This document shows positions 1 through 64,000 of a stretch of 64,000 nucleotides of DNA, piece after piece. The position numbers and the translations under genes are program-made. The number at the start of each line of letters is the position of its first letter. Position 1 is the first letter of the stretch. Under the pieces are notes generated by a model. That model had not been told where the DNA came from, did no database searches, and worked only from the letters and a program-made list of their open reading frames with translations. Source of the DNA: Gemmatimonadota bacterium (GTDB taxonomy: Bacteria; Gemmatimonadota; Gemmatimonadetes; Longimicrobiales; Gaopeijiaceae); assembly GCA_039589315.1 (NCBI GenBank), contig JBDHHQ010000017.1, positions 1 to 64,000 of the forward strand, written 5' to 3'.

Positions 1-408
1 GTGCCCGAGGACCATCCTGCCCTCGGGATGATCGCGCTCAACCTGACCGCCAACGTGTTCGGGCTGGGCAATGCCGCGACGCCGTTCGGCATCAAGGCCA
101 TGGAGGAGCTCCAAACGTTGAACCCCAGCGAGGACAGCGCCACGAACTCCATGGTGATGCTCCTCGCCATCAACACGGCCAGCGTTCAGCTCGTCCCCCC
201 GGTGCTCCTGCTCGCGCTGCTGGGCCTTCAGATCAACCAGCTCATCTTCGCGATCATCATCACCACCGGTCTGTCGCTGATCATCGCCATCGCGGCGGCC
301 AAGCTGTACGGACGACTGCCGGGCTCCGTCGCCTCGGATCCCAACCGGGCGCCTCCGCCCCCCGAGCCACCCGCGCCGGGGTCGCCCGCGCAGAGCGCGG
401 AGGTCTGA
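1..408 (+). CDS. spmA: Spore maturation protein A-like membrane protein (nucleoside-recognition/gate domain), 5' end outside the window
   Basis: Motif ANVFGLGNAATPFGIKAMEELQTLN..ATNSMVMLLAINTASVQL typical of SpmA; directly followed by spmB. Confidence 0.85.
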   Translation: MPEDHPALGMIALNLTANVFGLGNAATPFGIKAMEELQTLNPSEDSATNSMVMLLAINTASVQLVPPVLLLALLGLQINQLIFAIIITTGLSLIIAIAAAKLYGRLPGSVASDPNRAPPPPEPPAPGSPAQSAEV

Positions 409-412
409 CGCC

Positions 413-955
413 ATGGAGATCCTGCGCAGCGTGATCAGCCTGCTGTCCTACTTCGTCATTCCCGTCATCGTCGTGGGCTTCCCCCTGTACGGGTTGTACA
501 AGCGGGTGCCCGTCTACGAGAGCTTCGTCGAGGGGGCGAAGGAGGGCTTCAACGTCGCGGTCCGCATCATCCCCTACCTCGTGGCCATCCTGTTTGCCAT
601 CGGGATGTTCCGGGCGAGCGGAGCCATGGACGCCCTGGTGACCGCCTTGAACCCGGTCCTGAGCCTGATCGGCTTCCCGGCCGAGGTGTTGCCGATGGCC
701 ATCGTGCGGCCGCTCACAGGCTCCGGCTCGGCGGGGCTCGTCGCCGACATGATCAACCAGTACGGTGAGGACTCCATCTTCGTGAAGATGGCCGCGACCA
801 TGTTCGGATCCACCGAGACGACGTTCTACGTCATCGCGGTGTACTTCGGCGCGGTCAACATCAAGAAGACGCGCCACGCGGTCCCCGCCGGGCTCACCGC
901 CGACTTCGCCGCCATGATCATCGCGGTTTGGGTGGTGCGGCTGTTGTTCGGCTGA
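413..955 (+). CDS. spmB: Spore maturation protein B-like membrane protein
   Basis: VYESFVEGAKEG, RPLTGSGS, GSTETTFYVIAVYFGAV..KKTRHA motifs of SpmB. Confidence 0.9.
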   Translation: MEILRSVISLLSYFVIPVIVVGFPLYGLYKRVPVYESFVEGAKEGFNVAVRIIPYLVAILFAIGMFRASGAMDALVTALNPVLSLIGFPAEVLPMAIVRPLTGSGSAGLVADMINQYGEDSIFVKMAATMFGSTETTFYVIAVYFGAVNIKKTRHAVPAGLTADFAAMIIAVWVVRLLFG

Positions 956-979
956 GCCTCCGTCTTCCACGGCTAGCGC

Positions 980-2500
980 ATGCACTACCACCTGATCGGG
1001 ATCGCGGGTTCTGCCATGGCCTCCCTGGCAGGGCTGCTCAGGGAGCGGGGTCACCGGGTCACGGGCTCGGACGCCGGGGTCTACCCGCCCATGTCCACGA
1101 TGCTGGACGAGTTGGGAATCCAGTACGCCCGTGAGTACGATCCGGTGAATCTGGACCCAACGCCGGACGTGGTCGTCGTGGGCAACGCCATCAGCCGCGG
1201 CAACGAGGAGCTCGAGTCAGCGCTCGATCGGCGCCTCCACTACACGTCGGCCGCGAGTCTCGTGAAGGAGGAATTCCTGCGGGGCCGTCACGTGGTGTCC
1301 GTGGCCGGCACACATGGCAAGACCACGACGACGTCCCTCGTCGCCTGGATCCTGGAGTGCGCCGGCTTGGAGCCGTCCTTCCTGATCGGCGGCGTCGCCG
1401 AGAACTTCGGCCGGTCGTTCCGCCTGACCGATGCGGAGCACTTCGTGATCGAGGCCGACGAGTATGACACCGCCTACTTCGACAAAGGGCCGAAGATGTG
1501 GCACTACCTGCCGCACACGGCCGTCGTGACCAACGTGGAGTTCGACCACGCGGACATCTACCGGGACGACGTCGCGTACCGTTTCGCATTCGAGCGCTTC
1601 ATCAACCTGATTCCGCGGACAGGAGCTTTGGTGGTGGGCTGGGACTCACCGGTGGCGAGGCAACTGAGCGCACGGTCACTCGCCCCGGTGGAGTCATTCG
1701 GTCTGGGAGCGGCGTACGCGCCCGAGCCAGGCGGGAGGGCCACCCCGGGGACGGAGGGGGAGCTGACGGGGCGGCCGCCGGAGCACGCCGGTGGGAGCGC
1801 CACCCAGATGATGAGCGAATCGAGGGGGCACCCTCGATGGACGGCTCGGCGCATCGTGTACGGAGCGGATGGCACCGGCTTCGCTGTCTACCATGGCGGC
1901 CGTCTGCAGGGCGAGGTCGAGACACCGCTGTCTGGCGCGCTGAACGTCCAGAACTGCCTCGCAGCCATCGCCGCGGTGACGGCGGCGGGAGCGGACTGGG
2001 CCTCGGTGGTGGAGGGACTGCGCACGTTCAAGAGCGTTCGCAGGCGCATGGAGGTGCGCGGTGAGGTTCGGGGGGTCACCGTCATCGATGACTTCGCGCA
2101 CCATCCCACGTCGGTCGAGGAGACCATCGGCGCCGTCCGCCAGAGATTCCCCGACCGGCGCGTGATCGCGGTGTTCGAGCCTCGCAGCTACACCGCCCAG
2201 CTCCGTGACTTCCAGGAAGGGTATCGACACGCCCTGGCAAGGGCCGATCGCGTCGTGCTGTCGGGGCTGTTCCGCCCGGAGCGCTATGACGCGGGCAAGG
2301 GGATGGACCCGGGCGAGCTGGCAGAGTCGTTGGAGGGGGGCGGTGTCGAGGCCGACTACGTCCAAGATGTGGACGAGATCGTGGCGGCCCTCGCGCAATC
2401 GACCCTGCCGGGGGACGTCGTGCTCATCATGTCCAACGGCGGGTTCGGGGGGATTCACGACAAGCTGCTGGAGGCCCTGGGGAAGACCGATTCGGCCTGA
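980..2500 (+). CDS. mpl: UDP-N-acetylmuramate:L-alanyl-gamma-D-glutamyl-meso-diaminopimelate ligase (murein peptide ligase)
   Basis: HLIGIAGSAM, VYPPMST, AGTHGKTTT P-loop, EADEYDTAYFDK, DDFAHHPT, FEPRS, MSNGGFGGIH. Confidence 0.9.
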   Translation: MHYHLIGIAGSAMASLAGLLRERGHRVTGSDAGVYPPMSTMLDELGIQYAREYDPVNLDPTPDVVVVGNAISRGNEELESALDRRLHYTSAASLVKEEFLRGRHVVSVAGTHGKTTTTSLVAWILECAGLEPSFLIGGVAENFGRSFRLTDAEHFVIEADEYDTAYFDKGPKMWHYLPHTAVVTNVEFDHADIYRDDVAYRFAFERFINLIPRTGALVVGWDSPVARQLSARSLAPVESFGLGAAYAPEPGGRATPGTEGELTGRPPEHAGGSATQMMSESRGHPRWTARRIVYGADGTGFAVYHGGRLQGEVETPLSGALNVQNCLAAIAAVTAAGADWASVVEGLRTFKSVRRRMEVRGEVRGVTVIDDFAHHPTSVEETIGAVRQRFPDRRVIAVFEPRSYTAQLRDFQEGYRHALARADRVVLSGLFRPERYDAGKGMDPGELAESLEGGGVEADYVQDVDEIVAALAQSTLPGDVVLIMSNGGFGGIHDKLLEALGKTDSA

Positions 2501-2654
2501 GGGAGCTCTGCGCCACCCGTCTCGTGCCGTCGAGTCGGTGCACGCTGGCCGAAGCGATCTCAGCGCCCGACGGCGGCACGGGCCGGGCGGGGGCCCCGGG
2601 GTGACGGCGCACTCGCCTGGCGCGCCCGGACGTATGGCACCACCCGAAACTTCC

Positions 2655-4337
2655 TCACCCACCCCCCAGGGCCACGCCTCCCCTCCGGGGATCGGACACC
2701 CCGTGAAGCGTCCCGTTCTCCTGGACGAGGATCGCCTGAGCGTCGGCGAACAGCTCGTCGTGCTCCACCACGCTGTGGCCTAGGCCCCTCAACGCCTCGG
2801 CCACCTCGGTAGGCAGCCCGCCGGGCTCATGGCGGATCTCGTCGGGGACGTGCTGGTGGTGCACCCGTGGCGCCACCACCGCCTGGGAGAGGCTCATCCC
2901 GTGATCGACCACGTTGGAGATGATCTGAAAGACGGTGGTGATGATCGTCGCACCCCCCGGAGCACCGACTACCATGAGGAGGTCGCCCCGGCCATCCAGC
3001 ACGATGGTGGGCGTCATGGCCGAGAGGCTGCGCTTACCCGGCTCGATGGCGTTCGCTTCGCCCTGCACGAGCCCGAAGAAGTTGGGGGATCCCGGCTTGG
3101 CGCTGAAGTCGTCCATCTCGTTGTTCAGGAGGACTCCGCTACCCGGTACCACCACCTTGCTGCCGTACCAGGTGTTCAGCGTGGTCGTGACCGAGGCCGC
3201 GTTGCCGTAGGCGTCGACGACGGAGAAGTGCGTCGTGTGCGCGCTCTCCCGGAAGCTCTCCACTCCTGGCTCGACTTCGCTCGCCCGCGTTGCGGCGTCG
3301 CTGGCGATGCTCCGCGCCCGTGCCGCCCCGTACTTCGGAGACGTGAGAATGTCCATGGGAACGGGTGAGAAGTCGGGATCGGCCAGATAGTGGTTCCTGT
3401 CGGCGAAAGCGCGCTTCCAGGCCTCGGCCAGCACGTGGATGTGGGCGCTCCCGTGCCATTGGAGGTCCGTCACGGAGAATGTGTCGAGGATGCCTCCCGC
3501 CAGCGCGAGCGTGGTACCACCCGAAGACGACGGAGGCATGGACAGGACTGTGTGGCCTCGGTACGGAAACCGGACCGGGTCACGCCAGACGGCCCTGTAT
3601 CCCGCGAGGTCCTCCCTGTCCATGATGCCGCCGCCACGCTTCATCTCGGTCACGATCATCTCGGCCGTATCTCCCTGGTAGAAGCCGTCGGAACCGCGGT
3701 CGCGGATGCGCTCGAGCGTCCGGGCCAGGTCCGCCTGGTAGAAGGTGTCGCCGATGCGGGGCGGGACGCCTCCGGGCAGGAAGATCTCAGCGCTGGCTGG
3801 AAACCGGGCCAGTGCCGTGACGATGTGTGGCTCGAAGGACCGGACGAAGCGGTTCCGGACCTCGAAGCCACGCGCCAGCGCAAGGGCTGGCTCTACCAGC
3901 TCTTCCCAGTCCAGGGTACCGAAGCGACCGTGGGCCTCCCACATGCCCCGGACCGAGCCGGGGACTCCGGCGGCGAGGTGCCCGATCACCGATCGCTCGT
4001 CGAGGTTGCCGTGGGCGTCCAGGAACATGTCCCGGGTAGCCCGCCCCGGGGCGCACGACCGGTAGTCCAGCGCGAACGCGGAGGCGTCGGCGGTGCGCAG
4101 GAGCATGAACCCGCCGCCCCCCAAGTTCCCGGCTTCGGGGTTCACCACGGCCAGCGCGAACGCGACCGCGACTGCGGCGTCGACCGCGTTGCCCCCGCGC
4201 TCCAGCACGTCGAGCCCCACCCCGCTCGCGTACCGGTCGGTCGTGGCGACCATCGAGTGGTGCGAGACTTCGGGTGGTGTGTCGTGCCGAAAGGCCCAGT
4301 CCTGCGGCCAATTCGGCGGACGTGAGGACGATCGCAT
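2655..4337 (-). CDS. ggt: Gamma-glutamyltransferase
   Basis: GGNAVDAAVA, GNLGGGGF, autocleavage Thr in HTTHFSVVD, LNNEMDDF, KRSLSAMTP, GAPGG. Confidence 0.92.
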   Translation of the reverse strand: MRSSSRPPNWPQDWAFRHDTPPEVSHHSMVATTDRYASGVGLDVLERGGNAVDAAVAVAFALAVVNPEAGNLGGGGFMLLRTADASAFALDYRSCAPGRATRDMFLDAHGNLDERSVIGHLAAGVPGSVRGMWEAHGRFGTLDWEELVEPALALARGFEVRNRFVRSFEPHIVTALARFPASAEIFLPGGVPPRIGDTFYQADLARTLERIRDRGSDGFYQGDTAEMIVTEMKRGGGIMDREDLAGYRAVWRDPVRFPYRGHTVLSMPPSSSGGTTLALAGGILDTFSVTDLQWHGSAHIHVLAEAWKRAFADRNHYLADPDFSPVPMDILTSPKYGAARARSIASDAATRASEVEPGVESFRESAHTTHFSVVDAYGNAASVTTTLNTWYGSKVVVPGSGVLLNNEMDDFSAKPGSPNFFGLVQGEANAIEPGKRSLSAMTPTIVLDGRGDLLMVVGAPGGATIITTVFQIISNVVDHGMSLSQAVVAPRVHHQHVPDEIRHEPGGLPTEVAEALRGLGHSVVEHDELFADAQAILVQENGTLHGVSDPRRGGVALGGG

Positions 4338-4451
4338 CCCGCAAAGCTAGCAGATCGGTGAGGTGTCTGCGGCCGGAATTGCCGTTTCGGAGCTTGATGG
4401 CTCAGTTGTAGTCTTCGACCCTTCCGGTCAAGCGGAGCTCTCGAGGCAGCC

Positions 4452-5405
4452 GTGACATCCAGACGCAACGACGTGATCCGGCCGCGTGCCCTGAGACCGG
4501 GTGCGCGCATCGCCCTCGTCGCGCCGGCCGGCCCGCTGGAGCCGGACCGGATCGACAGATCCGCCGAGCGCTGCCGGAGTCTCGGACTCGAGCCCGTGGT
4601 CTTCCCTGCGGCGGCCGCACGGCACGGCTACCTGGCGGGGACGGACAGCGAGCGCCTGGGAGACCTGCAGGCCGCGTTCGACGACCTCACGATCGACGGG
4701 GTCTGGGCGCTGCGCGGAGGTTACGGCACGCTTCGCATTCTCGATGGACTGAGCCTGGAGCGGCAACGCCGGGCACCGATTCCGTTCATCGGTTTCAGTG
4801 ACAACACCACGGTCCATATCCGGCACGTACACGCCGGTGTCGTCTCCTTCCACGGTCCCCATCCCGGGGCCGAATTCCCGCCGGAGACGGCTGAGACGTT
4901 TCGGAGAGTGCTCTTTTCGGCCGAGCCTGCCGGGCCGTTGCTGGCCCGACCCGAAGACCCGCAGCCTCGCGCGGTGGTGTCGGGGCGGGCGGAGGGTCGT
5001 CTGGTCGGGGGCAACCTCGCCATGCTCGCCTCGCTTTGTGGTTCCCGAGACGCGCTGGTCGCTCGCGGGTGCATTCTGTTCCTGGAGGAGGTCGGGGAAG
5101 CGGCCTACCGCGTGGACCGCACGCTGAGGCAGCTCGAACGGGCCGGTGCCCTCGAGGGGCTGGCGGGACTCGCCCTGGGCCGCTTCACCGAGGTGCCCAC
5201 GGCCGACGAGCAACGCCTACCCGGGGTCATCGGCGAGCTCGCCGAACGCCTGGCCGTACCGACCGTGGTCGATCTGCCGTTCGGTCACGTTGAGCACAAC
5301 AGCACGCTACCGATGGGATCGATGGGGCTGCTGGACGCGGATGCGGGGACGCTGACGCTGACCGAACCGGCGGTGACGCTCGGCGGGCGCCTCCCCGGTG
5401 CCTGA
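4452..5405 (+). CDS. ldcA: LD-carboxypeptidase (peptidase S66)
   Basis: RGGYG, GFSD (catalytic Ser), GGNL, FLEE (Glu), FGH (His). Confidence 0.88.
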   Translation: MTSRRNDVIRPRALRPGARIALVAPAGPLEPDRIDRSAERCRSLGLEPVVFPAAAARHGYLAGTDSERLGDLQAAFDDLTIDGVWALRGGYGTLRILDGLSLERQRRAPIPFIGFSDNTTVHIRHVHAGVVSFHGPHPGAEFPPETAETFRRVLFSAEPAGPLLARPEDPQPRAVVSGRAEGRLVGGNLAMLASLCGSRDALVARGCILFLEEVGEAAYRVDRTLRQLERAGALEGLAGLALGRFTEVPTADEQRLPGVIGELAERLAVPTVVDLPFGHVEHNSTLPMGSMGLLDADAGTLTLTEPAVTLGGRLPGA

Positions 5406-5418
5406 GGCGATTCTGCCT

Positions 5419-6258
5419 TCAGGCCAGAAGTGAAGCCAGCTTGCCCACAACCTCGCCGAGCATTCCCTCGAGGTCCATCAGGTCGCCGGCGTCTTCCAGC
5501 CAGGACATGAGTCGTATGCCGACCTTGCTGCCCCAGTGGGGGCCTCGGAACGCCTTCAGCTCCATGACGCCGTCGATCTCGTCCCAGCTCCACAGGGTCT
5601 CGAACGGCGTCTGCCGGAGAAGGGTGCCGGTGAGCGTGCGGCCGTCGGCCAGGACCAACCGCACCGGATCGCCGACCGCCGTGCCGACCTGACCCGAACG
5701 GCTGAGCCAGCGGGCCAGTCCCTCATCGGTGCGCTGGAGGACCTGCAGAGCCTCCAGTTCGAATTGGACTTCCGAGAGCACCATGACCTCGGTGCGCTTC
5801 CGGTCGAAGTAGCGCTCGGCGAAGTGCTTCAGGATCGCCAGTGCGATCATCCAACCCGACGCCATGCCGTCGTATTGCTCGTCCCACTCGGCCCCGTGCC
5901 CGAACCCGGATTGGACCAGACGCAGCACGCTGTGGCCAAGGACCTGTTCGATGGTGATCTCGATGAGGGTTGCGCCCTGGGGCACGTCGAGCGCCAACAG
6001 GAGCCGCTGCGGCGGATCGGCGGCCAGAACCCGGTGGGTCATCCCCCCATCGGTGCGGTCCCAGAACCACCGGACGGTCTCCCCCACCTCCATGCGCCCC
6101 TCGGCACGGTCCACGAACCACGCCGGCACCTTCGAGGGGTCTGTCCAGGCCTGCCAGATGGTCTCCGCCGGTGCGTCGATGCGAATCTCATCCTCGATTC
6201 TGCGACCTTCATGCCGCATCTGCCTGTCGTTGCCTACGAGCGAGCCTTCAGTCGCCAT
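5419..6258 (-). CDS. SRPBCC/AHSA1-like domain protein (probably two START-like domains)
   Basis: IRIDAPAETIWQAWTDP..WF, LRLVQSGF...GW; ATG at 6258 overlaps the stop of the upstream regulator (TGATG). Confidence 0.8.
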   Translation of the reverse strand: MATEGSLVGNDRQMRHEGRRIEDEIRIDAPAETIWQAWTDPSKVPAWFVDRAEGRMEVGETVRWFWDRTDGGMTHRVLAADPPQRLLLALDVPQGATLIEITIEQVLGHSVLRLVQSGFGHGAEWDEQYDGMASGWMIALAILKHFAERYFDRKRTEVMVLSEVQFELEALQVLQRTDEGLARWLSRSGQVGTAVGDPVRLVLADGRTLTGTLLRQTPFETLWSWDEIDGVMELKAFRGPHWGSKVGIRLMSWLEDAGDLMDLEGMLGEVVGKLASLLA

Positions 6259-6926
6259 CAGTTGATCTCCTCGGATGCGTCGGATGGGTCGGATGCGTCT
6301 TGGGTCGGGGATGGCCGCGCCAACGGATAACAACCGAGCACGAGGCGGTAGGGGCGCCCCGGCGCCGGCTGTCCGTCCGGCTCCATGGCCGGTTCGGTGA
6401 ATCCTGCGATGACCTCGGTGACCGCTTGTTGCACGGCTTCGGCGAACGCCGCACGCTGATCCGGCGAGCGGAAGCGCAGCTCGGCGTCCAGCGACAGCGT
6501 GGGGACCGGGGCGTCACGCTCCTGACCTTCGGCGAGGGCCTCACCGAGCTCGCCTTGGAGCGCCGCGGTCAACTGCAGCAGATGGGCGGCGCTGAACGCG
6601 TCCGCTACTCGCGCGTCCTCGGCGCTCACGGGCCCCAGAACGCGGGGGAGCAGGACGTAGGATCGGGCCGTTGCCCGGTAGAGCTTCTCCACGAGGTTAC
6701 GACGTCTGCGCTCCCCTGCGGGCACGAGCAGCCCTGCGTCCACCAGCGTCCGCACGTGGTAGTTGACCTTCTGGGCGGGCAATCCCATGCGCCGGGCGAT
6801 TTCGGCCGCCGAGGACGCCGCACTGGCTTCCCTCATAATCCCCTGACGGAGGGGGTGGAGCAGCAATTCGGCCGCGCGGGCCGTGCCGACCGGCTCGATC
6901 TCTGAAAGGGGTGCTGAAGAGGACAT
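6258..6926 (-). CDS. ArsR/HTH_20-type winged-helix transcriptional regulator
   Basis: LLHPLR..I..., SAAEIARRMGLPAQKVNYHVRTLVDAGL, EKLYRATARSY; start chosen at the ATG immediately after a consensus promoter. Confidence 0.82.
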   Translation of the reverse strand: MSSSAPLSEIEPVGTARAAELLLHPLRQGIMREASAASSAAEIARRMGLPAQKVNYHVRTLVDAGLLVPAGERRRRNLVEKLYRATARSYVLLPRVLGPVSAEDARVADAFSAAHLLQLTAALQGELGEALAEGQERDAPVPTLSLDAELRFRSPDQRAAFAEAVQQAVTEVIAGFTEPAMEPDGQPAPGRPYRLVLGCYPLARPSPTQDASDPSDASEEIN

Positions 6927-6933
6927 ACAAGAA

Positions 6934-6961
6934 ATTTTATACGTAACAATATATTTGTCAA
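6934..6961 (-). promoter_or_regulatory. Sigma70-type promoter, probably leaderless, for the ArsR-like/SRPBCC operon
   Basis: Minus strand reads TTGACA (6961-6956), 16 nt, TAAAAT (6939-6934), 7 nt, ATG (6926); an AT-rich island in GC-rich DNA with no Shine-Dalgarno. Confidence 0.7.
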
Positions 6962-7151
6962 CAGGGCCGAGCGAGGTATCGATTCCCGGGCGGACGGCCT
7001 GTTGGTCACGGGGTAGGTGAACTACCTGCGGGCCTTTGGGACGGGCACCTGGGCGAACGGTGTGCTGAGCCCCGAGCTGGTGGACTCGAAGGCTCCAATT
7101 CGGGATGGCGCTCACCGTGCATTTGAGCGGGGACGCGCTCGGCGCTTCGTG

Positions 7152-8969
7152 TCACCAGCCCAGCACGTAGTCGCTCTTCGCCGGACTGACTCCACCCATG
7201 AACACGCCGGTTTCGGGGTCGATCATCACCATCTTCACTGCGCCCGCGCCGGAGCTCGCCTGGCGGTAGGGCTGTTGAAGGGGGACCACCGCTACCCGGT
7301 GGCCGCGGCTGGCCAGCTCCTCGGCCACGTCCGCCCCCAGGACCTCCGGCATGGTGAGCATTCCTCGCACGTTGCCCGGATACATGGATGCCGCGAACGC
7401 GCTGCTCGTCACCGTGGGCCCCTCCACGGCCTGCTGGACGTTCATCCCGAAGTGAACGATGGCCAGGAACGACTGGAGCATGGCTTGGGGCTGGTTGTCT
7501 CCACCCGGCGTATTCCAGGCCAGGTACGGCCGGCCGTCCTTGAGCGCCAGCGCCGGGTTGATCGTGTGGCGCGTGCGTTTGCCCGGTACCAGGACGTTCA
7601 CGTCGTTCTCGTCCAGTGAGTAGTAGGGCATGCGGTTGTTCAGGACGAAGCCGCCCCCCTCCACGACCATGCCACTTCCGAACGTGCCGTTCACGCTGTG
7701 GGTCACGGAAACGAGGTTGCCGAACTGGTCTGCGATGGAAAACGAGGACGTCTCACCGTCTTCAGGAACGCCCTGGGCAACGCGCTGTACAGGGTTGGGG
7801 CCCGACTCGTATTCCACCGCGGCCCCGTCGACCGTCGCGGACATGGTCATCGGGTCGCCCGCCGAAGCAACGACCATCGCCCGGTCCATGCGGATGAGAT
7901 CCCGCCTGAGGGTCGCGTAGTCCTTTGAGAGCAGCTCGTCGGTCGGCACGTCGACGTGCCGCGGGTCGGCCACGTACCGATTCCGGTCGGAGAAGGCCAG
8001 CTTCATGGCTTCCGTCACCACGTGAACGTAGTCCGGGGAGTTGTAGCCCAGGGCCTCGAGGTCGAAGCCCTCGAGGATGTTCAGGGCCATCAACATGACG
8101 ATGCCCTGGGAGTTCGGCGCGCTCTGGTAGACGTCGAGATCCGCGTACGATGTGTGGATGGGGGCGGTCTCCTCCGCCTCGAACTCAGCTAGATCCTCGT
8201 ACCTGAGAAGCCCGTTATGCTGCTCATAGAAGTCGGCCGACTTGCGGGCGAGGCTGCCCCGGTAGAAGGCGTCGGCACCGGCTCGGCCGATCTCCTCCAG
8301 CGAGCGGGCGAGGTCTGATTGGACGAACACCTCCCCTGTGGTCTGGGGCGTACCGCCAGGGAGTAGCAAGGCGGCCGACGAGGGGTAGGGCGAGATCTTG
8401 TCCACGGCCCGCTGGTGGTAAGACGCCGCCCAGTGCGTGAGGGGGTGACCGTTCCTGGCCGCCGCCACCGCCGGCGCCACGACCGCTGCATGGTCCATCG
8501 TCCCGTAAGTCCGGAGCGCCAGGTCGAAGCCACCCACCGCGCCGGGCACGTCGGTCGAGAGGGGGCCCGCGTCAGGGATCTCACCGAGCTCCATGTAGAG
8601 CTCCCGTGTGGCGAGTGCGGGCGCCGGACCGGTCCCGTTGATGAACACGACGCGGTCTTCCTCCGCCAGGTAGGCCAGGATGAACCCGTCGCCACCCAGT
8701 CCCGCTTGGTGTTGCTCCACGACCGTGGTCATGTAGAAGACCGCGGCCGCGGCATCGAAGGCATTGCCGCCGGCCTCCAGCATCTTCATGCCGGCGATGG
8801 CCTCCAGGGGGTGCTCGGCAGCCACCATGCCCAGGGTGCCCATGACCACAGGTCGCCAAAAGGGTCGGTCGGCGGGATTCGCCCCGTCGGAGCCTTGTGA
8901 CGTCGCTGGAGCGGGCACACCGAGGAGCAGGATGGCGGCGGCGATCGAAAAGGGCGTGGAGCGGGTCAT
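7152..8969 (-). CDS. Gamma-glutamyltransferase family protein, secreted
   Basis: Signal peptide MTRSTPFSIAAAILLLG..; GGNAFDAA, GLGGDGF, ETSSFSIAD, LNNRM, KRTRHTINP, TPGGDNQPQ. Confidence 0.88.
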   Translation of the reverse strand: MTRSTPFSIAAAILLLGVPAPATSQGSDGANPADRPFWRPVVMGTLGMVAAEHPLEAIAGMKMLEAGGNAFDAAAAVFYMTTVVEQHQAGLGGDGFILAYLAEEDRVVFINGTGPAPALATRELYMELGEIPDAGPLSTDVPGAVGGFDLALRTYGTMDHAAVVAPAVAAARNGHPLTHWAASYHQRAVDKISPYPSSAALLLPGGTPQTTGEVFVQSDLARSLEEIGRAGADAFYRGSLARKSADFYEQHNGLLRYEDLAEFEAEETAPIHTSYADLDVYQSAPNSQGIVMLMALNILEGFDLEALGYNSPDYVHVVTEAMKLAFSDRNRYVADPRHVDVPTDELLSKDYATLRRDLIRMDRAMVVASAGDPMTMSATVDGAAVEYESGPNPVQRVAQGVPEDGETSSFSIADQFGNLVSVTHSVNGTFGSGMVVEGGGFVLNNRMPYYSLDENDVNVLVPGKRTRHTINPALALKDGRPYLAWNTPGGDNQPQAMLQSFLAIVHFGMNVQQAVEGPTVTSSAFAASMYPGNVRGMLTMPEVLGADVAEELASRGHRVAVVPLQQPYRQASSGAGAVKMVMIDPETGVFMGGVSPAKSDYVLGW

Positions 8970-9104
8970 GGCAGAATCCGTAAATCGAGCTGCGGGGAAG
9001 CGAGTGGCTCCATCATGGATGAGGCGCCTCACGGTACTTCGCAATCCATCCGGCGTCGGGGACCGGGCGGCCATCGCGTCTTCGTGTATCCGGTCGTTGC
9101 GGAG

Positions 9105-9626
9105 CTACCCTCCGCGAGGCGCCGCCTCCCTGGCCGACATGCAAAGCACCAGGAAGTTGTACCGCCGCTCCCCCGGTCCAGGGACGACGGCGTTCTCCAC
9201 CGTGGCCTCGGCTTCCGTGCCGAGGAGCCCGCCGCTGTAGAAGTTGAAGAGGCAGTCCGACCCATCTTCGCGGAATCGGAGCGACGCCTCGTTGGGGGCG
9301 TCCATGGGGTCGGGGGTCCGGGTCCAGCCAGCGGCCCTGACTCGCTCGTAGAACACCCGGGCCTCCTCCGCCGGGGTTCGTGTCGTGAGGCCCGACGCGG
9401 TGACACGACATCCCGGCACCATGGCCCGGCTCCGCCAGTCGTCGATGGTGTCCGCTTGGGTGATGGCCGTCATCTCCACCTCTTCTACCAGGAAGCGGTG
9501 CGCCTCATGGCAGTGGACCTCCTCCTGGGCGAGCGTTGGGGCGGGAGAAAGAAAGAGGCAGGAGGCCAGCATCGGCCAGGTGAGGCCGCCACTGACCCAC
9601 GCACGGCTCGCTCCCACCGCGGTCAC
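9105..9626 (-). CDS. Hypothetical secreted protein
   Basis: Signal-like LASCLFLSPAPTLA-Q; protein-like composition; co-oriented with its neighbours; start uncertain. Confidence 0.6.
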   Translation of the reverse strand: MTAVGASRAWVSGGLTWPMLASCLFLSPAPTLAQEEVHCHEAHRFLVEEVEMTAITQADTIDDWRSRAMVPGCRVTASGLTTRTPAEEARVFYERVRAAGWTRTPDPMDAPNEASLRFREDGSDCLFNFYSGGLLGTEAEATVENAVVPGPGERRYNFLVLCMSAREAAPRGG

Positions 9627-9681
9627 GAGGCGACTCGCTCCCGCCGGGCTCTACTGGCGCTCGGGCCCCGAGGTAGCCCGA

Positions 9682-11499
9682 TCACGGGGCGACTTCGCCC
9701 TTTCCACGCTCTACCCCCCAGCTTCGGTCCAACTCGCCGAGCAACGTGGCGAAGCGTGGGTCCTCTCCGAGGCCAGCCAGCGGGTCGGAGCGGTGGTAAC
9801 GGAGGTAAAGGGTCTCGTCCCAGGCCAGAGGTGCCGCTGAACGGAGAGCCTCGAAGGCCGCGTCCGAGTCGCCCAGGGCAGCGTGCACGAGGCCGAGGTG
9901 GAATGGCGCTGAGGCTGCCTGTAGTCGGGCAAGAGGCTCACCCGCGCCGGCCTCGTCGCCATGGGCGATCCGATCGAGTGCCCGGGCCGTGTCCGGCCAC
10001 GCCTGCGCCCATCGCTCCGTCAGCCTCTGCAGTGTGGCGCTTGCCTCGTCCGCACGGTCCAGGGCGTAGAGGGCCAGCGCTTCGATCAGGCGGCCGTAGT
10101 CGAATCCGGCATGTCGCTCCATGGACCCCCGGGCTTCGGAGAGCGCCAACTCCGGTTTGCCCATCGCCAGGTACGCCGCCGCGAGGTTGGTCCTCGCCTC
10201 GGGGTCCAGTGGGTCCAGCTGAGTGCCCAGAATGCCTGCGTCCACCGCCGCTTCCGCATCGCCGACCAGCAGATCGACCCATGCGGTCCATTGGTGCGCC
10301 CCCGCGTAGCTCGGCCTCAACTCGAGAGCGCGCGCGTGTGCCCGCAGGGCGCCGGGCCCGTCACGGCGGTACGAGCGCAGGTTGCCGAGAGCCGAGTGAG
10401 CCTCCGCCAGATCAGGATCGAGCTCCAGGGCCTTGTTGCACGTGCTCTCGGCTCGAGGCAGCCAGTCATCGGCGTCGACGTGACCGTAGTCCATGAGTGC
10501 AACCAGGCTCAGCGCGAGCTCGGCCCACGCCGGCGCGTAGTCGGGATCCCGCTCAATGGCCCGTTCGAAGTACCCGATCGCCGCTTCGAGGCCCTCCAGG
10601 GTCCGATCCACATAAAGCTCACGGCCCATGGCGTAGAGGCGGTATGCCTCGAGATCGTCGGTGGGAAGAGCCGGGACCCTCGCCTCTTCCTCAGCCGTCA
10701 GCCGAGCCTCCAGGGCCGCCATGATCCTCGCTGCCAGCTCGCTCTGGAGGTCGAAGATGTTCTGCGTGGTGAGCTTTCGGTCGTACCGTTCGGCCCAGAG
10801 GTGGGCGTCGGTGCGCGCATCGATGAGCTGCACGTTCAGGCGCACCCGATCGCCCGCGTGTTGCACACCGCCCTCGACAATGGTTCCGGCTCCCAGCTCC
10901 CCGGCGATCTCCCGGATCGACTTCTCTGTGCTGCGGTAGCCCTTTACCGAAGTGCGCGAGATCACCGTCAAGGCCGAGGCCCGTGAAAGCTCCGTCAGCA
11001 GGTCGTCGTGCAGGCCGGCCGCGAACGGTTCTGCCTCGTCGGTGCCACTGAGGTTCTCGAACGGGAGTACCGCGACCACCCGTGGGTCCGGGTCGGCAGG
11101 TCGAATGGAAACCGAGTCCGGTTCATCAGCGTCGCCCGGTCCGGGCTCGCCAGTTGGCGCGCGGCTGGCACCGGGTTCGCCTACGGTCTCGCGTGCTGCG
11201 CCGGCAACCGGAAGCCGAGGTGCGTGATGATTTGCGGCATCCCGTCCGTCCGTCCTTCGGACTCCGTCCTCCGTGATGTCGAAGACCCAGGCGAGGACCA
11301 GGGCCAGAGGCAGTCCGAGGATGGCGAGGGCGAGGAACAGCTCGTCCGACCACTCCGGCAATCGGGACGAGGGCACGACCACGTCCACGAGCTCCAGACC
11401 GGCGATGGCCACGACCACGTATACCGCCGCGACCTGATAGACCTTCCGGCGCTTGAGCTCGGCCAGGAGGGATGTGAGGCGGCGGGGGGGATCGGTCAT
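9682..11499 (-). CDS. Membrane-anchored TolB-like (adenylate-cyclase-associated) domain and TPR protein
   Basis: LLAELKRRKVYQVAAVY N-terminal two-TM anchor, VAVLPFENLS..F.AGLHDDLL..L, VISRTSV, HLWAERYDR, TPR repeats. Confidence 0.85.
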   Translation of the reverse strand: MTDPPRRLTSLLAELKRRKVYQVAAVYVVVAIAGLELVDVVVPSSRLPEWSDELFLALAILGLPLALVLAWVFDITEDGVRRTDGRDAANHHAPRLPVAGAARETVGEPGASRAPTGEPGPGDADEPDSVSIRPADPDPRVVAVLPFENLSGTDEAEPFAAGLHDDLLTELSRASALTVISRTSVKGYRSTEKSIREIAGELGAGTIVEGGVQHAGDRVRLNVQLIDARTDAHLWAERYDRKLTTQNIFDLQSELAARIMAALEARLTAEEEARVPALPTDDLEAYRLYAMGRELYVDRTLEGLEAAIGYFERAIERDPDYAPAWAELALSLVALMDYGHVDADDWLPRAESTCNKALELDPDLAEAHSALGNLRSYRRDGPGALRAHARALELRPSYAGAHQWTAWVDLLVGDAEAAVDAGILGTQLDPLDPEARTNLAAAYLAMGKPELALSEARGSMERHAGFDYGRLIEALALYALDRADEASATLQRLTERWAQAWPDTARALDRIAHGDEAGAGEPLARLQAASAPFHLGLVHAALGDSDAAFEALRSAAPLAWDETLYLRYHRSDPLAGLGEDPRFATLLGELDRSWGVERGKGEVAP

Positions 11500-11515
11500 C
11501 GTCTCGGGGCGGGCG

Positions 11516-12913
11516 TCAGCCCCTCGGCTCGATGTTGTGGTTCTTCCGGAACAGGTTCCCAGGGTCCCACGTCTTCTTGAGCTTTACGAGCCGATCATGG
11601 TTGGCGCCGTACGCCGCCGGAATCCGCTCGCGCTCGTCCTCTCCGAGGAGATTCACGTAGACGGATCCGTTGGCGTGGGGCGTCATCGCGTCGTGAAGCC
11701 TCCGGGTCCAGGCCATGATGGCCTCATCCTCGGCAGCATCCACCCAGCCCGGAAGCACGTGAAGTCCATGGGCAGCGCTCCGATGCGGAAACGCCGTGGC
11801 CGACGGGTCGACCCGGCCGACGGCACCTCCGCCCGCACCGAAGTACACCACGGTGAAGGCCCCGGGGAACGGGTCGAGGTGGTCGATCAGCGTGTCGATC
11901 GCCTCGTCCGTCACCTCATCGAAGTAGTGGGCCCGCGAATACCACCGGTTTCCTTTGCCGAGGCCCGCGTCGAAAGACTGTTGCAGCGTCAGATAGGGCT
12001 GCGCCACTACCACGTCCAGGATCGGATCACCCAGGTCCCGGAACGGGGCGAGGGCCGCCTCACCGTCGGCCACCGTGCCGGCATAGGCCAACACGAAATC
12101 GAGCGCCAACTGGCCGTGCCACGCCTCGAGGAACGGCGGGACCGGTGGGATTCGTAGGAGAAACGGGAAGCACTGAAGCTCGTCCGGCGCATCCACGAAG
12201 TGGTCTCGGTAGAAGCGGAGCAGCTCGGGCGCTCGGTCCGCCGGGTAGATCACCTGCCCGGCGACGACCTCCGGACCCACCGGGTGCAGGGAGTACTCGA
12301 AGGACGTGACGATCCCGAAGTTTCCGCCGCCCCCCCGGAGTCCCCAGAACAGGTCGGGATTCTCGTGGGCGTCCGCGCGGACCAGCTCACCTTGCGCGGT
12401 GACCACCTCTGCGCCGATCAAGTTGTCGGACGCAGTGCCGTACTTCCGGGACAGCCAGCCTTCTCCTCCACCGAGTGTGAATCCGGCGACGCCCACCGTC
12501 GACACGGTTCCTCCGGTGGTTGCCAAGCCGTGGGCCTGGGCTTCTCGGTCGAAGTCGCCCCAGGTAGCTCCGGCGCCGACCCTAGCCTGCTTCGACATGG
12601 GATCAATCTCCACCGACTTCACGCCCGACAGATCGATGAGCAGGCCGCCTTGCGCGGCCGAGTTGCCGGCGTAGTCGTGCCCACCGCTCTTCACGGTCAG
12701 CGGTACGTGCCGGTCCCTGGCGACTCTCACTGCCGCCTGGACATCGCCGGCCGAGGCGCACTGCACGATGATCTCCGGACGGGAATCGAAGCGTGCGTTC
12801 CAGATGGTGCGGGCCTCATCGTACCCCTCTTCATCGGAGGCAAGGACCTGTCCGCTGATGCGGTGCTTCAATTCATCGCCCATGAGGTGGCCGGCGCGCT
12901 CCGTCGAATCCAC
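11516..12913 (-). CDS. FAD-binding oxidoreductase, berberine-bridge-enzyme like
   Basis: KSGGHDY (flavinylated His), TVGVAGFTLGGG, DLFWGLRGGGGNFGIVT, YVN..., WDPGNLFRKNHNI; GTG start after GGGAGGA. Confidence 0.9.
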   Translation of the reverse strand: MDSTERAGHLMGDELKHRISGQVLASDEEGYDEARTIWNARFDSRPEIIVQCASAGDVQAAVRVARDRHVPLTVKSGGHDYAGNSAAQGGLLIDLSGVKSVEIDPMSKQARVGAGATWGDFDREAQAHGLATTGGTVSTVGVAGFTLGGGEGWLSRKYGTASDNLIGAEVVTAQGELVRADAHENPDLFWGLRGGGGNFGIVTSFEYSLHPVGPEVVAGQVIYPADRAPELLRFYRDHFVDAPDELQCFPFLLRIPPVPPFLEAWHGQLALDFVLAYAGTVADGEAALAPFRDLGDPILDVVVAQPYLTLQQSFDAGLGKGNRWYSRAHYFDEVTDEAIDTLIDHLDPFPGAFTVVYFGAGGGAVGRVDPSATAFPHRSAAHGLHVLPGWVDAAEDEAIMAWTRRLHDAMTPHANGSVYVNLLGEDERERIPAAYGANHDRLVKLKKTWDPGNLFRKNHNIEPRG

Positions 12914-13018
12914 GGGTCCTCCCTTCGGTGCGGGCATCGCAGGATGTGGCCCGAACATAAGCCGCGGGAACTCCAGGCCCAACGGACGGAGGATCGCCCG
13001 CGACGGATCCTCGCCGGG

Positions 13019-13517
13019 TCAAGCGACCTCTCCTCCCAGGTCGGCGACGAGGTCTCCGAGGTAGCTTCGCAGCGTAACGTCGTGTCCCAGTATGAACCGG
13101 GCCACGAAACGGAAGAGGGGGCTGTAGATCTCTCCGTCCTCCGTAACGGTCAAACGCGTCGCCGCTCCCTCAACCGCCAGCTCATAGGTCCACACGCCGC
13201 CGAACGGGAGGTCTTCGCCCGCGATCCGGACGAGCAGTCTCTTTGGCGGTATAGCCTCGACCACCTCCAGGGGGAGCTGGCAATTGGATCCGTGCTCGAT
13301 CCACGCTTCGTGGCCTGGTCGCTCGATCCGGTCGACGTCGGAACCTCCAACGGGGAAAGTCGTCAACGTCGGTGAGGGCCCGCCAGACCCTCTCCTGCGG
13401 GGCATCGAGCCGTGCCGTCACCGAGGCTCGGTGGGAGACGGGGAGCAGGCTTCCCACTCCGAGCACGAGGAGCACGAGTACTAGCATGGCCGCGGCCATC
13501 CGGAGTATCCACTTCAA
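13019..13517 (-). pseudogene. SRPBCC (polyketide cyclase-like) protein with N-terminal TM, split by a one-base insertion
   Basis: The N-half (MKWILR...DAPQERVWRALTDVDDFPRWR) and C-half (SDVDRIE...PFGGVWTYEL...RLTVTEDGE) join if one T is removed at 13342-13343 (TGG AGG T TCC GAC). Confidence 0.8.
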
Positions 13518-14014
13518 GATCCTCCTCCTGCGTCAGCACGTGTTCGGTTCTGGCTGAAGGAGCTCCCGGCCGCCTCCCGGATCATGTCGTCCGCAGCCCG
13601 GCCCAGGAGGGTCAGTCCGTCCAGCGCCCTACTTCGATCCCCGGGTGGCAGCCTCTCGAGCAGGTCCTTCACGAGCTCGGGGTCGAGGACGGACTGGGCG
13701 TCCCGGACCCGCCGGCCGGCCTCCGTCAGCCGGAGCTCCACGACGCGACCGTCGGCGGCGGAACGCCGCCGGTCCACATAGCCCTGCCTTCCCAACCGCC
13801 CGACGGAGATCGACATCGTGGAGACGGTCACACCCATGTGCTCGGCGAGCTCCGAGACGGACGTGGGCTCGACGTCGTCGAGATGGCTGAGGATGCCGGC
13901 CTGGTGAGCGCTCATCCGCGTGCCCGTCGCCGGGTCGCGCACGTGGCGGGTGTGACACGCGAAATAGATCCTGGGATATGTCGCGATAAGCCGATCGACA
14001 GCCGATCCGTTCAT
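13514..14014 (-). CDS. MarR family transcriptional regulator
   Basis: SVSELAEHMGVTVSTMSISVGRL..QGYV.R..DGRVVELRLTEAG. Confidence 0.9.
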   Translation of the reverse strand: MNGSAVDRLIATYPRIYFACHTRHVRDPATGTRMSAHQAGILSHLDDVEPTSVSELAEHMGVTVSTMSISVGRLGRQGYVDRRRSAADGRVVELRLTEAGRRVRDAQSVLDPELVKDLLERLPPGDRSRALDGLTLLGRAADDMIREAAGSSFSQNRTRADAGGGS

Positions 14015-14036
14015 GAAGAGAGAGTGGTCCCAATTA

Positions 14037-14055
14037 TTTGATTTGTCAAATCAAA
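14037..14055. promoter_or_regulatory. Perfect 9-1-9 inverted repeat, probable MarR operator overlapping a minus-strand TTGACA
   Basis: TTTGATTTG-T-CAAATCAAA, 22 nt upstream of the MarR ATG at 14014. Confidence 0.7.
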
Positions 14056-14102
14056 GTGCTTTCGGGACCGGTGCGGGAACCTCCGAGGTAGCTCCTGGGT
14101 TA

Positions 14103-14120
14103 TAGTTGTAACTACAACTA
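14103..14120. promoter_or_regulatory. Perfect 8-2-8 inverted repeat, probable MarR operator for the SDR-MarR operon
   Basis: TAGTTGTA-AC-TACAACTA overlapping a -10-like TATAGT, just upstream of GGAGGA-ATG at 14139. Confidence 0.72.
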
Positions 14121-14138
14121 CCATCCCCGGGAGGACAC

Positions 14139-15005
14139 ATGTCACGCACGAATCTGGAGGGGAAGACGGTCCTGATCACCGGAGGATCGAGCGGCATCGG
14201 GAAGGCGGCGGGCATCTCGTTCGCGAAAGCCGGGGCGATCCCGATTCTCGCGGCTCGGTCCAGGCCCAAGCTGGAGACAGCACTGGAGGAGGTCTCCCGG
14301 ATCCAGCCCGAGGCCGGCTACGTCGAGGTCGACGTCTCCGATCGGACCCGAGTCGGGGAGATGGCGGGTGAGGTCCTGGAGCGCTTCGGCAGGATCGACG
14401 TCCTGTTCAACAACGCCGGGCACGCCACCGTCGGACCGGTCGAAGGCTCCGGCTTCCAGGACGACACGCGCGCGATGTTCGACGTCGACTTCATGGGCAC
14501 CGTGAACGTCACCAAGGTGGTGCTTCCGTCGATGCGCTCGAGGGGCCAGGGCCATATCCTGAACATGTCCTCGGTTGTCGGGCGGAAGGCCTTTTCTCAC
14601 TTCGGTGGGTACTCTGCCGTGATGCACGCACTTTCCGGTTTCACGGATGCGCTGAGGCAGGAGCTCCACGGGAGCGGGATCGCCGTATCGATTATTTACC
14701 CTGCGCTGACCCAGACGCCCCTACTGGCGGACGTGGCGCCCGAGGACATGCCGCCGACGTTCCGTAGTCTGAGCCCGCTGTCGGTCGACGAGGTGGCTCG
14801 GGCGGCGGTCGAAGGCGTCCGGCGCGGCAGTCGCCGCGTCGTCGTGCCCGCGCAGCCCCGATTGCTGATGCTCCTGGACGCGCTGTCTCCCGTCCTCGGA
14901 GACGGGATGGTGCGGCTGATCGAGCGCCCCCTCGTGGGCCGGCTCATCGGGTCGTTCCGGGGCACGACGTACGCACACGACGCATCGATTCCGGCAGGCT
15001 CATGA
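14139..15005 (+). CDS. Short-chain dehydrogenase/reductase (SDR)
   Basis: TGGSSGIG, NNAG, NMSS; YSAVM replaces the canonical YxxxK. Confidence 0.9.
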   Translation: MSRTNLEGKTVLITGGSSGIGKAAGISFAKAGAIPILAARSRPKLETALEEVSRIQPEAGYVEVDVSDRTRVGEMAGEVLERFGRIDVLFNNAGHATVGPVEGSGFQDDTRAMFDVDFMGTVNVTKVVLPSMRSRGQGHILNMSSVVGRKAFSHFGGYSAVMHALSGFTDALRQELHGSGIAVSIIYPALTQTPLLADVAPEDMPPTFRSLSPLSVDEVARAAVEGVRRGSRRVVVPAQPRLLMLLDALSPVLGDGMVRLIERPLVGRLIGSFRGTTYAHDASIPAGS

Positions 15006-15487
15006 CCGCAAAGCCGCAACCAGGAGACGTGAGCGGCAGCGGTGGCCCGGTCGAGGCTCGGGCCGCCGCTGCCGCCATTGCCCAAGAATGTCTGGCCACG
15101 CGGGCCCGGCGCCTCGACCGGACCCTAACCCGGCTCTACAACGACGCGCTACGGCCATACGGGGTGACCTCGACGCAGCTAGCCCTATTGGTGGGTCTCT
15201 CGCTACAGGAGCCGGTCCGGCCTGGCGTGCTCGGCCGCGGCGTGGGGCTGGAGAAGTCGACGGTCAGCCGCAACGTCGGGCGCATGATCGACTCGGGTTG
15301 GGTCACCGAAATAGACGGCCAGGACGGTCGGAGCAAGCTCCTGCGGCTCACCGATGCCGGGTCCACGCTCGTGAGCCGGGCGTACAAAGGCTGGCGCTCG
15401 GCTCAGGAGCGGGCGAAGACGGTGTTGTCACAGGGGACGGCGGAGAGCTTGGCCCGGTTGGACGCGGGGCTGGGGGCGGATTCCTAG
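15002..15487 (+). CDS. MarR family transcriptional regulator
   Basis: CLATRARRLDR..TRLYNDALRP.G.T.TQ, LEKSTVSRN, DGRSKLLRLTDAG; ATGA overlap with the SDR. Confidence 0.9.
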   Translation: MTAKPQPGDVSGSGGPVEARAAAAAIAQECLATRARRLDRTLTRLYNDALRPYGVTSTQLALLVGLSLQEPVRPGVLGRGVGLEKSTVSRNVGRMIDSGWVTEIDGQDGRSKLLRLTDAGSTLVSRAYKGWRSAQERAKTVLSQGTAESLARLDAGLGADS

Positions 15488-15488
15488 T

Positions 15489-15680
15489 GGCACGTCGGCG
15501 CCACAGCACCCTTGCAACCGGCCCCGTTCCTGCGGAGGTTGGACGTGGCGGCGATCCACGCCCAACCTCTTCGGCCCCACCTCAGCTGGGGCCCCCGTGA
15601 GGCAAAGGGGGGCACACTCCCGGATCGGTATCGACGGGGCCTTTGTGGCGCCATGACGCGCCGCCGCTGAGGGGTGGCGG
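15489..15680 (+). ncRNA. Candidate structured non-coding or leader RNA, no known family assigned
   Basis: Nested complementary segments 15497-15505/15644-15652, 15520-15527/15634-15641, 15535-15548/15556-15569, 15573-15579/15587-15593 and 15661-15667/15674-15680, plus loop-loop complementarity CCTCAGC/GCTGAGG. Confidence 0.5.
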
Positions 15681-15707
15681 GCGTGGCGTGCACACAGGAG
15701 ACCCGAG

Positions 15708-16409
15708 ATGCCGAAGGACAAGGACCTCAAGCGCCTCGTTCGCAGGCGTATGGCAAAGACGGGCGAGTCCTACACCGCCGCCCGCGGCAACATCATGAAA
15801 GAGGAAACACGCTCCGGGGACGATTCCTCCCTTCCCGAGGTGCCCTTCCTTCCCGACGACCATGAGACGCTCGCGGGCATGAGCGATGCTGCAGTCCGGA
15901 ACGCGACCGGCAAGGACTGGCTGGAGTGGACCCGCACGTTGGACGCGGCGGACGCTGTGACAATGACCCACCGAGACATCGCCGCCCACCTCCACGACGA
16001 CTTGGACGTACCAGCGTGGTGGGCCCAGATGGTGACGGTGGGCTACGAGCGCCTCCGCGGACTGCGCGAGCCGGGTCAGCGTCGCGGGGGCGGGTACGAC
16101 GTCAACAAGAGCAAGACGATGCCCGTGCCGGTAGCCGACCTTTATCGAGCCTTCGACGACGAGGCGCTTCGCGACCGGTGGCTCCCGGACGTGGCCCTCA
16201 CGATCCGCTCGTCGACGGTGAACAAGTCCATGCGGATCCGCATGCCCGACGACACGCCGTTGGACGTCTACTTCACCGCCAAGGGTGAGGCCAAGAGCAC
16301 AGTCTCCCTGCAGCACCGGAGGTTGCCCGACAAGCGGGCCGCCGATGAGGGGAAGGTCTACTGGGGGGGGCGGTTGGCGGCGCTGGCGGAGCTGCTCACG
16401 ACGGAGTAG
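15708..16409 (+). CDS. Hypothetical protein: basic N-terminal KRLVRRRMAKTGESYTAAR segment, DUF4287-like helical domain, SRPBCC-like C-terminus
   Basis: AGGAG RBS; SDAAVRNATGKDW.EW, WWAQMVTVGYER.RGLR.PGQ, SKT..VPV..LY.AF.D...R.RWL. Confidence 0.75.
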   Translation: MPKDKDLKRLVRRRMAKTGESYTAARGNIMKEETRSGDDSSLPEVPFLPDDHETLAGMSDAAVRNATGKDWLEWTRTLDAADAVTMTHRDIAAHLHDDLDVPAWWAQMVTVGYERLRGLREPGQRRGGGYDVNKSKTMPVPVADLYRAFDDEALRDRWLPDVALTIRSSTVNKSMRIRMPDDTPLDVYFTAKGEAKSTVSLQHRRLPDKRAADEGKVYWGGRLAALAELLTTE

Positions 16410-16534
16410 CGCCCAACGAAGTCGCTCGCCCGGAGGGGTCGCAGGGCCTCTCCGGGCGATCCGCACCACCGCCGAGGGCAGAGGGCAATCCACCGCACCA
16501 GAACCGGAGCGGGCTTGCCAACGTGCGAGAAGGG

Positions 16535-16561
16535 TGACATTGTCATCAAATAACATTGTCA
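16535..16561. promoter_or_regulatory. Tandem TGACATTGTCA / TAACATTGTCA boxes, probable PadR operator
   Basis: Palindromic 11-mer and a near copy 16 nt apart, 20 nt upstream of the padR ATG. Confidence 0.55.
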
Positions 16562-16581
16562 CCAATTGAGAGGAAGGGTGG

Positions 16582-16914
16582 ATGGCGGAAGCGAAGCTAG
16601 GTGAGCTGGAGCTGCTCGTTCTCCTTGCGATCATGCGACTGCCCGACGGCGAGGCGTACCCCGTGTCCGTCGTGAACGAGATCGCTGAGCACACGGGTCG
16701 CCGAGTCCGACGCGCGACCGTCTACGTGCTGCTTCAGCGCCTGGAGGCCAAAGGGCTGGTGTCGACACGCCTGGGCGATCCACTCCCGGAGCGCGGCGGT
16801 CGTTCGCGACGCCTGGTGCGGCTCGAGCGGGCGGGGCTCGAAGCCGTGCGCGATGTGCGGACCGGTCTCTTGAGCATGTGGGACGGCTTGGAAGCGCGCT
16901 TCGGCGATGCGTGA
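16582..16914 (+). CDS. PadR family transcriptional regulator
   Basis: LGELELLVLLAI, VYVLLQRLEAKGLV, PERGGRSRR; coupled to an ADOP permease. Confidence 0.9.
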   Translation: MAEAKLGELELLVLLAIMRLPDGEAYPVSVVNEIAEHTGRRVRRATVYVLLQRLEAKGLVSTRLGDPLPERGGRSRRLVRLERAGLEAVRDVRTGLLSMWDGLEARFGDA

Positions 16915-19543
16915 GTCGGCGCTCCCGAGGGCCGCCCGGGCCCTCCTCCGGTTGATTCCGCCTCGTCATCGCGAGCACGCCGGGGGCGACCTCGAGGAGG
17001 CCCACCGGGCTCGCCTCGCGAACGGAAGTGGCTCGGTCGCCTGGGTGGCGACGGTACTCGACGCCGGCCTCGTGGCGGGGGCTTTGGCCTGGGTCACGCT
17101 CATGGAGGGCACAGGGGCCCGGTTGAAGTTGGCGCACGAAGCCAGGTCGGCCGTCATCGGACTCTGGCGCTCCAGAGGACTCAGTGTCCTTTCGGTATCC
17201 GTCCTGGCCATTGGCATCGGCGCCACGGCTGCCAACCTCAGCCTCCTCCAGACCGTCGTGCTATCATCGCTTCCGTACGAGGACGCGGACCGCCTCGTGA
17301 CCATCTGGACCTGGTCGGAGCTGGACGGCGCTCGGGACGGCAGCTCCTACCTCAACGTGTCCGATTGGGCGGCGTCGACCCCGAGTCTCGAGTCGGTGGG
17401 ACTCTACTACCGGCCCGAGTTCACCCAGCGGACGGTCACCGGGGTGGCTCGCCCCTACCGCATCCAGGTCGGGGCGGTGGACGGGAGCTTCTTCGCCGCC
17501 GTGGGCGCTCGCCCGATCCTCGGACGAGCGCTCACTGCCGGGGACGGCCGCTTGCGGGCGCCGGTGGTCGTGCTGAGTCACGCCTTTTGGACCCGGTCGT
17601 TCGGCGCGTCGCCCGACGTGCTGGGGCAAACCATCGAGCTCGATGGGCGCCGTAGGCGCATCGTGGGCGTCATGGGCCAGGAAGTGGAGCTGCCTCGGGC
17701 TGGCACCCAGCTGTGGGAGCCCCACAGCCTCTGGACGGGGTTCCCCGACGACCTGGGTAACCGGCAGGACGACGAGTTCGGCGTGCTCGCCCGCATGAGC
17801 GCCGAAGCTACGCTCGACGGGGTCCAGGCCGAGTTGGATGCCGTATCGCTCCGACTGAGCGAGCTCTACGCCGAGCACAACGAAGGCCGCCGTGCCGTCG
17901 CCCGGCCACTCCGGGAAGAGGTAACGGGGGCCGACCTTCCGCATGCACTCTGGCTGCTGCTGGCGGCGAGTCTGGGGCTTCTGGTGGCGGCCTGTGCGAA
18001 CGTGGGTCAACTCTGGCTGTCGCGCGGCCTGGCCCGCACCCGGGAGCTCACCGTGCGGGCTGCGCTGGGAGCGAGCCGCCGCAGATTGACTGCTCTGCTT
18101 TTGATCGAGGCTGGCATCCTCTCGTTGATCGCCGCCGGCCTGGGGTTGTGGCTGGCGGACGCATGCCTCGGGCTCGTTCGTGCGCTCTCGCCGTCGGACA
18201 TTCCCCGAATCCGTGAGGTGGACCTCAGCCTGGTCGTCGTGGGCGTCGCCGTGGGAACCTCCACCGGCGTCGCCCTGATCGTATCGTGGTTGCCGGCTGC
18301 CCACCTGTCGCGCATCCAACCGGGGCAGGCTCTCCGCAGCGGGGTGCACGGTGCCCTATCAGGGTCCCGTCACCTCTCTCGAACCGTCTTCGTCGTGGCA
18401 CAACTGACTCTCGCCACCTTCCTGGTCGTGAGTGGAGCTCTGTTGTTCCGGAGCCTGCAGACCGCGGTGAGCGCGGATCCGGGCGTGGAGACGGACGGCC
18501 TCGCGGTGGCTCGTCTCTCCCTGCCTGCGGAGTCCTATCCCGACCTCGACGCCGTATGGGCCTTTTTCGACCAGGCGGTGCGGCGGGTCGAGTCCGTACC
18601 GGGAGTCTCATCGGCGGCAGCCGTGGAGGACTTCCTGCACAAACGGAACACCGCGAACGAGATCCACACACGAAACGAAGAGCAGCCGTTCAGGGGCCTG
18701 CGCGTCATTTCCGACGGTGTCACGCCCGGTGCCGTGAGGACCCTGGGGCTGCGGCTCGTGTCTGGCAGCGCGCTCGAGGCCCGGGACCGGTGGGGTGCGG
18801 GTGAAGATCGGCCTCTTCTGATCAACGAACGCCTCGCCGAGGGCCTTTGGCCTGGCGAGGAGCCGATCGGGCGCGAGCTCATGTTGGGTCGATACGATCC
18901 CGCCAAGCCATGGAATCGGGTCGTTGGCGTGGTGGAAACCGATCGGCGCCGGGGCCTGGACGAGGATCCGATCGGCCAGGTGTTCTTCGTCCTCCCGTTC
19001 CACGATATGGACTTCCTCATCCGTGCTTCCCTGCCTCTCGAGCAGGTCGCAGGCCCCGTGCGGGATGCAATCTCGTCCGTGGACCCCGATCTGGCGGTCG
19101 CGGACCTGATCCCGGCACGACACCTGCTCGACCGGACGATCCGGCTGCGCCGCGCACAGGCGTACCTGGTCGCGATCTCGGCGCTCGGTACGGTGGCGCT
19201 GGCGATGATCGGCGTCTTCGGGATCCTGGCGGAGTCGGTCGTCGCGCGGCGATCGGAGATCGGCGTCCGCATGGCCGTCGGCGCTCGCACGACGAAGGTG
19301 GTGGGTCTGGTGCTGCGGGACGGGTTGGCCCTGGCTGTGGGCGGCGTCGCGCTCGGAGTGCTGGGTGCGCTGCTGGGTGGCTCGTTTCTTCGCGCGTACC
19401 TCTTCGGCATCGAGCCGTGGGATTGGGTGGCCCTGACTCTGGCGGTGGCGACGATTCTGGCCTTGAGTGGAATCGCGAGCGCGGTTCCGGCCTGGCGCGC
19501 AGCACGCGTCGATCCGGTGCGCGCTCTCGGCGGCGGACACTGA
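16907..19543 (+). CDS. ADOP-type duplicated ABC permease (MacB/FtsX-like, two repeats)
   Basis: LPYEDADRLV, ACANV..L.L.R...R.RE...R.ALGASR, EIGVRMAVGA, PAWRAARVDP. Confidence 0.9.
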   Translation: MRESALPRAARALLRLIPPRHREHAGGDLEEAHRARLANGSGSVAWVATVLDAGLVAGALAWVTLMEGTGARLKLAHEARSAVIGLWRSRGLSVLSVSVLAIGIGATAANLSLLQTVVLSSLPYEDADRLVTIWTWSELDGARDGSSYLNVSDWAASTPSLESVGLYYRPEFTQRTVTGVARPYRIQVGAVDGSFFAAVGARPILGRALTAGDGRLRAPVVVLSHAFWTRSFGASPDVLGQTIELDGRRRRIVGVMGQEVELPRAGTQLWEPHSLWTGFPDDLGNRQDDEFGVLARMSAEATLDGVQAELDAVSLRLSELYAEHNEGRRAVARPLREEVTGADLPHALWLLLAASLGLLVAACANVGQLWLSRGLARTRELTVRAALGASRRRLTALLLIEAGILSLIAAGLGLWLADACLGLVRALSPSDIPRIREVDLSLVVVGVAVGTSTGVALIVSWLPAAHLSRIQPGQALRSGVHGALSGSRHLSRTVFVVAQLTLATFLVVSGALLFRSLQTAVSADPGVETDGLAVARLSLPAESYPDLDAVWAFFDQAVRRVESVPGVSSAAAVEDFLHKRNTANEIHTRNEEQPFRGLRVISDGVTPGAVRTLGLRLVSGSALEARDRWGAGEDRPLLINERLAEGLWPGEEPIGRELMLGRYDPAKPWNRVVGVVETDRRRGLDEDPIGQVFFVLPFHDMDFLIRASLPLEQVAGPVRDAISSVDPDLAVADLIPARHLLDRTIRLRRAQAYLVAISALGTVALAMIGVFGILAESVVARRSEIGVRMAVGARTTKVVGLVLRDGLALAVGGVALGVLGALLGGSFLRAYLFGIEPWDWVALTLAVATILALSGIASAVPAWRAARVDPVRALGGGH

Positions 19544-19679
19544 TCACGATCGGTCGGCCAGCGAACGGCTCCAGGGCGTCGCTGACCATGTGGTCGCGGC
19601 TTCGACGGGCCCGCGCCCCAAGCCAGCCGCCGGGAGCGCGCCTCATGGCAGTGGCCTAGCGGCCGGGCTCAGGCGCCGC

Positions 19680-22127
19680 TCACTCGTTCCTCAGCGCCAC
19701 CATGGGATCCACCCGGGTGGCCCTCCGAGCTGGCAGGGCGCACGCGGCCACGACGACCAGAATCACGAACAGGGGTGCCAACCCGAGCGCGACGGGGTCC
19801 GTCGGCTGGATCCCGTAGAGAATCGAGTCGAGGAGCCGAGCCAAACCGAGCGTGAGCACCAGGCCCAGCGCCACGCCCTCCAAGGCCAGCACTACCCCTT
19901 CACGCACCACGGTAATCCGAATCATCGCGGGCACCGCCCCGAGCGCCAGGCGGAGACCGATCTCCCTGGTTCGCTTGCTCACGGCGTACGCCAGCACGCC
20001 GTACAGTCCGATGCCGGCCAGAGCCAGAGCGATGGCGGCGTACCAGACAGCGAGGATGGCCGTGAATCGGGGCGTCTTCTCTTCCTCACCCAGACGAACC
20101 GCCAGCGGCTGGATATCGAAAACAGGCAGACCGGGAAGTGCATTCTGGACCCGGTCGCGCAGTGAAGCGGTCGCTGCCTCCGGAGTCCCCACGGCCGCCG
20201 CCACGAGCGTGATGGCGCGCTGCGGCTCCTGGGCGAAGCTGAAGTAGACATCCCGGGCGAACTCACCTCCAGGCCCCTGCCGCCCTCCCTGCTTGGCGTC
20301 GGCGACGACCCCCACCACGGTGGCCCACGCGTCCCGATTCCACCGCCGGAGCGTACTGCCCACTGCGTTCTGTCCGGGCCAGAGGTGCTCCGCAGCCCCG
20401 GCGCTGAGGACGACGACGGTGCGGCTGTCGGCTCTGTCTCTTTCCTCGATCCCCCGTCCGGCGATCAGCCGAAGTCCCAGGTCCGCGAAGGCTCCACCGC
20501 TTACGTAGTGGAATCGCACGAGCGGCAGCTCGTCGTCGGTGGCTTCGGGTCGGTCCAGCGGTCGCACGCGCGTATACCAGGTGGCCGCGCCAGGCACGTG
20601 CGGCGACCAGATCGATGCGCTCGCAATACCAGCAACCGATCGGGCGGCCTCCATCAAGTCCTCGGCAAGCACCGGCAGCTCCTCGTCGTCGTGTGTCTCG
20701 GTGGAAACCTCGACGCTGAGGGTGAGCAGGCCCTCCGGGTCGAACCCCTTGTCGTCGCTCTTCAAGGCCTGGAAGCTGCGGACCGCGAGTCCCGAGCCGG
20801 CCAGGAGTGTGAGAGCGGTGGCGACCTCCAGGACCACGAAGCCCCTCCTGAGCCGGGCATCCCGCTTCTGACCGACGCTCCTTCCTCCCCCCGAGGCGAG
20901 CGCGCCCTTCAGGTCGCCGCCCGCCCCGCCCACCAGCGGGACCATGCCGAAGGCGAGCCCTGTGAGGATCGACGCGCCCATGGCGACAGCCAGCATGGCA
21001 CCGTCTACCCGGGGCTCGACGAACGGAGGAAGGGGAACGGGAGAGACCGAGGCGAGGGTCCCCACCGCCAACGTGGCCAGGATCGCGCCGAGCCCACCCG
21101 CCACCAACGTGAGCACGACGGCCTCTGTCATCATCTGGGCGCCGATCCGGCGCCGCGAGGCTCCGAGCGCCCGGCGCAGCGCCACCTCGCGGCCACGCTC
21201 GCTCGCCCGCACGAGCAGTAGGTTGGCCACGTTAGCGCAGCCGATCAGCAATAGGAACCCCGCTCCCACGAGCAGCGCTACCACCGGTCCCTCGAGCGTT
21301 CCAAGGTAGAGCTCGCGCACTGGTTGAAACCGCGTCACCCACCCTTCGTTGCTCTGGGGATGCTCGGTGGCGAGCCGCTCTGAGAGGGCGGCGAGCTCGG
21401 CCCGTGCCTGCTCGACCGTCACCCCGTGCTGCAGCTTCCCCAGCACGGGAAGCTGTCGGATCGTCCGATTCTCCAGCACGTCGGGATGGATGAGCTCCGG
21501 GGCCATGACGACCGGCATCCAAGCGTCGGCCCGATTCTGGGGCTCCGGGAAGCTCACGAACCCCGCCTCCATCACCCCGACGACTTCGTACGGGCGTCCG
21601 TTGATGCCTACCGACCGACCGACGATCGCGGGGTCCTCCCCGAAGCGACCCCGCCAGAGCTCCTGGCTGAGGACGATCACCGGGTGCTTACCCGCTCCGC
21701 CCGAGACCTCGTCACCGAAGAGTCGGCCGACGACGGCGCGGGCGCCGGTGATCTCGAAGAGCTCAGGGGAAACCACGCTGGCCTCGAGCGTCTGGGCGCC
21801 GTCGCCGGCGGTCAGGACGACTCGCACCCGCCCACGGGCGATCGCCAGGGCTTCGAAGGACTCCAGATCGCGCCACTCGAGGAAGTTCCGGTACGAGGTG
21901 AGGACCTCAGGCATCCCGCCAGCGTCGTTGGCCTCGTACAGCGAAACCAGCCGGTCACCGTCCGGATAGGGGAGGGCGTCGAGAAGGATCGATCGGGCCA
22001 GGCTCCCCACGGCCACGCTGGCCGCGAGGCCGATCGTCAGTATGCCGACGGCCGTGGCCGAGAATGATGGCCGGCGAAGAAGGGCCCGGCACGCGGCCCG
22101 GACCTGTTCGATCGATTGAGTGACCAC
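19680..22127 (-). CDS. ADOP-type duplicated ABC permease
   Basis: LPYPDGDRLV, LLIGCANVANLLL.RA..R.RE.ALR.ALGASR, RTREIGLRLALGA, PARRATRVDPMVALRNE. Confidence 0.92.
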   Translation of the reverse strand: MVTQSIEQVRAACRALLRRPSFSATAVGILTIGLAASVAVGSLARSILLDALPYPDGDRLVSLYEANDAGGMPEVLTSYRNFLEWRDLESFEALAIARGRVRVVLTAGDGAQTLEASVVSPELFEITGARAVVGRLFGDEVSGGAGKHPVIVLSQELWRGRFGEDPAIVGRSVGINGRPYEVVGVMEAGFVSFPEPQNRADAWMPVVMAPELIHPDVLENRTIRQLPVLGKLQHGVTVEQARAELAALSERLATEHPQSNEGWVTRFQPVRELYLGTLEGPVVALLVGAGFLLLIGCANVANLLLVRASERGREVALRRALGASRRRIGAQMMTEAVVLTLVAGGLGAILATLAVGTLASVSPVPLPPFVEPRVDGAMLAVAMGASILTGLAFGMVPLVGGAGGDLKGALASGGGRSVGQKRDARLRRGFVVLEVATALTLLAGSGLAVRSFQALKSDDKGFDPEGLLTLSVEVSTETHDDEELPVLAEDLMEAARSVAGIASASIWSPHVPGAATWYTRVRPLDRPEATDDELPLVRFHYVSGGAFADLGLRLIAGRGIEERDRADSRTVVVLSAGAAEHLWPGQNAVGSTLRRWNRDAWATVVGVVADAKQGGRQGPGGEFARDVYFSFAQEPQRAITLVAAAVGTPEAATASLRDRVQNALPGLPVFDIQPLAVRLGEEEKTPRFTAILAVWYAAIALALAGIGLYGVLAYAVSKRTREIGLRLALGAVPAMIRITVVREGVVLALEGVALGLVLTLGLARLLDSILYGIQPTDPVALGLAPLFVILVVVAACALPARRATRVDPMVALRNE

Positions 22128-22385
22128 AACGACCTCCCTTCATCCACACAATCACAGAATTGTATGTAAAATAAGCACACAATAGGAAGATACTGTTGCC
22201 TATTTCTTCGTCAACTGATACACTCAGGCTATATTGTACTGTTTCGTCGGTGCTCGGCGGTCGACGCCTTGCGTTCGTCCGAGGACCGAACGTGGCGGCC
22301 ACGATCCGGCCGCCACGGATCCGTGGGGGCACGCCTGTCGGAGCGGGCGTCCTTCCCGCCCTTACAACGTAGAAGACCGCATGCC

Positions 22386-23861
22386 GTGAAAATCGAGATT
22401 CCCCTCGAGCGCGGAGTTGGAAAGCCCGGGCCCCTCTATCGCCAGATCGCGGATGCCATACAGGGTCTGGTGCGAGCGGGGATGTTGGTTCGAGGCTCCA
22501 GACTGCCCGCGGTTCGGGAGCTTGCCGATCAGCTTTCCGTCACGCCCGCCACGGTACAGAGTGCCTACGAGGAGCTTCGAGAGCGTGGACTTGCCGAGGG
22601 TGTCGTGGGCCGAGGCACGTTCGTGCGGCCTGTCGGACTCCCGTCGCCTCCGTCCGCGAACCGAGGGGAGATGGAGCCGGAGGTGTTGGTGGAGCTGGCC
22701 GCGTTGGAAGGTCTGGAAGGCGTCATGGCCATGGCTCAGGGAAACGGCGACAGCCGTCTCCATCCCACCGCGCCCTTCATGGCATGTCTCCGGTCCGTGG
22801 AGCGACGGGCACCGGACCTGCTCGGGTACGGCCCGGCGGCCGGCCTGCCCGAGCTCCGCGCGGAGTTGGCAGCGCGTCTCCGGCGGCGCGACATCGAGGT
22901 GGAGCCCGCCCAGGTGATCGTGACGTCGGGTGTCACCCAAGCCCTGGATCTGGTGGTGGGGACGCTTTGCCGACCGGGGGACAAGGTCCTGGTGGAGTCT
23001 CCCACCTACCTGGGCATGCTCGCGATTCTCCGCAAGTGGCAGGTCAGCCCCGTTCCCGTGCCCTTCGAGGAGGCCGGGCCGAACCTCGACGCGTTCGCGA
23101 GAGCCCTCCATCGCGACCGGCCCCGGCTGTACTACACGGTTCCCACCTTCCACAACCCGACCGGACGGACGATCTCGTTGGGGCGGAGGGCGGAGATTCT
23201 GGGGCTGGCGCGGGAGCACGACCTCCTGATCGTCGAGGACGACATTTGCCGCGACATCCAATTGGTCGGGGATCCCCCTCGGGCGTTCAAGGCGTTGGAC
23301 GGCTTCGGTCAGGTGATCTACACGGACGGGTTCAGCAAGTCACTCATGCCGGGGGTGCGAACGGGGTACCTGCTTCCCCCCCGGCGCCTGATGGCGCGCC
23401 TCGTCGACACGCATAGGACTCGCTCTCTTTGCGGGCCGGGGTTGATGCAGGCGGCCCTGACGGAGTTCCTTCACCGCGGTCAGCTGGAGTCACACCTCGA
23501 GCGCGTGCTTCCGATCTATCGGGACCGCAGGCTGGTCTTGCTCGGGGCCCTCGAAGCGCACATGCCGCCCGGGGTGAGCTGGACCGAGCCGGAAGGGGGG
23601 TACTGCCTGTGGCTGAAGCTGCCCGGTGGCGTGGGGTCCTCGGACGGCTTTCGCGCCGCCATGAGCTCCGGCGTGGCCGTGGCCCCAGGCGATCCGTTCC
23701 TGCCGGCGCCGGACGGATCGGGTCATCTACGCCTGTCGTTCGGCGGCATCGATTCAGACAGTATCGCGCCGGCCGTGGAGCGACTGGCCCAAGGCCTTCG
23801 GGGTGTCACGGTGGAGGCGGTACCGCGCCCCCCTCTCGCGGATCTCATGCCGTTGGTGTGA
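22386..23861 (+). CDS. MocR/GabR-type regulator (GntR HTH plus PLP-dependent aminotransferase domain)
   Basis: PLYRQIAD, RLPAVRELA..L.V...TV..AY, GRGTFV; ESPTY, TFHNPTG, IVEDD, FSKSLMPGVRTG. Confidence 0.9.
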   Translation: MKIEIPLERGVGKPGPLYRQIADAIQGLVRAGMLVRGSRLPAVRELADQLSVTPATVQSAYEELRERGLAEGVVGRGTFVRPVGLPSPPSANRGEMEPEVLVELAALEGLEGVMAMAQGNGDSRLHPTAPFMACLRSVERRAPDLLGYGPAAGLPELRAELAARLRRRDIEVEPAQVIVTSGVTQALDLVVGTLCRPGDKVLVESPTYLGMLAILRKWQVSPVPVPFEEAGPNLDAFARALHRDRPRLYYTVPTFHNPTGRTISLGRRAEILGLAREHDLLIVEDDICRDIQLVGDPPRAFKALDGFGQVIYTDGFSKSLMPGVRTGYLLPPRRLMARLVDTHRTRSLCGPGLMQAALTEFLHRGQLESHLERVLPIYRDRRLVLLGALEAHMPPGVSWTEPEGGYCLWLKLPGGVGSSDGFRAAMSSGVAVAPGDPFLPAPDGSGHLRLSFGGIDSDSIAPAVERLAQGLRGVTVEAVPRPPLADLMPLV

Positions 23862-23886
23862 GGTTGTCACACGCCTGGGGAAGACC

Positions 23887-24855
23887 CTACACGAGATGGC
23901 AGGCCACCTCATGCTCTCCGTCCAGAGTCCGGAGCACGGGCTCTTCCGTCCGGCAGCGCGCCTCGGCATACGGGCACCGCGTGCTGAAGCGGCAGCCCGG
24001 AGGAGGTGAGGCCGGGCTGGGCGGGTCTCCCGCAAGCACGATCCGCTCCCCACCCCGCCGTCTGGAGGGAACCAGGCGGCCGACCGAGGAGAACAGGGCC
24101 TTCGTGTAGGGATGCTGGGGCCGCTCGAAGAGCGCGTCTGCGGCTCCCATCTCCACGATCTTCCCCAGGTACATCACTGCGACCCGGTCGGACAGATGCC
24201 GGACCATTCTCAGGTCGTGGGAGATGAAGAGGTAAGTGAGGCCCAGGCGATCCTGCAGCTCCTCCAACAGATTCACGATCTGCGCCTGGATCGAGACGTC
24301 CAGGGCGGAGATCGGCTCGTCGCAGACGATCAGGTCGGGCTCGAGCGCCAGAGCCCGGGCGATCCCGATTCTCTGTCGCTGTCCACCGGAGAACTCGTGA
24401 GGTGACCGGCGCGCGTGCGAGGGATCGAGTCCCACGATCCCGAGGAGCTCGCCGACGCGCTCCCTGCGTTCCGCCCGGCCGAGGGTAGTGTGCTCCAGCA
24501 GCGGCTCGCCCACCGATCGGCCGATGCTCATGCGGGGATCCAGCGACGCATAAGGGTCCTGGAAGATCATCTGCATGCGGGGCCGCAGCGCTCGCAGCTC
24601 ACGGGCGCTCAGCTCGCCCAGGTCCATGCCGCCGAAGACGACGCGGCCCGCCGTAGGCTTGGCCAGCCGGACGACCGCTCGTGCCGTGGTCGTCTTGCCA
24701 CACCCGCTCTCCCCGACCAGCGCCAGGGTCTGGCGCCGTCCGACTTCGAACGACACGCCGTCCACGGCCCGGATCGCTCCGACGGGGCGCTGTAAGGCCC
24801 CGCGGCGCACCGGAAAGTGCTTCTCCAAGCCGACCACTTCGAGGAGCGCCGACAC
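23887..24855 (-). CDS. Oligopeptide/dipeptide ABC transporter ATP-binding subunit (OppF/AppF-like)
   Basis: [25 protein letters not shown]-terminal GCRF.TRC. Confidence 0.93.
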
Positions 24856-25887
24856 CTACGCCATCCCTCTCGGGCCGTCGGCCTGGACGTCCCACCAGCA
24901 GGCGACCCGGCCGCCTCCCTCCACCGGCGTGAGGGGGGGCGCCTCCAACCGGCACCGGTCGAAGGCGTGCGGGCACCGTGGGGCGAAGGCGCACCCCACC
25001 GCCTCGCTGGTCATGTCTGGTGGCTGACCCGGTATGGTGGACAGGCTCGCGGCCTTGGGCCCGTCCAGAGTCGGAAGAGATGCCAGCAGGCCGCGGGTGT
25101 ACGGGTGCTCCGGGGAGGCGAAGAGGCGGCTCGTTCGCGCCTGCTCCACGATCATGCCTCCGTACATGACGGCCACGCGGTCGGAGAGGTGGGCGACCAC
25201 GCTCAGGTCGTGGCTGATCCAGATCATGCCCATGTCACGGGTGGTCCGGAGCTCGTGCACCAGATCGAGAATCTGCGCTTGAATGGTCACGTCGAGGGCC
25301 GTCGTCGGCTCGTCCGCGATCAGCAGGCTCGGGCCACACGACAGGGCCACGGCGATCATGACACGTTGGCACATCCCACCGGAGAACTGGTGTGGGTAGT
25401 CGTCCAGTCGGGCCTCGGGCTCCGGTAGGCCCACGGAGCGTAGCAGCTCGACCGCCCTGGCTCGGGCATCCTTGGGCCGCAGCCTCAGGTGCACCTCCAG
25501 CCCTTCGGTGAGCTGGCGACCGACGGAGAGGGTGGGATTGAGAGAGCTCGTGGGATCCTGGAAGATCATCCCGATCTCCGCTCCCAGAACGCGGCGCATT
25601 CCCTCGTCATCCAGGGAGAGCAGGTCCAGGTCGTGGAAGCGTACTTCCTCAGCGGCGACCTGCGCCCTCTCGCGCGGCAGCAGCCGGAGCAGGGACAACA
25701 CCGTCGCCGACTTGCCGCAGCCGCTTTCGCCCACGAGGGAGAGCGTCTCTCCGCGTCGCAGCGAAAGGTCGACGCCGTTGACCGCGTGGACCGGGCCCCT
25801 CGGCGTGAGGAACCGGGTCCTCAGTCCGCGGACGCTCAGCAGCGCTTCTGCTGTGCCGCCCTTGGCCTCGCGCGTCTCAACGATCAT
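24856..25887 (-). CDS. Oligopeptide/dipeptide ABC transporter ATP-binding subunit (OppD/DppD-like)
   Basis: [42 protein letters not shown]. Confidence 0.93.
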
Positions 25888-25926
25888 GAGCTCGTGCCTG
25901 ACGGCGAGCCGGCTGCTTCGAGCCGC

Positions 25927-27069
25927 TCACTGGGCCCGATTCCGGTCGGAGAGGGGGCCCGGCGCGAGCAGGGCCGCCGGGATGTCCAGCTTCCGGTAGA
26001 AGTCCTCCAGGACCACCCACCTGCCCGTCTCCTGGGATTCGACGCACGCCTGCACGACGCCGAGGCTCTTCAGGTGATCACGAGCCGTGGTGACCGGCGC
26101 CTCACGGTCGCGGATAGCTCCTACCAGCTCGAGGAGAAGCCCCCGACTGTCGTCCAGAAACGCCGTGCATGGCTCGAGCTCCTCGACGATCAGGGGTTCG
26201 GCCTCGACGCCCGTCTTGAAGCGCGGTCCGGAGAGCCCCAACTCCGGGCGGAAGTCGACCCGGACGAGATCGTCGAACTGGCGTCGCTGGATCAAAGCTC
26301 CCGACTCGAAGTCGCTCCTCCAGCGGAAGGACATCTTGTTCCAGCTCGCGGTCCAAGTGCCCATGTAGTTCACCCGCGCCCCGTTGCCCAGGCGGAAGAG
26401 CACAGAGACGCAACAGTCGTCGTCGTAGCGGCTCCAGGAGGGTCTCCACGAATCGGCGACCAGTGCCGCAACCTCTGTGCGGTAGCAATACCGGATCAGA
26501 TCGAAGTGGTGGATGCTCTGCTCGAGGAGCATGGGATTGGGCATGCGCATGGTGTAGTCGTTGAGGTCGCTCCGGTGGCCGTCCCTGTGCCGCAGGTACG
26601 AGAACTGGGCATGGCTCAGGGCACCGAGCTGGCCCCCGTCGGCGTAGCTCCGGATCCGCTGGGACGTGGAGAGGTAGCGGAAGTTCATGCCGACCAGGAG
26701 GTGGAGGTCGTGCCTGTCCGCGCGTTGCACGACGTCGACGACCTCGTCGATGTCCTCGGACACGGGCTTCTCGCAGAGCACGTGGCAGCCGGCGGACAGC
26801 GCCTCGCTGACGAGTCCGTGGTGGCTTGAGGGTGGGGTGGCCACGATGACGGCGTCGGGGGCCGCTTCGCGCAAAGCCGACGTCAGATCTGTGGCGACGA
26901 CCGGGCCTTCGGGCGAGGCTTCGTCGGCCGCCTCGCTGGCCCGGGAAGGATCCTGGTCGACGACGCCCACCAGCCTGACGCCGGGCGTCTCGGACACCAC
27001 CCGGGACCAGGTGCGGCCTCTGACCCCGGCACCGACGAGGAGGACCCGGACCTCTCCCGTGTCGATCAC
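25927..27069 (-). CDS. Gfo/Idh/MocA family NAD(P)-dependent oxidoreductase
   Basis: LLVGAG..G, VATPP..H, HVLCEKP, GMNFRY, EQSIHHFD; GTG start overlaps the upstream stop (GTGA). Confidence 0.88.
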   Translation of the reverse strand: MIDTGEVRVLLVGAGVRGRTWSRVVSETPGVRLVGVVDQDPSRASEAADEASPEGPVVATDLTSALREAAPDAVIVATPPSSHHGLVSEALSAGCHVLCEKPVSEDIDEVVDVVQRADRHDLHLLVGMNFRYLSTSQRIRSYADGGQLGALSHAQFSYLRHRDGHRSDLNDYTMRMPNPMLLEQSIHHFDLIRYCYRTEVAALVADSWRPSWSRYDDDCCVSVLFRLGNGARVNYMGTWTASWNKMSFRWRSDFESGALIQRRQFDDLVRVDFRPELGLSGPRFKTGVEAEPLIVEELEPCTAFLDDSRGLLLELVGAIRDREAPVTTARDHLKSLGVVQACVESQETGRWVVLEDFYRKLDIPAALLAPGPLSDRNRAQ

Positions 27070-28238
27070 AGGCGGGCGATGAACTGCCCCATCCGCTCGA
27101 GGGCCTCCCGAATGGCGCTCTGGGAGGACAACAGCGTGATGCGCACGTGCTGGTTTCCGGGATCGGCGAACATGGTGCCCGGGAAGATCATGACCCGTTC
27201 CTGGCGCAGCAGCTCGAAGCAGAACGTCTCCGCGTCCATCCCGGTGCTCGAGACGTTGGCATACACGTACATGCCCCCACCTGGCCGGCCGTAGGTGATC
27301 CCCAGCCCATCCAGCCCCTCGAGGATCAGGTCGAGTCGCTCCTGGTACTCCTGGAGCATCCCCGCGACTGCCGCGTGGCCCCCTTCGAGCGCCGCAATGG
27401 CACCGCGCTGAAGGGCCGGGGGCGTGCAGATGCTCATCGTGTGCTTGATCTCGACGGCGGGCTCCATGAGCCAGGCGGGGGCGGCTAGATAGCCGACCCG
27501 CCAGCCCGTCATGGCGTACGCTTTGGAGAAGCCGTTCACCGTTACCGTGCGGTCGTACAGCGACCCCAGTCCGGCCAGGCTGTGGTGCGTGGCCCCGTCG
27601 AAGAGGAGCTTCTCGTAGATCTCGTCCGAGATCACCAGCAGGTCCTTCTCGCTCGCGAGCTCCGCGATCTCGAGGAGATCCTCGCGGCCGGTCAGGCCAC
27701 CTGTGGGATTGTTGGGGTTGGCTACCACCAGCAGCTTGGTCCGGTCGGTAACGACCTTCCGGATGGCGGGGGCCTTCAGGGCAAAATCGTCTTCCTGCCG
27801 GGTCGGGACATCCACGACCCGTCCGCCCGCCAGGTTGACCATGTAGTCGAAGGCGTTGAAGCGGGGCGCCTGCAGGATCACCTCGTCGCCCGGATCGACC
27901 AGCGCCAGGATGGCGATCAAAAGGGCTTCCTGACACCCGTTAGTGACGAGGATCTGATCGGGCGCGTAGCTCAAGCCGTTGTCCAGATCGAGCTTGGCTG
28001 AGATCGCCTGCCGGAGCTCCATCAGGCCAGCGGGCGCCGTGTAGTGGGTTTCGCCCGCCTCGAGGGCGCGCATGCCTTCCCGGACGATGGACGGCGGTGT
28101 GTCGAAGTCCGGATCCCCACGCCCCAACGTGACCACGTCGTCCAGACCCGAAGCGAGCTTCAACATGCGGGTGCGGATGCTGGCTTTGACGCTGATCGCC
28201 CGCGCAGCGAGGTGCGACGTCCCGGTGGCGTGCGTCAT
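27066..28238 (-). CDS. PLP-dependent aminotransferase, class I/II
   Basis: G.PDFDTP, THYT..G..ELR, NPNNPTG, SDEIY, NGFSKAYAMTGWRVGY. Confidence 0.93.
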   Translation of the reverse strand: MTHATGTSHLAARAISVKASIRTRMLKLASGLDDVVTLGRGDPDFDTPPSIVREGMRALEAGETHYTAPAGLMELRQAISAKLDLDNGLSYAPDQILVTNGCQEALLIAILALVDPGDEVILQAPRFNAFDYMVNLAGGRVVDVPTRQEDDFALKAPAIRKVVTDRTKLLVVANPNNPTGGLTGREDLLEIAELASEKDLLVISDEIYEKLLFDGATHHSLAGLGSLYDRTVTVNGFSKAYAMTGWRVGYLAAPAWLMEPAVEIKHTMSICTPPALQRGAIAALEGGHAAVAGMLQEYQERLDLILEGLDGLGITYGRPGGGMYVYANVSSTGMDAETFCFELLRQERVMIFPGTMFADPGNQHVRITLLSSQSAIREALERMGQFIARL

Positions 28239-29488
28239 GCGTACCGCCCCGTCGAGAACATGAGATTCCCACGGACCAGGGTCATCTCCACCCGTGCAAG
28301 CGCCTGGAGATCATCGACCGGGTCGCCATCGACAACGATGAGGTCGGCCTCCTTCCCCGCTTCCAGTGTGCCGACCGCGGCGTCGATACCGTTCATGGCG
28401 GCCGCCTCCCTCGTGGCGCTCATGATGGCGGCATGGTTGCTCTGGACCACTCCCACAGACACCATGAACTCCATCTCCGGCACCACCGTTTCGTGACGCA
28501 CCGCGGGACTTCCTGCGTCCGTACCGAACACGATGCGGATGCCTGCCCGGGCTGCCCTCACCAGCCCGTCGAACCGGCTCTTGTCGGCGACCGCCGCCTG
28601 GCGCTCCTCGATCTTCCACTCCGGAATGTCGTATTGCCGGGCGACCTCGGGGCGGGACTGCATGGCCAGCGGCGAGAACGTGGTGACGATCGACACGCCC
28701 CGCGAGACCAGTAGGTCGATGGTCTCATCGCTCATGCTCCCGCCGTGCTCGATTACGTCGACCCCGAACTCGACCGCACGGGCAATGGCCGCGTCGAACG
28801 TGGCGTGGGACGTGATCGGCAGGCCCTGCCGGTGCGTCTCGTCGACCACGGCGCGCAGCTCCTCGTCGGTGAACTCGAGCCGGTCGTGGCAGATCATGAT
28901 CTTGATGAGGTCGGCTCCGTGCTGCACCTGCTCGCGGACTGCTCGGCGCATCTCGTCGGCGCCCGAGGCCTCGCGGCAGCACCAGTACGTGTGGCCTCCG
29001 GTTTGCACGATCGCCTCACCGCAGATCAGCAGCCGCGGCCCCGGGAAGATGCCCTGCTCCACGGCCTGCTTGGCGAAGACGTTGCTCTGGTTCATGCCCA
29101 GGTCGCGCAACGTCGTGATCCCGGCCCGGAGACACGTGAGCATGTTGCTCGCACACTTGTATGCGCTGATCTCCGGCGCGTCGTCGAGGGACTGGGCGGC
29201 GAGATCGTGGATGCCGTCCCAGGCCAGGTGGGCGTGACTGTTGATGAGGCCGGGGAGGATGGTCCCCGATGTCTCGATGACCCGGGTCCCTTCGAGCTCC
29301 GTCGTCGGTACCCCACCGCTCGGGCCCACGCCCGTGATTCTCCCGCCCTCGATTCTCACGTAACCGTCTTCGATGACCTCCTCGCCGACACCCGTGAGGA
29401 CTCGTCCCGTAAGGACGGCATCGACGCCGCTCTTAGGCGCCAGATCCTGGAGCAGCTTTCGGAACCTCCATGCGGGTGCTTCGGGCAT
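28235..29488 (-). CDS. Metal-dependent amidohydrolase (Xaa-Pro dipeptidase/imidazolonepropionase-like)
   Basis: PGLINSHAH, GITTLRDLG, TGGH, GADLIK, SHA, IEHG, GTDAG, G.LEAGKEAD. Confidence 0.9.
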   Translation of the reverse strand: MPEAPAWRFRKLLQDLAPKSGVDAVLTGRVLTGVGEEVIEDGYVRIEGGRITGVGPSGGVPTTELEGTRVIETSGTILPGLINSHAHLAWDGIHDLAAQSLDDAPEISAYKCASNMLTCLRAGITTLRDLGMNQSNVFAKQAVEQGIFPGPRLLICGEAIVQTGGHTYWCCREASGADEMRRAVREQVQHGADLIKIMICHDRLEFTDEELRAVVDETHRQGLPITSHATFDAAIARAVEFGVDVIEHGGSMSDETIDLLVSRGVSIVTTFSPLAMQSRPEVARQYDIPEWKIEERQAAVADKSRFDGLVRAARAGIRIVFGTDAGSPAVRHETVVPEMEFMVSVGVVQSNHAAIMSATREAAAMNGIDAAVGTLEAGKEADLIVVDGDPVDDLQALARVEMTLVRGNLMFSTGRYA

Positions 29489-29517
29489 GTCAGATCTCGT
29501 GTTTCAGCTGTGGTGGG

Positions 29518-30936
29518 TCACTTCAGTCCGAGCTCTTCCAGAGCGCGAGCAGCCCCGTCGAGGTTGCTCAGATTCATGCTCGCGTAGTTGGGCGAGAATA
29601 TGACGCCCGAGCCGCCGGCCTCATATGTGGCGATCACGCTGTCATGGACGATCTCGGGTGTGCATCGCGCCTGCTCCCGACTGACGCGAGGCGCATCGAC
29701 ACCGATGCCCATGTATACCGGCAGGTCCCCGTCCAGCGCCTGGACCGTGCTCTGGCATTGCCCCCCCACATAGCTCGCGGCGTCCATTCCCGCCGCCAAG
29801 AGGTCGTCCCACGGAGCCTCGTCGAGACCAAGGATCCGGTACATGACCGGAGTGAGCTCCTGCGGGGTGAAGTCCCGAAGGAGGCTCTCGTGGAAGGCCG
29901 TCATTTCCTTCAGGTAGATTCCACCCGCTTGGTGCTGGTAGGTGATCGGCTTGACCCAGTCCGCGTAGTCCTTCGTCTCGGCCCATGGCCACTGGGCTTT
30001 GCGAATGGGGTTGAAGTGGTTCCGGTTCCAGACGTTGAGCCCGAACTCGAGATCCGGGCTACACCACTTGGTGATCCCGTACAGCTCCCGGTCCAGGTCC
30101 TTGTTGCGGCGGACCCAGTGGCGCTCGAGGAGGAGGATCTCGGGATTCGCGAGCAGGACACGGAGGAACTCGATCAGCGTCCCGTCCACGAACTGGCCGC
30201 CAGCCCGGGCGGCCACGAAGAATTCATGGAGGTGGCTGCAAGCGCGGCGCGTCCCCTCCGGGTCGATGTCCGAGGCTCGAAGCGCCTCGACACAGAACCG
30301 GCAGAAACACGTGGGCGCCATGCCGGAGATCAGCCGGTCGAGGGGGCTCTTGCGCTCGTTGCACCACATGATGCCGTCGATGTCGTAGTTGCGGCCGTGG
30401 TCCTCGATCAGGGCATGCCACCAGCTTCGGTAGGCGGGGTGTTCGAGACAGGGGTCCGAGCTCACGCGCCCCACGTGATCCACCTCGAGGCACTGCGGCA
30501 GGTTCGGGATCGGCACCGCGTTCCCGGAGCCATGTCCCGCGTACTTGAAGAGAGGCTCCATGAGCTCGGGGATCACCTTCATGCCCCGGGCATGGGCCCC
30601 GGGAATGACCATGTCGAGGATGTCCTGCCCCTCCATTCCGGGATCGGGCGCCCGGAAGTCAGTCAGGAAGGTGGTCTGGTAGTACTCGGGCCTGAAGCAC
30701 AGATACGAGCCCCCCTGCACGTTCGCCGGCTCCGGAACACCGTGGTCGGGCCAGCCGTCGACATCCCAGGAGATGCTCCGACCGATCTTGAGACCGAGCC
30801 AGCTCACGGTTCCCAGGAGCAGCGCGTTGACGCCGACACGCTCTTGAAGGGTGTCCAACACCGAGTCGACACCCTCGTCGACGAAGCTGACGGGCCCGAT
30901 CTGAATGCCCACGAACGCGTTCTTCTCAGTGGCCAT
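29518..30936 (-). CDS. Hypothetical protein, possibly a glycoside-hydrolase-like TIM barrel
   Basis: Long clean ORF with GGAC-ATG inside the operon; PCLEHP.Y, YDIDGIMWCNE and CFCRFC recall GH42/GHL10-like barrels. Confidence 0.7.
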   Translation of the reverse strand: MATEKNAFVGIQIGPVSFVDEGVDSVLDTLQERVGVNALLLGTVSWLGLKIGRSISWDVDGWPDHGVPEPANVQGGSYLCFRPEYYQTTFLTDFRAPDPGMEGQDILDMVIPGAHARGMKVIPELMEPLFKYAGHGSGNAVPIPNLPQCLEVDHVGRVSSDPCLEHPAYRSWWHALIEDHGRNYDIDGIMWCNERKSPLDRLISGMAPTCFCRFCVEALRASDIDPEGTRRACSHLHEFFVAARAGGQFVDGTLIEFLRVLLANPEILLLERHWVRRNKDLDRELYGITKWCSPDLEFGLNVWNRNHFNPIRKAQWPWAETKDYADWVKPITYQHQAGGIYLKEMTAFHESLLRDFTPQELTPVMYRILGLDEAPWDDLLAAGMDAASYVGGQCQSTVQALDGDLPVYMGIGVDAPRVSREQARCTPEIVHDSVIATYEAGGSGVIFSPNYASMNLSNLDGAARALEELGLK

Positions 30937-31016
30937 GGAGTCCTGTCCTTGGGGTGAGGTGCCGACGCGGCCGAGCCATCATGGACGTGGGCACGGGGTC
31001 GGGCAACAAATCCCCC

Positions 31017-31895
31017 TCATCGCGACCGTAGCCGGGGGTCCAGGATCTTCTGGAGGCTGTCGCCGAGCAGGTTGGTGGCCATGACCACCGTGAAGATGGC
31101 GAGGCCCGGGAAGGTGGAGATCCACCAGGCCCGGCCCAGAACCTCGCGACCGACCGCGGCCATGAGACCCCATTCCGGCGTCGGAGGCTGGGCGCCGAGA
31201 CCGAGGAAGCTCAGCCCGGCCCCCACCGAGATGGCGCTGCCGAATTCCAGGGTGGACAGTACCAGCAGGGGAACCGCGGCGTTGGGCAGGACGTGCCGCA
31301 GCATGATCTTGTAGTCGCGCACGCCGAGAAGCCGGGCCGCGTCGATGTAGGCGGCCTCGCGCACCGACAGTACTGTGCCCCGTACCAGACGGGCGTACCG
31401 CGGGATCGTCGAGACGCCCACCGCGATCATCGCATTCGTGATGCTGGGGCCCAGGGCTGCAATGACCACGAGGGCCAGGAGAATGCCCGGAAGGGCCAGC
31501 ATGGCGTCCACTGCCCTCATCGTCACGGTGTCCACGAGGCCCTTGTAGTATCCAGACACCAGGCCGAGCAGGGTGCCGATCACCGATCCGATCGCCACGC
31601 TGATGAAGCCGAGCAACAGCGAGACCCGGCCACCGAAGATCACTCGGCTCAACACGTCCCGGCCCAGCCGATCGGTGCCGAACCAGTGATCGGGAGACGG
31701 CGGCTGCCGGGCGCCGGCCACGGTGGCCAGGGGATCGTGGGGGGCGACTGCGGAGGCCAACAGCGCCACCAGGATCCACGCGCCGAGAATCGTCGCACCG
31801 AGCACGAGGCTGGGCGTGGTGAGCGACCGCGTGGCGCGCAACGACGAGAGCAGCTGGCCCCCTGCGGTCCGGTCGGCGACGGACGCGTCCACCAT
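31017..31895 (-). CDS. Peptide ABC transporter permease (OppC/DppC-like)
   Basis: HWFGTD.LGRDV.SR, EAA motif YIDAARLLG, RHVLPN, LSFLGLG.QPPTPEWG. Confidence 0.92.
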   Translation of the reverse strand: MVDASVADRTAGGQLLSSLRATRSLTTPSLVLGATILGAWILVALLASAVAPHDPLATVAGARQPPSPDHWFGTDRLGRDVLSRVIFGGRVSLLLGFISVAIGSVIGTLLGLVSGYYKGLVDTVTMRAVDAMLALPGILLALVVIAALGPSITNAMIAVGVSTIPRYARLVRGTVLSVREAAYIDAARLLGVRDYKIMLRHVLPNAAVPLLVLSTLEFGSAISVGAGLSFLGLGAQPPTPEWGLMAAVGREVLGRAWWISTFPGLAIFTVVMATNLLGDSLQKILDPRLRSR

Positions 31896-32836
31896 CACGT
31901 CGGCCCCTGTCGAATCCGCGGGTCCAGCCACGCCGCCCACACGTCGACCAACAGATTGACCAGGACGTAGGTGGTGGCCATGACCAGGACGATCCCCTGA
32001 ACCAGCGGGTAGTCCTTCCAGAGGATGGCACTCACCACCAGCCGGCCGAGGCCAGGGCGACTGAACACGGTCTCTGTGACGACCGCCCCCGCGAGCATCG
32101 CCCCGAACTGGAGGCCCAGGATCGTGAGCACCGGCAGGAAAGCGTTTCTGAGCGCGTGGCGTAGGTAGATGATGCGCTTGGGCAGCCCCTTTGCTCGGGC
32201 CGTGCGTATGTAGTCCTCCACGAGCACTTCCACGAGCGACGCCCGCGTGAGCCGGGCGATCACCCCGGCCGAAATGAGCCCCAGCGACAGGCTCGGCAGC
32301 ACCAGGGCCCGGAGCCCCTCCTGGCCCGCGGGAGGAAACCACCCCAGTTGGAAGGAGAACACGAGTATCAACAGCAGACCCAGCCAGAAGAGGGGCAGGG
32401 ACACGCCCACGTACGCCAGGATCATGCTGAACGTGTCGATCCACGATCCCTGTTTGAGCGCGGCGAGAATGCCGGTGGTCATGCCGATGACCACGGCGAA
32501 GAAGATGCCTCCCAGGCTCAGCGCGAGCGTCGATCCGAGGCGGTCGAGGATGAGGTCGACGACCGGAGAGCGCAGGCGGACCGATGTTCCCAGGTCGCCA
32601 GTCACGGCCCCCCCGATGTAGCGGGCGTACTGGACCGGCAGGGGATCGTTCAGCCCCATCTCCTCGCGGAGCTCCTCCATCCTCTCCGGCGTCACCGATC
32701 CACTCTCGGCGCCCGACAGCATCAACTGAACTGGATCGCCCGGGAGCGCGTGCATGATCGAGAAGATGATCAGCGAGACGAGGAACAACACGACGCCCAG
32801 CTGGGCGACGCGCCCCAGTACGTAGGGGACGAGCAT
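31895..32836 (-). CDS. Peptide ABC transporter permease (OppB/DppB-like)
   Basis: LPGDP, GLNDPL.VQY, GDLG.S, DYIRTARAKGL, HALRNA, ETVF..PGLG, DYPLVQG. Confidence 0.93.
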   Translation of the reverse strand: MLVPYVLGRVAQLGVVLFLVSLIIFSIMHALPGDPVQLMLSGAESGSVTPERMEELREEMGLNDPLPVQYARYIGGAVTGDLGTSVRLRSPVVDLILDRLGSTLALSLGGIFFAVVIGMTTGILAALKQGSWIDTFSMILAYVGVSLPLFWLGLLLILVFSFQLGWFPPAGQEGLRALVLPSLSLGLISAGVIARLTRASLVEVLVEDYIRTARAKGLPKRIIYLRHALRNAFLPVLTILGLQFGAMLAGAVVTETVFSRPGLGRLVVSAILWKDYPLVQGIVLVMATTYVLVNLLVDVWAAWLDPRIRQGPT

Positions 32837-32949
32837 CCTACCGACCCGTTACCAAGGCGTGGCGGGCTCTGACGGGCGTCGTGCGGCCGAGGACTCGGTC
32901 CGGACGCGTGCTACCGCAGCCACGGGTCTGCTGCTGGGTCCCGTCGGCA

Positions 32950-34605
32950 TCAGTTCGAGAGGTGGGTGTTGTGGAGGAAGAAGAACTGGCCCTCCGACAT
33001 GAGCTGGAAGTCCTTCACCACGTCCGACACCGCGTAGAAGATCGGTTCGCTGAGAGTGGGCAGCATCAACGCGTTGTCCATCACGATGCGCTGGGCCTGT
33101 CGAGCCAGGTCGCACCGCTTCTCATGATCTGGGACGATACGAAGCTGGCTGACGACCTCGTTCAGCTCGTCATCGACGAAACCGGTCCAGGCCCATCCAC
33201 CCACCACGTCGTGGTCGGAGTTGAAGAGCATGTCCATCAGCATGGGATCCGGACTGCGCTGCCGCTCGTAGATCAGGTCGAAGTCCCGGGCGTTCACCCG
33301 TTCGAGCTGAACCGGGCCGGGCACCTTGTCGATGATCAGGTCGACGCCCAGCGCCCGCCACTGAAGCTGAACCGCCTCGCCGATCTCCTCCCGATCCAGG
33401 ACCGTCCAGCGGAGCGAGAGCGGAGTGCCGTCGGCCACGCCCGCCACCCCGTACGCTTCCCGGATGCCGTCGCCGTCCTGGTCCACGTATCCGACCTGCT
33501 CGAGGAGACGCGTCGCGGCGTCCGGATCGTGCGGGTAGTACCGAGCATTCCCATCCCAGTAGCACGGATGAACCGTGTTGAGGGGGCCATCCGAGACAAG
33601 GTAGTGGCCGTCGTACAACAGGTCGTTGACGGCGTCCTGGTCCGTCCCGTACATGAGGGCCTGTCGGAACGCCAGATCGTCCAGCGGAGGCCTGCGGAGG
33701 TTCATCACCATGGAGCGGCCCGTCCCCGCCTGATAGCCCGTGACGAGGCTGAAGCCCTCCCGGCCCTCGTAGTCGCCGATGTAGGTGGTAGGGAGGTTCA
33801 TGGCGATGTGGGCGTTGCCGGTCCTCACGACGTTACCGAGCACCGCCTCCTCGCCGATGAACCGGACCGTGACGCGCTCTAGCTTCGCCGGGCCCGCCAC
33901 CTCACTGATGGAGTTCCAGCCGCCGTATCCGGCCCACCGTGTCACCGTCACGTGGTCGTTCGGGACCCACTCCTCCAGCGTGAACGGGCCCGCACCCACC
34001 AGATGCCGGTCGAATTCCTGGAGGCCCCAGCGCTCCGCCGCGGTGGGCGACCAGATGGGAATGCGGCGGAAGGCGTCCAGCACGGTGACCCAGGGGACGT
34101 CGTAGTGAAGGGTGACGGTCGTGTCGTCCACGATCTCCACCCGCTGGAGTGGACCGATGTGCGCGGCCATCTCGCCGGACCTGGTTTCGGGCGCCAGGAT
34201 CCGTTCGATGTTGTATTTCAGCGCCTCCGCGGTGAAGGGCGTGTCGTCCTGGAATACGACGTCCGAGCGCAGGACGAAGGTCCAGGCATCGGCGCCCGGT
34301 GACGACGACCATTCCTTGGCCAGAGCGGGGCGGTATTCCCCGTCCGGACCGAGGATCAACAGGGGATCAGCGATGAGGTAGTCGATGAGCCAGGCCGTGT
34401 GGTAGGGCTCGACGTGACCGTCGAGCGACGCGGGCTCCTGGGCCGCATCCCAGGCCATCACGAGCTCGCCGGGTCGACCGATGGTCGAGGCAGCTCTGCT
34501 CGCACCCGGTTCGCCCGAGCCACAGCCCATCGAGGCCAGCCCCATCGAGGCCGCCGCAGCGATATATCGCCGCAGGGCCACCGCGGTGCGGTCAGACGTC
34601 ACCAC
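32950..34605 (-). CDS. ABC transporter substrate-binding lipoprotein, family 5
   Basis: Lipobox-like SMGC, PALA..W, TF.LR.DV.FQD.TPFTAE, GAGPF.L.EW, RQAL..G.D. Confidence 0.9.
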   Translation of the reverse strand: MVTSDRTAVALRRYIAAAASMGLASMGCGSGEPGASRAASTIGRPGELVMAWDAAQEPASLDGHVEPYHTAWLIDYLIADPLLILGPDGEYRPALAKEWSSSPGADAWTFVLRSDVVFQDDTPFTAEALKYNIERILAPETRSGEMAAHIGPLQRVEIVDDTTVTLHYDVPWVTVLDAFRRIPIWSPTAAERWGLQEFDRHLVGAGPFTLEEWVPNDHVTVTRWAGYGGWNSISEVAGPAKLERVTVRFIGEEAVLGNVVRTGNAHIAMNLPTTYIGDYEGREGFSLVTGYQAGTGRSMVMNLRRPPLDDLAFRQALMYGTDQDAVNDLLYDGHYLVSDGPLNTVHPCYWDGNARYYPHDPDAATRLLEQVGYVDQDGDGIREAYGVAGVADGTPLSLRWTVLDREEIGEAVQLQWRALGVDLIIDKVPGPVQLERVNARDFDLIYERQRSPDPMLMDMLFNSDHDVVGGWAWTGFVDDELNEVVSQLRIVPDHEKRCDLARQAQRIVMDNALMLPTLSEPIFYAVSDVVKDFQLMSEGQFFFLHNTHLSN

Positions 34606-34620
34606 GCGACTCCGCTCGGC

Positions 34621-35472
34621 TCACCGTCTCGGTGTGCCACGCGACGCCTTCCACGCCCCGTAGCGCTGGCGGAGCGTCGACACCGGGTTGGCGTCCTCGT
34701 GCACCTCGATGTTCTCGTCGGTGACGTCGATGTACAGGGAATAGTCGCCGTCGTTGACGCCCTCTCCCTCGGGGTCCCCGGGATCGGCGGCCAGGAGATA
34801 CGCAACGTGGGCGTTACGTCCGTGGCAGGGCGCCTCGGGCACGGGCTCGGTCTCGCAGGTACAGCGCACATCTCCCCCGGCCTCGTCCGCGCCTTCCATC
34901 GCGGCCATCACGCGGTCGGTCAGCGTCCCCTCGCTGGTCATGAAGCGGTGCACGGCGTCGTAGACCACGTCATCCGAGGCCAGGATGTTGCCCTGGATGG
35001 AGAAGTAGATCTCGTGGTCGGGCAAGCGACCCTGAACCGAGAGCGATGCGGGGCGGTTCTCTGCTCCTGAAAAGCCAGCCATACGTCCCTGGAGGTCCAC
35101 GATTCCGAACTGACGGCGCTCGAAGTCGGGGTCCGCGCCGAGAAGCGCGAGGATCTCGGCTGGATCGGTCCCCTTCTTCAGCTCCGCGTAAATGAGCTGC
35201 TGGTTCGCCCGCGTGCGGTCCACTCCAGCCTGGGCGGCGGCAACACCGATGCCCGGTACGACGATGGCCTGGACGTCCATCAGGCCTTCTGCAGGAAAGC
35301 CGACCAATCGGGATTGGGGAACGCAGGTGGCCGAAGCGATCACGACGCGTCCCGTGCGCGCGTCCACGGCAATGATGGACCACGTCGCCAGCAGGGGGGC
35401 AGGGACCACGGCCAAGGCGAGCACCGCGGCCAACGCCCTGCCTGCGACTGACCGAACCAGGGGCCTCCGCAT
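34621..35472 (-). CDS. DUF1028 family Ntn-hydrolase-like secreted protein
   Basis: Signal peptide followed by TWSIIAVD; PGIG.AA.QA, RQFGIVD, QGNIL, GGD.RC. Confidence 0.82.
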   Translation of the reverse strand: MRRPLVRSVAGRALAAVLALAVVPAPLLATWSIIAVDARTGRVVIASATCVPQSRLVGFPAEGLMDVQAIVVPGIGVAAAQAGVDRTRANQQLIYAELKKGTDPAEILALLGADPDFERRQFGIVDLQGRMAGFSGAENRPASLSVQGRLPDHEIYFSIQGNILASDDVVYDAVHRFMTSEGTLTDRVMAAMEGADEAGGDVRCTCETEPVPEAPCHGRNAHVAYLLAADPGDPEGEGVNDGDYSLYIDVTDENIEVHEDANPVSTLRQRYGAWKASRGTPRR

Positions 35473-35814
35473 GGGTCACCTCCTCTGGGTTTGGCGCGGC
35501 GCCTCGGGGGCTCACGGGACCTGGCGTCACGACTCACGATTCGAGAGCTCCGGAGTCGTGGCAGGGAGGATGGGTCGGGCCTTCGCCTTCACACAAGTGG
35601 GCGGTCCGGAGCGCAGGCCCGATTCGTCGGGGTGGTCCTCTCCGGCGCACGCTCTCGAAGAGCGAGCCCGGGGCGTACGAGTGGAGGGGCAGGGCCCCGG
35701 GTGGTGGGGCAGGGAGGACGCAGAACGTTCGCACGCTTGATCCACGTCCGGGCACGAGCGCATCTTGACGGGTCGGTCGCGCCTTTCGGCGCTCGTCTCC
35801 CGAGAAGGGCCGCG

Positions 35815-38214
35815 ATGTCCCAGCTGAAGAACATCCTGCAGGAGATCCATCGGCGCTCGGTGTGGCAGGTGTTGGGCGTGTACCTGGCCGTGTCCTGGGT
35901 CGTGCTACAGGTCGTGGAGACGCTCACCGAGAGCGCCGGGCTGCCCGACTGGGTGCCGCCGGGAGCGCTGGTCCTCCTGCTGATCGGGCTGCCCATCGTC
36001 CTCGCGACCGCGGTCGTGCAGGAGGGCGTCGGGGGATCACGGGATGTGGCGCGGGGTCACGGTCACGAGGCGAATGCGTCCACCCGTGCGGCGGACCCCG
36101 GCGAGTCGATGGAAGCGGACCTCGGGTCGACAGTCGCCCAGAACCTGGCCGCCGGCACAGGATCTCTCGATCGCCCCAGCACGCGCCCGTCGGCGACCCG
36201 GCGGCTCTTCACCTGGCGCAACGCGATCCTGGGAGGCGTCCTGGCGTTCGCGCTGCTCGCGGTGGCCATCGGCGGCTACTGGGTCATGTGGGCATCCGGC
36301 ATCGGGCCCGTCGGCTCGCTGGTCGCCCAGGGCGTTCTCGAAGAGCGGGATCCGGTGATCCTCTCGGATTTCGAGAACCTGACGCCGGACCCGGCGCTGA
36401 GCGAGGTCGTGACGGAAGCGCTCCGAGTGGACCTCGATCGGTCCGAGGTGCTGTCCGTCCTGAGTCCGGCCGCCGTCGGTCAGGTGCTCCGCCGTATGAA
36501 CCGGGCCGATGAGGAAGTCCTCGGTGCCGAGCTGGCCCGGGAGGTGGCGTTGCGCGAAGGCGTCAAGGCGGTGATCGAGGGCGAGGTCGGGGCAGCGGGC
36601 TCGGGCTACGTGTTGACCGCACGGCTGACCGGCGCGCAAGGGGACGTGCTCGCATCGTTTCGGGTCGCGGCTCGTGACGGCGATGAGATGATCGACGCCA
36701 TCGACGAGCTTTCCCAGGACATCCGGGAGAGGTCCGGGGAGTCTCTCCGGGCCATCAAAGGCGGCGAGCCGCTCAGTGCGGTCACCACCGGATCGGTCGA
36801 GGCGCTGAGGCTGTACTCTCAGGCGATCAAGCGCTCCACGTGGGGGGATCGAGCCGGCGCGGTGCGCCTCCTCGAGGACGCCATCGAGCTCGATCCCGAG
36901 TTCGCCATGGCGTACCGCAAGCTCGGCGTCGAGTTGGGAAACCTGGGTATGGACCCGGAACGGGCACTCCAAGCCGTGACCAGGGCCTACGAGCTCAGGA
37001 GCCGGCTGACGGACCGTGAGCGGGGCCTCGCCGAGGCCTACTACTTCACCAATGCCCAGTCCGACCCGGCTCGTGCTGCCGAAGCCTACGAACGGGTGTT
37101 GAGCCGGTACCCGGACGACCCCACCGCGCTGAACAACCTGGCGCTGCTGTACCCGCGTCAGGGGCGATTCGATGAAGCGGTCGCCCTGCTGGAACGCGCC
37201 GTGAGCGGTCCCGCAGCAACCGCGCCCGCATACAGCAACCTGTTCGCCGGCCTGTGGGACTCCCGGCGCGAGGCCGAGGCCGAAGCGCTGTTGGCCGAGG
37301 CCCGTGCCCGGTACCCCAACTCGGACATGGTCGCCGACATGGGCGGTCGCCTCGCTCTGGCCCGACATCGGTGGGACGAGGCGCACGAGTTGTCCGCCGG
37401 GAGAGCGCGCCGTTTCGGAGCCCAGCCCCCGTCGCACCTCGAGGCCCTTTACCACATGGCTTCTGCCGACGCCGCCCGTGGCAAGCTCGAGGAAGCGCGC
37501 CGGCACTCCGAGCAGGCCCTGCGGATCGCTCGGGAGGAGGATCAGACATCGTGGGTGTGGGCGGCGGCCGGCCACCAGGCCTGGTACGAGCTCTTCGTGG
37601 CTCGTTCGACGTCCCGGGCCTCTGCGTTGCTCGAGGGCGCCCTGGACACAGCCCCGTACACCGGCGGCTTCACTGGTTCGTGGGATCTCCTCAACCTGCT
37701 TTCGTTCTGGTCTCTCGCCGGCGAAGTGGAGCGCGCCGCCGAGTTGGGCGAGCTATTCCAGGACAGCCCCGAACAGGACCGATTCGCGTCTGAGGCGGGG
37801 CTTTACTTCGATTGGGCTCAAGGGCTGGCTCGAGACGACGCCCAGACGGCCTTGGATGCCATACGCCTGAGCATGGAGCGGGAGCTCCAGTGCCAGGAAA
37901 GGCGGTGCTGGGGGCACTTCGAGTCCGGTCTGGCCTTGGAGGCCCTGGGTCGGACCGACGAGGCGATCCAAGCCTACGAGATGCACCTGGGCGGTACGGA
38001 TCTCGGCGACGCCGACTGGGACGGGGCGAACTATGCGGCGTCGCTGGAGCAGCTATGCCATCTCTCGGCAGACGTGGAAGATGCCGCCAGGGTCCAGGAG
38101 CACTGTGGAGCGTTGGTTCGGCTCTGGGCCGAAGCGGACGCGGAGCTCGAGCCCAGGATACAGTCCGCCCGGGAGCGCATGGCCGGATCCTTGCCGGCCG
38201 ACGTGGGGCCCTGA
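35815..38214 (+). CDS. Membrane-anchored TPR protein
   Basis: LQEIHRRSVWQVLGVY anchor, FTWRNAILGG, DFEN.T.D, VTT.S.EALRLYS, LDPEFAMAYRKL TPRs. Confidence 0.85.
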   Translation: MSQLKNILQEIHRRSVWQVLGVYLAVSWVVLQVVETLTESAGLPDWVPPGALVLLLIGLPIVLATAVVQEGVGGSRDVARGHGHEANASTRAADPGESMEADLGSTVAQNLAAGTGSLDRPSTRPSATRRLFTWRNAILGGVLAFALLAVAIGGYWVMWASGIGPVGSLVAQGVLEERDPVILSDFENLTPDPALSEVVTEALRVDLDRSEVLSVLSPAAVGQVLRRMNRADEEVLGAELAREVALREGVKAVIEGEVGAAGSGYVLTARLTGAQGDVLASFRVAARDGDEMIDAIDELSQDIRERSGESLRAIKGGEPLSAVTTGSVEALRLYSQAIKRSTWGDRAGAVRLLEDAIELDPEFAMAYRKLGVELGNLGMDPERALQAVTRAYELRSRLTDRERGLAEAYYFTNAQSDPARAAEAYERVLSRYPDDPTALNNLALLYPRQGRFDEAVALLERAVSGPAATAPAYSNLFAGLWDSRREAEAEALLAEARARYPNSDMVADMGGRLALARHRWDEAHELSAGRARRFGAQPPSHLEALYHMASADAARGKLEEARRHSEQALRIAREEDQTSWVWAAAGHQAWYELFVARSTSRASALLEGALDTAPYTGGFTGSWDLLNLLSFWSLAGEVERAAELGELFQDSPEQDRFASEAGLYFDWAQGLARDDAQTALDAIRLSMERELQCQERRCWGHFESGLALEALGRTDEAIQAYEMHLGGTDLGDADWDGANYAASLEQLCHLSADVEDAARVQEHCGALVRLWAEADAELEPRIQSARERMAGSLPADVGP

Positions 38215-38397
38215 GGGGCTCCAGACTCGGCCGTACCCAATTCCGCAGAGGCGGTAGTCGCTCGTCACCCACAGCACTCGAACCGCCTCAGGTGTCCCTT
38301 GGCCGGGACGTGCCGGGCATTCGGGGGCAGGTGAAGGTCGCCGGAATCCGACGCTGCAATTCCACAACACCGCCGACAGATCGTCCCAGGAGCTCCA

Positions 38398-39557
38398 ATG
38401 ATCAGCCGCACGCTTGCTGCCGCCGTGATCACAGCCGCCTTCCTCGTCTCCGCCTGCGCGGACGCCGGTCCTGCCGATGCCGGTCCGAGCGAGCCGCCTA
38501 CTTGACGCTCATGGGCAGCGACACGCTCGCGATCGAGTGGATGGAGTTCGGGGACGGCTACCTGGACGCCCAGGCCCTGATCAGAGGGTCCCGCACGACG
38601 TTCGGCGAGTATCACCTCGAGATGTCCGAAGGCGGGGAGGTGACGGCGTTCAGCGGGAACGTCTACGCCGGCGGCTCCAACACCGGTGAGCTGCTCCGCT
38701 CAACCGTCCTCGTCCACGATGATGCGGGGCTGGCGCTCGTCGTGAATCAGGGAAGTGAGGAGCGGCGGACCGGCTTCGCCGGCGAGCCCGGATCGGTGCC
38801 GTTCATCGACATGCTGCACTGGCCGTTCGAGGCGGCGTTGCGCTGGCAGGTGGGCAGGGGCGAGATGTCGGAGGAGATCCCGACGTTCACGGGGCGCGGC
38901 ATGCGCTTCGGCCTCATCCCGAACGATGACGGGAGCTGGGGCCTACGCCACCCCAGCCGCGGTGTGTCGACCATGGAGACGGATGCCGAGGGGAGGATCC
39001 TCCGGCTCGACGGCACCGGCTCGACCCGTGCCTATCAGCTGTCGCGCATCCCGTACGACCAGCTCGAGCCTGGCGTCATGGGCACCACATTCGCCGATCG
39101 GCCCCTGGGCGAGCTGTCCGGCCGTGGCCAGATCGACGACACGGTGGCGGGTGTTCGTTTCACGGGGGACTACGGCACGCCTCGGCGTCGGGGGCGCGAC
39201 ATCTTCGGTAGCCTGCTCGCCTACGGAGTGTGGTGGCGGACCGGGGCCAACCGGGCCACGCACTTCTCCCTGGACCGTGACATCGTCATCGACGGCAAGG
39301 TGATTCCGGCCGGCGACTACACTCTCTCCTCGATTCCGGAAGAGGACGGGGGCACCCTCATCATCAACACGCGCACCGGTCAGGGCGGACAGAGCTATGA
39401 CGAGACGCTCGACCTGGCCCGGGTCGAGCTGAGGCGTGACCGGCTCGACGAGACCGTCGAGGTGTTCGAGATCCGCGTGGTCGAGCTCGAGAGCGGAGGG
39501 CGCATCGAGTTGCGTTGGGACGACACGGTGTACTGGGTACCGTTCGCCCTTCCGTAG
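38398..39557 (+). pseudogene. DUF2911-domain lipoprotein, frameshifted near its 5' end
   Basis: AGGAG-ATG at 38398 gives MISRTLAAAVITAAFLVSAC (lipobox) then a stop at about 38504; the body (ERAAYLTLMGSDT...YGTPRRRGRDIFG.L..YG.WWRTGAN.AT) lies in another frame; one base missing near 38486. Confidence 0.78.
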
Positions 39558-39664
39558 GCCGGCGCAACCACAGGACGAAGCGCCTCGGCTTTGGGACGCT
39601 CCGCTTCAAGCCGACACCGCGGCGCCCTCACACCCGCGAGACGTCTCGGCCGGAGGCCGGAGCT

Positions 39665-42646
39665 TCAGCGTGTGGGCCGGCCCATCCGTTCGATCAGCGG
39701 AGTCATCCCGAGGCCCGCCTCCTCCAGGAGCGAGCCGAGCGCGGCTGCCTCGGCCTCACTGGCGAACGCGCCGGCGTACACCCGATACACCATCCGGCCT
39801 CCGCTCACCGGGAACTCGGCCAGATAGGCCGGAATCCCACGTTCGCGGGCCGTGGCTACCCGCCCCTTGGCCTCCGGGTAGTCCTCGAACGCACCCAGTA
39901 GGAAGGTCAGGCCGGTGGAACGAACCGTGGCGCTGCTCGACGCAGCCCTTCCCAGGAAGCCGGTGAGCGAGGTGCGAAGCCCCTCGGCTTCGCTCGCGGT
40001 CGCCGCCGGACCGGCCACGACCCGGTAGACGAGGCCGCCCTCGGCCCTCACCGGCACCTCGATGAACTCGAGGTGTGGGAACTTGGCCTGCAGCGAAGAC
40101 GACTGTGCCCGTGCCGACGCGATTCGGCTGTGGGAGCCGACCTCCAACCCGTACGCCATCAGCCCGGACGGGCGCGTGGACGGAGGCGGCGGCGTCAGGT
40201 CGTCCCTGGCAGTCGACGTGGGCGCAGGCGGCGTGGGCTCGGCGGCGGTCGCCTCGTCAGGTCCCGAGGGGGCGGCTTCCACCACCGGGGGCTCCTCGGT
40301 GGGCGGTGAGGCCGCGGGCTGGTCAGGCGTCTCGTCCGCGGGCTGGTCAGGCGTCTCGTCCGCAGGCCGTTCAGGCGTCTCGTCCGCGGGCCGGGCCGGT
40401 GTCTCGTCCGCGGGCCGGGCCGGTGTCTCGACGGCGGGCTCGGCCGGTGTCTCGGCGGGCCGAGAGGCAGCCTGGTCGCCGGCCGCTGGAGAGGCCGTGG
40501 GCGTCGGAGTCTCGGCGGGTGCCCGTTCAGTGGCTCGGGCGCTCGCATCTCGCGCCGGGGCGTCCGTGGGATCGGGCTCCTCGGCACGGTCGGCGGGAGT
40601 CGGGTCCGCAGTGCGGCTGCGTTCTTCCGCGGGGGGCGGGCCGGCCCGGTCGGGGGCGGTCGCGCCGGGCGCCGGCGTCCGATCCGGTGACGGCCTGGTG
40701 GCCCGCCGAGCCGACGGATCGGTCGCAGTCGGCGCATCCGCCTGGTCAGCGGCGGTTCGCTCGGAAGGCGCGGCCGGTGGCTGGGCGGTCGGTGGATCGC
40801 TGGCAGCCTTCGCCTCGGTCGGGCCACCCGGGACCCGGCCCGATGTCTCGTCGGATGCCTCGTCGGGAGTCGCGCTCCCAGCAGCCACTCGGGACGTCTG
40901 GTCAACCACGGACGAGGTCTCTCCACCGGCGGGGCCTGCCTCGGCAAGGGCCACGCCGGCTTCGTCCCCATCGGCAGGACCGGATTCGGCGGTCTCCTCC
41001 GGGTCGCCACCGCCCAACGCGCGCCACGGGTCTCCCAACTGCGGGTCCGCAGCCAACGCCTCGGGCGTCGCAGCCGGCGTCATGGTGCCCGGGCGTAGGC
41101 CGCCGTCGAACTCGGGGTCGTCGGTCGGCCGCACGGTCGTGAGACCAATGGCACCGGCGCCAATGACGACGACAGCGATGGTCGCCGCGACGCGGAGGGC
41201 GGACTTCCGTGACCGACCGATATCCCTCGCGCCGGGGAGGCCTTCGAACTCTGCGGCCAGAGCTTCGTCAGGCCAGTCGTCGCGCTCGGTCTCGCCCTGA
41301 TCGCTCCGCCGAGCGAAGGGGTTCGGGACGGCGTCCATATCGAAGGCGGGTCCCTCGGGCTCCACAAAGGCCTCAGCCTCGAGCTCGGCGGCGTCTACCT
41401 CCGCATCGAGCTCACCCCTGTCCGCTTGGGCGGCGAAGGGATCCAGGCTCGCATGCTCGGTCGCTTCCACGACCTCGTCGGCGTCCGCCCGTCGATCGCC
41501 TCTGTCCTCCCATGGGTAGGCGGACTCTTCATGTTCCTCAGATGACTCCGGCCAGGAGTCGGGGGGTCCGCTCCAGTCCTGCGAGGACTCCACCAGGTCG
41601 TCGCTTTGCTCTTCGAAGACCTGAGGCGGCTCTTCCGCCGCCTCCGGGACCGACTCTGTGAAGACGGCGTCGATGACAGCGCTCGACTGCTCGGCGAACT
41701 CGGCGTCGAGAGCCTCTCCTGGATCTGCCGCGGCCTGGGCGTCCTCGCGAGCCTCGGCCGCAGGGGCTTTCTGGACCTGCTCCAAGGTCGCATGTAGCTC
41801 GGGCGCCAGCGTGTCGATCACGATGATGCCCGCGTCGGCCGCCTCGGACTCGGGCGCCACGGACCAGGCTGGGTGCTCATGCGCGTCGCCGTCGGTCTCC
41901 GAGCGATGGTCGTTCTGCGGGAGGACTTCGTCCTGGGAAGAGTCCTCTTCGTCGGCGACGGTCTCGCCATCCTCGAAGCCTGCGAATACCTCCACCTGGC
42001 CGCCGTCCTCGTCCCAGGCTTCGGCCTCTGGCGGGCCGACAGTGGCCGGCTCGGTTGGCGGCGCGAGCCGTACCACAGTACCGGGAAACTCCTCCGCGAA
42101 GTCCGTGTCCGAGTCGCCCGGCGCTGCCATCAGCACCAAGGTGTCCGCCAGAGCGATGATGTCCCGGGAGCCAGCGGCGGCAAGAGGCACGTGGAGGACC
42201 ACGGTCGTTCCTCGGGCGATCTCACGACCCAGCAGCTTGCTCCAGGCCCGATGGCTCCGAACGAGCGCTGGGTCACCGGCCACGGTCCCGGCCTGGACCA
42301 GGCGAACCGTACCCTTGCGGACGGTCCGGGACACCCGCTGAAGTGACGCCGAGAACAGGAAGACGTCAGTGATGCCCTCTCCCGGGGGCTCGGCCAGCGC
42401 GACATGCAGTGTCGGTGCCTCGAGACCCAGGTCGATGAGTATCGCAGTGTCATCGACGCCGCCACACAGCTCAGCGACCCGCAGGGCCACGAGGGCCGGC
42501 CAGTCTCCCCCCTCCGCAGCGGGCGCGACTGCCGTTACGACCACGGCTCCCCGCTCCTCGTCTAGAGGTCGGAGGGAGAGGAGGGATTCCGGCACACTAC
42601 CGGACGAGGGGTCGAAGGGCTCCCAGCCCGTGTTCTCCGATGTCAT
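39665..42646 (-). CDS. Large SPOR-domain membrane protein (degenerate MinD/ParA-like N-domain, acidic region, TM, Pro/Ala/Thr linker, two SPOR-like repeats)
   Basis: LIDLGLEAPTLH..L..P.GEGITD, one hydrophobic TM, C-terminal YRVVAGP and YRVYAGAF; the start may lie upstream at 42742. Confidence 0.75.
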   Translation of the reverse strand: MTSENTGWEPFDPSSGSVPESLLSLRPLDEERGAVVVTAVAPAAEGGDWPALVALRVAELCGGVDDTAILIDLGLEAPTLHVALAEPPGEGITDVFLFSASLQRVSRTVRKGTVRLVQAGTVAGDPALVRSHRAWSKLLGREIARGTTVVLHVPLAAAGSRDIIALADTLVLMAAPGDSDTDFAEEFPGTVVRLAPPTEPATVGPPEAEAWDEDGGQVEVFAGFEDGETVADEEDSSQDEVLPQNDHRSETDGDAHEHPAWSVAPESEAADAGIIVIDTLAPELHATLEQVQKAPAAEAREDAQAAADPGEALDAEFAEQSSAVIDAVFTESVPEAAEEPPQVFEEQSDDLVESSQDWSGPPDSWPESSEEHEESAYPWEDRGDRRADADEVVEATEHASLDPFAAQADRGELDAEVDAAELEAEAFVEPEGPAFDMDAVPNPFARRSDQGETERDDWPDEALAAEFEGLPGARDIGRSRKSALRVAATIAVVVIGAGAIGLTTVRPTDDPEFDGGLRPGTMTPAATPEALAADPQLGDPWRALGGGDPEETAESGPADGDEAGVALAEAGPAGGETSSVVDQTSRVAAGSATPDEASDETSGRVPGGPTEAKAASDPPTAQPPAAPSERTAADQADAPTATDPSARRATRPSPDRTPAPGATAPDRAGPPPAEERSRTADPTPADRAEEPDPTDAPARDASARATERAPAETPTPTASPAAGDQAASRPAETPAEPAVETPARPADETPARPADETPERPADETPDQPADETPDQPAASPPTEEPPVVEAAPSGPDEATAAEPTPPAPTSTARDDLTPPPPSTRPSGLMAYGLEVGSHSRIASARAQSSSLQAKFPHLEFIEVPVRAEGGLVYRVVAGPAATASEAEGLRTSLTGFLGRAASSSATVRSTGLTFLLGAFEDYPEAKGRVATARERGIPAYLAEFPVSGGRMVYRVYAGAFASEAEAAALGSLLEEAGLGMTPLIERMGRPTR
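40312..40460 (-). repeat. About 6 copies of a 24-bp coding tandem repeat (PADETPxx)
   Basis: CCGCGGGCTGGTCAGGCGTCTCGT and variants; protein PAVETPARPADETPARPADETPERPADETPDQPADETPDQ. Confidence 0.85.
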
Positions 42647-42988
42647 CTGAACGCTCGAGCGCTGGATTCCGACTGCTCCCGGCGTGACGCGGGCTTCCTC
42701 TGCGAGGTCCTGCGCGCCTGGAGTTTCCGGGTCATGCCACACCGTTGTGGCACACTAGCGTTATCGGCTCGCGACGGGGTTTGGTGTAGGCACCCCGGCC
42801 CGCGGTCATCGGAGTGCCATCGGCCCACCCGATCGGGCCTCTTCCAGCGAACCCATGGGGGCGTCGGGACCCGGCTAAGCTCCCGCGCGCGTCCGGACGA
42901 TACCTGAAGCGACAACTCCACCGGGCACGAGCGAGGCCTGCTCCTCCTCCGATCATTCGTGCCCGAGCACCTCTCGGAGCGCCCCTCG

Positions 42989-43801
42989 ATGACCAATTGG
43001 AGCGGATTCTCCCCCCCACAGCGGGTCGTGTGGCTGACCGGTTCGGCGCTCTCCGGGGCCGCCGTCGCCCTGGCGGTAGCCATGAACGACGGCGTCCAGC
43101 GGACCGCAGCCGGTGCCTGGTCCGGCTTCGGCGTCGCACTGGCCGCTCTCGAGTCGAACGCATGGTGGCTGATTCCGACGTTCGTTCTGTCCTCTGTCAC
43201 CGTCTTCTCGGTCCCCCGGCTGAAGCATTGGTTCTCCGCCTCGCCGTCGACGGATCTGCTGCTGGACGTGTACCGAACGCGCTCGTTTCAGCGGGTCAAG
43301 GAGGACGCCCGCGATCACCACGTGACTCTGTTCAAACACGTTCGGTGGAACGTCTGGCCCTTCGCCTGGGACGGCCGGCCGCGCCTTCTGGGGCGGCCAT
43401 GGGGTGGCTGGCTCACGGCCGTGTCCAACGCCGGGCCAGATGAGAGCCCGGCCGGCCGGACGTTCTACGCCCCCAACGACGCGCTCCAGGCCGGTGGCGT
43501 ACCGGGTTCGAGTTGGGCCAAGCGGAGCTTCATCGCCGTTCAGAATCTGCCGGACCTGGCCGGTGAGCTCCGCGATGAGGCCGTCTCGGCCTACGCGTTG
43601 AACACGCGTGTCCCCCAATGGCGGGTCCGCGCCGAGCGGCCGTCTGCACGCTCCCTCTGTGCGTTTCCGGTCGAGACGAACGGTGTTCCGTGGGGCGTTC
43701 TGGTCTTCACCAGTCGAGAGCGGGACCTGGATCTGACCGCGATCAAGCGGTTTCATCGAGACGTGGCCCGGGTGCTTGGCGGGCTCCTAGGGGAGGCTTG
43801 A
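42989..43801 (+). CDS. Hypothetical protein with two N-terminal TM segments and a GAF-like C-terminal domain
   Basis: Two hydrophobic stretches, then GVPGSSW...I.VQNLPD...RSLCAFPVETNGVPWGVLVFTS, a GAF-like beta signature. Confidence 0.7.
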   Translation: MTNWSGFSPPQRVVWLTGSALSGAAVALAVAMNDGVQRTAAGAWSGFGVALAALESNAWWLIPTFVLSSVTVFSVPRLKHWFSASPSTDLLLDVYRTRSFQRVKEDARDHHVTLFKHVRWNVWPFAWDGRPRLLGRPWGGWLTAVSNAGPDESPAGRTFYAPNDALQAGGVPGSSWAKRSFIAVQNLPDLAGELRDEAVSAYALNTRVPQWRVRAERPSARSLCAFPVETNGVPWGVLVFTSRERDLDLTAIKRFHRDVARVLGGLLGEA

Positions 43802-43807
43802 GGAGAA

Positions 43808-44368
43808 ATGGACGGTTGGATCGAGCTGGATCCCGAGTGGCTCGACCGTCGGCGGGAGCTGAACACCACGAACGACGGGGTGGAGATTCTGGTGTTCGTT
43901 TCGCCCTATGACGTGCCCGACGCCGTGCGCGCCCACAGGGACAAAGCCGCCGACATCTTCGTCGTCGAGTTTCGCTACATCCAGGATGAGCCGTGGTCCA
44001 GGCACCCGTGCAACCGCATGATCGCGCTGCGGACGGGCTCGCACAGTGGACGGCTCCTGGGCGTCGAGATCGATCTCAGAAAGGCTCGCAACAATGGTGT
44101 CGTGACGGGTCAGGAAGCGATGCGCGTCGCTGTGGCGGGCGTCGATTCGCAGCTGCTCAGCCATCGCCACAACTTCACTCTGGCGACGCAGATTCTGAAG
44201 CTGAAGGCGTCGGATCTGATCGCGCTCTACGAGGGGCGCCCGAGGCAGCTCGAGTCCTCGGCCACGTCGGTCACCCCGCCTCCCACGCACAGGGCGCCTG
44301 CCGCCCCGGCCAGGAGGACAGCGTCGCCGAAGGCGCCCCAGACCTCGGGGGAGAGCGGTCCGGCCTGA
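43808..44368 (+). CDS. Hypothetical protein, loosely DUF2283-like
   Basis: Strong AGGAGA RBS 6 nt after the upstream stop; SPYDVP.AVR..RD...IF.VEF.Y, GRLLGVEI. Confidence 0.7.
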   Translation: MDGWIELDPEWLDRRRELNTTNDGVEILVFVSPYDVPDAVRAHRDKAADIFVVEFRYIQDEPWSRHPCNRMIALRTGSHSGRLLGVEIDLRKARNNGVVTGQEAMRVAVAGVDSQLLSHRHNFTLATQILKLKASDLIALYEGRPRQLESSATSVTPPPTHRAPAAPARRTASPKAPQTSGESGPA

Positions 44369-44404
44369 CAATCGGCCATCGCCGCCTCGAGGCGCCCGGA
44401 TCGG

Positions 44405-46312
44405 CTACGGCTCGGTCGACGGTCGGGGCCGCCCGACCACCGACATCCTGATCTGCGACGGATGCTCCTGGGAATGGTACACGACATTGTGAGCCACCAC
44501 GCCCTCGGTCTCGTCCCAGTTTCGGCCACCGGTGTTGAGGTTTCGGGTGAACCGAGGGAAGTTGCTGCTGGATACCTCGAGGCGAATACGATGCCCTGGC
44601 CCGAAGTAGTTGCTGGTGGTCAGAGGACTCAGCGTCACCTCGTAGACCTGGCCCTCCTCCATGAAGACCTGCTTGTCGTAGCCCTCCCTGTACCGGACCC
44701 GTTGGATGGTCTCATCGAGGTTGTACGCCCGACCGTCGGGGTACACGTCGACGAGCTTCACGGTGAAGTCAGTGTCTCTCACGTCAGACGAGACGAACAG
44801 GGTGACCTCGACAGGACCGCTCACCTCGACCCCTTCCTCCAGGGGCTCGCTCGTGTAGACCAGGATGTCGTGCCGCGTCTCCATCCGTTGCTGATCCAGG
44901 GAGCCGGCCCGGACCGCGTTTCCGGTGCAACAGACGTTGCCGCCATGTGACGGCACCGGATTCATGGGGTCGTAGGTGAAGGTGTCCGGCGTGTCACCTG
45001 CTCCGGGCCCACCCGGCGTGAGCGTTCCGTCGCCGTACAGGCTGTTGGCTCTCCCACCGCTGCCGAGGTAGTACGTCATCGTCTCCGCGCCCTCGGGTGG
45101 CCAGGTCTCCGAGCTCTGCCATTCGTTGAGGCCCATCGTGTAATACTGGACCCGGGGAGTCCTCTCGGTGAACCCGTTGTCCTCGCCCTTGAGCCAGTAG
45201 TCGAACCAGTCGTAGACCATCTCCATGTAGTCGAAACGAGCGTCACCGACGTCACGATCCCCCACGATCGTGGGGTTCTCAGTGCGGGTGTACGCACAGT
45301 GTGTCACGGGCGCGATGACCGCGAACTGGTTCTCGCGCACCTCCTGGTCTCGGGCGTTTTCCCGGACGTGGTTGTACAGCGCCAGGTTGGGACCCACCGA
45401 TACGTCGTACCAGGACATGAACCAGAGGCTCGGTACCCCGAACGGCATGTCGTCGTGGTAGAGCCCGCCCCGGTACCAGGTCGGATCGTCGGGTGTCCGC
45501 TTGATCATGTCCTCGAAGATGCCCTCGGGACCGTCCACGTTCTTCATGATGTCCACGAGGGGCAGGTGCCTCAGGGCCTCGACCCAATCCACCCGTGGCA
45601 TCTCCGGGGCAAGGTCGAAGTACCGGGACACCCGGATGAGGTCTTCGCGGGACATGTCCGAGGGAAACATGGGTCTCTGATTGTTCTGATTGCCGTAGAG
45701 CCAGGCGAAGAAGAGCATCTGCTCGGCACCGCCCCTATACCAGTTGCCCTGCTCCTGAAAGGGCCCCACTCGGCCGACGCCGGCGCCGAAGCCCTGTGGC
45801 ACCATGGCGGCGTGTGCGGGATTGTCCAGAGACGCCACCGCCATCTGCCACTCTGCCGTCGACGAGCAACCCAGCGTGCCCACCTTGCCGTTGGACCACG
45901 GCTGCTCAGCCATCCACGTCAGGGCGTCGTCTCCGTCCGTGATCGGGGGGCCGAGAATGTCCCACTCGCCCTCCGAGAAGAACCTCCCCCGCTCGTTCTG
46001 GACCACGTAGGCGTAGCCCCGCTTCACGGCTTCGTGCGCGGCCCTCAGGGTCCGGGTCGAAAGCTGTCCGTCTCGGTAGGAGTTGAAGTTGTACGGCGTC
46101 TTTGAGAAGACGATGGGCACCGGCACGTCGGTCCTCGGTCGGTACACGTCGGTGGCCAGGCGGATGCCGTCCCGCATCGGCACCATGAGCTTCTGCTCGA
46201 TGATGGCCGCGGCTTCGAGGGAGTCCAGGAGGGCTTCCTGCGACGTGGCGGGTGGGGCGAGGACGGAAAGGGCGGCGCAGGCGAACAAGACACGGAGAAC
46301 GACTCTGCTCAT
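44405..46312 (-). CDS. CocE/NonD family hydrolase (peptidase S15/glutaryl-7-ACA acylase-like), secreted
   Basis: [54 protein letters not shown]. Confidence 0.92.
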
Positions 46313-46520
46313 GGCTCTCCCTTTCTGCCAGAGATCCGGGTGGTCGCGCCAGGTGGACGCCGTACCCACGATAGGAAGCCGAGGCCGGCCGAGCAGTCGG
46401 GAGATTCCCGACATGCTCCACGAGCATGCCTCGCGGCCCTGACGACTCCGCGGCGGGTGGCCTGGCCGTCACCAATGAGGATATCCTTCACGTCGAACCC
46501 AAGTCAGCATGGAGGCTGCA

Positions 46521-48293
46521 ATGCGAAGATCCTTGCTACCCCTACTTCTCATCGGGACGCTCGGGGCACCGATGGCCCTTTCCGCCCAGGCGACCGAGTC
46601 GAGCGGCACGAAGCTCTACTACCCTGCGTGCGCCCCTTATGCGGCCGAGTACGTGTTCGACTGCTATCACGACTTCGCCGAGGTGGAGCAGTTCGTCCTC
46701 GATGCAGCGCGTGCCCACCCGGATCTGGCGCGAGTGGAGTCCCTGGGGAAGAGCTACCAGGGTCGGGATCTGTGGGTGATGACGCTCACCGACTTCACCG
46801 AAGGCGGCCCCGATGACAAGCCTGCCATCTGGGTCGATGGCGGGATCGACTCGGACGAGGTGATCGCGACCGAAGCGGCCCTGGGGTTGATCCACCACCT
46901 GCTGACCTCGTCGGACCCGGACGTGACGACGCTCCTTCGCTCGCGGACCTTCTACGTTGCCCCCAACGTCATCCCTGACGGATCCGAGCTGCACCACCAC
47001 ACCCCTGAGCGGCCTCGGGACTCTACGCTCCGGCCGTGGGACGACGACGGAGACGGTCACCTGGACGAGGACGGGGTCGAGGATCTCGACGGTGACAGCG
47101 AGGCCCTCCAAATGCGTGTGGCGGATCCCAACGGGACTCACGTGGCCCGCGCCGAGGACGCCCGTCTGATGAGGCCTCGGCGACCCGGCGATGCGGGGCC
47201 CTTCTACCGCCTGTACGTGGAAGGGATCGACAACGACGGGGATGGGGAGTATCAGGAGGACCGTCTCGGGGGCATCGACCCAAACCGGAACTTCCCGGGC
47301 AACTGGTCAACCGGCCAGAACGGCTCGGGTCCGTTCCCCGGCTCCGAGCCCGAGCTGAGGGCGGCTTTGGATTTCGTGCTGGCGCATCCGAACATCGCTG
47401 CGTCCCAGCACTACCACTCCAGCGGTGGCGTGGTGCTGCGCCCGCCGTCCGTGCCTGACTGGCGCCTGCCCGCCGCCGATGAGCAGCTCTACATGGCGGT
47501 CGCGCGACGAGGCCTGGAGGTGACGGGCTACAACCTGTCGACCTCCGTCTACGACTGGAACTGGCCCCGGGGATCGCGCAATACGAAGAACGGACAGGTC
47601 TGGCGGGACAGGGAGGGAGAGGTGAAGGGCTTCCCGGTTGCCGAGGACGCCTATCCTGCGTACGGGGGTTCCATCGACGGGCTCTACAGCCTGTTCGGGG
47701 TCCTGGCGTTCGCCAACGAGATCTACCAACTGGGTGAGGATGACGACGGAGACGGGCGCATTGACGACATGGAGCGCCTGCGGGCGAACGATGCGGAAAT
47801 GGCCGGTGAGGCGTTTCGCGATTGGAGCCCCTTCGATCATCCCCAACTGGGCCCGGTCGAGATCGGCGGATGGCGCAAGTTCGGACAGAACAACCCGATC
47901 GGCGGACGGATCCAGGAGGAGGTGGACAGGAACGTGGCGTTCGCCTTGCTACAGGCCAGCATGATGCCAGCCCTGACGCTGACATCCGTCGAGGTCGAGG
48001 ATCTGGAAGGCGGAGTCAGCAGGATACGCATGACCGTAGCGAACACCGGTTATCAGCCCACGGAGCTCGCCATCCGGGTGGACTCCGGCCACGCCGTTTC
48101 CGCCCGGGCTTTCGTGACCCTGGAGGGGGGTGCGGAGCTGCTGTCCGAGAATCCCGAGGTCGAGCTCGGTGTGCTCGCTGGCCACGGAGAGGTGGAGGTG
48201 ACGTGGCTGATACGCGGCGCGGGCACCGCGCAAGTAGAGGCCTACCATCCCAAGGCTGGCCGAGCGTCCGACCGCGTGCCGATCGGCGGCTGA
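46521..48293 (+). CDS. M14 family zinc carboxypeptidase-like protein, secreted
   Basis: SLGKSYQGRDLW, KPAIWVDGGIDSDE, PDG, DPNRNFP, PFP.SEPE, YHSSGG, several DxDGDG loops. Confidence 0.85.
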   Translation: MRRSLLPLLLIGTLGAPMALSAQATESSGTKLYYPACAPYAAEYVFDCYHDFAEVEQFVLDAARAHPDLARVESLGKSYQGRDLWVMTLTDFTEGGPDDKPAIWVDGGIDSDEVIATEAALGLIHHLLTSSDPDVTTLLRSRTFYVAPNVIPDGSELHHHTPERPRDSTLRPWDDDGDGHLDEDGVEDLDGDSEALQMRVADPNGTHVARAEDARLMRPRRPGDAGPFYRLYVEGIDNDGDGEYQEDRLGGIDPNRNFPGNWSTGQNGSGPFPGSEPELRAALDFVLAHPNIAASQHYHSSGGVVLRPPSVPDWRLPAADEQLYMAVARRGLEVTGYNLSTSVYDWNWPRGSRNTKNGQVWRDREGEVKGFPVAEDAYPAYGGSIDGLYSLFGVLAFANEIYQLGEDDDGDGRIDDMERLRANDAEMAGEAFRDWSPFDHPQLGPVEIGGWRKFGQNNPIGGRIQEEVDRNVAFALLQASMMPALTLTSVEVEDLEGGVSRIRMTVANTGYQPTELAIRVDSGHAVSARAFVTLEGGAELLSENPEVELGVLAGHGEVEVTWLIRGAGTAQVEAYHPKAGRASDRVPIGG

Positions 48294-48311
48294 GGCCGAG
48301 CGATCGAACCG

Positions 48312-49187
48312 ATGTCCTTCACCGCCGCCGATCTCGTCGAGCTCCTCGAGCTCGAGCCCATCGAGCACAACATCTACCGTGGTCGAAACCGGGACATCGG
48401 GTCCGGGCGTATCTTCGGTGGCCAGGTTCTCGCCCAGGCACTGGTGGCCGCTCAGCGCACGGTGCCCGAGGATCGCAGCGTGCACTCCATGCACGGCTAT
48501 TTCATTCTCGCCGGTGATCTCGAGGTGCCGGTGGTCTACTTCGTGGACCGACTCCGGGACGGCGGGTCGTTCACGACCCGCCGGGTCACGGCGATCCAGC
48601 ACGGGAACGCGATCTTCAACCTCTCGGCTTCATTCCACCGTCACGAACCGGGACTGGAGCATCAGGCCGAGATGCCGGACGTGCCCGGCCCCGAAACGCT
48701 ACGGTCCGAGCTCGACATCATCCGGGAGCGGGCGGACGAGATCGACGAGCGCATCCGTCCCATCGTGACTCAGGACCGCCCCCTGGACATGCGACCCTGT
48801 GGGAACGAGGACCCGTTCGACACGACGCCGCGGCCTCCGCGCAGGCACGTCTGGGTCAAGGCGGTAGGGCGGTTGGGCGACAACCCGCTGGAGCACCAGG
48901 GCATCCTCGCGTACGCCTCGGACTACGCTCTCCTGGTCACGGCGCTGCGCCCTCATGGCACGGGCTTCCGGGACGCTCGTCTGATGGTGGCCAGCCTGGA
49001 CCACTCGATCTGGTTCCACCGCCCCTTTCGCATGGATCAGTGGCTGCTCTATCAGGTCGACAGCCCCGTCTCCTTCGGCGCACGAGGGTTCGCCCGGGGC
49101 ACCTACTTCACGCGGGAGGGCGAGCTGGTCGCTTCAGTCGCGCAGGAGGGACTGATCCGCGTCAAGCGGCCGCCTGGAGACAGGTAG
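48312..49187 (+). CDS. tesB: Acyl-CoA thioesterase II
   Basis: FGGQVLAQAL, HSMHGYF, RDGGSFTTRRV.AIQHG, AYASDY, ASLDHSIWFH, SVAQEG. Confidence 0.93.
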   Translation: MSFTAADLVELLELEPIEHNIYRGRNRDIGSGRIFGGQVLAQALVAAQRTVPEDRSVHSMHGYFILAGDLEVPVVYFVDRLRDGGSFTTRRVTAIQHGNAIFNLSASFHRHEPGLEHQAEMPDVPGPETLRSELDIIRERADEIDERIRPIVTQDRPLDMRPCGNEDPFDTTPRPPRRHVWVKAVGRLGDNPLEHQGILAYASDYALLVTALRPHGTGFRDARLMVASLDHSIWFHRPFRMDQWLLYQVDSPVSFGARGFARGTYFTREGELVASVAQEGLIRVKRPPGDR

Positions 49188-49223
49188 GGCGGCAGAGGCG
49201 TAGACCCGGCCCACCGTGCTCAG

Positions 49224-49299
49224 CGCTCGCACCCCACGAGCCAGGTCGTCCCGCTCGCACCCCACGAGCCAGGTCCGCTCGCACCCCACGAGCTAGGCC
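49224..49299. repeat. Three tandem 24-bp intergenic units, each containing a GCTCG-CACCCCA-CGAGC hairpin
   Basis: CGCTCGCACCCCACGAGCCAGGTC at 49224 and 49252, and a variant at 49276. Confidence 0.85.
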
Positions 49300-49535
49300 C
49301 TCCCGGCGTCGGGGCGCACCCACCCGGACCACCTCGACCCCTACGTGGGTGCTCCCGGCCGGCGCTGCAACTCCCGGTGGGTGTTGGCAGCCCGCAAGCA
49401 CACGGCCCGGCGGCATCGGCTCGGGATGTCCCGCCGCACGGCGGTACGGCTCGCTACACCGTCGCAGCCGTTGCGTCGATAAAAGAAATGGGCTGCCGAA
49501 TACTTTGTCGTACCCGTAGGTCAGGGAGCTCGATC

Positions 49536-50216
49536 ATGGCCAACCCGCCAGTGCCCGACAGTTGGGTCCCGCAGAAGTTCAACAGGACTCTTCGTGGCTA
49601 CGACCCCGAGGTAGTCGATGGCTTCGTGGCTTCGACCCGGAGTCAGATCGAAGAGCTGACCCAGCAGAACCGATCCCTGAGCGAGCGCGTGAAGGACCTC
49701 GAAGGGAAGGTGAAGTTCCACGAGGAGCGGGCCACTGCGGTCCAGGACGCGCTGGTCATGGCACAGACCATGAGCACGGAGGTTCAGGACAAGGCCGAAG
49801 CGGAGGCCGAGGAGTTGAGGCGGATGGCCTCAGAGGATGCCGAGGCCCTGCTCAGGACCGCCGAAGAGGACCGGGCACGTATGGAGATGGAGGCGGAGGA
49901 GCTCAAGCGGGAGGCGGATCGCCTTCGCGCCGAGGCTTTGGCCGAGATCGAGGAAGAGCGACTGCAGGCCCAGAGCGACGCCGAAGCGGAGGCGGCCCGG
50001 ATCCGGGACGAGGCCACGCAGGCGGCAGCTCGCATCGTCGAAGACGCGCGCCGTGAAGCGGACGCGGTCACCGCTCAAGTCGAGCGCTTGGAGAAGCGCC
50101 GGACCGAGTTCCTCGACTTCCTGGCGAAGGAGTTGGAAAAGACGCCGCCCGTGAACGGTGACGGCGACAAGGAGCCTCAGACTCTCGAGGTGTACTTCTC
50201 CGACGCCACCATGTAG
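49536..50216 (+). CDS. DivIVA domain-containing coiled-coil protein
   Basis: FNRTLRGYDPEVVDGFV, ALVMAQ, long AE-rich coiled coil; GGGAG RBS. Confidence 0.85.
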   Translation: MANPPVPDSWVPQKFNRTLRGYDPEVVDGFVASTRSQIEELTQQNRSLSERVKDLEGKVKFHEERATAVQDALVMAQTMSTEVQDKAEAEAEELRRMASEDAEALLRTAEEDRARMEMEAEELKREADRLRAEALAEIEEERLQAQSDAEAEAARIRDEATQAAARIVEDARREADAVTAQVERLEKRRTEFLDFLAKELEKTPPVNGDGDKEPQTLEVYFSDATM

Positions 50217-50239
50217 GAGCGCAGGTCACCGGGCTATCG

Positions 50240-51775
50240 TCAGGGGACGCTCGTCCCCTTCAGCCAATCGACGGTGCGGCTCTCCAGGTAGTCGTAGAAC
50301 GGGTTGTGCCGAAGCCGCATGAGCCAATCCGAGGGGAACTTCAGCAGCCCCCTCTCCCCCCGCGCAGGTATGTGCCCCAGGAAGAGCTCGTCAGGGTCCT
50401 CGGGCCTGCGTTGACCGTAGAGACGATCGGCGGGTGAAAAGGGCAAAGCCACGTGAGACAGGGAGACCACGCCCGGCGGCCATTCGACGTCGAGGGGCTC
50501 CGTCGAGCTCACGGGAGACAGAGGGCCCTTGCGGCGGAGGACCACGGCGTTGCTTTCCGGGCTCTCGTTCGTGACCAACGTCAGGCTGAACGGCAAGGTG
50601 AGGTCGTCCAGGAGCCGCGCCGTCAGCGGGCCGGGATCCGAGGCGAGCACCGTAGAGTTGACGCTGTTCCGATTCACGTCGAACAACACCAGCTCGTGCC
50701 GTGCCGGAGCCAGGTGCTCGAGCAGATTGTCTACGACCGCATCCGTCGAGACCGTCGCGTCGACCGTGGAGAGAAACGCCAGGATCGGAGGCAGATCCCG
50801 CAGCGGACCGTCGGCAGCGCGGGCTTCGATCTCCCCTGCCACGGAACGGGTCAGCCGATGGACCTGGTGTCCCGCGTTCACCGGAAAGGAGTTGTATTTG
50901 TAGGGGTCGAACTCCGGCAGGATCGTCTGCCAGGTCAGCTTCTCCAGCCCGGGTAGCAACGCCAGCCGCAGGTTCCACTTGGCCAGAGCGGCCAGAGGCG
51001 TGATCCCCATTGCCGGTGAGATCAATACGAGACTGGCCGGCGCCGGGCCCGACGCCCCGACGCTCAGCGCATACTCGACGGCGAGAGTGGCACCCGTCGA
51101 GTAGCCCACGATGTGGATCGATCGGCTGCCCACGACCGTCTGGAGGTGTGCCATGGCCAGCCGTACGGCCGCGGCCATGTCCTCGGACGTCACCTCGGTG
51201 AGCCCGGTGGGCGCGGTGCCGTGCCCGGGCAGCCGCAAGCCGACGACCCGATACCCGTGACGGTGGAGTGCCTCACCCAGGGCTCTCAAGCTGTACGGCG
51301 AGTCGGACATGCCGTGGAGCAGCAACACGCCGCCCTCCGGGTCGTCGACGTCGAGCTCGAAGCTGCGGTTCCAGTTCGGGTGTCGGTTGCGGGGGTCCGG
51401 TGCGCTGCCAGGGCTGAACCTGGCCAGCGTCAATGCCGGTCCCGTATCCGTCTCGGCGTAGACCTGCACGTCCAACTCTCGGAACAACCTGTCCTCGAGG
51501 TCGAGGTAGTCGTCGAAACTGCGGAACTGATCGGCGCCTTTCGCCGTGAACTCCTCGGAGAGCTCTGCCGTGTGCCAGATCTGCAGCGAGGGGCCCGTGC
51601 GTACCCGGTACACGTAGAGCGCAAAGGCGCCCACGACGAAACCGAGCGAGGCAACGACCAGATAGCGGCTCAGGCGCTCGAGGCGCCCTGATGCGCTCCG
51701 GGGCCCGGCGGTCCCGTCGACACCGCTATCCGGCGAATCCGTATCGGTCAAGGGTCTCTTCCCTTCCTTCGGCAT
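50240..51775 (-). CDS. Alpha/beta hydrolase with N-terminal TM
   Basis: LLLHGMSDSPYS, LPGHGT.P, GYSTG nucleophile elbow, DATV, LSH. Confidence 0.85.
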   Translation of the reverse strand: MPKEGKRPLTDTDSPDSGVDGTAGPRSASGRLERLSRYLVVASLGFVVGAFALYVYRVRTGPSLQIWHTAELSEEFTAKGADQFRSFDDYLDLEDRLFRELDVQVYAETDTGPALTLARFSPGSAPDPRNRHPNWNRSFELDVDDPEGGVLLLHGMSDSPYSLRALGEALHRHGYRVVGLRLPGHGTAPTGLTEVTSEDMAAAVRLAMAHLQTVVGSRSIHIVGYSTGATLAVEYALSVGASGPAPASLVLISPAMGITPLAALAKWNLRLALLPGLEKLTWQTILPEFDPYKYNSFPVNAGHQVHRLTRSVAGEIEARAADGPLRDLPPILAFLSTVDATVSTDAVVDNLLEHLAPARHELVLFDVNRNSVNSTVLASDPGPLTARLLDDLTLPFSLTLVTNESPESNAVVLRRKGPLSPVSSTEPLDVEWPPGVVSLSHVALPFSPADRLYGQRRPEDPDELFLGHIPARGERGLLKFPSDWLMRLRHNPFYDYLESRTVDWLKGTSVP

Positions 51776-51906
51776 GACCGCTCCTCGGTCCGTCTCGTGA
51801 GGGGCGCTCGGGAGCGTCTCACGGGAGAACCACCGTAGGTCCTCTCGTGTCCACGTCCCAGAGGGCGTTAATATGCAGGCCCCAGCCGGCTCTGAAAGAA
51901 GACCAC

Positions 51907-52557
51907 ATGAAGCCCGTCCACGCCACGCCCCCACGCATCACGACCCAGCCGGACGCCAGCGGACCGAGAGCCTGGCGGCTCCGGTCAGTCTTCCTGGCAG
52001 GATTCGCGACGGCTCTGCTGTTCGGACCCGCGCGGTCGAGGGCGGCCGGTCAGGACGTGTCCCTCGCGATCTCGCCACCTGGAGGACCCGGGGGCACCGA
52101 GGTGGTGGTGTACGCACGTGGCCTGCCGCCTGGGAGCGCCGTGGCGGTAGGGTTCGGCGGGATCGCCAGCCCACACGAGATCCTGGGCGAGGCACTGACC
52201 GACCCCGAAGGTGCCCTGTCCCTGACGGACACGATCCCCTCGTGGGTGGAACCGAACCGCAGCTACCTCTTCTACTTGGCGTTCTCGGACCAGCGCCCGG
52301 TCGCTTTCTCGGATCCGTTTCTCGTGACCGGTCCCGATGGCGTGGTGCAGGTTGGTGGGCGGATCACCGACGAGGGCGTGACGTGCCCCGCGATGCGGGG
52401 GCCCGATGACGAGCTCTACACGCTGGCCGGGTCCATCGGATCTGCCGCGCCGGGGGACGACGTGGTCGTGACCGCGACAATCGCGGAGGCGTCGATCTGC
52501 ATGCAGGGAATCACGCTCGTGGTCCAGCAGCTCGAGCGCGCGCCTCCACACGGGTAG
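51907..52557 (+). CDS. Secreted protein with a C-terminal DUF5818-like OB domain
   Basis: Signal-like segment; GRITDEGVTC....G.D..LYTL.G...GD.V.V...SICMQG. Confidence 0.65.
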   Translation: MKPVHATPPRITTQPDASGPRAWRLRSVFLAGFATALLFGPARSRAAGQDVSLAISPPGGPGGTEVVVYARGLPPGSAVAVGFGGIASPHEILGEALTDPEGALSLTDTIPSWVEPNRSYLFYLAFSDQRPVAFSDPFLVTGPDGVVQVGGRITDEGVTCPAMRGPDDELYTLAGSIGSAAPGDDVVVTATIAEASICMQGITLVVQQLERAPPHG

Positions 52558-52578
52558 GCCGACGCGGTAACGGGCCGG

Positions 52579-53052
52579 TCAGGCAGGCGGGTCGCCGGCC
52601 GGGGCCATCCTCTCGACCTTGGTGAGGGCCACAGCGTTGATGCAGTAACGCAGACCGCTGGGTCGGGGTCCGTCCGGGAAGACGTGCCCGAGGTGAGCGT
52701 CACACGTGTTGCACGTGGTCTCGACCCGGCGCACCCCGTAAGCGTTGTCGGTGAAGTGGGCGACGGCGTTCGGCTGCACCGGCTGCGTGAAGGACGGCCA
52801 CCCGGTACCGGATTCGAACTTCTCCTCCGAGTCGAAGAGCAGGGTGTCGCAGCAGACACAGGCGTAGAGGCCAGGCTCCAAGAGGCTGCACATCTCGGAG
52901 CTGAAGGCGCGTTCGGTGCCCTTCTGGCGGGTGACCCGGTACTGCTCGGGCGTGAGCCGGGCTCGCCACTCCTGGTCCGACAGCTCGACCCGGCGGTCAG
53001 GCTCGGGGTTGCCCTCCTCCGTGAGCCTCAACACGTCCCTCCACTTCAACAT
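52579..53052 (-). CDS. msrB: Peptide-methionine (R)-S-oxide reductase
   Basis: LTPEQY.VTR..GTERAF, CVCC, KFESGTGWPSF, C..CDAHLGHVF.DGP.P.GLRYCIN. Confidence 0.95.
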   Translation of the reverse strand: MLKWRDVLRLTEEGNPEPDRRVELSDQEWRARLTPEQYRVTRQKGTERAFSSEMCSLLEPGLYACVCCDTLLFDSEEKFESGTGWPSFTQPVQPNAVAHFTDNAYGVRRVETTCNTCDAHLGHVFPDGPRPSGLRYCINAVALTKVERMAPAGDPPA

Positions 53053-53229
53053 CCGACTCGTCTCCCTCGCCTGGAAAGGCGTCGATGGTGGGCCGACCAT
53101 TCGAGACCGTCCGGCCCACCGGCCATCCCACTCTAGCCCACGAACGAAGATCGGGTTCCGGATCGTCCCCTGCAGTGGACCTCCGTGGACCCTGGCCAAG
53201 GAAGGACCGTTATGATGCGTCAGCCCGAG

Positions 53230-54762
53230 TCACGAGGACGCCGGCCCGGATCTCGCCCGACCGTTCTGAGGCCGGGACCGACTGCTGGCCTGGGGCCGAG
53301 ACCGGCTGCTGGCCTGGGGCCGAGGCCGACTGCTGGCCTGAGGCCGAGACCGACTGCTGGCCTGAGGCCGAGACCGACTGCTCGCTTGCGGCCGAGACCG
53401 ACTGCTGGCCTGAGGCCGAGACCGACTGCTGGCCTGAGGCCGAGACCGACTGCTGGCTTGCGGCCGAGACCGACTGCTGGCTTGCGGCCGAGACCGGCTG
53501 CTGGCCTGGGGCCGCGACCGACCGCTCGCTTGCGGCCGGGACCGACTGCTGGCCTGGGGCCGAGACCGGCTGCTGGCCTGGGGCCGGGACCGGTTGCTGG
53601 CCTGAGGCCGGGACCGACTGCTGGCCTGGGGCCGGGACCGACTGCTGGCCTGGGGGCGCGACCGACTGCTGGCCTGGGGCCGGGACCGACTGCTGGCCTG
53701 AGGCCGGGACCGGTTGCTGGCCTGAGGCCGGGACCGGTTGCTGGCCTGAGGTCGAGACCGGTTGCTGGCCTGAGGCCGAGACCGACTGCTGGCCTGAGGC
53801 CGCGACCGGTTGCTGGCCTGGGGCCGCGACCGGTTGCTGGCCTGAGGTCGGGACCGACCGCTGGCCTGGGGGCGCGATGGCAGCCCAGCCGATGGCCGTA
53901 TGCGGGCGCTGGCGGATGGGCGAGTTGTTCGTCCTCGCGCCGGTGCCGAGCCCACCGAGGTGCCGCGACCGGCACCGGCTCGCACCGGAGTTGTCGCGAC
54001 ACGCGCTCCCCGGGCCGACGCGAAGGCCGCGGTGCCGGCACCTCCACGCGGGCTTTCCTTGAAGCGCGTGGCCAGCGGTGAGTACACAGCGACTCGGCGG
54101 AAGGAGTGCCCATAGGCGTACTGGCGTCCGTAGTGGTGGCCGCTCCAGTAGTAGCGGCCGCTGCCGTAGTGATGGCCACCCCCGTAGAAGTATCCGCCGC
54201 CGTAGTAGGGAGCACCGTAGACCACCGCTCCGGGATACCCGTAGCCGTACCCGTGGCCAAACGAGAACCCGAATCCGAAGAAGCCGAAGGTGATGTTGAA
54301 GCTGAAGCCGAAATGGGGCTGTCCCCACCCGCCATGCCAGGAGGCCGGATACGCCCAATACCCCGACGTTGCCGGGGTAAAGTACCCATGGGGGCCCCAA
54401 TAGGGGTCAAAGTAGGCCGGGTGGAAGCTCCAGAAGGACCGGCACCGATACCGGTAGCCATCCCACCAGTACCCCCGGCTTCCGCACCGCCACGGGCTGA
54501 AGTACCCGCCGCGGTAGCTGCCGTAGTCCTGGTCGGCGTAGCCGTACTCGTCGTAGGCCGAATATGCGCCGTACCCGTCGGCGTACCCGTCGTCGTAGCC
54601 CTGGTCGTACCCGTCGTCGTACGCCATGCCGACGCCTACGCCGTCCCAGAGCCCACCGTCGGACTCCTGGTCGCCATACTGGCTCGCCTGGGCCAACCCG
54701 CCGGCTGGAGCAACGAGGAATGCGACGAGGAGCGGCACACCTACCGGCAAGACACTACGCAC
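53230..54762 (-). CDS. Secreted low-complexity protein with a Gly/Tyr-rich region and about 25 SSRSRPQA repeats
   Basis: GGAGG RBS before GTG 54762; signal peptide MRSVLPVGVPLLVAFLVAPAGGLA-Q; repeat variation is mostly synonymous in this frame. Confidence 0.72.
   Translation of the reverse strand: MRSVLPVGVPLLVAFLVAPAGGLAQASQYGDQESDGGLWDGVGVGMAYDDGYDQGYDDGYADGYGAYSAYDEYGYADQDYGSYRGGYFSPWRCGSRGYWWDGYRYRCRSFWSFHPAYFDPYWGPHGYFTPATSGYWAYPASWHGGWGQPHFGFSFNITFGFFGFGFSFGHGYGYGYPGAVVYGAPYYGGGYFYGGGHHYGSGRYYWSGHHYGRQYAYGHSFRRVAVYSPLATRFKESPRGGAGTAAFASARGARVATTPVRAGAGRGTSVGSAPARGRTTRPSASARIRPSAGLPSRPQASGRSRPQASNRSRPQASNRSRPQASSRSRPQASNRSRPQASNRSRPQASNRSRPQASSRSRPQASSRSRPQASSRSRPQASSRSRPQASNRSRPQASSRSRPQASSRSRPQASGRSRPQASSRSRPQASSRSRPQASSRSRPQASSRSRPQASSRSRPQASSRSRPQASSRSRPQASSRPRPQASSRSRPQASSRSRPQNGRARSGPASS
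53266..53877 (-). repeat. About 25 copies of a 24-bp tandem repeat
   Basis: Plus-strand unit GAGGCCGAGACCGACTGCTGGCCT with variants; no spacers. Confidence 0.95.
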
Positions 54763-54804
54763 GTCAACCTCCACGAAAGGGCGACCATTCCCGCTCTACC
54801 AAAG

Positions 54805-54820
54805 GGCACGGTCCGTGCCA
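54805..54820 (-). promoter_or_regulatory. Possible sigma54 (-24/-12) promoter of the RS-repeat gene
   Basis: Minus strand TGGCACGGACCGTGC (GG-N10-GC) about 45 nt upstream of the start; also a 7-1-7 palindrome. Confidence 0.45.
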
Positions 54821-55286
54821 GCTGGCGCAAACACCGCGAAATCCCCTCAAACATTGGGTTTACCCGGGGGACGAACCCGACTGCCTCACCACCGCACCCT
54901 GTCCCGTATCGGTGACAGGCGGAACCCGTCGGGGGACAAGCTCCTCGGTCCTCGACTTGGTTGCTCCTCGACGGACCCAGGGTGCCACCGACCCTCCTCG
55001 GCACAGCGTCGAGCTGCCTTCCGGCCTGTCTTGCCGGTCCGAGCCCGGGGAGATCGTCCGACATCCCTTTCAGGAAACCCCCGACGAGTGGTTCGGTGCT
55101 CCTGGCCCTATCGTAGAACCGTGAGGAGTGACCCTCCTGACGGCCCTTTGCCCTCGCCCCGGGAGCGGAGGGATCCAAGGCGAGCCTCTGCCGCGAGACA
55201 GGAGTTGCTCATCGTGAGCAGGCCCTCGGCCCCCCGCACCGCCGGGAGGCGACGGGATCCGACACCCGCCGCCAGGGGAGGGGACC

Positions 55287-57245
55287 ATGCCTGACGCCCC
55301 TCTTCTCCAGCGACTACGGGAGCGGAAGCTCGTCCAGTGGTTGCTGGCCTACCTCGCGGGAGCGTGGTTGGCCGTTCAGGTTCTGGACATCATCGGTGAG
55401 CGGTTCAACTGGCCCAATCAGCTGCTTCAGGCCCTCATCGTCCTGCTCGGCTTCGGCTTCTTCGTCGCGCTGATCTTCGCTTGGTACCACGGGGAGAAGG
55501 GCAAGCAGCGCTTCAGCGGCTCGGAGCTCGCTCTGCTCGGCAGCGTCTTCGTCCTGGCCGCGATCACGATACCGCGGGTAACCACCGGACCTGGGCCCGA
55601 GAACCCTCTGGAGGCGTTGGTACGGATACCCGACGCCGAGGCCGCACCGGTTCCCCGGACGAGCCAGCCTATGGTCCGCAGAGGCGCCTCGGTCGCCGTG
55701 CTGCCGTTCGCGAGCCTGAGTGCGGATCCGAACGACAGCTACTTTGCCGACGGCATCCACGAGGACGTGTTGAACCATCTGGCCGAGCTCGAGGGCCTGA
55801 CGCTGATCTCGCGACAGTCCGTTCTCCAATACCGGGACACGGAGCTGACCGCCCGTGAGATCGGTGAGGAGCTTCGCGTGGGGGCAATCCTCGAAGGCTC
55901 CGTCCGGCGACAAGGGGACCGGATCCGCGTCGTCACCCAGCTCATCGACGCCGTTGCCGACGTCCACCTCTGGTCGCGCTCCTACGACCGTGAGCTGGAT
56001 GACGTATTCAGAGTCCAGAGTGAGATCGCGAGGGAGGTGGCTCACGCGCTCGAGACGTCGCTCACCCCAGAGGAGGTGCAGCGGATCGCGTCTGGTCCGA
56101 CTGGCAGCGTAACCGCCTACGACTACTACGTACGCGGCCGGGAGGCACACCGGGACTATACGCACGAGCGCAACGAAGAAGCGATCCGACGGTTCCAGCA
56201 GGCCATCGAGCTCGATTCGGCCTACGCCGCGGCCTGGGCAGGCCTGGGCGACGCGTACTCGATGCGCAGACTTCGGTTCGGTTTCGCGTATGAGTGGACC
56301 GACTCGGCCATCGCGGCCAGCCAGAAGTCCGTCGAGCTGGACCCGAGCCTGGCAGACGGACACAAGGCGCTGGGACTGGCGTACGGGACGAAGGGCTGGT
56401 ACCGAAGGGCCATCGCGTCCTACCTGCGCGCCGTCGAGCTCTCGCCGAGTCACGGCGTCGCGATGAACAACATCTCGGCGGCGTACTCTGCGCTACACGT
56501 CTTCGACGAAGCGCTGAGGTGGCGCCGACGCTCGTTCCAGGTGTCGCCGAACGGCCCGTACTCCCGGAGCAACGCTGCGATCGTCTATACGAATCTCGGC
56601 GAGCGAGAGCTTGCGGAACGGTGGGTGACGGACGCCCTGGCGCTCAACCCCGGCGACCTCTACGCGGGGGATGCCCGAGCGTACGTCCACCTCCGCTGGG
56701 GGGAGCTGGACCGCGCCGTCGCGATTCGAGACTCGATACAGGAGTCGGATTCAACCAACGCCCGGAGGCGGGTGGCCGCCGCCCTCTATCACATGTACAA
56801 CCGGGACTATCCGACGGCGTTGAAGCTGGTGGGCGAGGCCTTCGAGCTCGCCCCACACGGGCTCCTCCTGGCCCAGAAATGGGGCTGGACCATCGCCGGG
56901 TTCGCAAACCTCCAGCAGGGTGACACGGTCGAGGCCGACCGGCTCTTCCAGCAATCGCTCACCATCAACCAGATAGACCTGGACGGGGGGCTGGACATGC
57001 CCCGGACACCGTGGGAGAACGCGTCGATCTTCGCGGCTCTGGGGCGCACGGCCCAGGCATTGGCATGGGCCGAGGTGGCCTACCGCATGGGCCAGCGGCG
57101 GTATTGGGACGCCATCCACGACCCGATGTTCGACTCGATCCGGGAGCACCCCGACTTCGTGGCACTCCTGGACCGGATGCGGGAGGACGTCGACCAGATG
57201 AGACTACGAGCGGCGGCCGAGGAACGGGCCGCCGGTCTCCGCTGA
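55287..57245 (+). CDS. Membrane-anchored TolB-like domain and TPR protein
   Basis: LLQRLRERKLVQWLLAY anchor, AWYHGEKG.Q, VAVLPF.SLS, YFADGIHEDVL, HLWS.SYDR, TPRs, DPMFDSIR. Confidence 0.87.
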   Translation: MPDAPLLQRLRERKLVQWLLAYLAGAWLAVQVLDIIGERFNWPNQLLQALIVLLGFGFFVALIFAWYHGEKGKQRFSGSELALLGSVFVLAAITIPRVTTGPGPENPLEALVRIPDAEAAPVPRTSQPMVRRGASVAVLPFASLSADPNDSYFADGIHEDVLNHLAELEGLTLISRQSVLQYRDTELTAREIGEELRVGAILEGSVRRQGDRIRVVTQLIDAVADVHLWSRSYDRELDDVFRVQSEIAREVAHALETSLTPEEVQRIASGPTGSVTAYDYYVRGREAHRDYTHERNEEAIRRFQQAIELDSAYAAAWAGLGDAYSMRRLRFGFAYEWTDSAIAASQKSVELDPSLADGHKALGLAYGTKGWYRRAIASYLRAVELSPSHGVAMNNISAAYSALHVFDEALRWRRRSFQVSPNGPYSRSNAAIVYTNLGERELAERWVTDALALNPGDLYAGDARAYVHLRWGELDRAVAIRDSIQESDSTNARRRVAAALYHMYNRDYPTALKLVGEAFELAPHGLLLAQKWGWTIAGFANLQQGDTVEADRLFQQSLTINQIDLDGGLDMPRTPWENASIFAALGRTAQALAWAEVAYRMGQRRYWDAIHDPMFDSIREHPDFVALLDRMREDVDQMRLRAAAEERAAGLR

Positions 57246-57272
57246 GATGCCATCGGCCCTTGGGCGGCCTTC

Positions 57273-57716
57273 TCAGCGGCGTCGCCCTCGTCCCCACGCT
57301 CCCTCGCGCGCCAGGGCCACGAAGAACAGCAACGCCGTGGCCCATCCGCTCAGGGGATGGACTGCGAGTCGCCACAACCAACGGAGTACCCGGGCTCCCC
57401 AATCCAGGGTCGAGGAGCCCAGGCCTGCGAGAACGAACAAACGGGGAGGCGTGTCGTCGATGCAGCTCATCGCGACCCCACGTTCGAAGGGCGGGGGAGC
57501 CACAGGGATCGCGGGGTCGGGCGATGGTGGCTCGAACTCCGAAGGGCCGGGATCGTGTAACGGTAGCGGCCAGATGTCGATCGAGCACGGGTGCGAACCG
57601 AGCTGCCGCGCATCGGAGGAGCAGGCCGAGCCCGCCTCCTGCCCGTCCAGCTGCGGGAGCACGACCCCCGCGCACAGAGACCCCACGATACCCAACACCC
57701 GGATCGTGAATCGCAT
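57273..57716 (-). CDS. Possible small hypothetical membrane protein
   Basis: GGAGGG upstream; hydrophobic N- and C-terminal segments; fills an otherwise empty gap; no recognisable family. Confidence 0.3.
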   Translation of the reverse strand: MRFTIRVLGIVGSLCAGVVLPQLDGQEAGSACSSDARQLGSHPCSIDIWPLPLHDPGPSEFEPPSPDPAIPVAPPPFERGVAMSCIDDTPPRLFVLAGLGSSTLDWGARVLRWLWRLAVHPLSGWATALLFFVALAREGAWGRGRRR

Positions 57717-57886
57717 TCTCGCACCCTCCCTGGCTCGGAACAGTCCGAGGTTCGTCTCACCTGGCAGACGTTCTCGGGCGAGATCCTTGCACAGCGCCGG
57801 CTCCTGCCGGGGATGTCACGGGAACCATTTGGCTCCGTCATGTCTCTCAGGGAAAGCGAAACGACCCATCTCCATGGAGACCGTTG

Positions 57887-58273
57887 ATGTTCCTGAGAAA
57901 GCGCGAGCGCCCGGTGGCCCCCATCGTCCATGCCGAAGACGGGGACTTCAACACGGCGGTTTGGGAACAGCCCGGCGTGACGGTCGTCGACTTCTGGGCG
58001 CCGTGGTGCGGTCCCTGCCGAATGATGGAGCCGATCCTCGAGGAGGTGGCGATCGAGCGGGCGGAGGACGGCGTGCGGATCGTGAAGGTGAACGTCGACA
58101 GGGCGCCTCAGGTCTCGGCCCTCTACGGCATCCGGTCGATCCCGACGCTCATGTTCTTCCGCGATGGAGAAGCCCAGTTCGAGATGGTGGGCCTGGTGCC
58201 CAAGCCAGTGCTCGAGCGGGAGATCGGCGAGCTGCTGTCCTCCGCCGCGAAGCCGCCGGAGGCGGGCGACTAG
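57887..58273 (+). CDS. trxA: Thioredoxin
   Basis: VDFWAPWCGPC, KVNVD, YGIRSIPTL. Confidence 0.93.
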   Translation: MFLRKRERPVAPIVHAEDGDFNTAVWEQPGVTVVDFWAPWCGPCRMMEPILEEVAIERAEDGVRIVKVNVDRAPQVSALYGIRSIPTLMFFRDGEAQFEMVGLVPKPVLEREIGELLSSAAKPPEAGD

Positions 58274-58638
58274 CCGAACGGCTTGGCGTGGGCCACCAGG
58301 CCAGCCAGGGCCGCGAGAAGCGGTATCAGCACCAGGCTCCGGACGGACCAGACCGCGGACCGTCCGGCCGCCAGGACCAGCGCTCCGAGGGTGGTCCAGA
58401 TCGCGAGCTTCACCCACACCCAGCCCGGGAAGATCGCGCCGTGGTCGACGCCCAATCGGGCCAGCATCCCGAATCCGCCCAGCAAGACCAGGAAGAGGGC
58501 ACCACCGTGTAGCCGGGCAAGCCGCCTTTTCCATGGGTCCTCGGCCGCCAGAGGCGTACGCGCCAGGGCCACCGACAGCACGACGACCAGGCCGAAGATC
58601 CCGAGGAAGTGGACGGCGCGGTAGAACAGGTAGGGCAT
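58270..58638 (-). CDS. Small 4-TM hypothetical membrane protein
   Basis: Y..VH..G, HG..L.LVL.GGFGMLARL, PGW..VKL.IW. Confidence 0.75.
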   Translation of the reverse strand: MPYLFYRAVHFLGIFGLVVVLSVALARTPLAAEDPWKRRLARLHGGALFLVLLGGFGMLARLGVDHGAIFPGWVWVKLAIWTTLGALVLAAGRSAVWSVRSLVLIPLLAALAGLVAHAKPFG

Positions 58639-58641
58639 GGC

Positions 58642-59676
58642 TCAGCCTCCGGTCTCGCTTCGCACGACCGGAGCGACCTCGGTCCCCAGCAGCTCGATGG
58701 CCCGCATGACCTTGTCATGGGGCATGGGTCCCACCGTGAGCTGAATCAGGAAGCGCTGGTGGTGGAACAGCTGGTGCTGGAAGAGGATCTTGTCGATGAC
58801 CTCCTGCGGGCTACCGACGAACAGCGCTCCCCTAGGCGCGCTCTCGGCGTCGAACTGTCGACGAGTGGCGGGAGGCCAGCCGCGTTCGCGCCCGATGCGG
58901 GTCATGGTCTCGGCGAACGGTGGATACGCGATGTCTGCGGCCTCCTCGGCATCGTCCGCGATGAAGCCGTGTGAGTTGATACTCACCGGCAGCTCGGCCG
59001 GATCGTGCCCAGCCCGGGCCGCCGCCTCTCGATAGAGATCTACCATGGGCTTGAAGCGCTCGGGCGCGCCGCCAATGATGGCCAGGGCCATGGGCAGCCC
59101 GAGGGTCGCGGCCCGCACGACCGACCTGGGCGTACCGCCGACCGCGATCCACACGGGGATGCGGGCTTGCAGGGGCCGAGGGTAGACGGCACGGTCGTCG
59201 ATGGATGGACGGTGATGGCCGGACCAGGTGACGCGCTCCGACTCTCGTAGCTCCAGAAGCAGGTCCAGCTTCTCCGCGAACAGCTCCTCGTAGTCCGAGA
59301 GATCCTGGCCGAAGAGCGGAAAGGACTCGGTGAACGATCCCCGACCGGCCATGATCTCCGCTCGCCCGCCCGAGAGGAGGTCCAGGGTGGCGAAGTCCTG
59401 GAAGACACGCACTGGATCGTCCGAGCTCAGCACGGAAACGGCACTGGTCAGGCGGATGTTCTGCGTCCGAGCCGCAGCGGCGGCGAGCACGACGGCCGGT
59501 GTCGACACGGCGTAGTCCGGACGGTGATGCTCGCCGACCCCGAAGACGTCGAGGCCGACCTGATCCGCGAGCTCGATCTCCTCGAGGAGGTCACGTAGAC
59601 GCTCACGGGTGCCTATCTGCCGACCAGTGGCCGGGTCGAGAGGCGTCTCGGCGAAGGTGTAGATCCCAATCTCCAT
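58642..59676 (-). CDS. LLM class flavin-dependent oxidoreductase (luciferase-like)
   Basis: [54 protein letters not shown]. Confidence 0.93.
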
Positions 59677-59723
59677 GGCGGTCGCTACACGCGGCGGCCG
59701 CACCCCTCGCGCCTCTCGACCGG

Positions 59724-60887
59724 CTACCGGTCGCCGACGGGCTCCAGTCGGACTACCGCCGTCGGCTCTGCCTCCCGGTGGTCGATGGCGAGGTAGATGT
59801 ACCCGTCCGGCCCCTGCCGGATATCCCGGATGCGGCCCAGCCCCCGAACCAGGGTCTCCTCCGCCACCACCTCCTGCCCGTCCAGCGTGAGGCGCGCGAG
59901 CTGCTGCCCGGCCAAGCCCCCTACGAACATGCTCCCACGCCAATCGGCAAAGACGGAGCCGGTGTAGATCATCAGCCCTGAAGTGGCGATGGACGGAACC
60001 CAGAAGTGGACCGGCGGCTCCATGCCCTCCCGGTGGGTTCCCTCATGGATGGCCAGACCGGTGCGGTAGTTCACGCCGTAGCCGACCACCGGCCAGCCGT
60101 AGTTCATCCCGGGCTGGATGAGGTTGAGCTCGTCGCCGCCCTGGGGCCCATGCTCGTTGAGCCAGAGATCGCCGGTCTCCGGATGAATCGCCAACCCCTG
60201 AGCATTGCGGTGCCCGTAGCTCCAGATCTCTGGAAGGACGCCGTCCTGACCGACGAACGGGTTGTCATCGGGCACCCGGCCATCGTCGTGAAGCCGAAGG
60301 GTGACACCGTGGTGGTTGGAGAGATCCTGGGCCGGATGGGCTTCCACGTCTCCGCTCGGCGGGGCCTGTCGATCTCCGACCGTGACGAAGAGATACCCGT
60401 TGCCGTCAAAAGCCAGGCGCGAGCCGTAATGCCCGCGCCCTTCGGTCTGGGCTTCGAAGATCTCCTCCACGTCCGTGAGCTCGTCGTTCTCGAAGCGACC
60501 TCGGATCACGGCCGTCGTGCCCCGCTCCCGGTCAGCCTTCGGCTTGGAGTAGCTGAGATACAGCAGGCGGTTCAAGGCGAAGTCGGGGTGGGGCATCACG
60601 TCGAGGAGCCCGCCCTGGCCCTCGGCGACGACCTCCGGGATGCCCGCCACGGGATCGGGGACGAGCATACCACCGCGAACGATGCGGAGCCGCCCTGGCC
60701 GCTCCGTCACCAGCATGTCGCCGCCCGGCAGAAACGCGATCGACCAGGGGCGCACGAGGCCGTCAGCCACTGTGACCACGCGGTAGTCGTGATAGGCGGA
60801 ACGGTAGACGTGCTCCTGGCCGGCGGCCGGGGTCGCCATGGACACGAGGAGCCCAGCGGCGGCGAATGCCGAGAGAGTCCGGGCCAT
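59724..60887 (-). CDS. PQQ-dependent sugar (glucose/sorbosone) dehydrogenase, YliI-like
   Basis: [58 protein letters not shown]. Confidence 0.92.
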
Positions 60888-61175
60888 CTTGAATCTCCTC
60901 CGAGCGGTATGAATGCGCCGGGCATGACCCGGTCGCGGGGACACGAAAGAGAAGCAGCGAGCGCCCCGCGGTCAATCGCCGCCGGACGCCCAGAGGTAGG
61001 GACACCCCAACGCCTGGGGAGCCGGCGTGGCGCCCTACGGTCTTTTCCGCCTTCTCCTGACAGACAACGCGCGCGACTCTCGCCAGACTAGGGTCGCAGG
61101 TGTGCGCGCAGGGCAGCGTGCCCGCCAGGTAACGCTGTCGCCGCACTTCCTTCGCATCGGCAGATGGAGGGCGCG

Positions 61176-61796
61176 ATGAAGACCGTGTTCGTCAGGTCGG
61201 AACGGTGCATCGGTTGCCGCCAGTGCGAGTTCGCCTGCGCGGTCGAGCACTCCCGAAGTCGGGATCCGGTCCTGGCTCTTCTCGAAGACCCACCACCCCG
61301 GCCTCGCATCCACGTCGAGGCAGGGCCCTGGTACAACGCCTCCTTCCCCAACAAATGCCGGCACTGCAATCCGGCGCCGTGCCAGCACGTCTGCCCGACG
61401 GCTGCCGTATTCAGGGACGACACCGGCGACTTCGTGCTCATCGAGCCCGGCAAGTGCATCGCGTGCGCCATGTGCGGGATGGTCTGTCCCTTCGATGCGA
61501 TCACCTACCATCCCTACGGCAACGGGATGCCCGTTCGCGTGGTCGCGACCAAGTGTGACGGCTGCGTGCGTCGGATCCGCCAGGGCGACGTGCCAGCCTG
61601 CGTCGAGGCCTGCAAGGTCGACGCGCTGATTTTCGGAGAGTTGAACGAGCTGGTTCGGGAAGGGCGAATCGCCGAGACGCAGGCGCTGCTCACCGCGGCC
61701 TCGACCGAGCCAGTGGCCTCAACCGTTCCGCCTACCGTCGTGGGCTGGCGGGCCTGGGGGCAGCAAGCCACCGAAGTGGCAGGGGGTGCATCATGA
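61176..61796 (+). CDS. cooF: CooF-like 4Fe-4S electron-transfer protein
   Basis: Four Cys clusters CIGCRQCEFAC, CRHC..APC..VCP, CIACAMCGMVCP, KCDGC...PACVEAC; ATGA-coupled to cooS. Confidence 0.85.
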   Translation: MKTVFVRSERCIGCRQCEFACAVEHSRSRDPVLALLEDPPPRPRIHVEAGPWYNASFPNKCRHCNPAPCQHVCPTAAVFRDDTGDFVLIEPGKCIACAMCGMVCPFDAITYHPYGNGMPVRVVATKCDGCVRRIRQGDVPACVEACKVDALIFGELNELVREGRIAETQALLTAASTEPVASTVPPTVVGWRAWGQQATEVAGGAS

Positions 61797-63675
61797 GCGC
61801 GACCGCGACGGAGGATCTCACCCGCCTCAGCATCAACGACGATGCGCGTGCGATGCTGCTGCGCGCCCGGGCCGAGGGCATTGAGACCGTTTGGGACCGG
61901 CTCGCGGCGCAGCAGCCACAATGTGGCTATTGCACGTTGGGCCTGAGCTGTCGGAACTGCGCCATGGGCCCCTGCCGCATCGACCCCTTCGGCGACGGTC
62001 CCCAAAAGGGCGTGTGCGGGGCAGACGCCGACGTCATCGTCGCACGAAACTTGGGACGGACCATCGCCGCCGGGGCTGCCTCGCATTCCGACCACGGCCG
62101 GGACGTTTTGGAGGTGTTCTTTCAGACGGCCCTGGGCGAGACCACGGGCTACGAGTTCCGCGACGAAGAGAAGCTGATGGCGCTGGCGGCCGAGCTCGGC
62201 GTCGACACGAACGGTCGGCCGGTGGCGGACGTGGCGCAGGGTCTCGCGGATGCCCTGATGGAGGACTTCGGCACCCGTAAGGCAGGTCTCGGCTTCCTGG
62301 CCCGGGTTCCCGAGCCGCGGGCCGACCTGTGGTCCAAGCTGGGCGTCACCCCCCGGGGCATCGATCGGGAAAACGTCGAGATGCTCCACCGCACCCACAT
62401 GGGCGTGGACAACGACTACGTGAACATCCTGCTCCATGCCCTCAGGACCGGCCTCTCGGACGGGTGGGGTGGATCCATGATCGCCACCGAGCTGTCCGAC
62501 GTGATGTTCGGGACGCCCCAGCCCGTGATGTCTCAGGTCAACCTCGGCGTGCTCAAGGAGGACCACGTCAACATCGCGCTGCACGGGCACAATCCTCTGC
62601 TCTCCGACGTGGTCGTCCAGGCGTCGAACGATCCCGAGCTCGTGGCCCTGGCAAAGGAGAAGGGCGCCCTTGGGATCAACCTCGTGGGCCTGTGCTGCAC
62701 GGGGAACGAGCTCCAGATGCGCAAGGGGATCCCCATGGCGGGGAATCACCTGATCCAGGAGCTGGTCATCATGACGGGCGCCTTGGAAGCCATGGTCGTG
62801 GACTATCAGTGCATCATGCCGGCGGTGACCGACATCGCCAACTGCTTCCATACGCAGGTGATCTCCACGGCCGACAAGGCCAAGTTCCCCGGCGCGACCC
62901 ACATCTCGTTCGATCCCCATCGGGGCCTGGAGATCGCCAAGGAGATCGTGGGGCTGGGAATCGAAGCGTTCGGGAGCCGGAACCCGGATCGGGTCCGCAT
63001 CCCGGGTGAGCCGGTGCCGATGATGGCGGGCTTCTCTGTGGAGGCGATCCTGAGCGCCCTGGGTGGCACTCCCGAGCCCCTCGTCCAGGCCATCAAGGAC
63101 GGGTCGATACGCGGAGCGGTCGCCGTGGTCGGCTGCAACAACCCCAAGATCCCTCAGGATCACGGGCACGTGACCCTCACCCGACGGCTGATCGAGAACG
63201 ACATCCTGGTGCTGGTCACCGGCTGCTCGGCCGTGGCAAACGGCAAAGCCGGCCAAAGGCTCTGGGCCTTCCGCCGGTGCTGCACATGGGCTCGTGCGTG
63301 GACAACACGCGCATCCTGGTGCTGGCGGCGGCGCTGGCCAAGCACCTGGGCGTCGATATCAGTGACTTGCCGCTCGCCGGCGCCGCGCCGGAGTGGTACT
63401 CGGAGAAAGCGGTTGCCATCGGTGCCTACGTCGTCGCCAGCGGCATCTACACGGTGCTGGGCGTGCAGCCGCCGATCTTCGGCAGCCAGAACGTGGTTCA
63501 ACTGTTGGCGGAAGGCCTGGACGATGTCGTGGGTGCCAAGTTCGCGGTCGAGGCCGACCCCGAGCAGGCCGCGATCCTGATCCGCCGCCACATCGAGAGC
63601 AAGCGGAAGGCGCTCGGCCTGCCCCACCTGGAGCCCGAGAGCGTCCAACTCGAAGAGCCTGTGGTCGGGGTCTGA
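61793..63675 (+). pseudogene. cooS: Anaerobic Ni-Fe carbon monoxide dehydrogenase catalytic subunit, interrupted near 63254
   Basis: QPQCGYC..GLSCRNCAMGPC, GVCGA, HSDHG, HGHNP, LCCTGNE, VDYQCIMP, VGCNNPK, TGCSA; then in another frame KALGLPPVLHMGSCVDN, SEKAVAIG. Confidence 0.9.
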
Positions 63676-63733
63676 GGAACGGGACCGTGCGGCACGGTGC
63701 CGGAGCGCAGCCCTCGGGAAAGGGAGGCGGAGG

Positions 63734-64000
63734 GTGAACGAGGACCAGAAGGCGTACCGACGCCGAGTTCTGGACACGGCGAAGACCGTGCGGGACAGCT
63801 CGTCCCTCGAGTCGGGCCCGGAGCACGAGTTCCGCGTGGTCGTCACTGGCAAGGGCGGTGTGGGCAAGACGAGCCTGACGGCGATCCTCTCCCGCCTCCT
63901 CGCTCGGGACGGGTACACCGTCCTGGCGCTGGATGCCGACCCTCAGATGAACCTGCCGTACGCCCTGGGTCTTCCGCCGTCGGAGGCCGGGGCCATCGTT
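63734..64000 (+). CDS. cooC: CODH nickel-insertion ATPase, truncated by the window edge
   Basis: GGAGG-GTG; translation gives FRVVVTGKGGVGKTSL...VLALDADPQMNLPYALG. Confidence 0.85.
   Translation, partial: MNEDQKAYRRRVLDTAKTVRDSSSLESGPEHEFRVVVTGKGGVGKTSLTAILSRLLARDGYTVLALDADPQMNLPYALGLPPSEAGAIV

Follow-up and report, generated by a model that had tools for sequence, protein, structure and literature searches.

The N protein of phage lambda recognizes boxB/nutL in the leader of its own message through an N-terminal arginine-rich helix, and also represses its own translation via nutL. In BglG, SacY and LicT, a small N-terminal RNA-binding domain acts on the RAT leader RNA, which is sometimes located ahead of the gene for the protein itself. 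The leaders of ribosomal protein genes (S15, L20, L10 and S6:S18) are bound by the encoded protein, with initiation repressed or trapped; these leaders (PMC4538822, PMC1865079 and PMC3895269) mimic the rRNA site of the protein and each serves one protein family.

Here we describe a locus that combines traits of these systems, located in a 64,000-nt stretch of Gemmatimonadota contig JBDHHQ010000017.1 (hereafter, the window). Positions 15547-15707 encode a conserved structured leader RNA that consists of a three-way junction (P1, P2-P3, P4) and a P5-P6 hairpin, the junction and the second hairpin being locked by a covarying 7-bp loop-loop contact. The leader is coupled to a 33-residue module at the N-terminus of the downstream protein; that this module binds the leader and feeds back on its own translation is a proposal drawn from sequence to which we give about an even chance. 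As in lambda, a short arginine-rich N-terminal helix accompanies a structured RNA in its own leader and would be its binder. However, boxB consists of one small hairpin, whereas the RNA described here folds a three-way junction and a kissing loop within about 150 nt; N is a single protein devoted to one task, whereas here domains of at least eight unrelated families follow the same peptide-RNA pair in cellular genomes; and the two pairs have no sequence likeness. The resemblance to BglG, SacY and LicT lies in the N-terminal position of the putative RNA binder, with other domains behind it, but those proteins have a fixed PRD architecture and a terminator, whereas here no terminator was found and the C-terminal domains vary. 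With the ribosomal-protein leaders, which often have a pseudoknot, the locus shares a structured 5' leader beside the ribosome-binding site; unlike in those systems, the putative binder is a portable module of 33 residues, behind which one protein part can be exchanged for another.

Multi-stem covarying leaders with a tertiary contact and a spread over several phyla are also presented among the orphan riboswitch candidates in PMC5737381, PMC8632094 and PMC11109978, the consulted portions of which report no fixed N-terminal peptide. Word searches of the main texts of these three papers returned no mention of nitrilase, carbon-nitrogen hydrolase or Gemmatimonadetes, and DUF4287, DUF1835 and AHSA1, each sought in one or two of the three, were not found there. 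A preprint (bioRxiv 10.64898/2026.10.21.760802, clusters #630,527 and #566,452) contains, in the part consulted, one 5' leader motif ahead of several unrelated enzymes and another ahead of YndB-like (SRPBCC) proteins. None of the enzymes it names (glyoxalase, flavin monooxygenase, NmrA-like) occurs among those downstream of the present RNA, it places the YndB-like domain at the N-terminus, and the same part mentions no N-terminal peptide module; the comparison is by description only, so that identity of these clusters with the RNA described here is possible. Full-text and word searches of the literature found no description of the leader RNA or of the module.

Covariation was assessed in alignments of 18 Gemmatimonadota leaders (A1), 72 metagenome leaders (A5) and 68 diverse leaders (A7), and the covariance model R1 was built from 60 relatives. 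The features of the locus are as follows.

15497..15548, plus strand: 5' arms of two outer stems and a 14-bp hairpin, outside the conserved RNA
15512..15517, plus strand: predicted -35 box TTGCAA
15535..15540, plus strand: predicted -10 box GAGGTT, weak
15547..15707, plus strand: predicted leader RNA, beginning with GGCG at the predicted start and ending just ahead of ATG
15543..15628, plus strand: 5' domain, three-way junction (covariance model R1 match, 93.9 bits, E 3.7e-21)
15552..15557 / 15622..15627, plus strand: P1, 5' strand CGATCC and 3' strand GGATCG (RNAalifold)
15558..15565, plus strand: J1/2 ACGCCCAA, unpaired, with CGCC and AA invariant
15566..15569, plus strand: P2 5' strand CCTC, partner of GAGG at 15599-15602
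15573..15593, plus strand: P3 hairpin, stem 15573-15579/15587-15593, loop L3 CCTCAGC at 15580-15586
15599..15606, plus strand: P2 3' strand GAGG and invariant junction CAAA
15607..15621, plus strand: P4 hairpin GGGGG / GCACA / CTCCC
15628..15649, plus strand: variable linker or hairpin, differing in length and sequence among relatives
15650..15687, plus strand: P5, GCCATG 15650-15655 / CGTGGC 15682-15687, enclosing P6 (RNAalifold on A1)
15660..15678, plus strand: P6 hairpin, 15660-15665 / 15673-15678, with loop L6 GCTGAGG at 15666-15672 that kisses L3
15697..15700, plus strand: Shine-Dalgarno GGAG, 7 nt ahead of ATG (read from the sequence)
15708..15806, plus strand: basic N-terminal module MPKDKDLKRLVRRRMAKTGESYTAARGNIMKEE, codons 1-33
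15708..16409, plus strand: 233-aa gene (module, linker, DUF4287-like and SRPBCC/AHSA1-like parts)

In A1, 94.7% of cells were paired, compared with 86.2% after shuffling (a value that none of 500 shuffles reached; slid controls, 39-63%); the corresponding values were 94.7% versus 77.1% in A7 and 95.6% versus 87.7% in A5, and since the related sequences are kin, these alignment counts, as well as the co-occurrence counts given below, overstate independence. Both-sided changes were found at all six pairs of P1 in A7 (94.2% of cells paired) and at all seven pairs of the P3 stem in A5 and A7. P4 is 97.8-100% paired, with both-sided changes at one or two of its five pairs, and P2 is 98.6-100% paired; because P2 is nearly invariant, its covariation carries little information. 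The P5 pair 153/189 appears in A1 as AU 7, GC 7, GU 2 and CG 1 (RNAalifold). The kissing helix between L3 and L6 is 96% paired in A1 and changes on both sides at four of its seven pairs (slid controls, 39-63%), and 56 of 66 diverse leaders contain a partner that matches perfectly over all 7 bp, versus 6-19 of 66 in controls. At least 10 distinct L3 loop words were detected, the complement matching each time (CCTCAGC/GCTGAGG, CCCCGGC/GCCGGGG, CTCACGC/GCGTGAG, CCCACGC/GCGTGGG, CCTTGGC/GCCAAGG and others).

The unpaired invariant junction segments of the leader are CGCCSAA and CAAAG: columns C16, G17, C18, C19, A21 and A22 are invariant in the 60 sequences, and AGGCAAAGG (15599..15606) shows no variation among them. 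Spacing is similarly constrained. The distance from CGCC to the start codon is 135-167 nt throughout the leaders, and the end of the kissing partner lies 28-39 nt from the start codon in 51 of 52. In the window, P5 ends 9 nt from the Shine-Dalgarno, so that the structured RNA adjoins the ribosome-binding site; relatives carry GGAG or GAGA-like runs at the same place. The minimum free energy structure of 15547-15710 recovers P1-P4 of the consensus. In the shuffle control suggested by the preliminary description of this locus, the whole gap (15489-15707) gave a z of -2.54, with 3 of 200 shuffles as good, the predicted transcript (15547-15710) a z of -1.69, with 11 of 200 as good, and the minus strand -1.00; judged by folding energy, the element is no more than moderately unusual.

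All the pairings named in the preliminary description were found in the sequence, including the outer stems 15497-15505/15644-15652 and 15520-15527/15634-15641 and the 14-bp hairpin (arms 15535-15548/15556-15569). The hairpin at 15573-15593 (P3), its proposed contact with 15666-15672 and the hairpin at 15660-15678 (P6) proved to be conserved and covarying. The two outer stems and the 5' arm of the 14-bp hairpin are conserved in no relative examined, and upstream of position -12 from CGCC the relatives lack conservation except for promoter-like T/A blocks. These helices, particular to this genome and with 5' arms upstream of the predicted start (~15547), were excluded from the RNA because they are not conserved. 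The suggested switch, in which L3 would alternatively pair with a central TGAGG, is not supported: GAGG (15599-15602) belongs to the invariant P2, and the loop of most relatives, CCCCAGC, fits GAGG poorly. Another candidate alternative pairing, with no support from covariation, was seen by eye in Actinomycetota and Rhizobia, between the P1 5' strand and AGGCC beside the ribosome-binding site. The pairing of CCACGCC (15556-15562) with GGCGTGG (15680-15686) is perfect in the window but unsupported, because relatives with TCCTCGCC still keep GGCGTG (by eye); it too has no backing from covariation. Within the variable linker, CCTTTG (15640-15645) complements the invariant CAAAGG (15603-15608); by eye, it is present in about half of the Gemmatimonadota-type leaders.

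The promoter is predicted from a single source, a composition profile of 127 distinct relatives anchored on the invariant CGCC. The profile rises to 37-56% T at positions -48 to -46, where the window has the candidate -35 box (15512-15514 correspond to -47 to -45), and at the -10 place it shows 48% A at -23 and 44-49% T at -22, -20 and -19; most relatives have CATCTT, GATCTT or TATCAT there, and the window has A at 15536 and T at 15540. Conservation starts with GGCG at -12 to -9 (G 85%, G 85%, C 71%, G 72%). The earlier assignment of TTGCAA as the -35 box thus agrees with a T-rich block at equal distance in relatives, but a scan for consensus promoters and terminators found no site, nor an intrinsic terminator. 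The further suggestion that the transcript pairs with DNA flanking its own promoter was not supported. For the leader copy in Rhizobium, RNA contigs from two studies start at 957 and 962, differing from the predicted start near 988; all RNA runs for this copy are stored as contigs, which cannot show transcript starts or ends. At 1070-1196 of the same locus, they give a hint of an abundant fragment some 125 nt long.

The leader matches no Rfam 15 family. Eight weak Rfam 15 matches (E up to 10) were obtained in 14800-17000, all far under gathering scores and none inside 15489-15707, and 4227 Rfam 15 models gave no match (E up to 1) in ten relatives (Streptomyces, Rhizobium, Frankia, Chloroflexia and others). 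A dispersed repeat or mobile element, the other identity raised against a new RNA in the preliminary description, was also rejected: the R1 match at 15543-15628 is the sole one in the 6.67-Mb assembly, and BLAST likewise found one copy. A minus-strand RNA was discarded given its unremarkable fold, and all covariance-model matches sit on the strand of the gene. Reading frames are open across the gap in some relatives, but a common start codon is lacking; because of this, and because the helix substitutions are compensatory, the gap element is read as an RNA rather than as a leader peptide or small ORF. A type III toxin-antitoxin system was rejected as well: repeats within 15300-15900 amount to short two-copy matches and form no tandem family, each gene has a single RNA copy, and 11 proteins gave no match in PADLOC.

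The module follows the pattern M-x6-K-x3-R-x-R-x3-TGE-x-Y; an alignment of 34 copies contains no indels, with M1, K8, R12, R14, T18, G19 and Y22 invariant. Conservation of the module is at the level of the peptide rather than the RNA: third codon positions vary, and RNAalifold finds no conserved structure in its codons (-0.38 kcal/mol, 3 pairs, no covariation). The AF2 model (mean pLDDT 89.5 for the 233-aa protein) predicts helix 3-18, a turn and helix 22-35, with a flexible linker behind. The helix-G-x-S-helix pattern is reminiscent of ribbon-helix-helix proteins, but such a DNA binder was rejected, as only two residues precede the predicted helix at 3-18, no strand is predicted and Pfam gives no match. 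Searches for a name for the module returned no match in Pfam (E up to 10), NCBIfam, PADLOC or a PDB profile search, and in the ESM Atlas nothing usable (best score 0.76, an unnamed cluster); the module was detected in 4216 cluster representatives at E up to 0.001. Behind it lie a disordered linker (residues 37-50), a helical DUF4287-like part (52-116) and an SRPBCC/AHSA1-like part (130-232). The window protein scores 17.5 bits (E 0.0043) against Pfam DUF4287 (PF14117), below the gathering cut-off of 27 bits, and is likely a distant member of this family because some relatives score 27.2-28.2 bits. Residues 130-232 match the AHSA1/START-like helix-grip fold in the predicted structure (Foldseek probability 1.00 to 3q63, 2m89, 8es5 and 3rd6; TM (target) 0.52-0.68), the best PDB matches, 3q63, 2m89 and 8es5, being AHSA1/START-like proteins; the Pfam AHSA1 model matched relatives, whereas at E 0.01 the window protein gave no match to it.

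The RNA and the module travel together ahead of unrelated domains in at least seven phyla. The leader RNA was found in Gemmatimonadota, Actinomycetota, Alphaproteobacteria, Chloroflexota, Acidobacteriota, Myxococcota and Krumholzibacteriota, and the module is followed by CN_hydrolase, BtrH_N(+DUF4872), DUF1835, DUF4287/AHSA1, DnaJ, LRR, GerE, Ala_racemase_N or no domain. Starting from the RNA, 19 of the 21 true DNA matches in the order of the window precede a module gene (the two exceptions are a deletion remnant and a contig end), as do all four covariance-model matches in 151 Rhizobiales genomes. Among 80 fetched pattern loci, 45 have the module 135-167 nt downstream; the other 35 are mostly chance matches, with a few true RNAs whose module gene is missing or incomplete (one at a contig end, one at a duplicate locus and one with a decayed module). 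Starting from the module, the RNA was present at 72 of 80 metagenome loci (72 of the 73 testable), these being the best 80 of 546 ranked by likeness to the query; seven of the eight misses have less than 100 nt of upstream DNA. It was also present at all 29 Streptosporangiales loci and at all seven strong module matches in five other genomes, with one leader variant. Homologs of the DUF4287/SRPBCC part that lack the module have no RNA in any of eight loci. One metagenome locus (L207) has an intact module gene without the RNA, and at a further locus (L182) a canonical module follows a diverged leader, so that the pairing is not absolute. Rearrangements of the region include a deletion in one genome (G004) and, in Chloroflexia, a duplication around an inserted AbrB-like/PIN-like pair.

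These data agree with the preliminary expectation that a GAGGCAAAGG core with covarying stems would lie upstream of KRxVRARxAKTGESYTxAR genes regardless of the C-terminal domain. They do not support a ligand-sensing role within the system for the C-terminal domain, which is interchangeable among relatives and therefore lies outside the conserved unit. From the co-occurrence, we infer that the module binds the RNA. In the mechanism that we propose, the helical hairpin, with its invariant K8, R12, R14 and Y22, would recognize the invariant junction segments CGCCSAA and CAAAG; once bound, the compact fold beside the ribosome-binding site would either block the 30S subunit or trap it; and an enzyme fused behind the cassette would thereby gain built-in negative feedback. 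More tentatively, the promoter, the knotted leader of 150 nt and the 33-residue arginine-rich hairpin might together form a movable cassette that fixes an expression set point, in at least seven phyla and at least eight families. Counting against autoregulation, no common need for self-control is apparent among the unrelated enzymes, the Pfam, NCBIfam and PDB searches place the module in no known RNA-binding family, and an aptamer that binds a metabolite would likewise show unpaired invariant bases at a junction and a tertiary lock. Co-occurrence could, moreover, stem from adjacency and joint movement by recombination.

The main rival explanation, which we consider unlikely, is that the RNA responds, as a riboswitch, to a small molecule or ion and so controls scattered stress or detoxification enzymes, the module being an unrelated adjacent tag, for instance, for turnover or localization. 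The aptamer-like build (multi-stem junction, invariant unpaired bases and covarying tertiary contact) and the presence in seven phyla ahead of several gene families, as in known riboswitch classes, fit this explanation, and some Rhizobium RNA libraries are far deeper near the leader than over the gene body, a weak hint of attenuation. However, the RNA and the module are coupled one to one in both directions and homologs without the module lack the RNA, and we are aware of no riboswitch class that comes with a constant N-terminal peptide. Nor does the locus show an intrinsic terminator or varied expression platforms, the leader length being kept at 135-167 nt, and the downstream genes (CN_hydrolase, BtrH_N, DUF1835, DUF4287/AHSA1, DnaJ, LRR, GerE and others) point to no common pathway.

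Contiguity itself could explain the coupling if the RNA is a stabilizing or insulating 5' structure without sensing and the module serves the proteins, for instance through nucleic-acid or ribosome association or contact with a DNA operator, the two being inherited as a shared cassette. The promoter-like blocks, RNA, ribosome-binding site and module form an unbroken stretch that could spread as a single piece, and the G004 deletion and the Chloroflexia duplication indicate that the piece has recombined. Still, a merely protective hairpin would not require invariant junction bases and a covarying loop-loop lock in seven phyla, and the module has no beta-strand of the kind seen in ribbon-helix-helix DNA binders. 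We regard this explanation as quite improbable. A cotranslational unit, in which the folded leader and the nascent peptide jointly affect the ribosome (through stand-by loading, pausing or arrest) but form no stable complex with each other, would account for a module that begins at residue 1 with constant length in 34 copies and for the fixed spacing between the kissing partner and the start codon; in three of four runs of one Rhizobium study, deep short contigs cover the leader's 3' half and continue to around codon 19, a hint that is weak because contigs cannot show RNA ends. We consider this explanation very unlikely: no sign of stalling was seen, the invariant K, R, Y and TG turn and the predicted helical hairpin resemble a folded binding element rather than an arrest peptide, and a cassette that contains the start codon would by itself also give the fixed N-terminal position.

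We know of no earlier case of a leader RNA and a short N-terminal peptide inherited as a unit across unrelated proteins. The leader RNA would add a widespread, well-supported structured family, spanning seven phyla, to the catalogue. Should it be a riboswitch, it would represent an orphan class with an unusual regulon. If, as we propose, the peptide binds the RNA, the pair would provide a new case of RNA-peptide recognition for structural study and synthetic biology, account for a conserved N-terminal extension left unnamed by annotation pipelines and constitute a natural, compact and transferable device for self-limiting expression.

The leader RNA lies in a 220-nt gap ahead of the 233-aa gene whose first 33 codons encode the basic module. 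Regulators surround this gene, two of the MarR family and one of the PadR family (window 13514-19543).

Gene neighbourhood of the leader RNA
13514-14014, minus strand: second MarR-family gene
14139-15005: short-chain dehydrogenase gene
15002-15487, plus strand: MarR-family gene, directly upstream of the gap
15488-15707: gap, 220 nt
15708-16409, plus strand: 233-aa gene, starting with the module, directly downstream of the gap
16582-16914: PadR-family gene, downstream of the 233-aa gene, overlapping the start of the 878-aa ORF
16907-19543: 878-aa ORF

Past the module, the protein contains a helical DUF4287-like domain (below the Pfam cut-off) followed by an SRPBCC/AHSA1 fold. The preliminary description had named a match to a known Rfam family or to a dispersed repeat as a refutation; no Rfam family matches the leader RNA, with zero Rfam 15 matches inside the gap even at E 10, and the gap sequence is present in one copy in the 6.67-Mb assembly. 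Full-text literature searches and word searches of discovery papers found no description of it. Passages of a 2026 preprint (10.64898/2026.10.21.760802) report leader motifs common to unrelated enzymes and another motif adjoining YndB-like proteins; compared by description, one of these motifs may or may not be the leader RNA.

In 401 genomes from the same order, a DNA search turned up 23 loci; re-alignment showed 21 to be true copies. Of these, 19 immediately precede a gene for a protein that begins MPK(D/N)KDLKRLVRARMAKTGESYTTAR; the others are a deletion remnant in genome G004, in which the leader joins the C-terminal end of the gene, and a copy cut by a contig end. In the remnant (G004:C10, L023:1497-1700), the 5' domain retains 86% identity and, past GGCAAAGG, runs directly into the C-terminal end (…GEAKSSVSVQHRKLADKE…), a junction that reads as a deletion of P4 through most of the coding region. 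Leader identity is 73-92% where protein identity is about 50%. Conservation sets in abruptly at GGCG (window 15547). Ahead of it, 127 distinct relatives show promoter-like blocks which, counted from the invariant CGCC, are rich in T at -50..-46 and have A at -23 and T at -22..-19. This makes TTGCAA (15512-15517), as initially supposed, a plausible -35 box and puts the predicted transcript start near 15547.

Helices were derived from RNAalifold and pair counts.

Predicted elements of the leader RNA (all plus strand)
15552-57 / 15622-27: P1, closing a three-way junction
15558-65: unpaired ACGCCCAA, in the junction
15566-69 / 15599-602: P2, bearing hairpin P3
15573-93: P3 hairpin, loop 15580-86
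15603-06: invariant CAAA, after P2
15607-21: P4 hairpin, followed by a variable stretch
15650-55 / 15682-87: P5, enclosing P6
15660-65 / 15673-78: P6, with 7-nt loop 15666-72, the exact complement of the P3 loop

All pairings of the preliminary description were located in the window sequence; its two outer stems and the 5' arm of its 14-bp hairpin are unconserved and lie upstream of 15547. The full gap, folded as one strand, beats most shuffles (z -2.54, 3/200 shuffles equally good), which its opposite strand does not (z -1.00). Folded alone, 15547-15710 forms the consensus helices with unremarkable energy (z -1.69, 11/200 shuffles equally good), bearing out the earlier warning that covariation decides, not energy. 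Across 18 Gemmatimonadota leaders, 94.7% of cells are paired, compared with 86.2% after shuffling (0/500 shuffles reaching 94.7%) and 39-63% with slid partners. In the loop-loop helix, 96% of cells are paired and 4/7 pairs have changes on both sides. In 68 diverse leaders, aligned by the 5'-domain covariance model R1 and hence biased towards it, both sides change in 6/6 pairs of P1 and 7/7 of P3. A perfect 7-bp Watson-Crick partner follows the P3 loop in 56 of 66 diverse leaders (62 with G-U), whereas looking for each loop's partner downstream in leaders that have a different loop word gives only 6-19. The loop words, each with its complement, include CCCCAGC, CCCCGGC, CCTCAGC, CCTCGAC, CCCTGGC, CCTTGGC, CTCACGC and CCCACGC. 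This excess over controls across many words confirms the proposed kissing loop; the proposed alternative pairing of the P3 loop with TGAGG is unconfirmed, since in P2 GAGG forms the invariant 3' strand.

Two further complementarities were noted by eye. CCTTTG (15640-15645), recurring in about half of Gemmatimonadota-type leaders, complements invariant CAAAGG (15603-15608) and could form a second pseudoknot or alternative structure, which cannot covary because CAAAGG is invariant. In CN_hydrolase-type leaders of Actinomycetota and Rhizobia (L070, L097, L112, L115, L132, L074, L085, L100), GGCCU of the P1 5' strand complements AGGCC overlapping the ribosome-binding site (GGAAGGCC, GAGAGGCC), a candidate alternative pairing by which this site would be masked.

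An invariant-core pattern scan of one genome per species found at least 121 stretches, of which 80 were fetched; 45 have a protein start M-x6-K-x3-R-x-R-x3-T-G-E-x-Y at 135-167 nt past CGCC. The others are mostly chance matches in unrelated sequence, apart from true copies at L062 (contig end), L089 (duplicate locus of a Chloroflexia copy) and L108. By record titles among the matches listed, carriers are Gemmatimonadota, Actinomycetota (Streptomyces, Actinoplanes, Nonomuraea, Kitasatospora, Frankia and others), Rhizobium/Sinorhizobium/Ensifer, Chloroflexia, Acidobacteriota, Polyangia/Sandaracinaceae and Krumholzibacteriia. An intact-looking RNA precedes a decayed module ORF of 28 codons in L108 (985-1260) and, within the 45, a gene frameshifted after codon 24 in L087; these cases reflect either survival of the RNA beyond its gene or faulty assembly. 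L090 (121-1000, Chloroflexia MAG), also among the 45, carries the 5' domain twice, 865 nt apart; the first copy is truncated and lacks the kissing partner, and behind it come a small AbrB-like ORF and an ORF PIN-like by eye, an arrangement that looks like partial duplication of the leader by an inserted toxin-antitoxin pair.

Across 34 diverse copies the module is free of insertions and deletions. It is predicted to form helices at residues 3-18 and 22-35, with a TGE turn between them, on a disordered linker; it is unnamed in Pfam, NCBIfam, PADLOC and PDB. With E of at most 0.001, its profile matches 4216 cluster representatives, in almost every case at residues 1-32. The following domains vary (CN_hydrolase, BtrH_N, DUF1835, DUF4287 with AHSA1, or none known), and the profile search added DnaJ, LRR, GerE and Ala_racemase_N.

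Starting from the module, the RNA was found whatever the C-terminal domain, as anticipated: in 72/80 metagenome loci (same strand, about 160 nt upstream), 29/29 fetched Streptosporangiales loci (the module occurs in 36/121 genomes searched) and 7/7 strong module matches in five other genomes. Seven of the eight metagenome misses have too little upstream DNA. The real exception, metagenome contig L207 (640-1000), holds the sole testable module gene lacking the RNA; it has its own ribosome-binding site and starts 25 nt past a Cys-rich ORF (…GDCCVFCSFG…). Among the seven matches in the five other genomes, L182 (minus strand, 1597-1800, about 200 nt upstream of the canonical module of a BtrH-like Nonomuraea protein), has a diverged leader that lacks CGCCCAACCTCC…GGAGGCAAAGG, keeps the CCCACGC loop and GCGTGGG partner, and is not matched by R1. 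Starting from the RNA model, 4/151 Rhizobiales genomes carry the RNA, all four with the module at +153/154; R1 gave 0 matches on eight module-less loci encoding homologues of the DUF4287/SRPBCC part. All these sets consist of kindred sequences, in part picked by likeness, so the counts do not amount to independent trials.

A conserved RNA fold, at fixed spacing from the start codon, is thus paired near-obligately with a peptide. That the RNA is a riboswitch and the adjacent protein tag merely hitch-hikes is unlikely. Third positions of the module codons vary freely and no conserved RNA structure was found within them; from this pattern, the module is under selection as a peptide. We consider it quite improbable that the RNA is a passive stabilising structure, and least probable that leader and nascent peptide act co-translationally on the ribosome. 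The kissing partner stands 28-39 nt from the start codon in 51/52 leaders. In a Rhizobium relative, leader and gene are contiguous in RNA-library contigs from four or more studies. At L100:~1070-1196 (Rhizobium leguminosarum; from the leader's 3' half to about codon 19), short-contig depth is 1500-11000 versus 100-500 in long flanking contigs (3/4 runs, one study), or 10-100 times these. Such depths may reflect a fragment that is stable or attenuated and hint weakly at a regulatory role of the leader; RNA contigs are no proof, since ends, strand and true levels are not visible in them.

In the autoregulatory reading, which we favour, the basic helical hairpin of the module would bind the invariant junction, and the peptide-bound fold, abutting the ribosome-binding site, would limit initiation. 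Analogies are lambda N/boxB, BglG/RAT and ribosomal-protein leaders. If true, leader and module would be a self-control cassette, graftable onto any gene.
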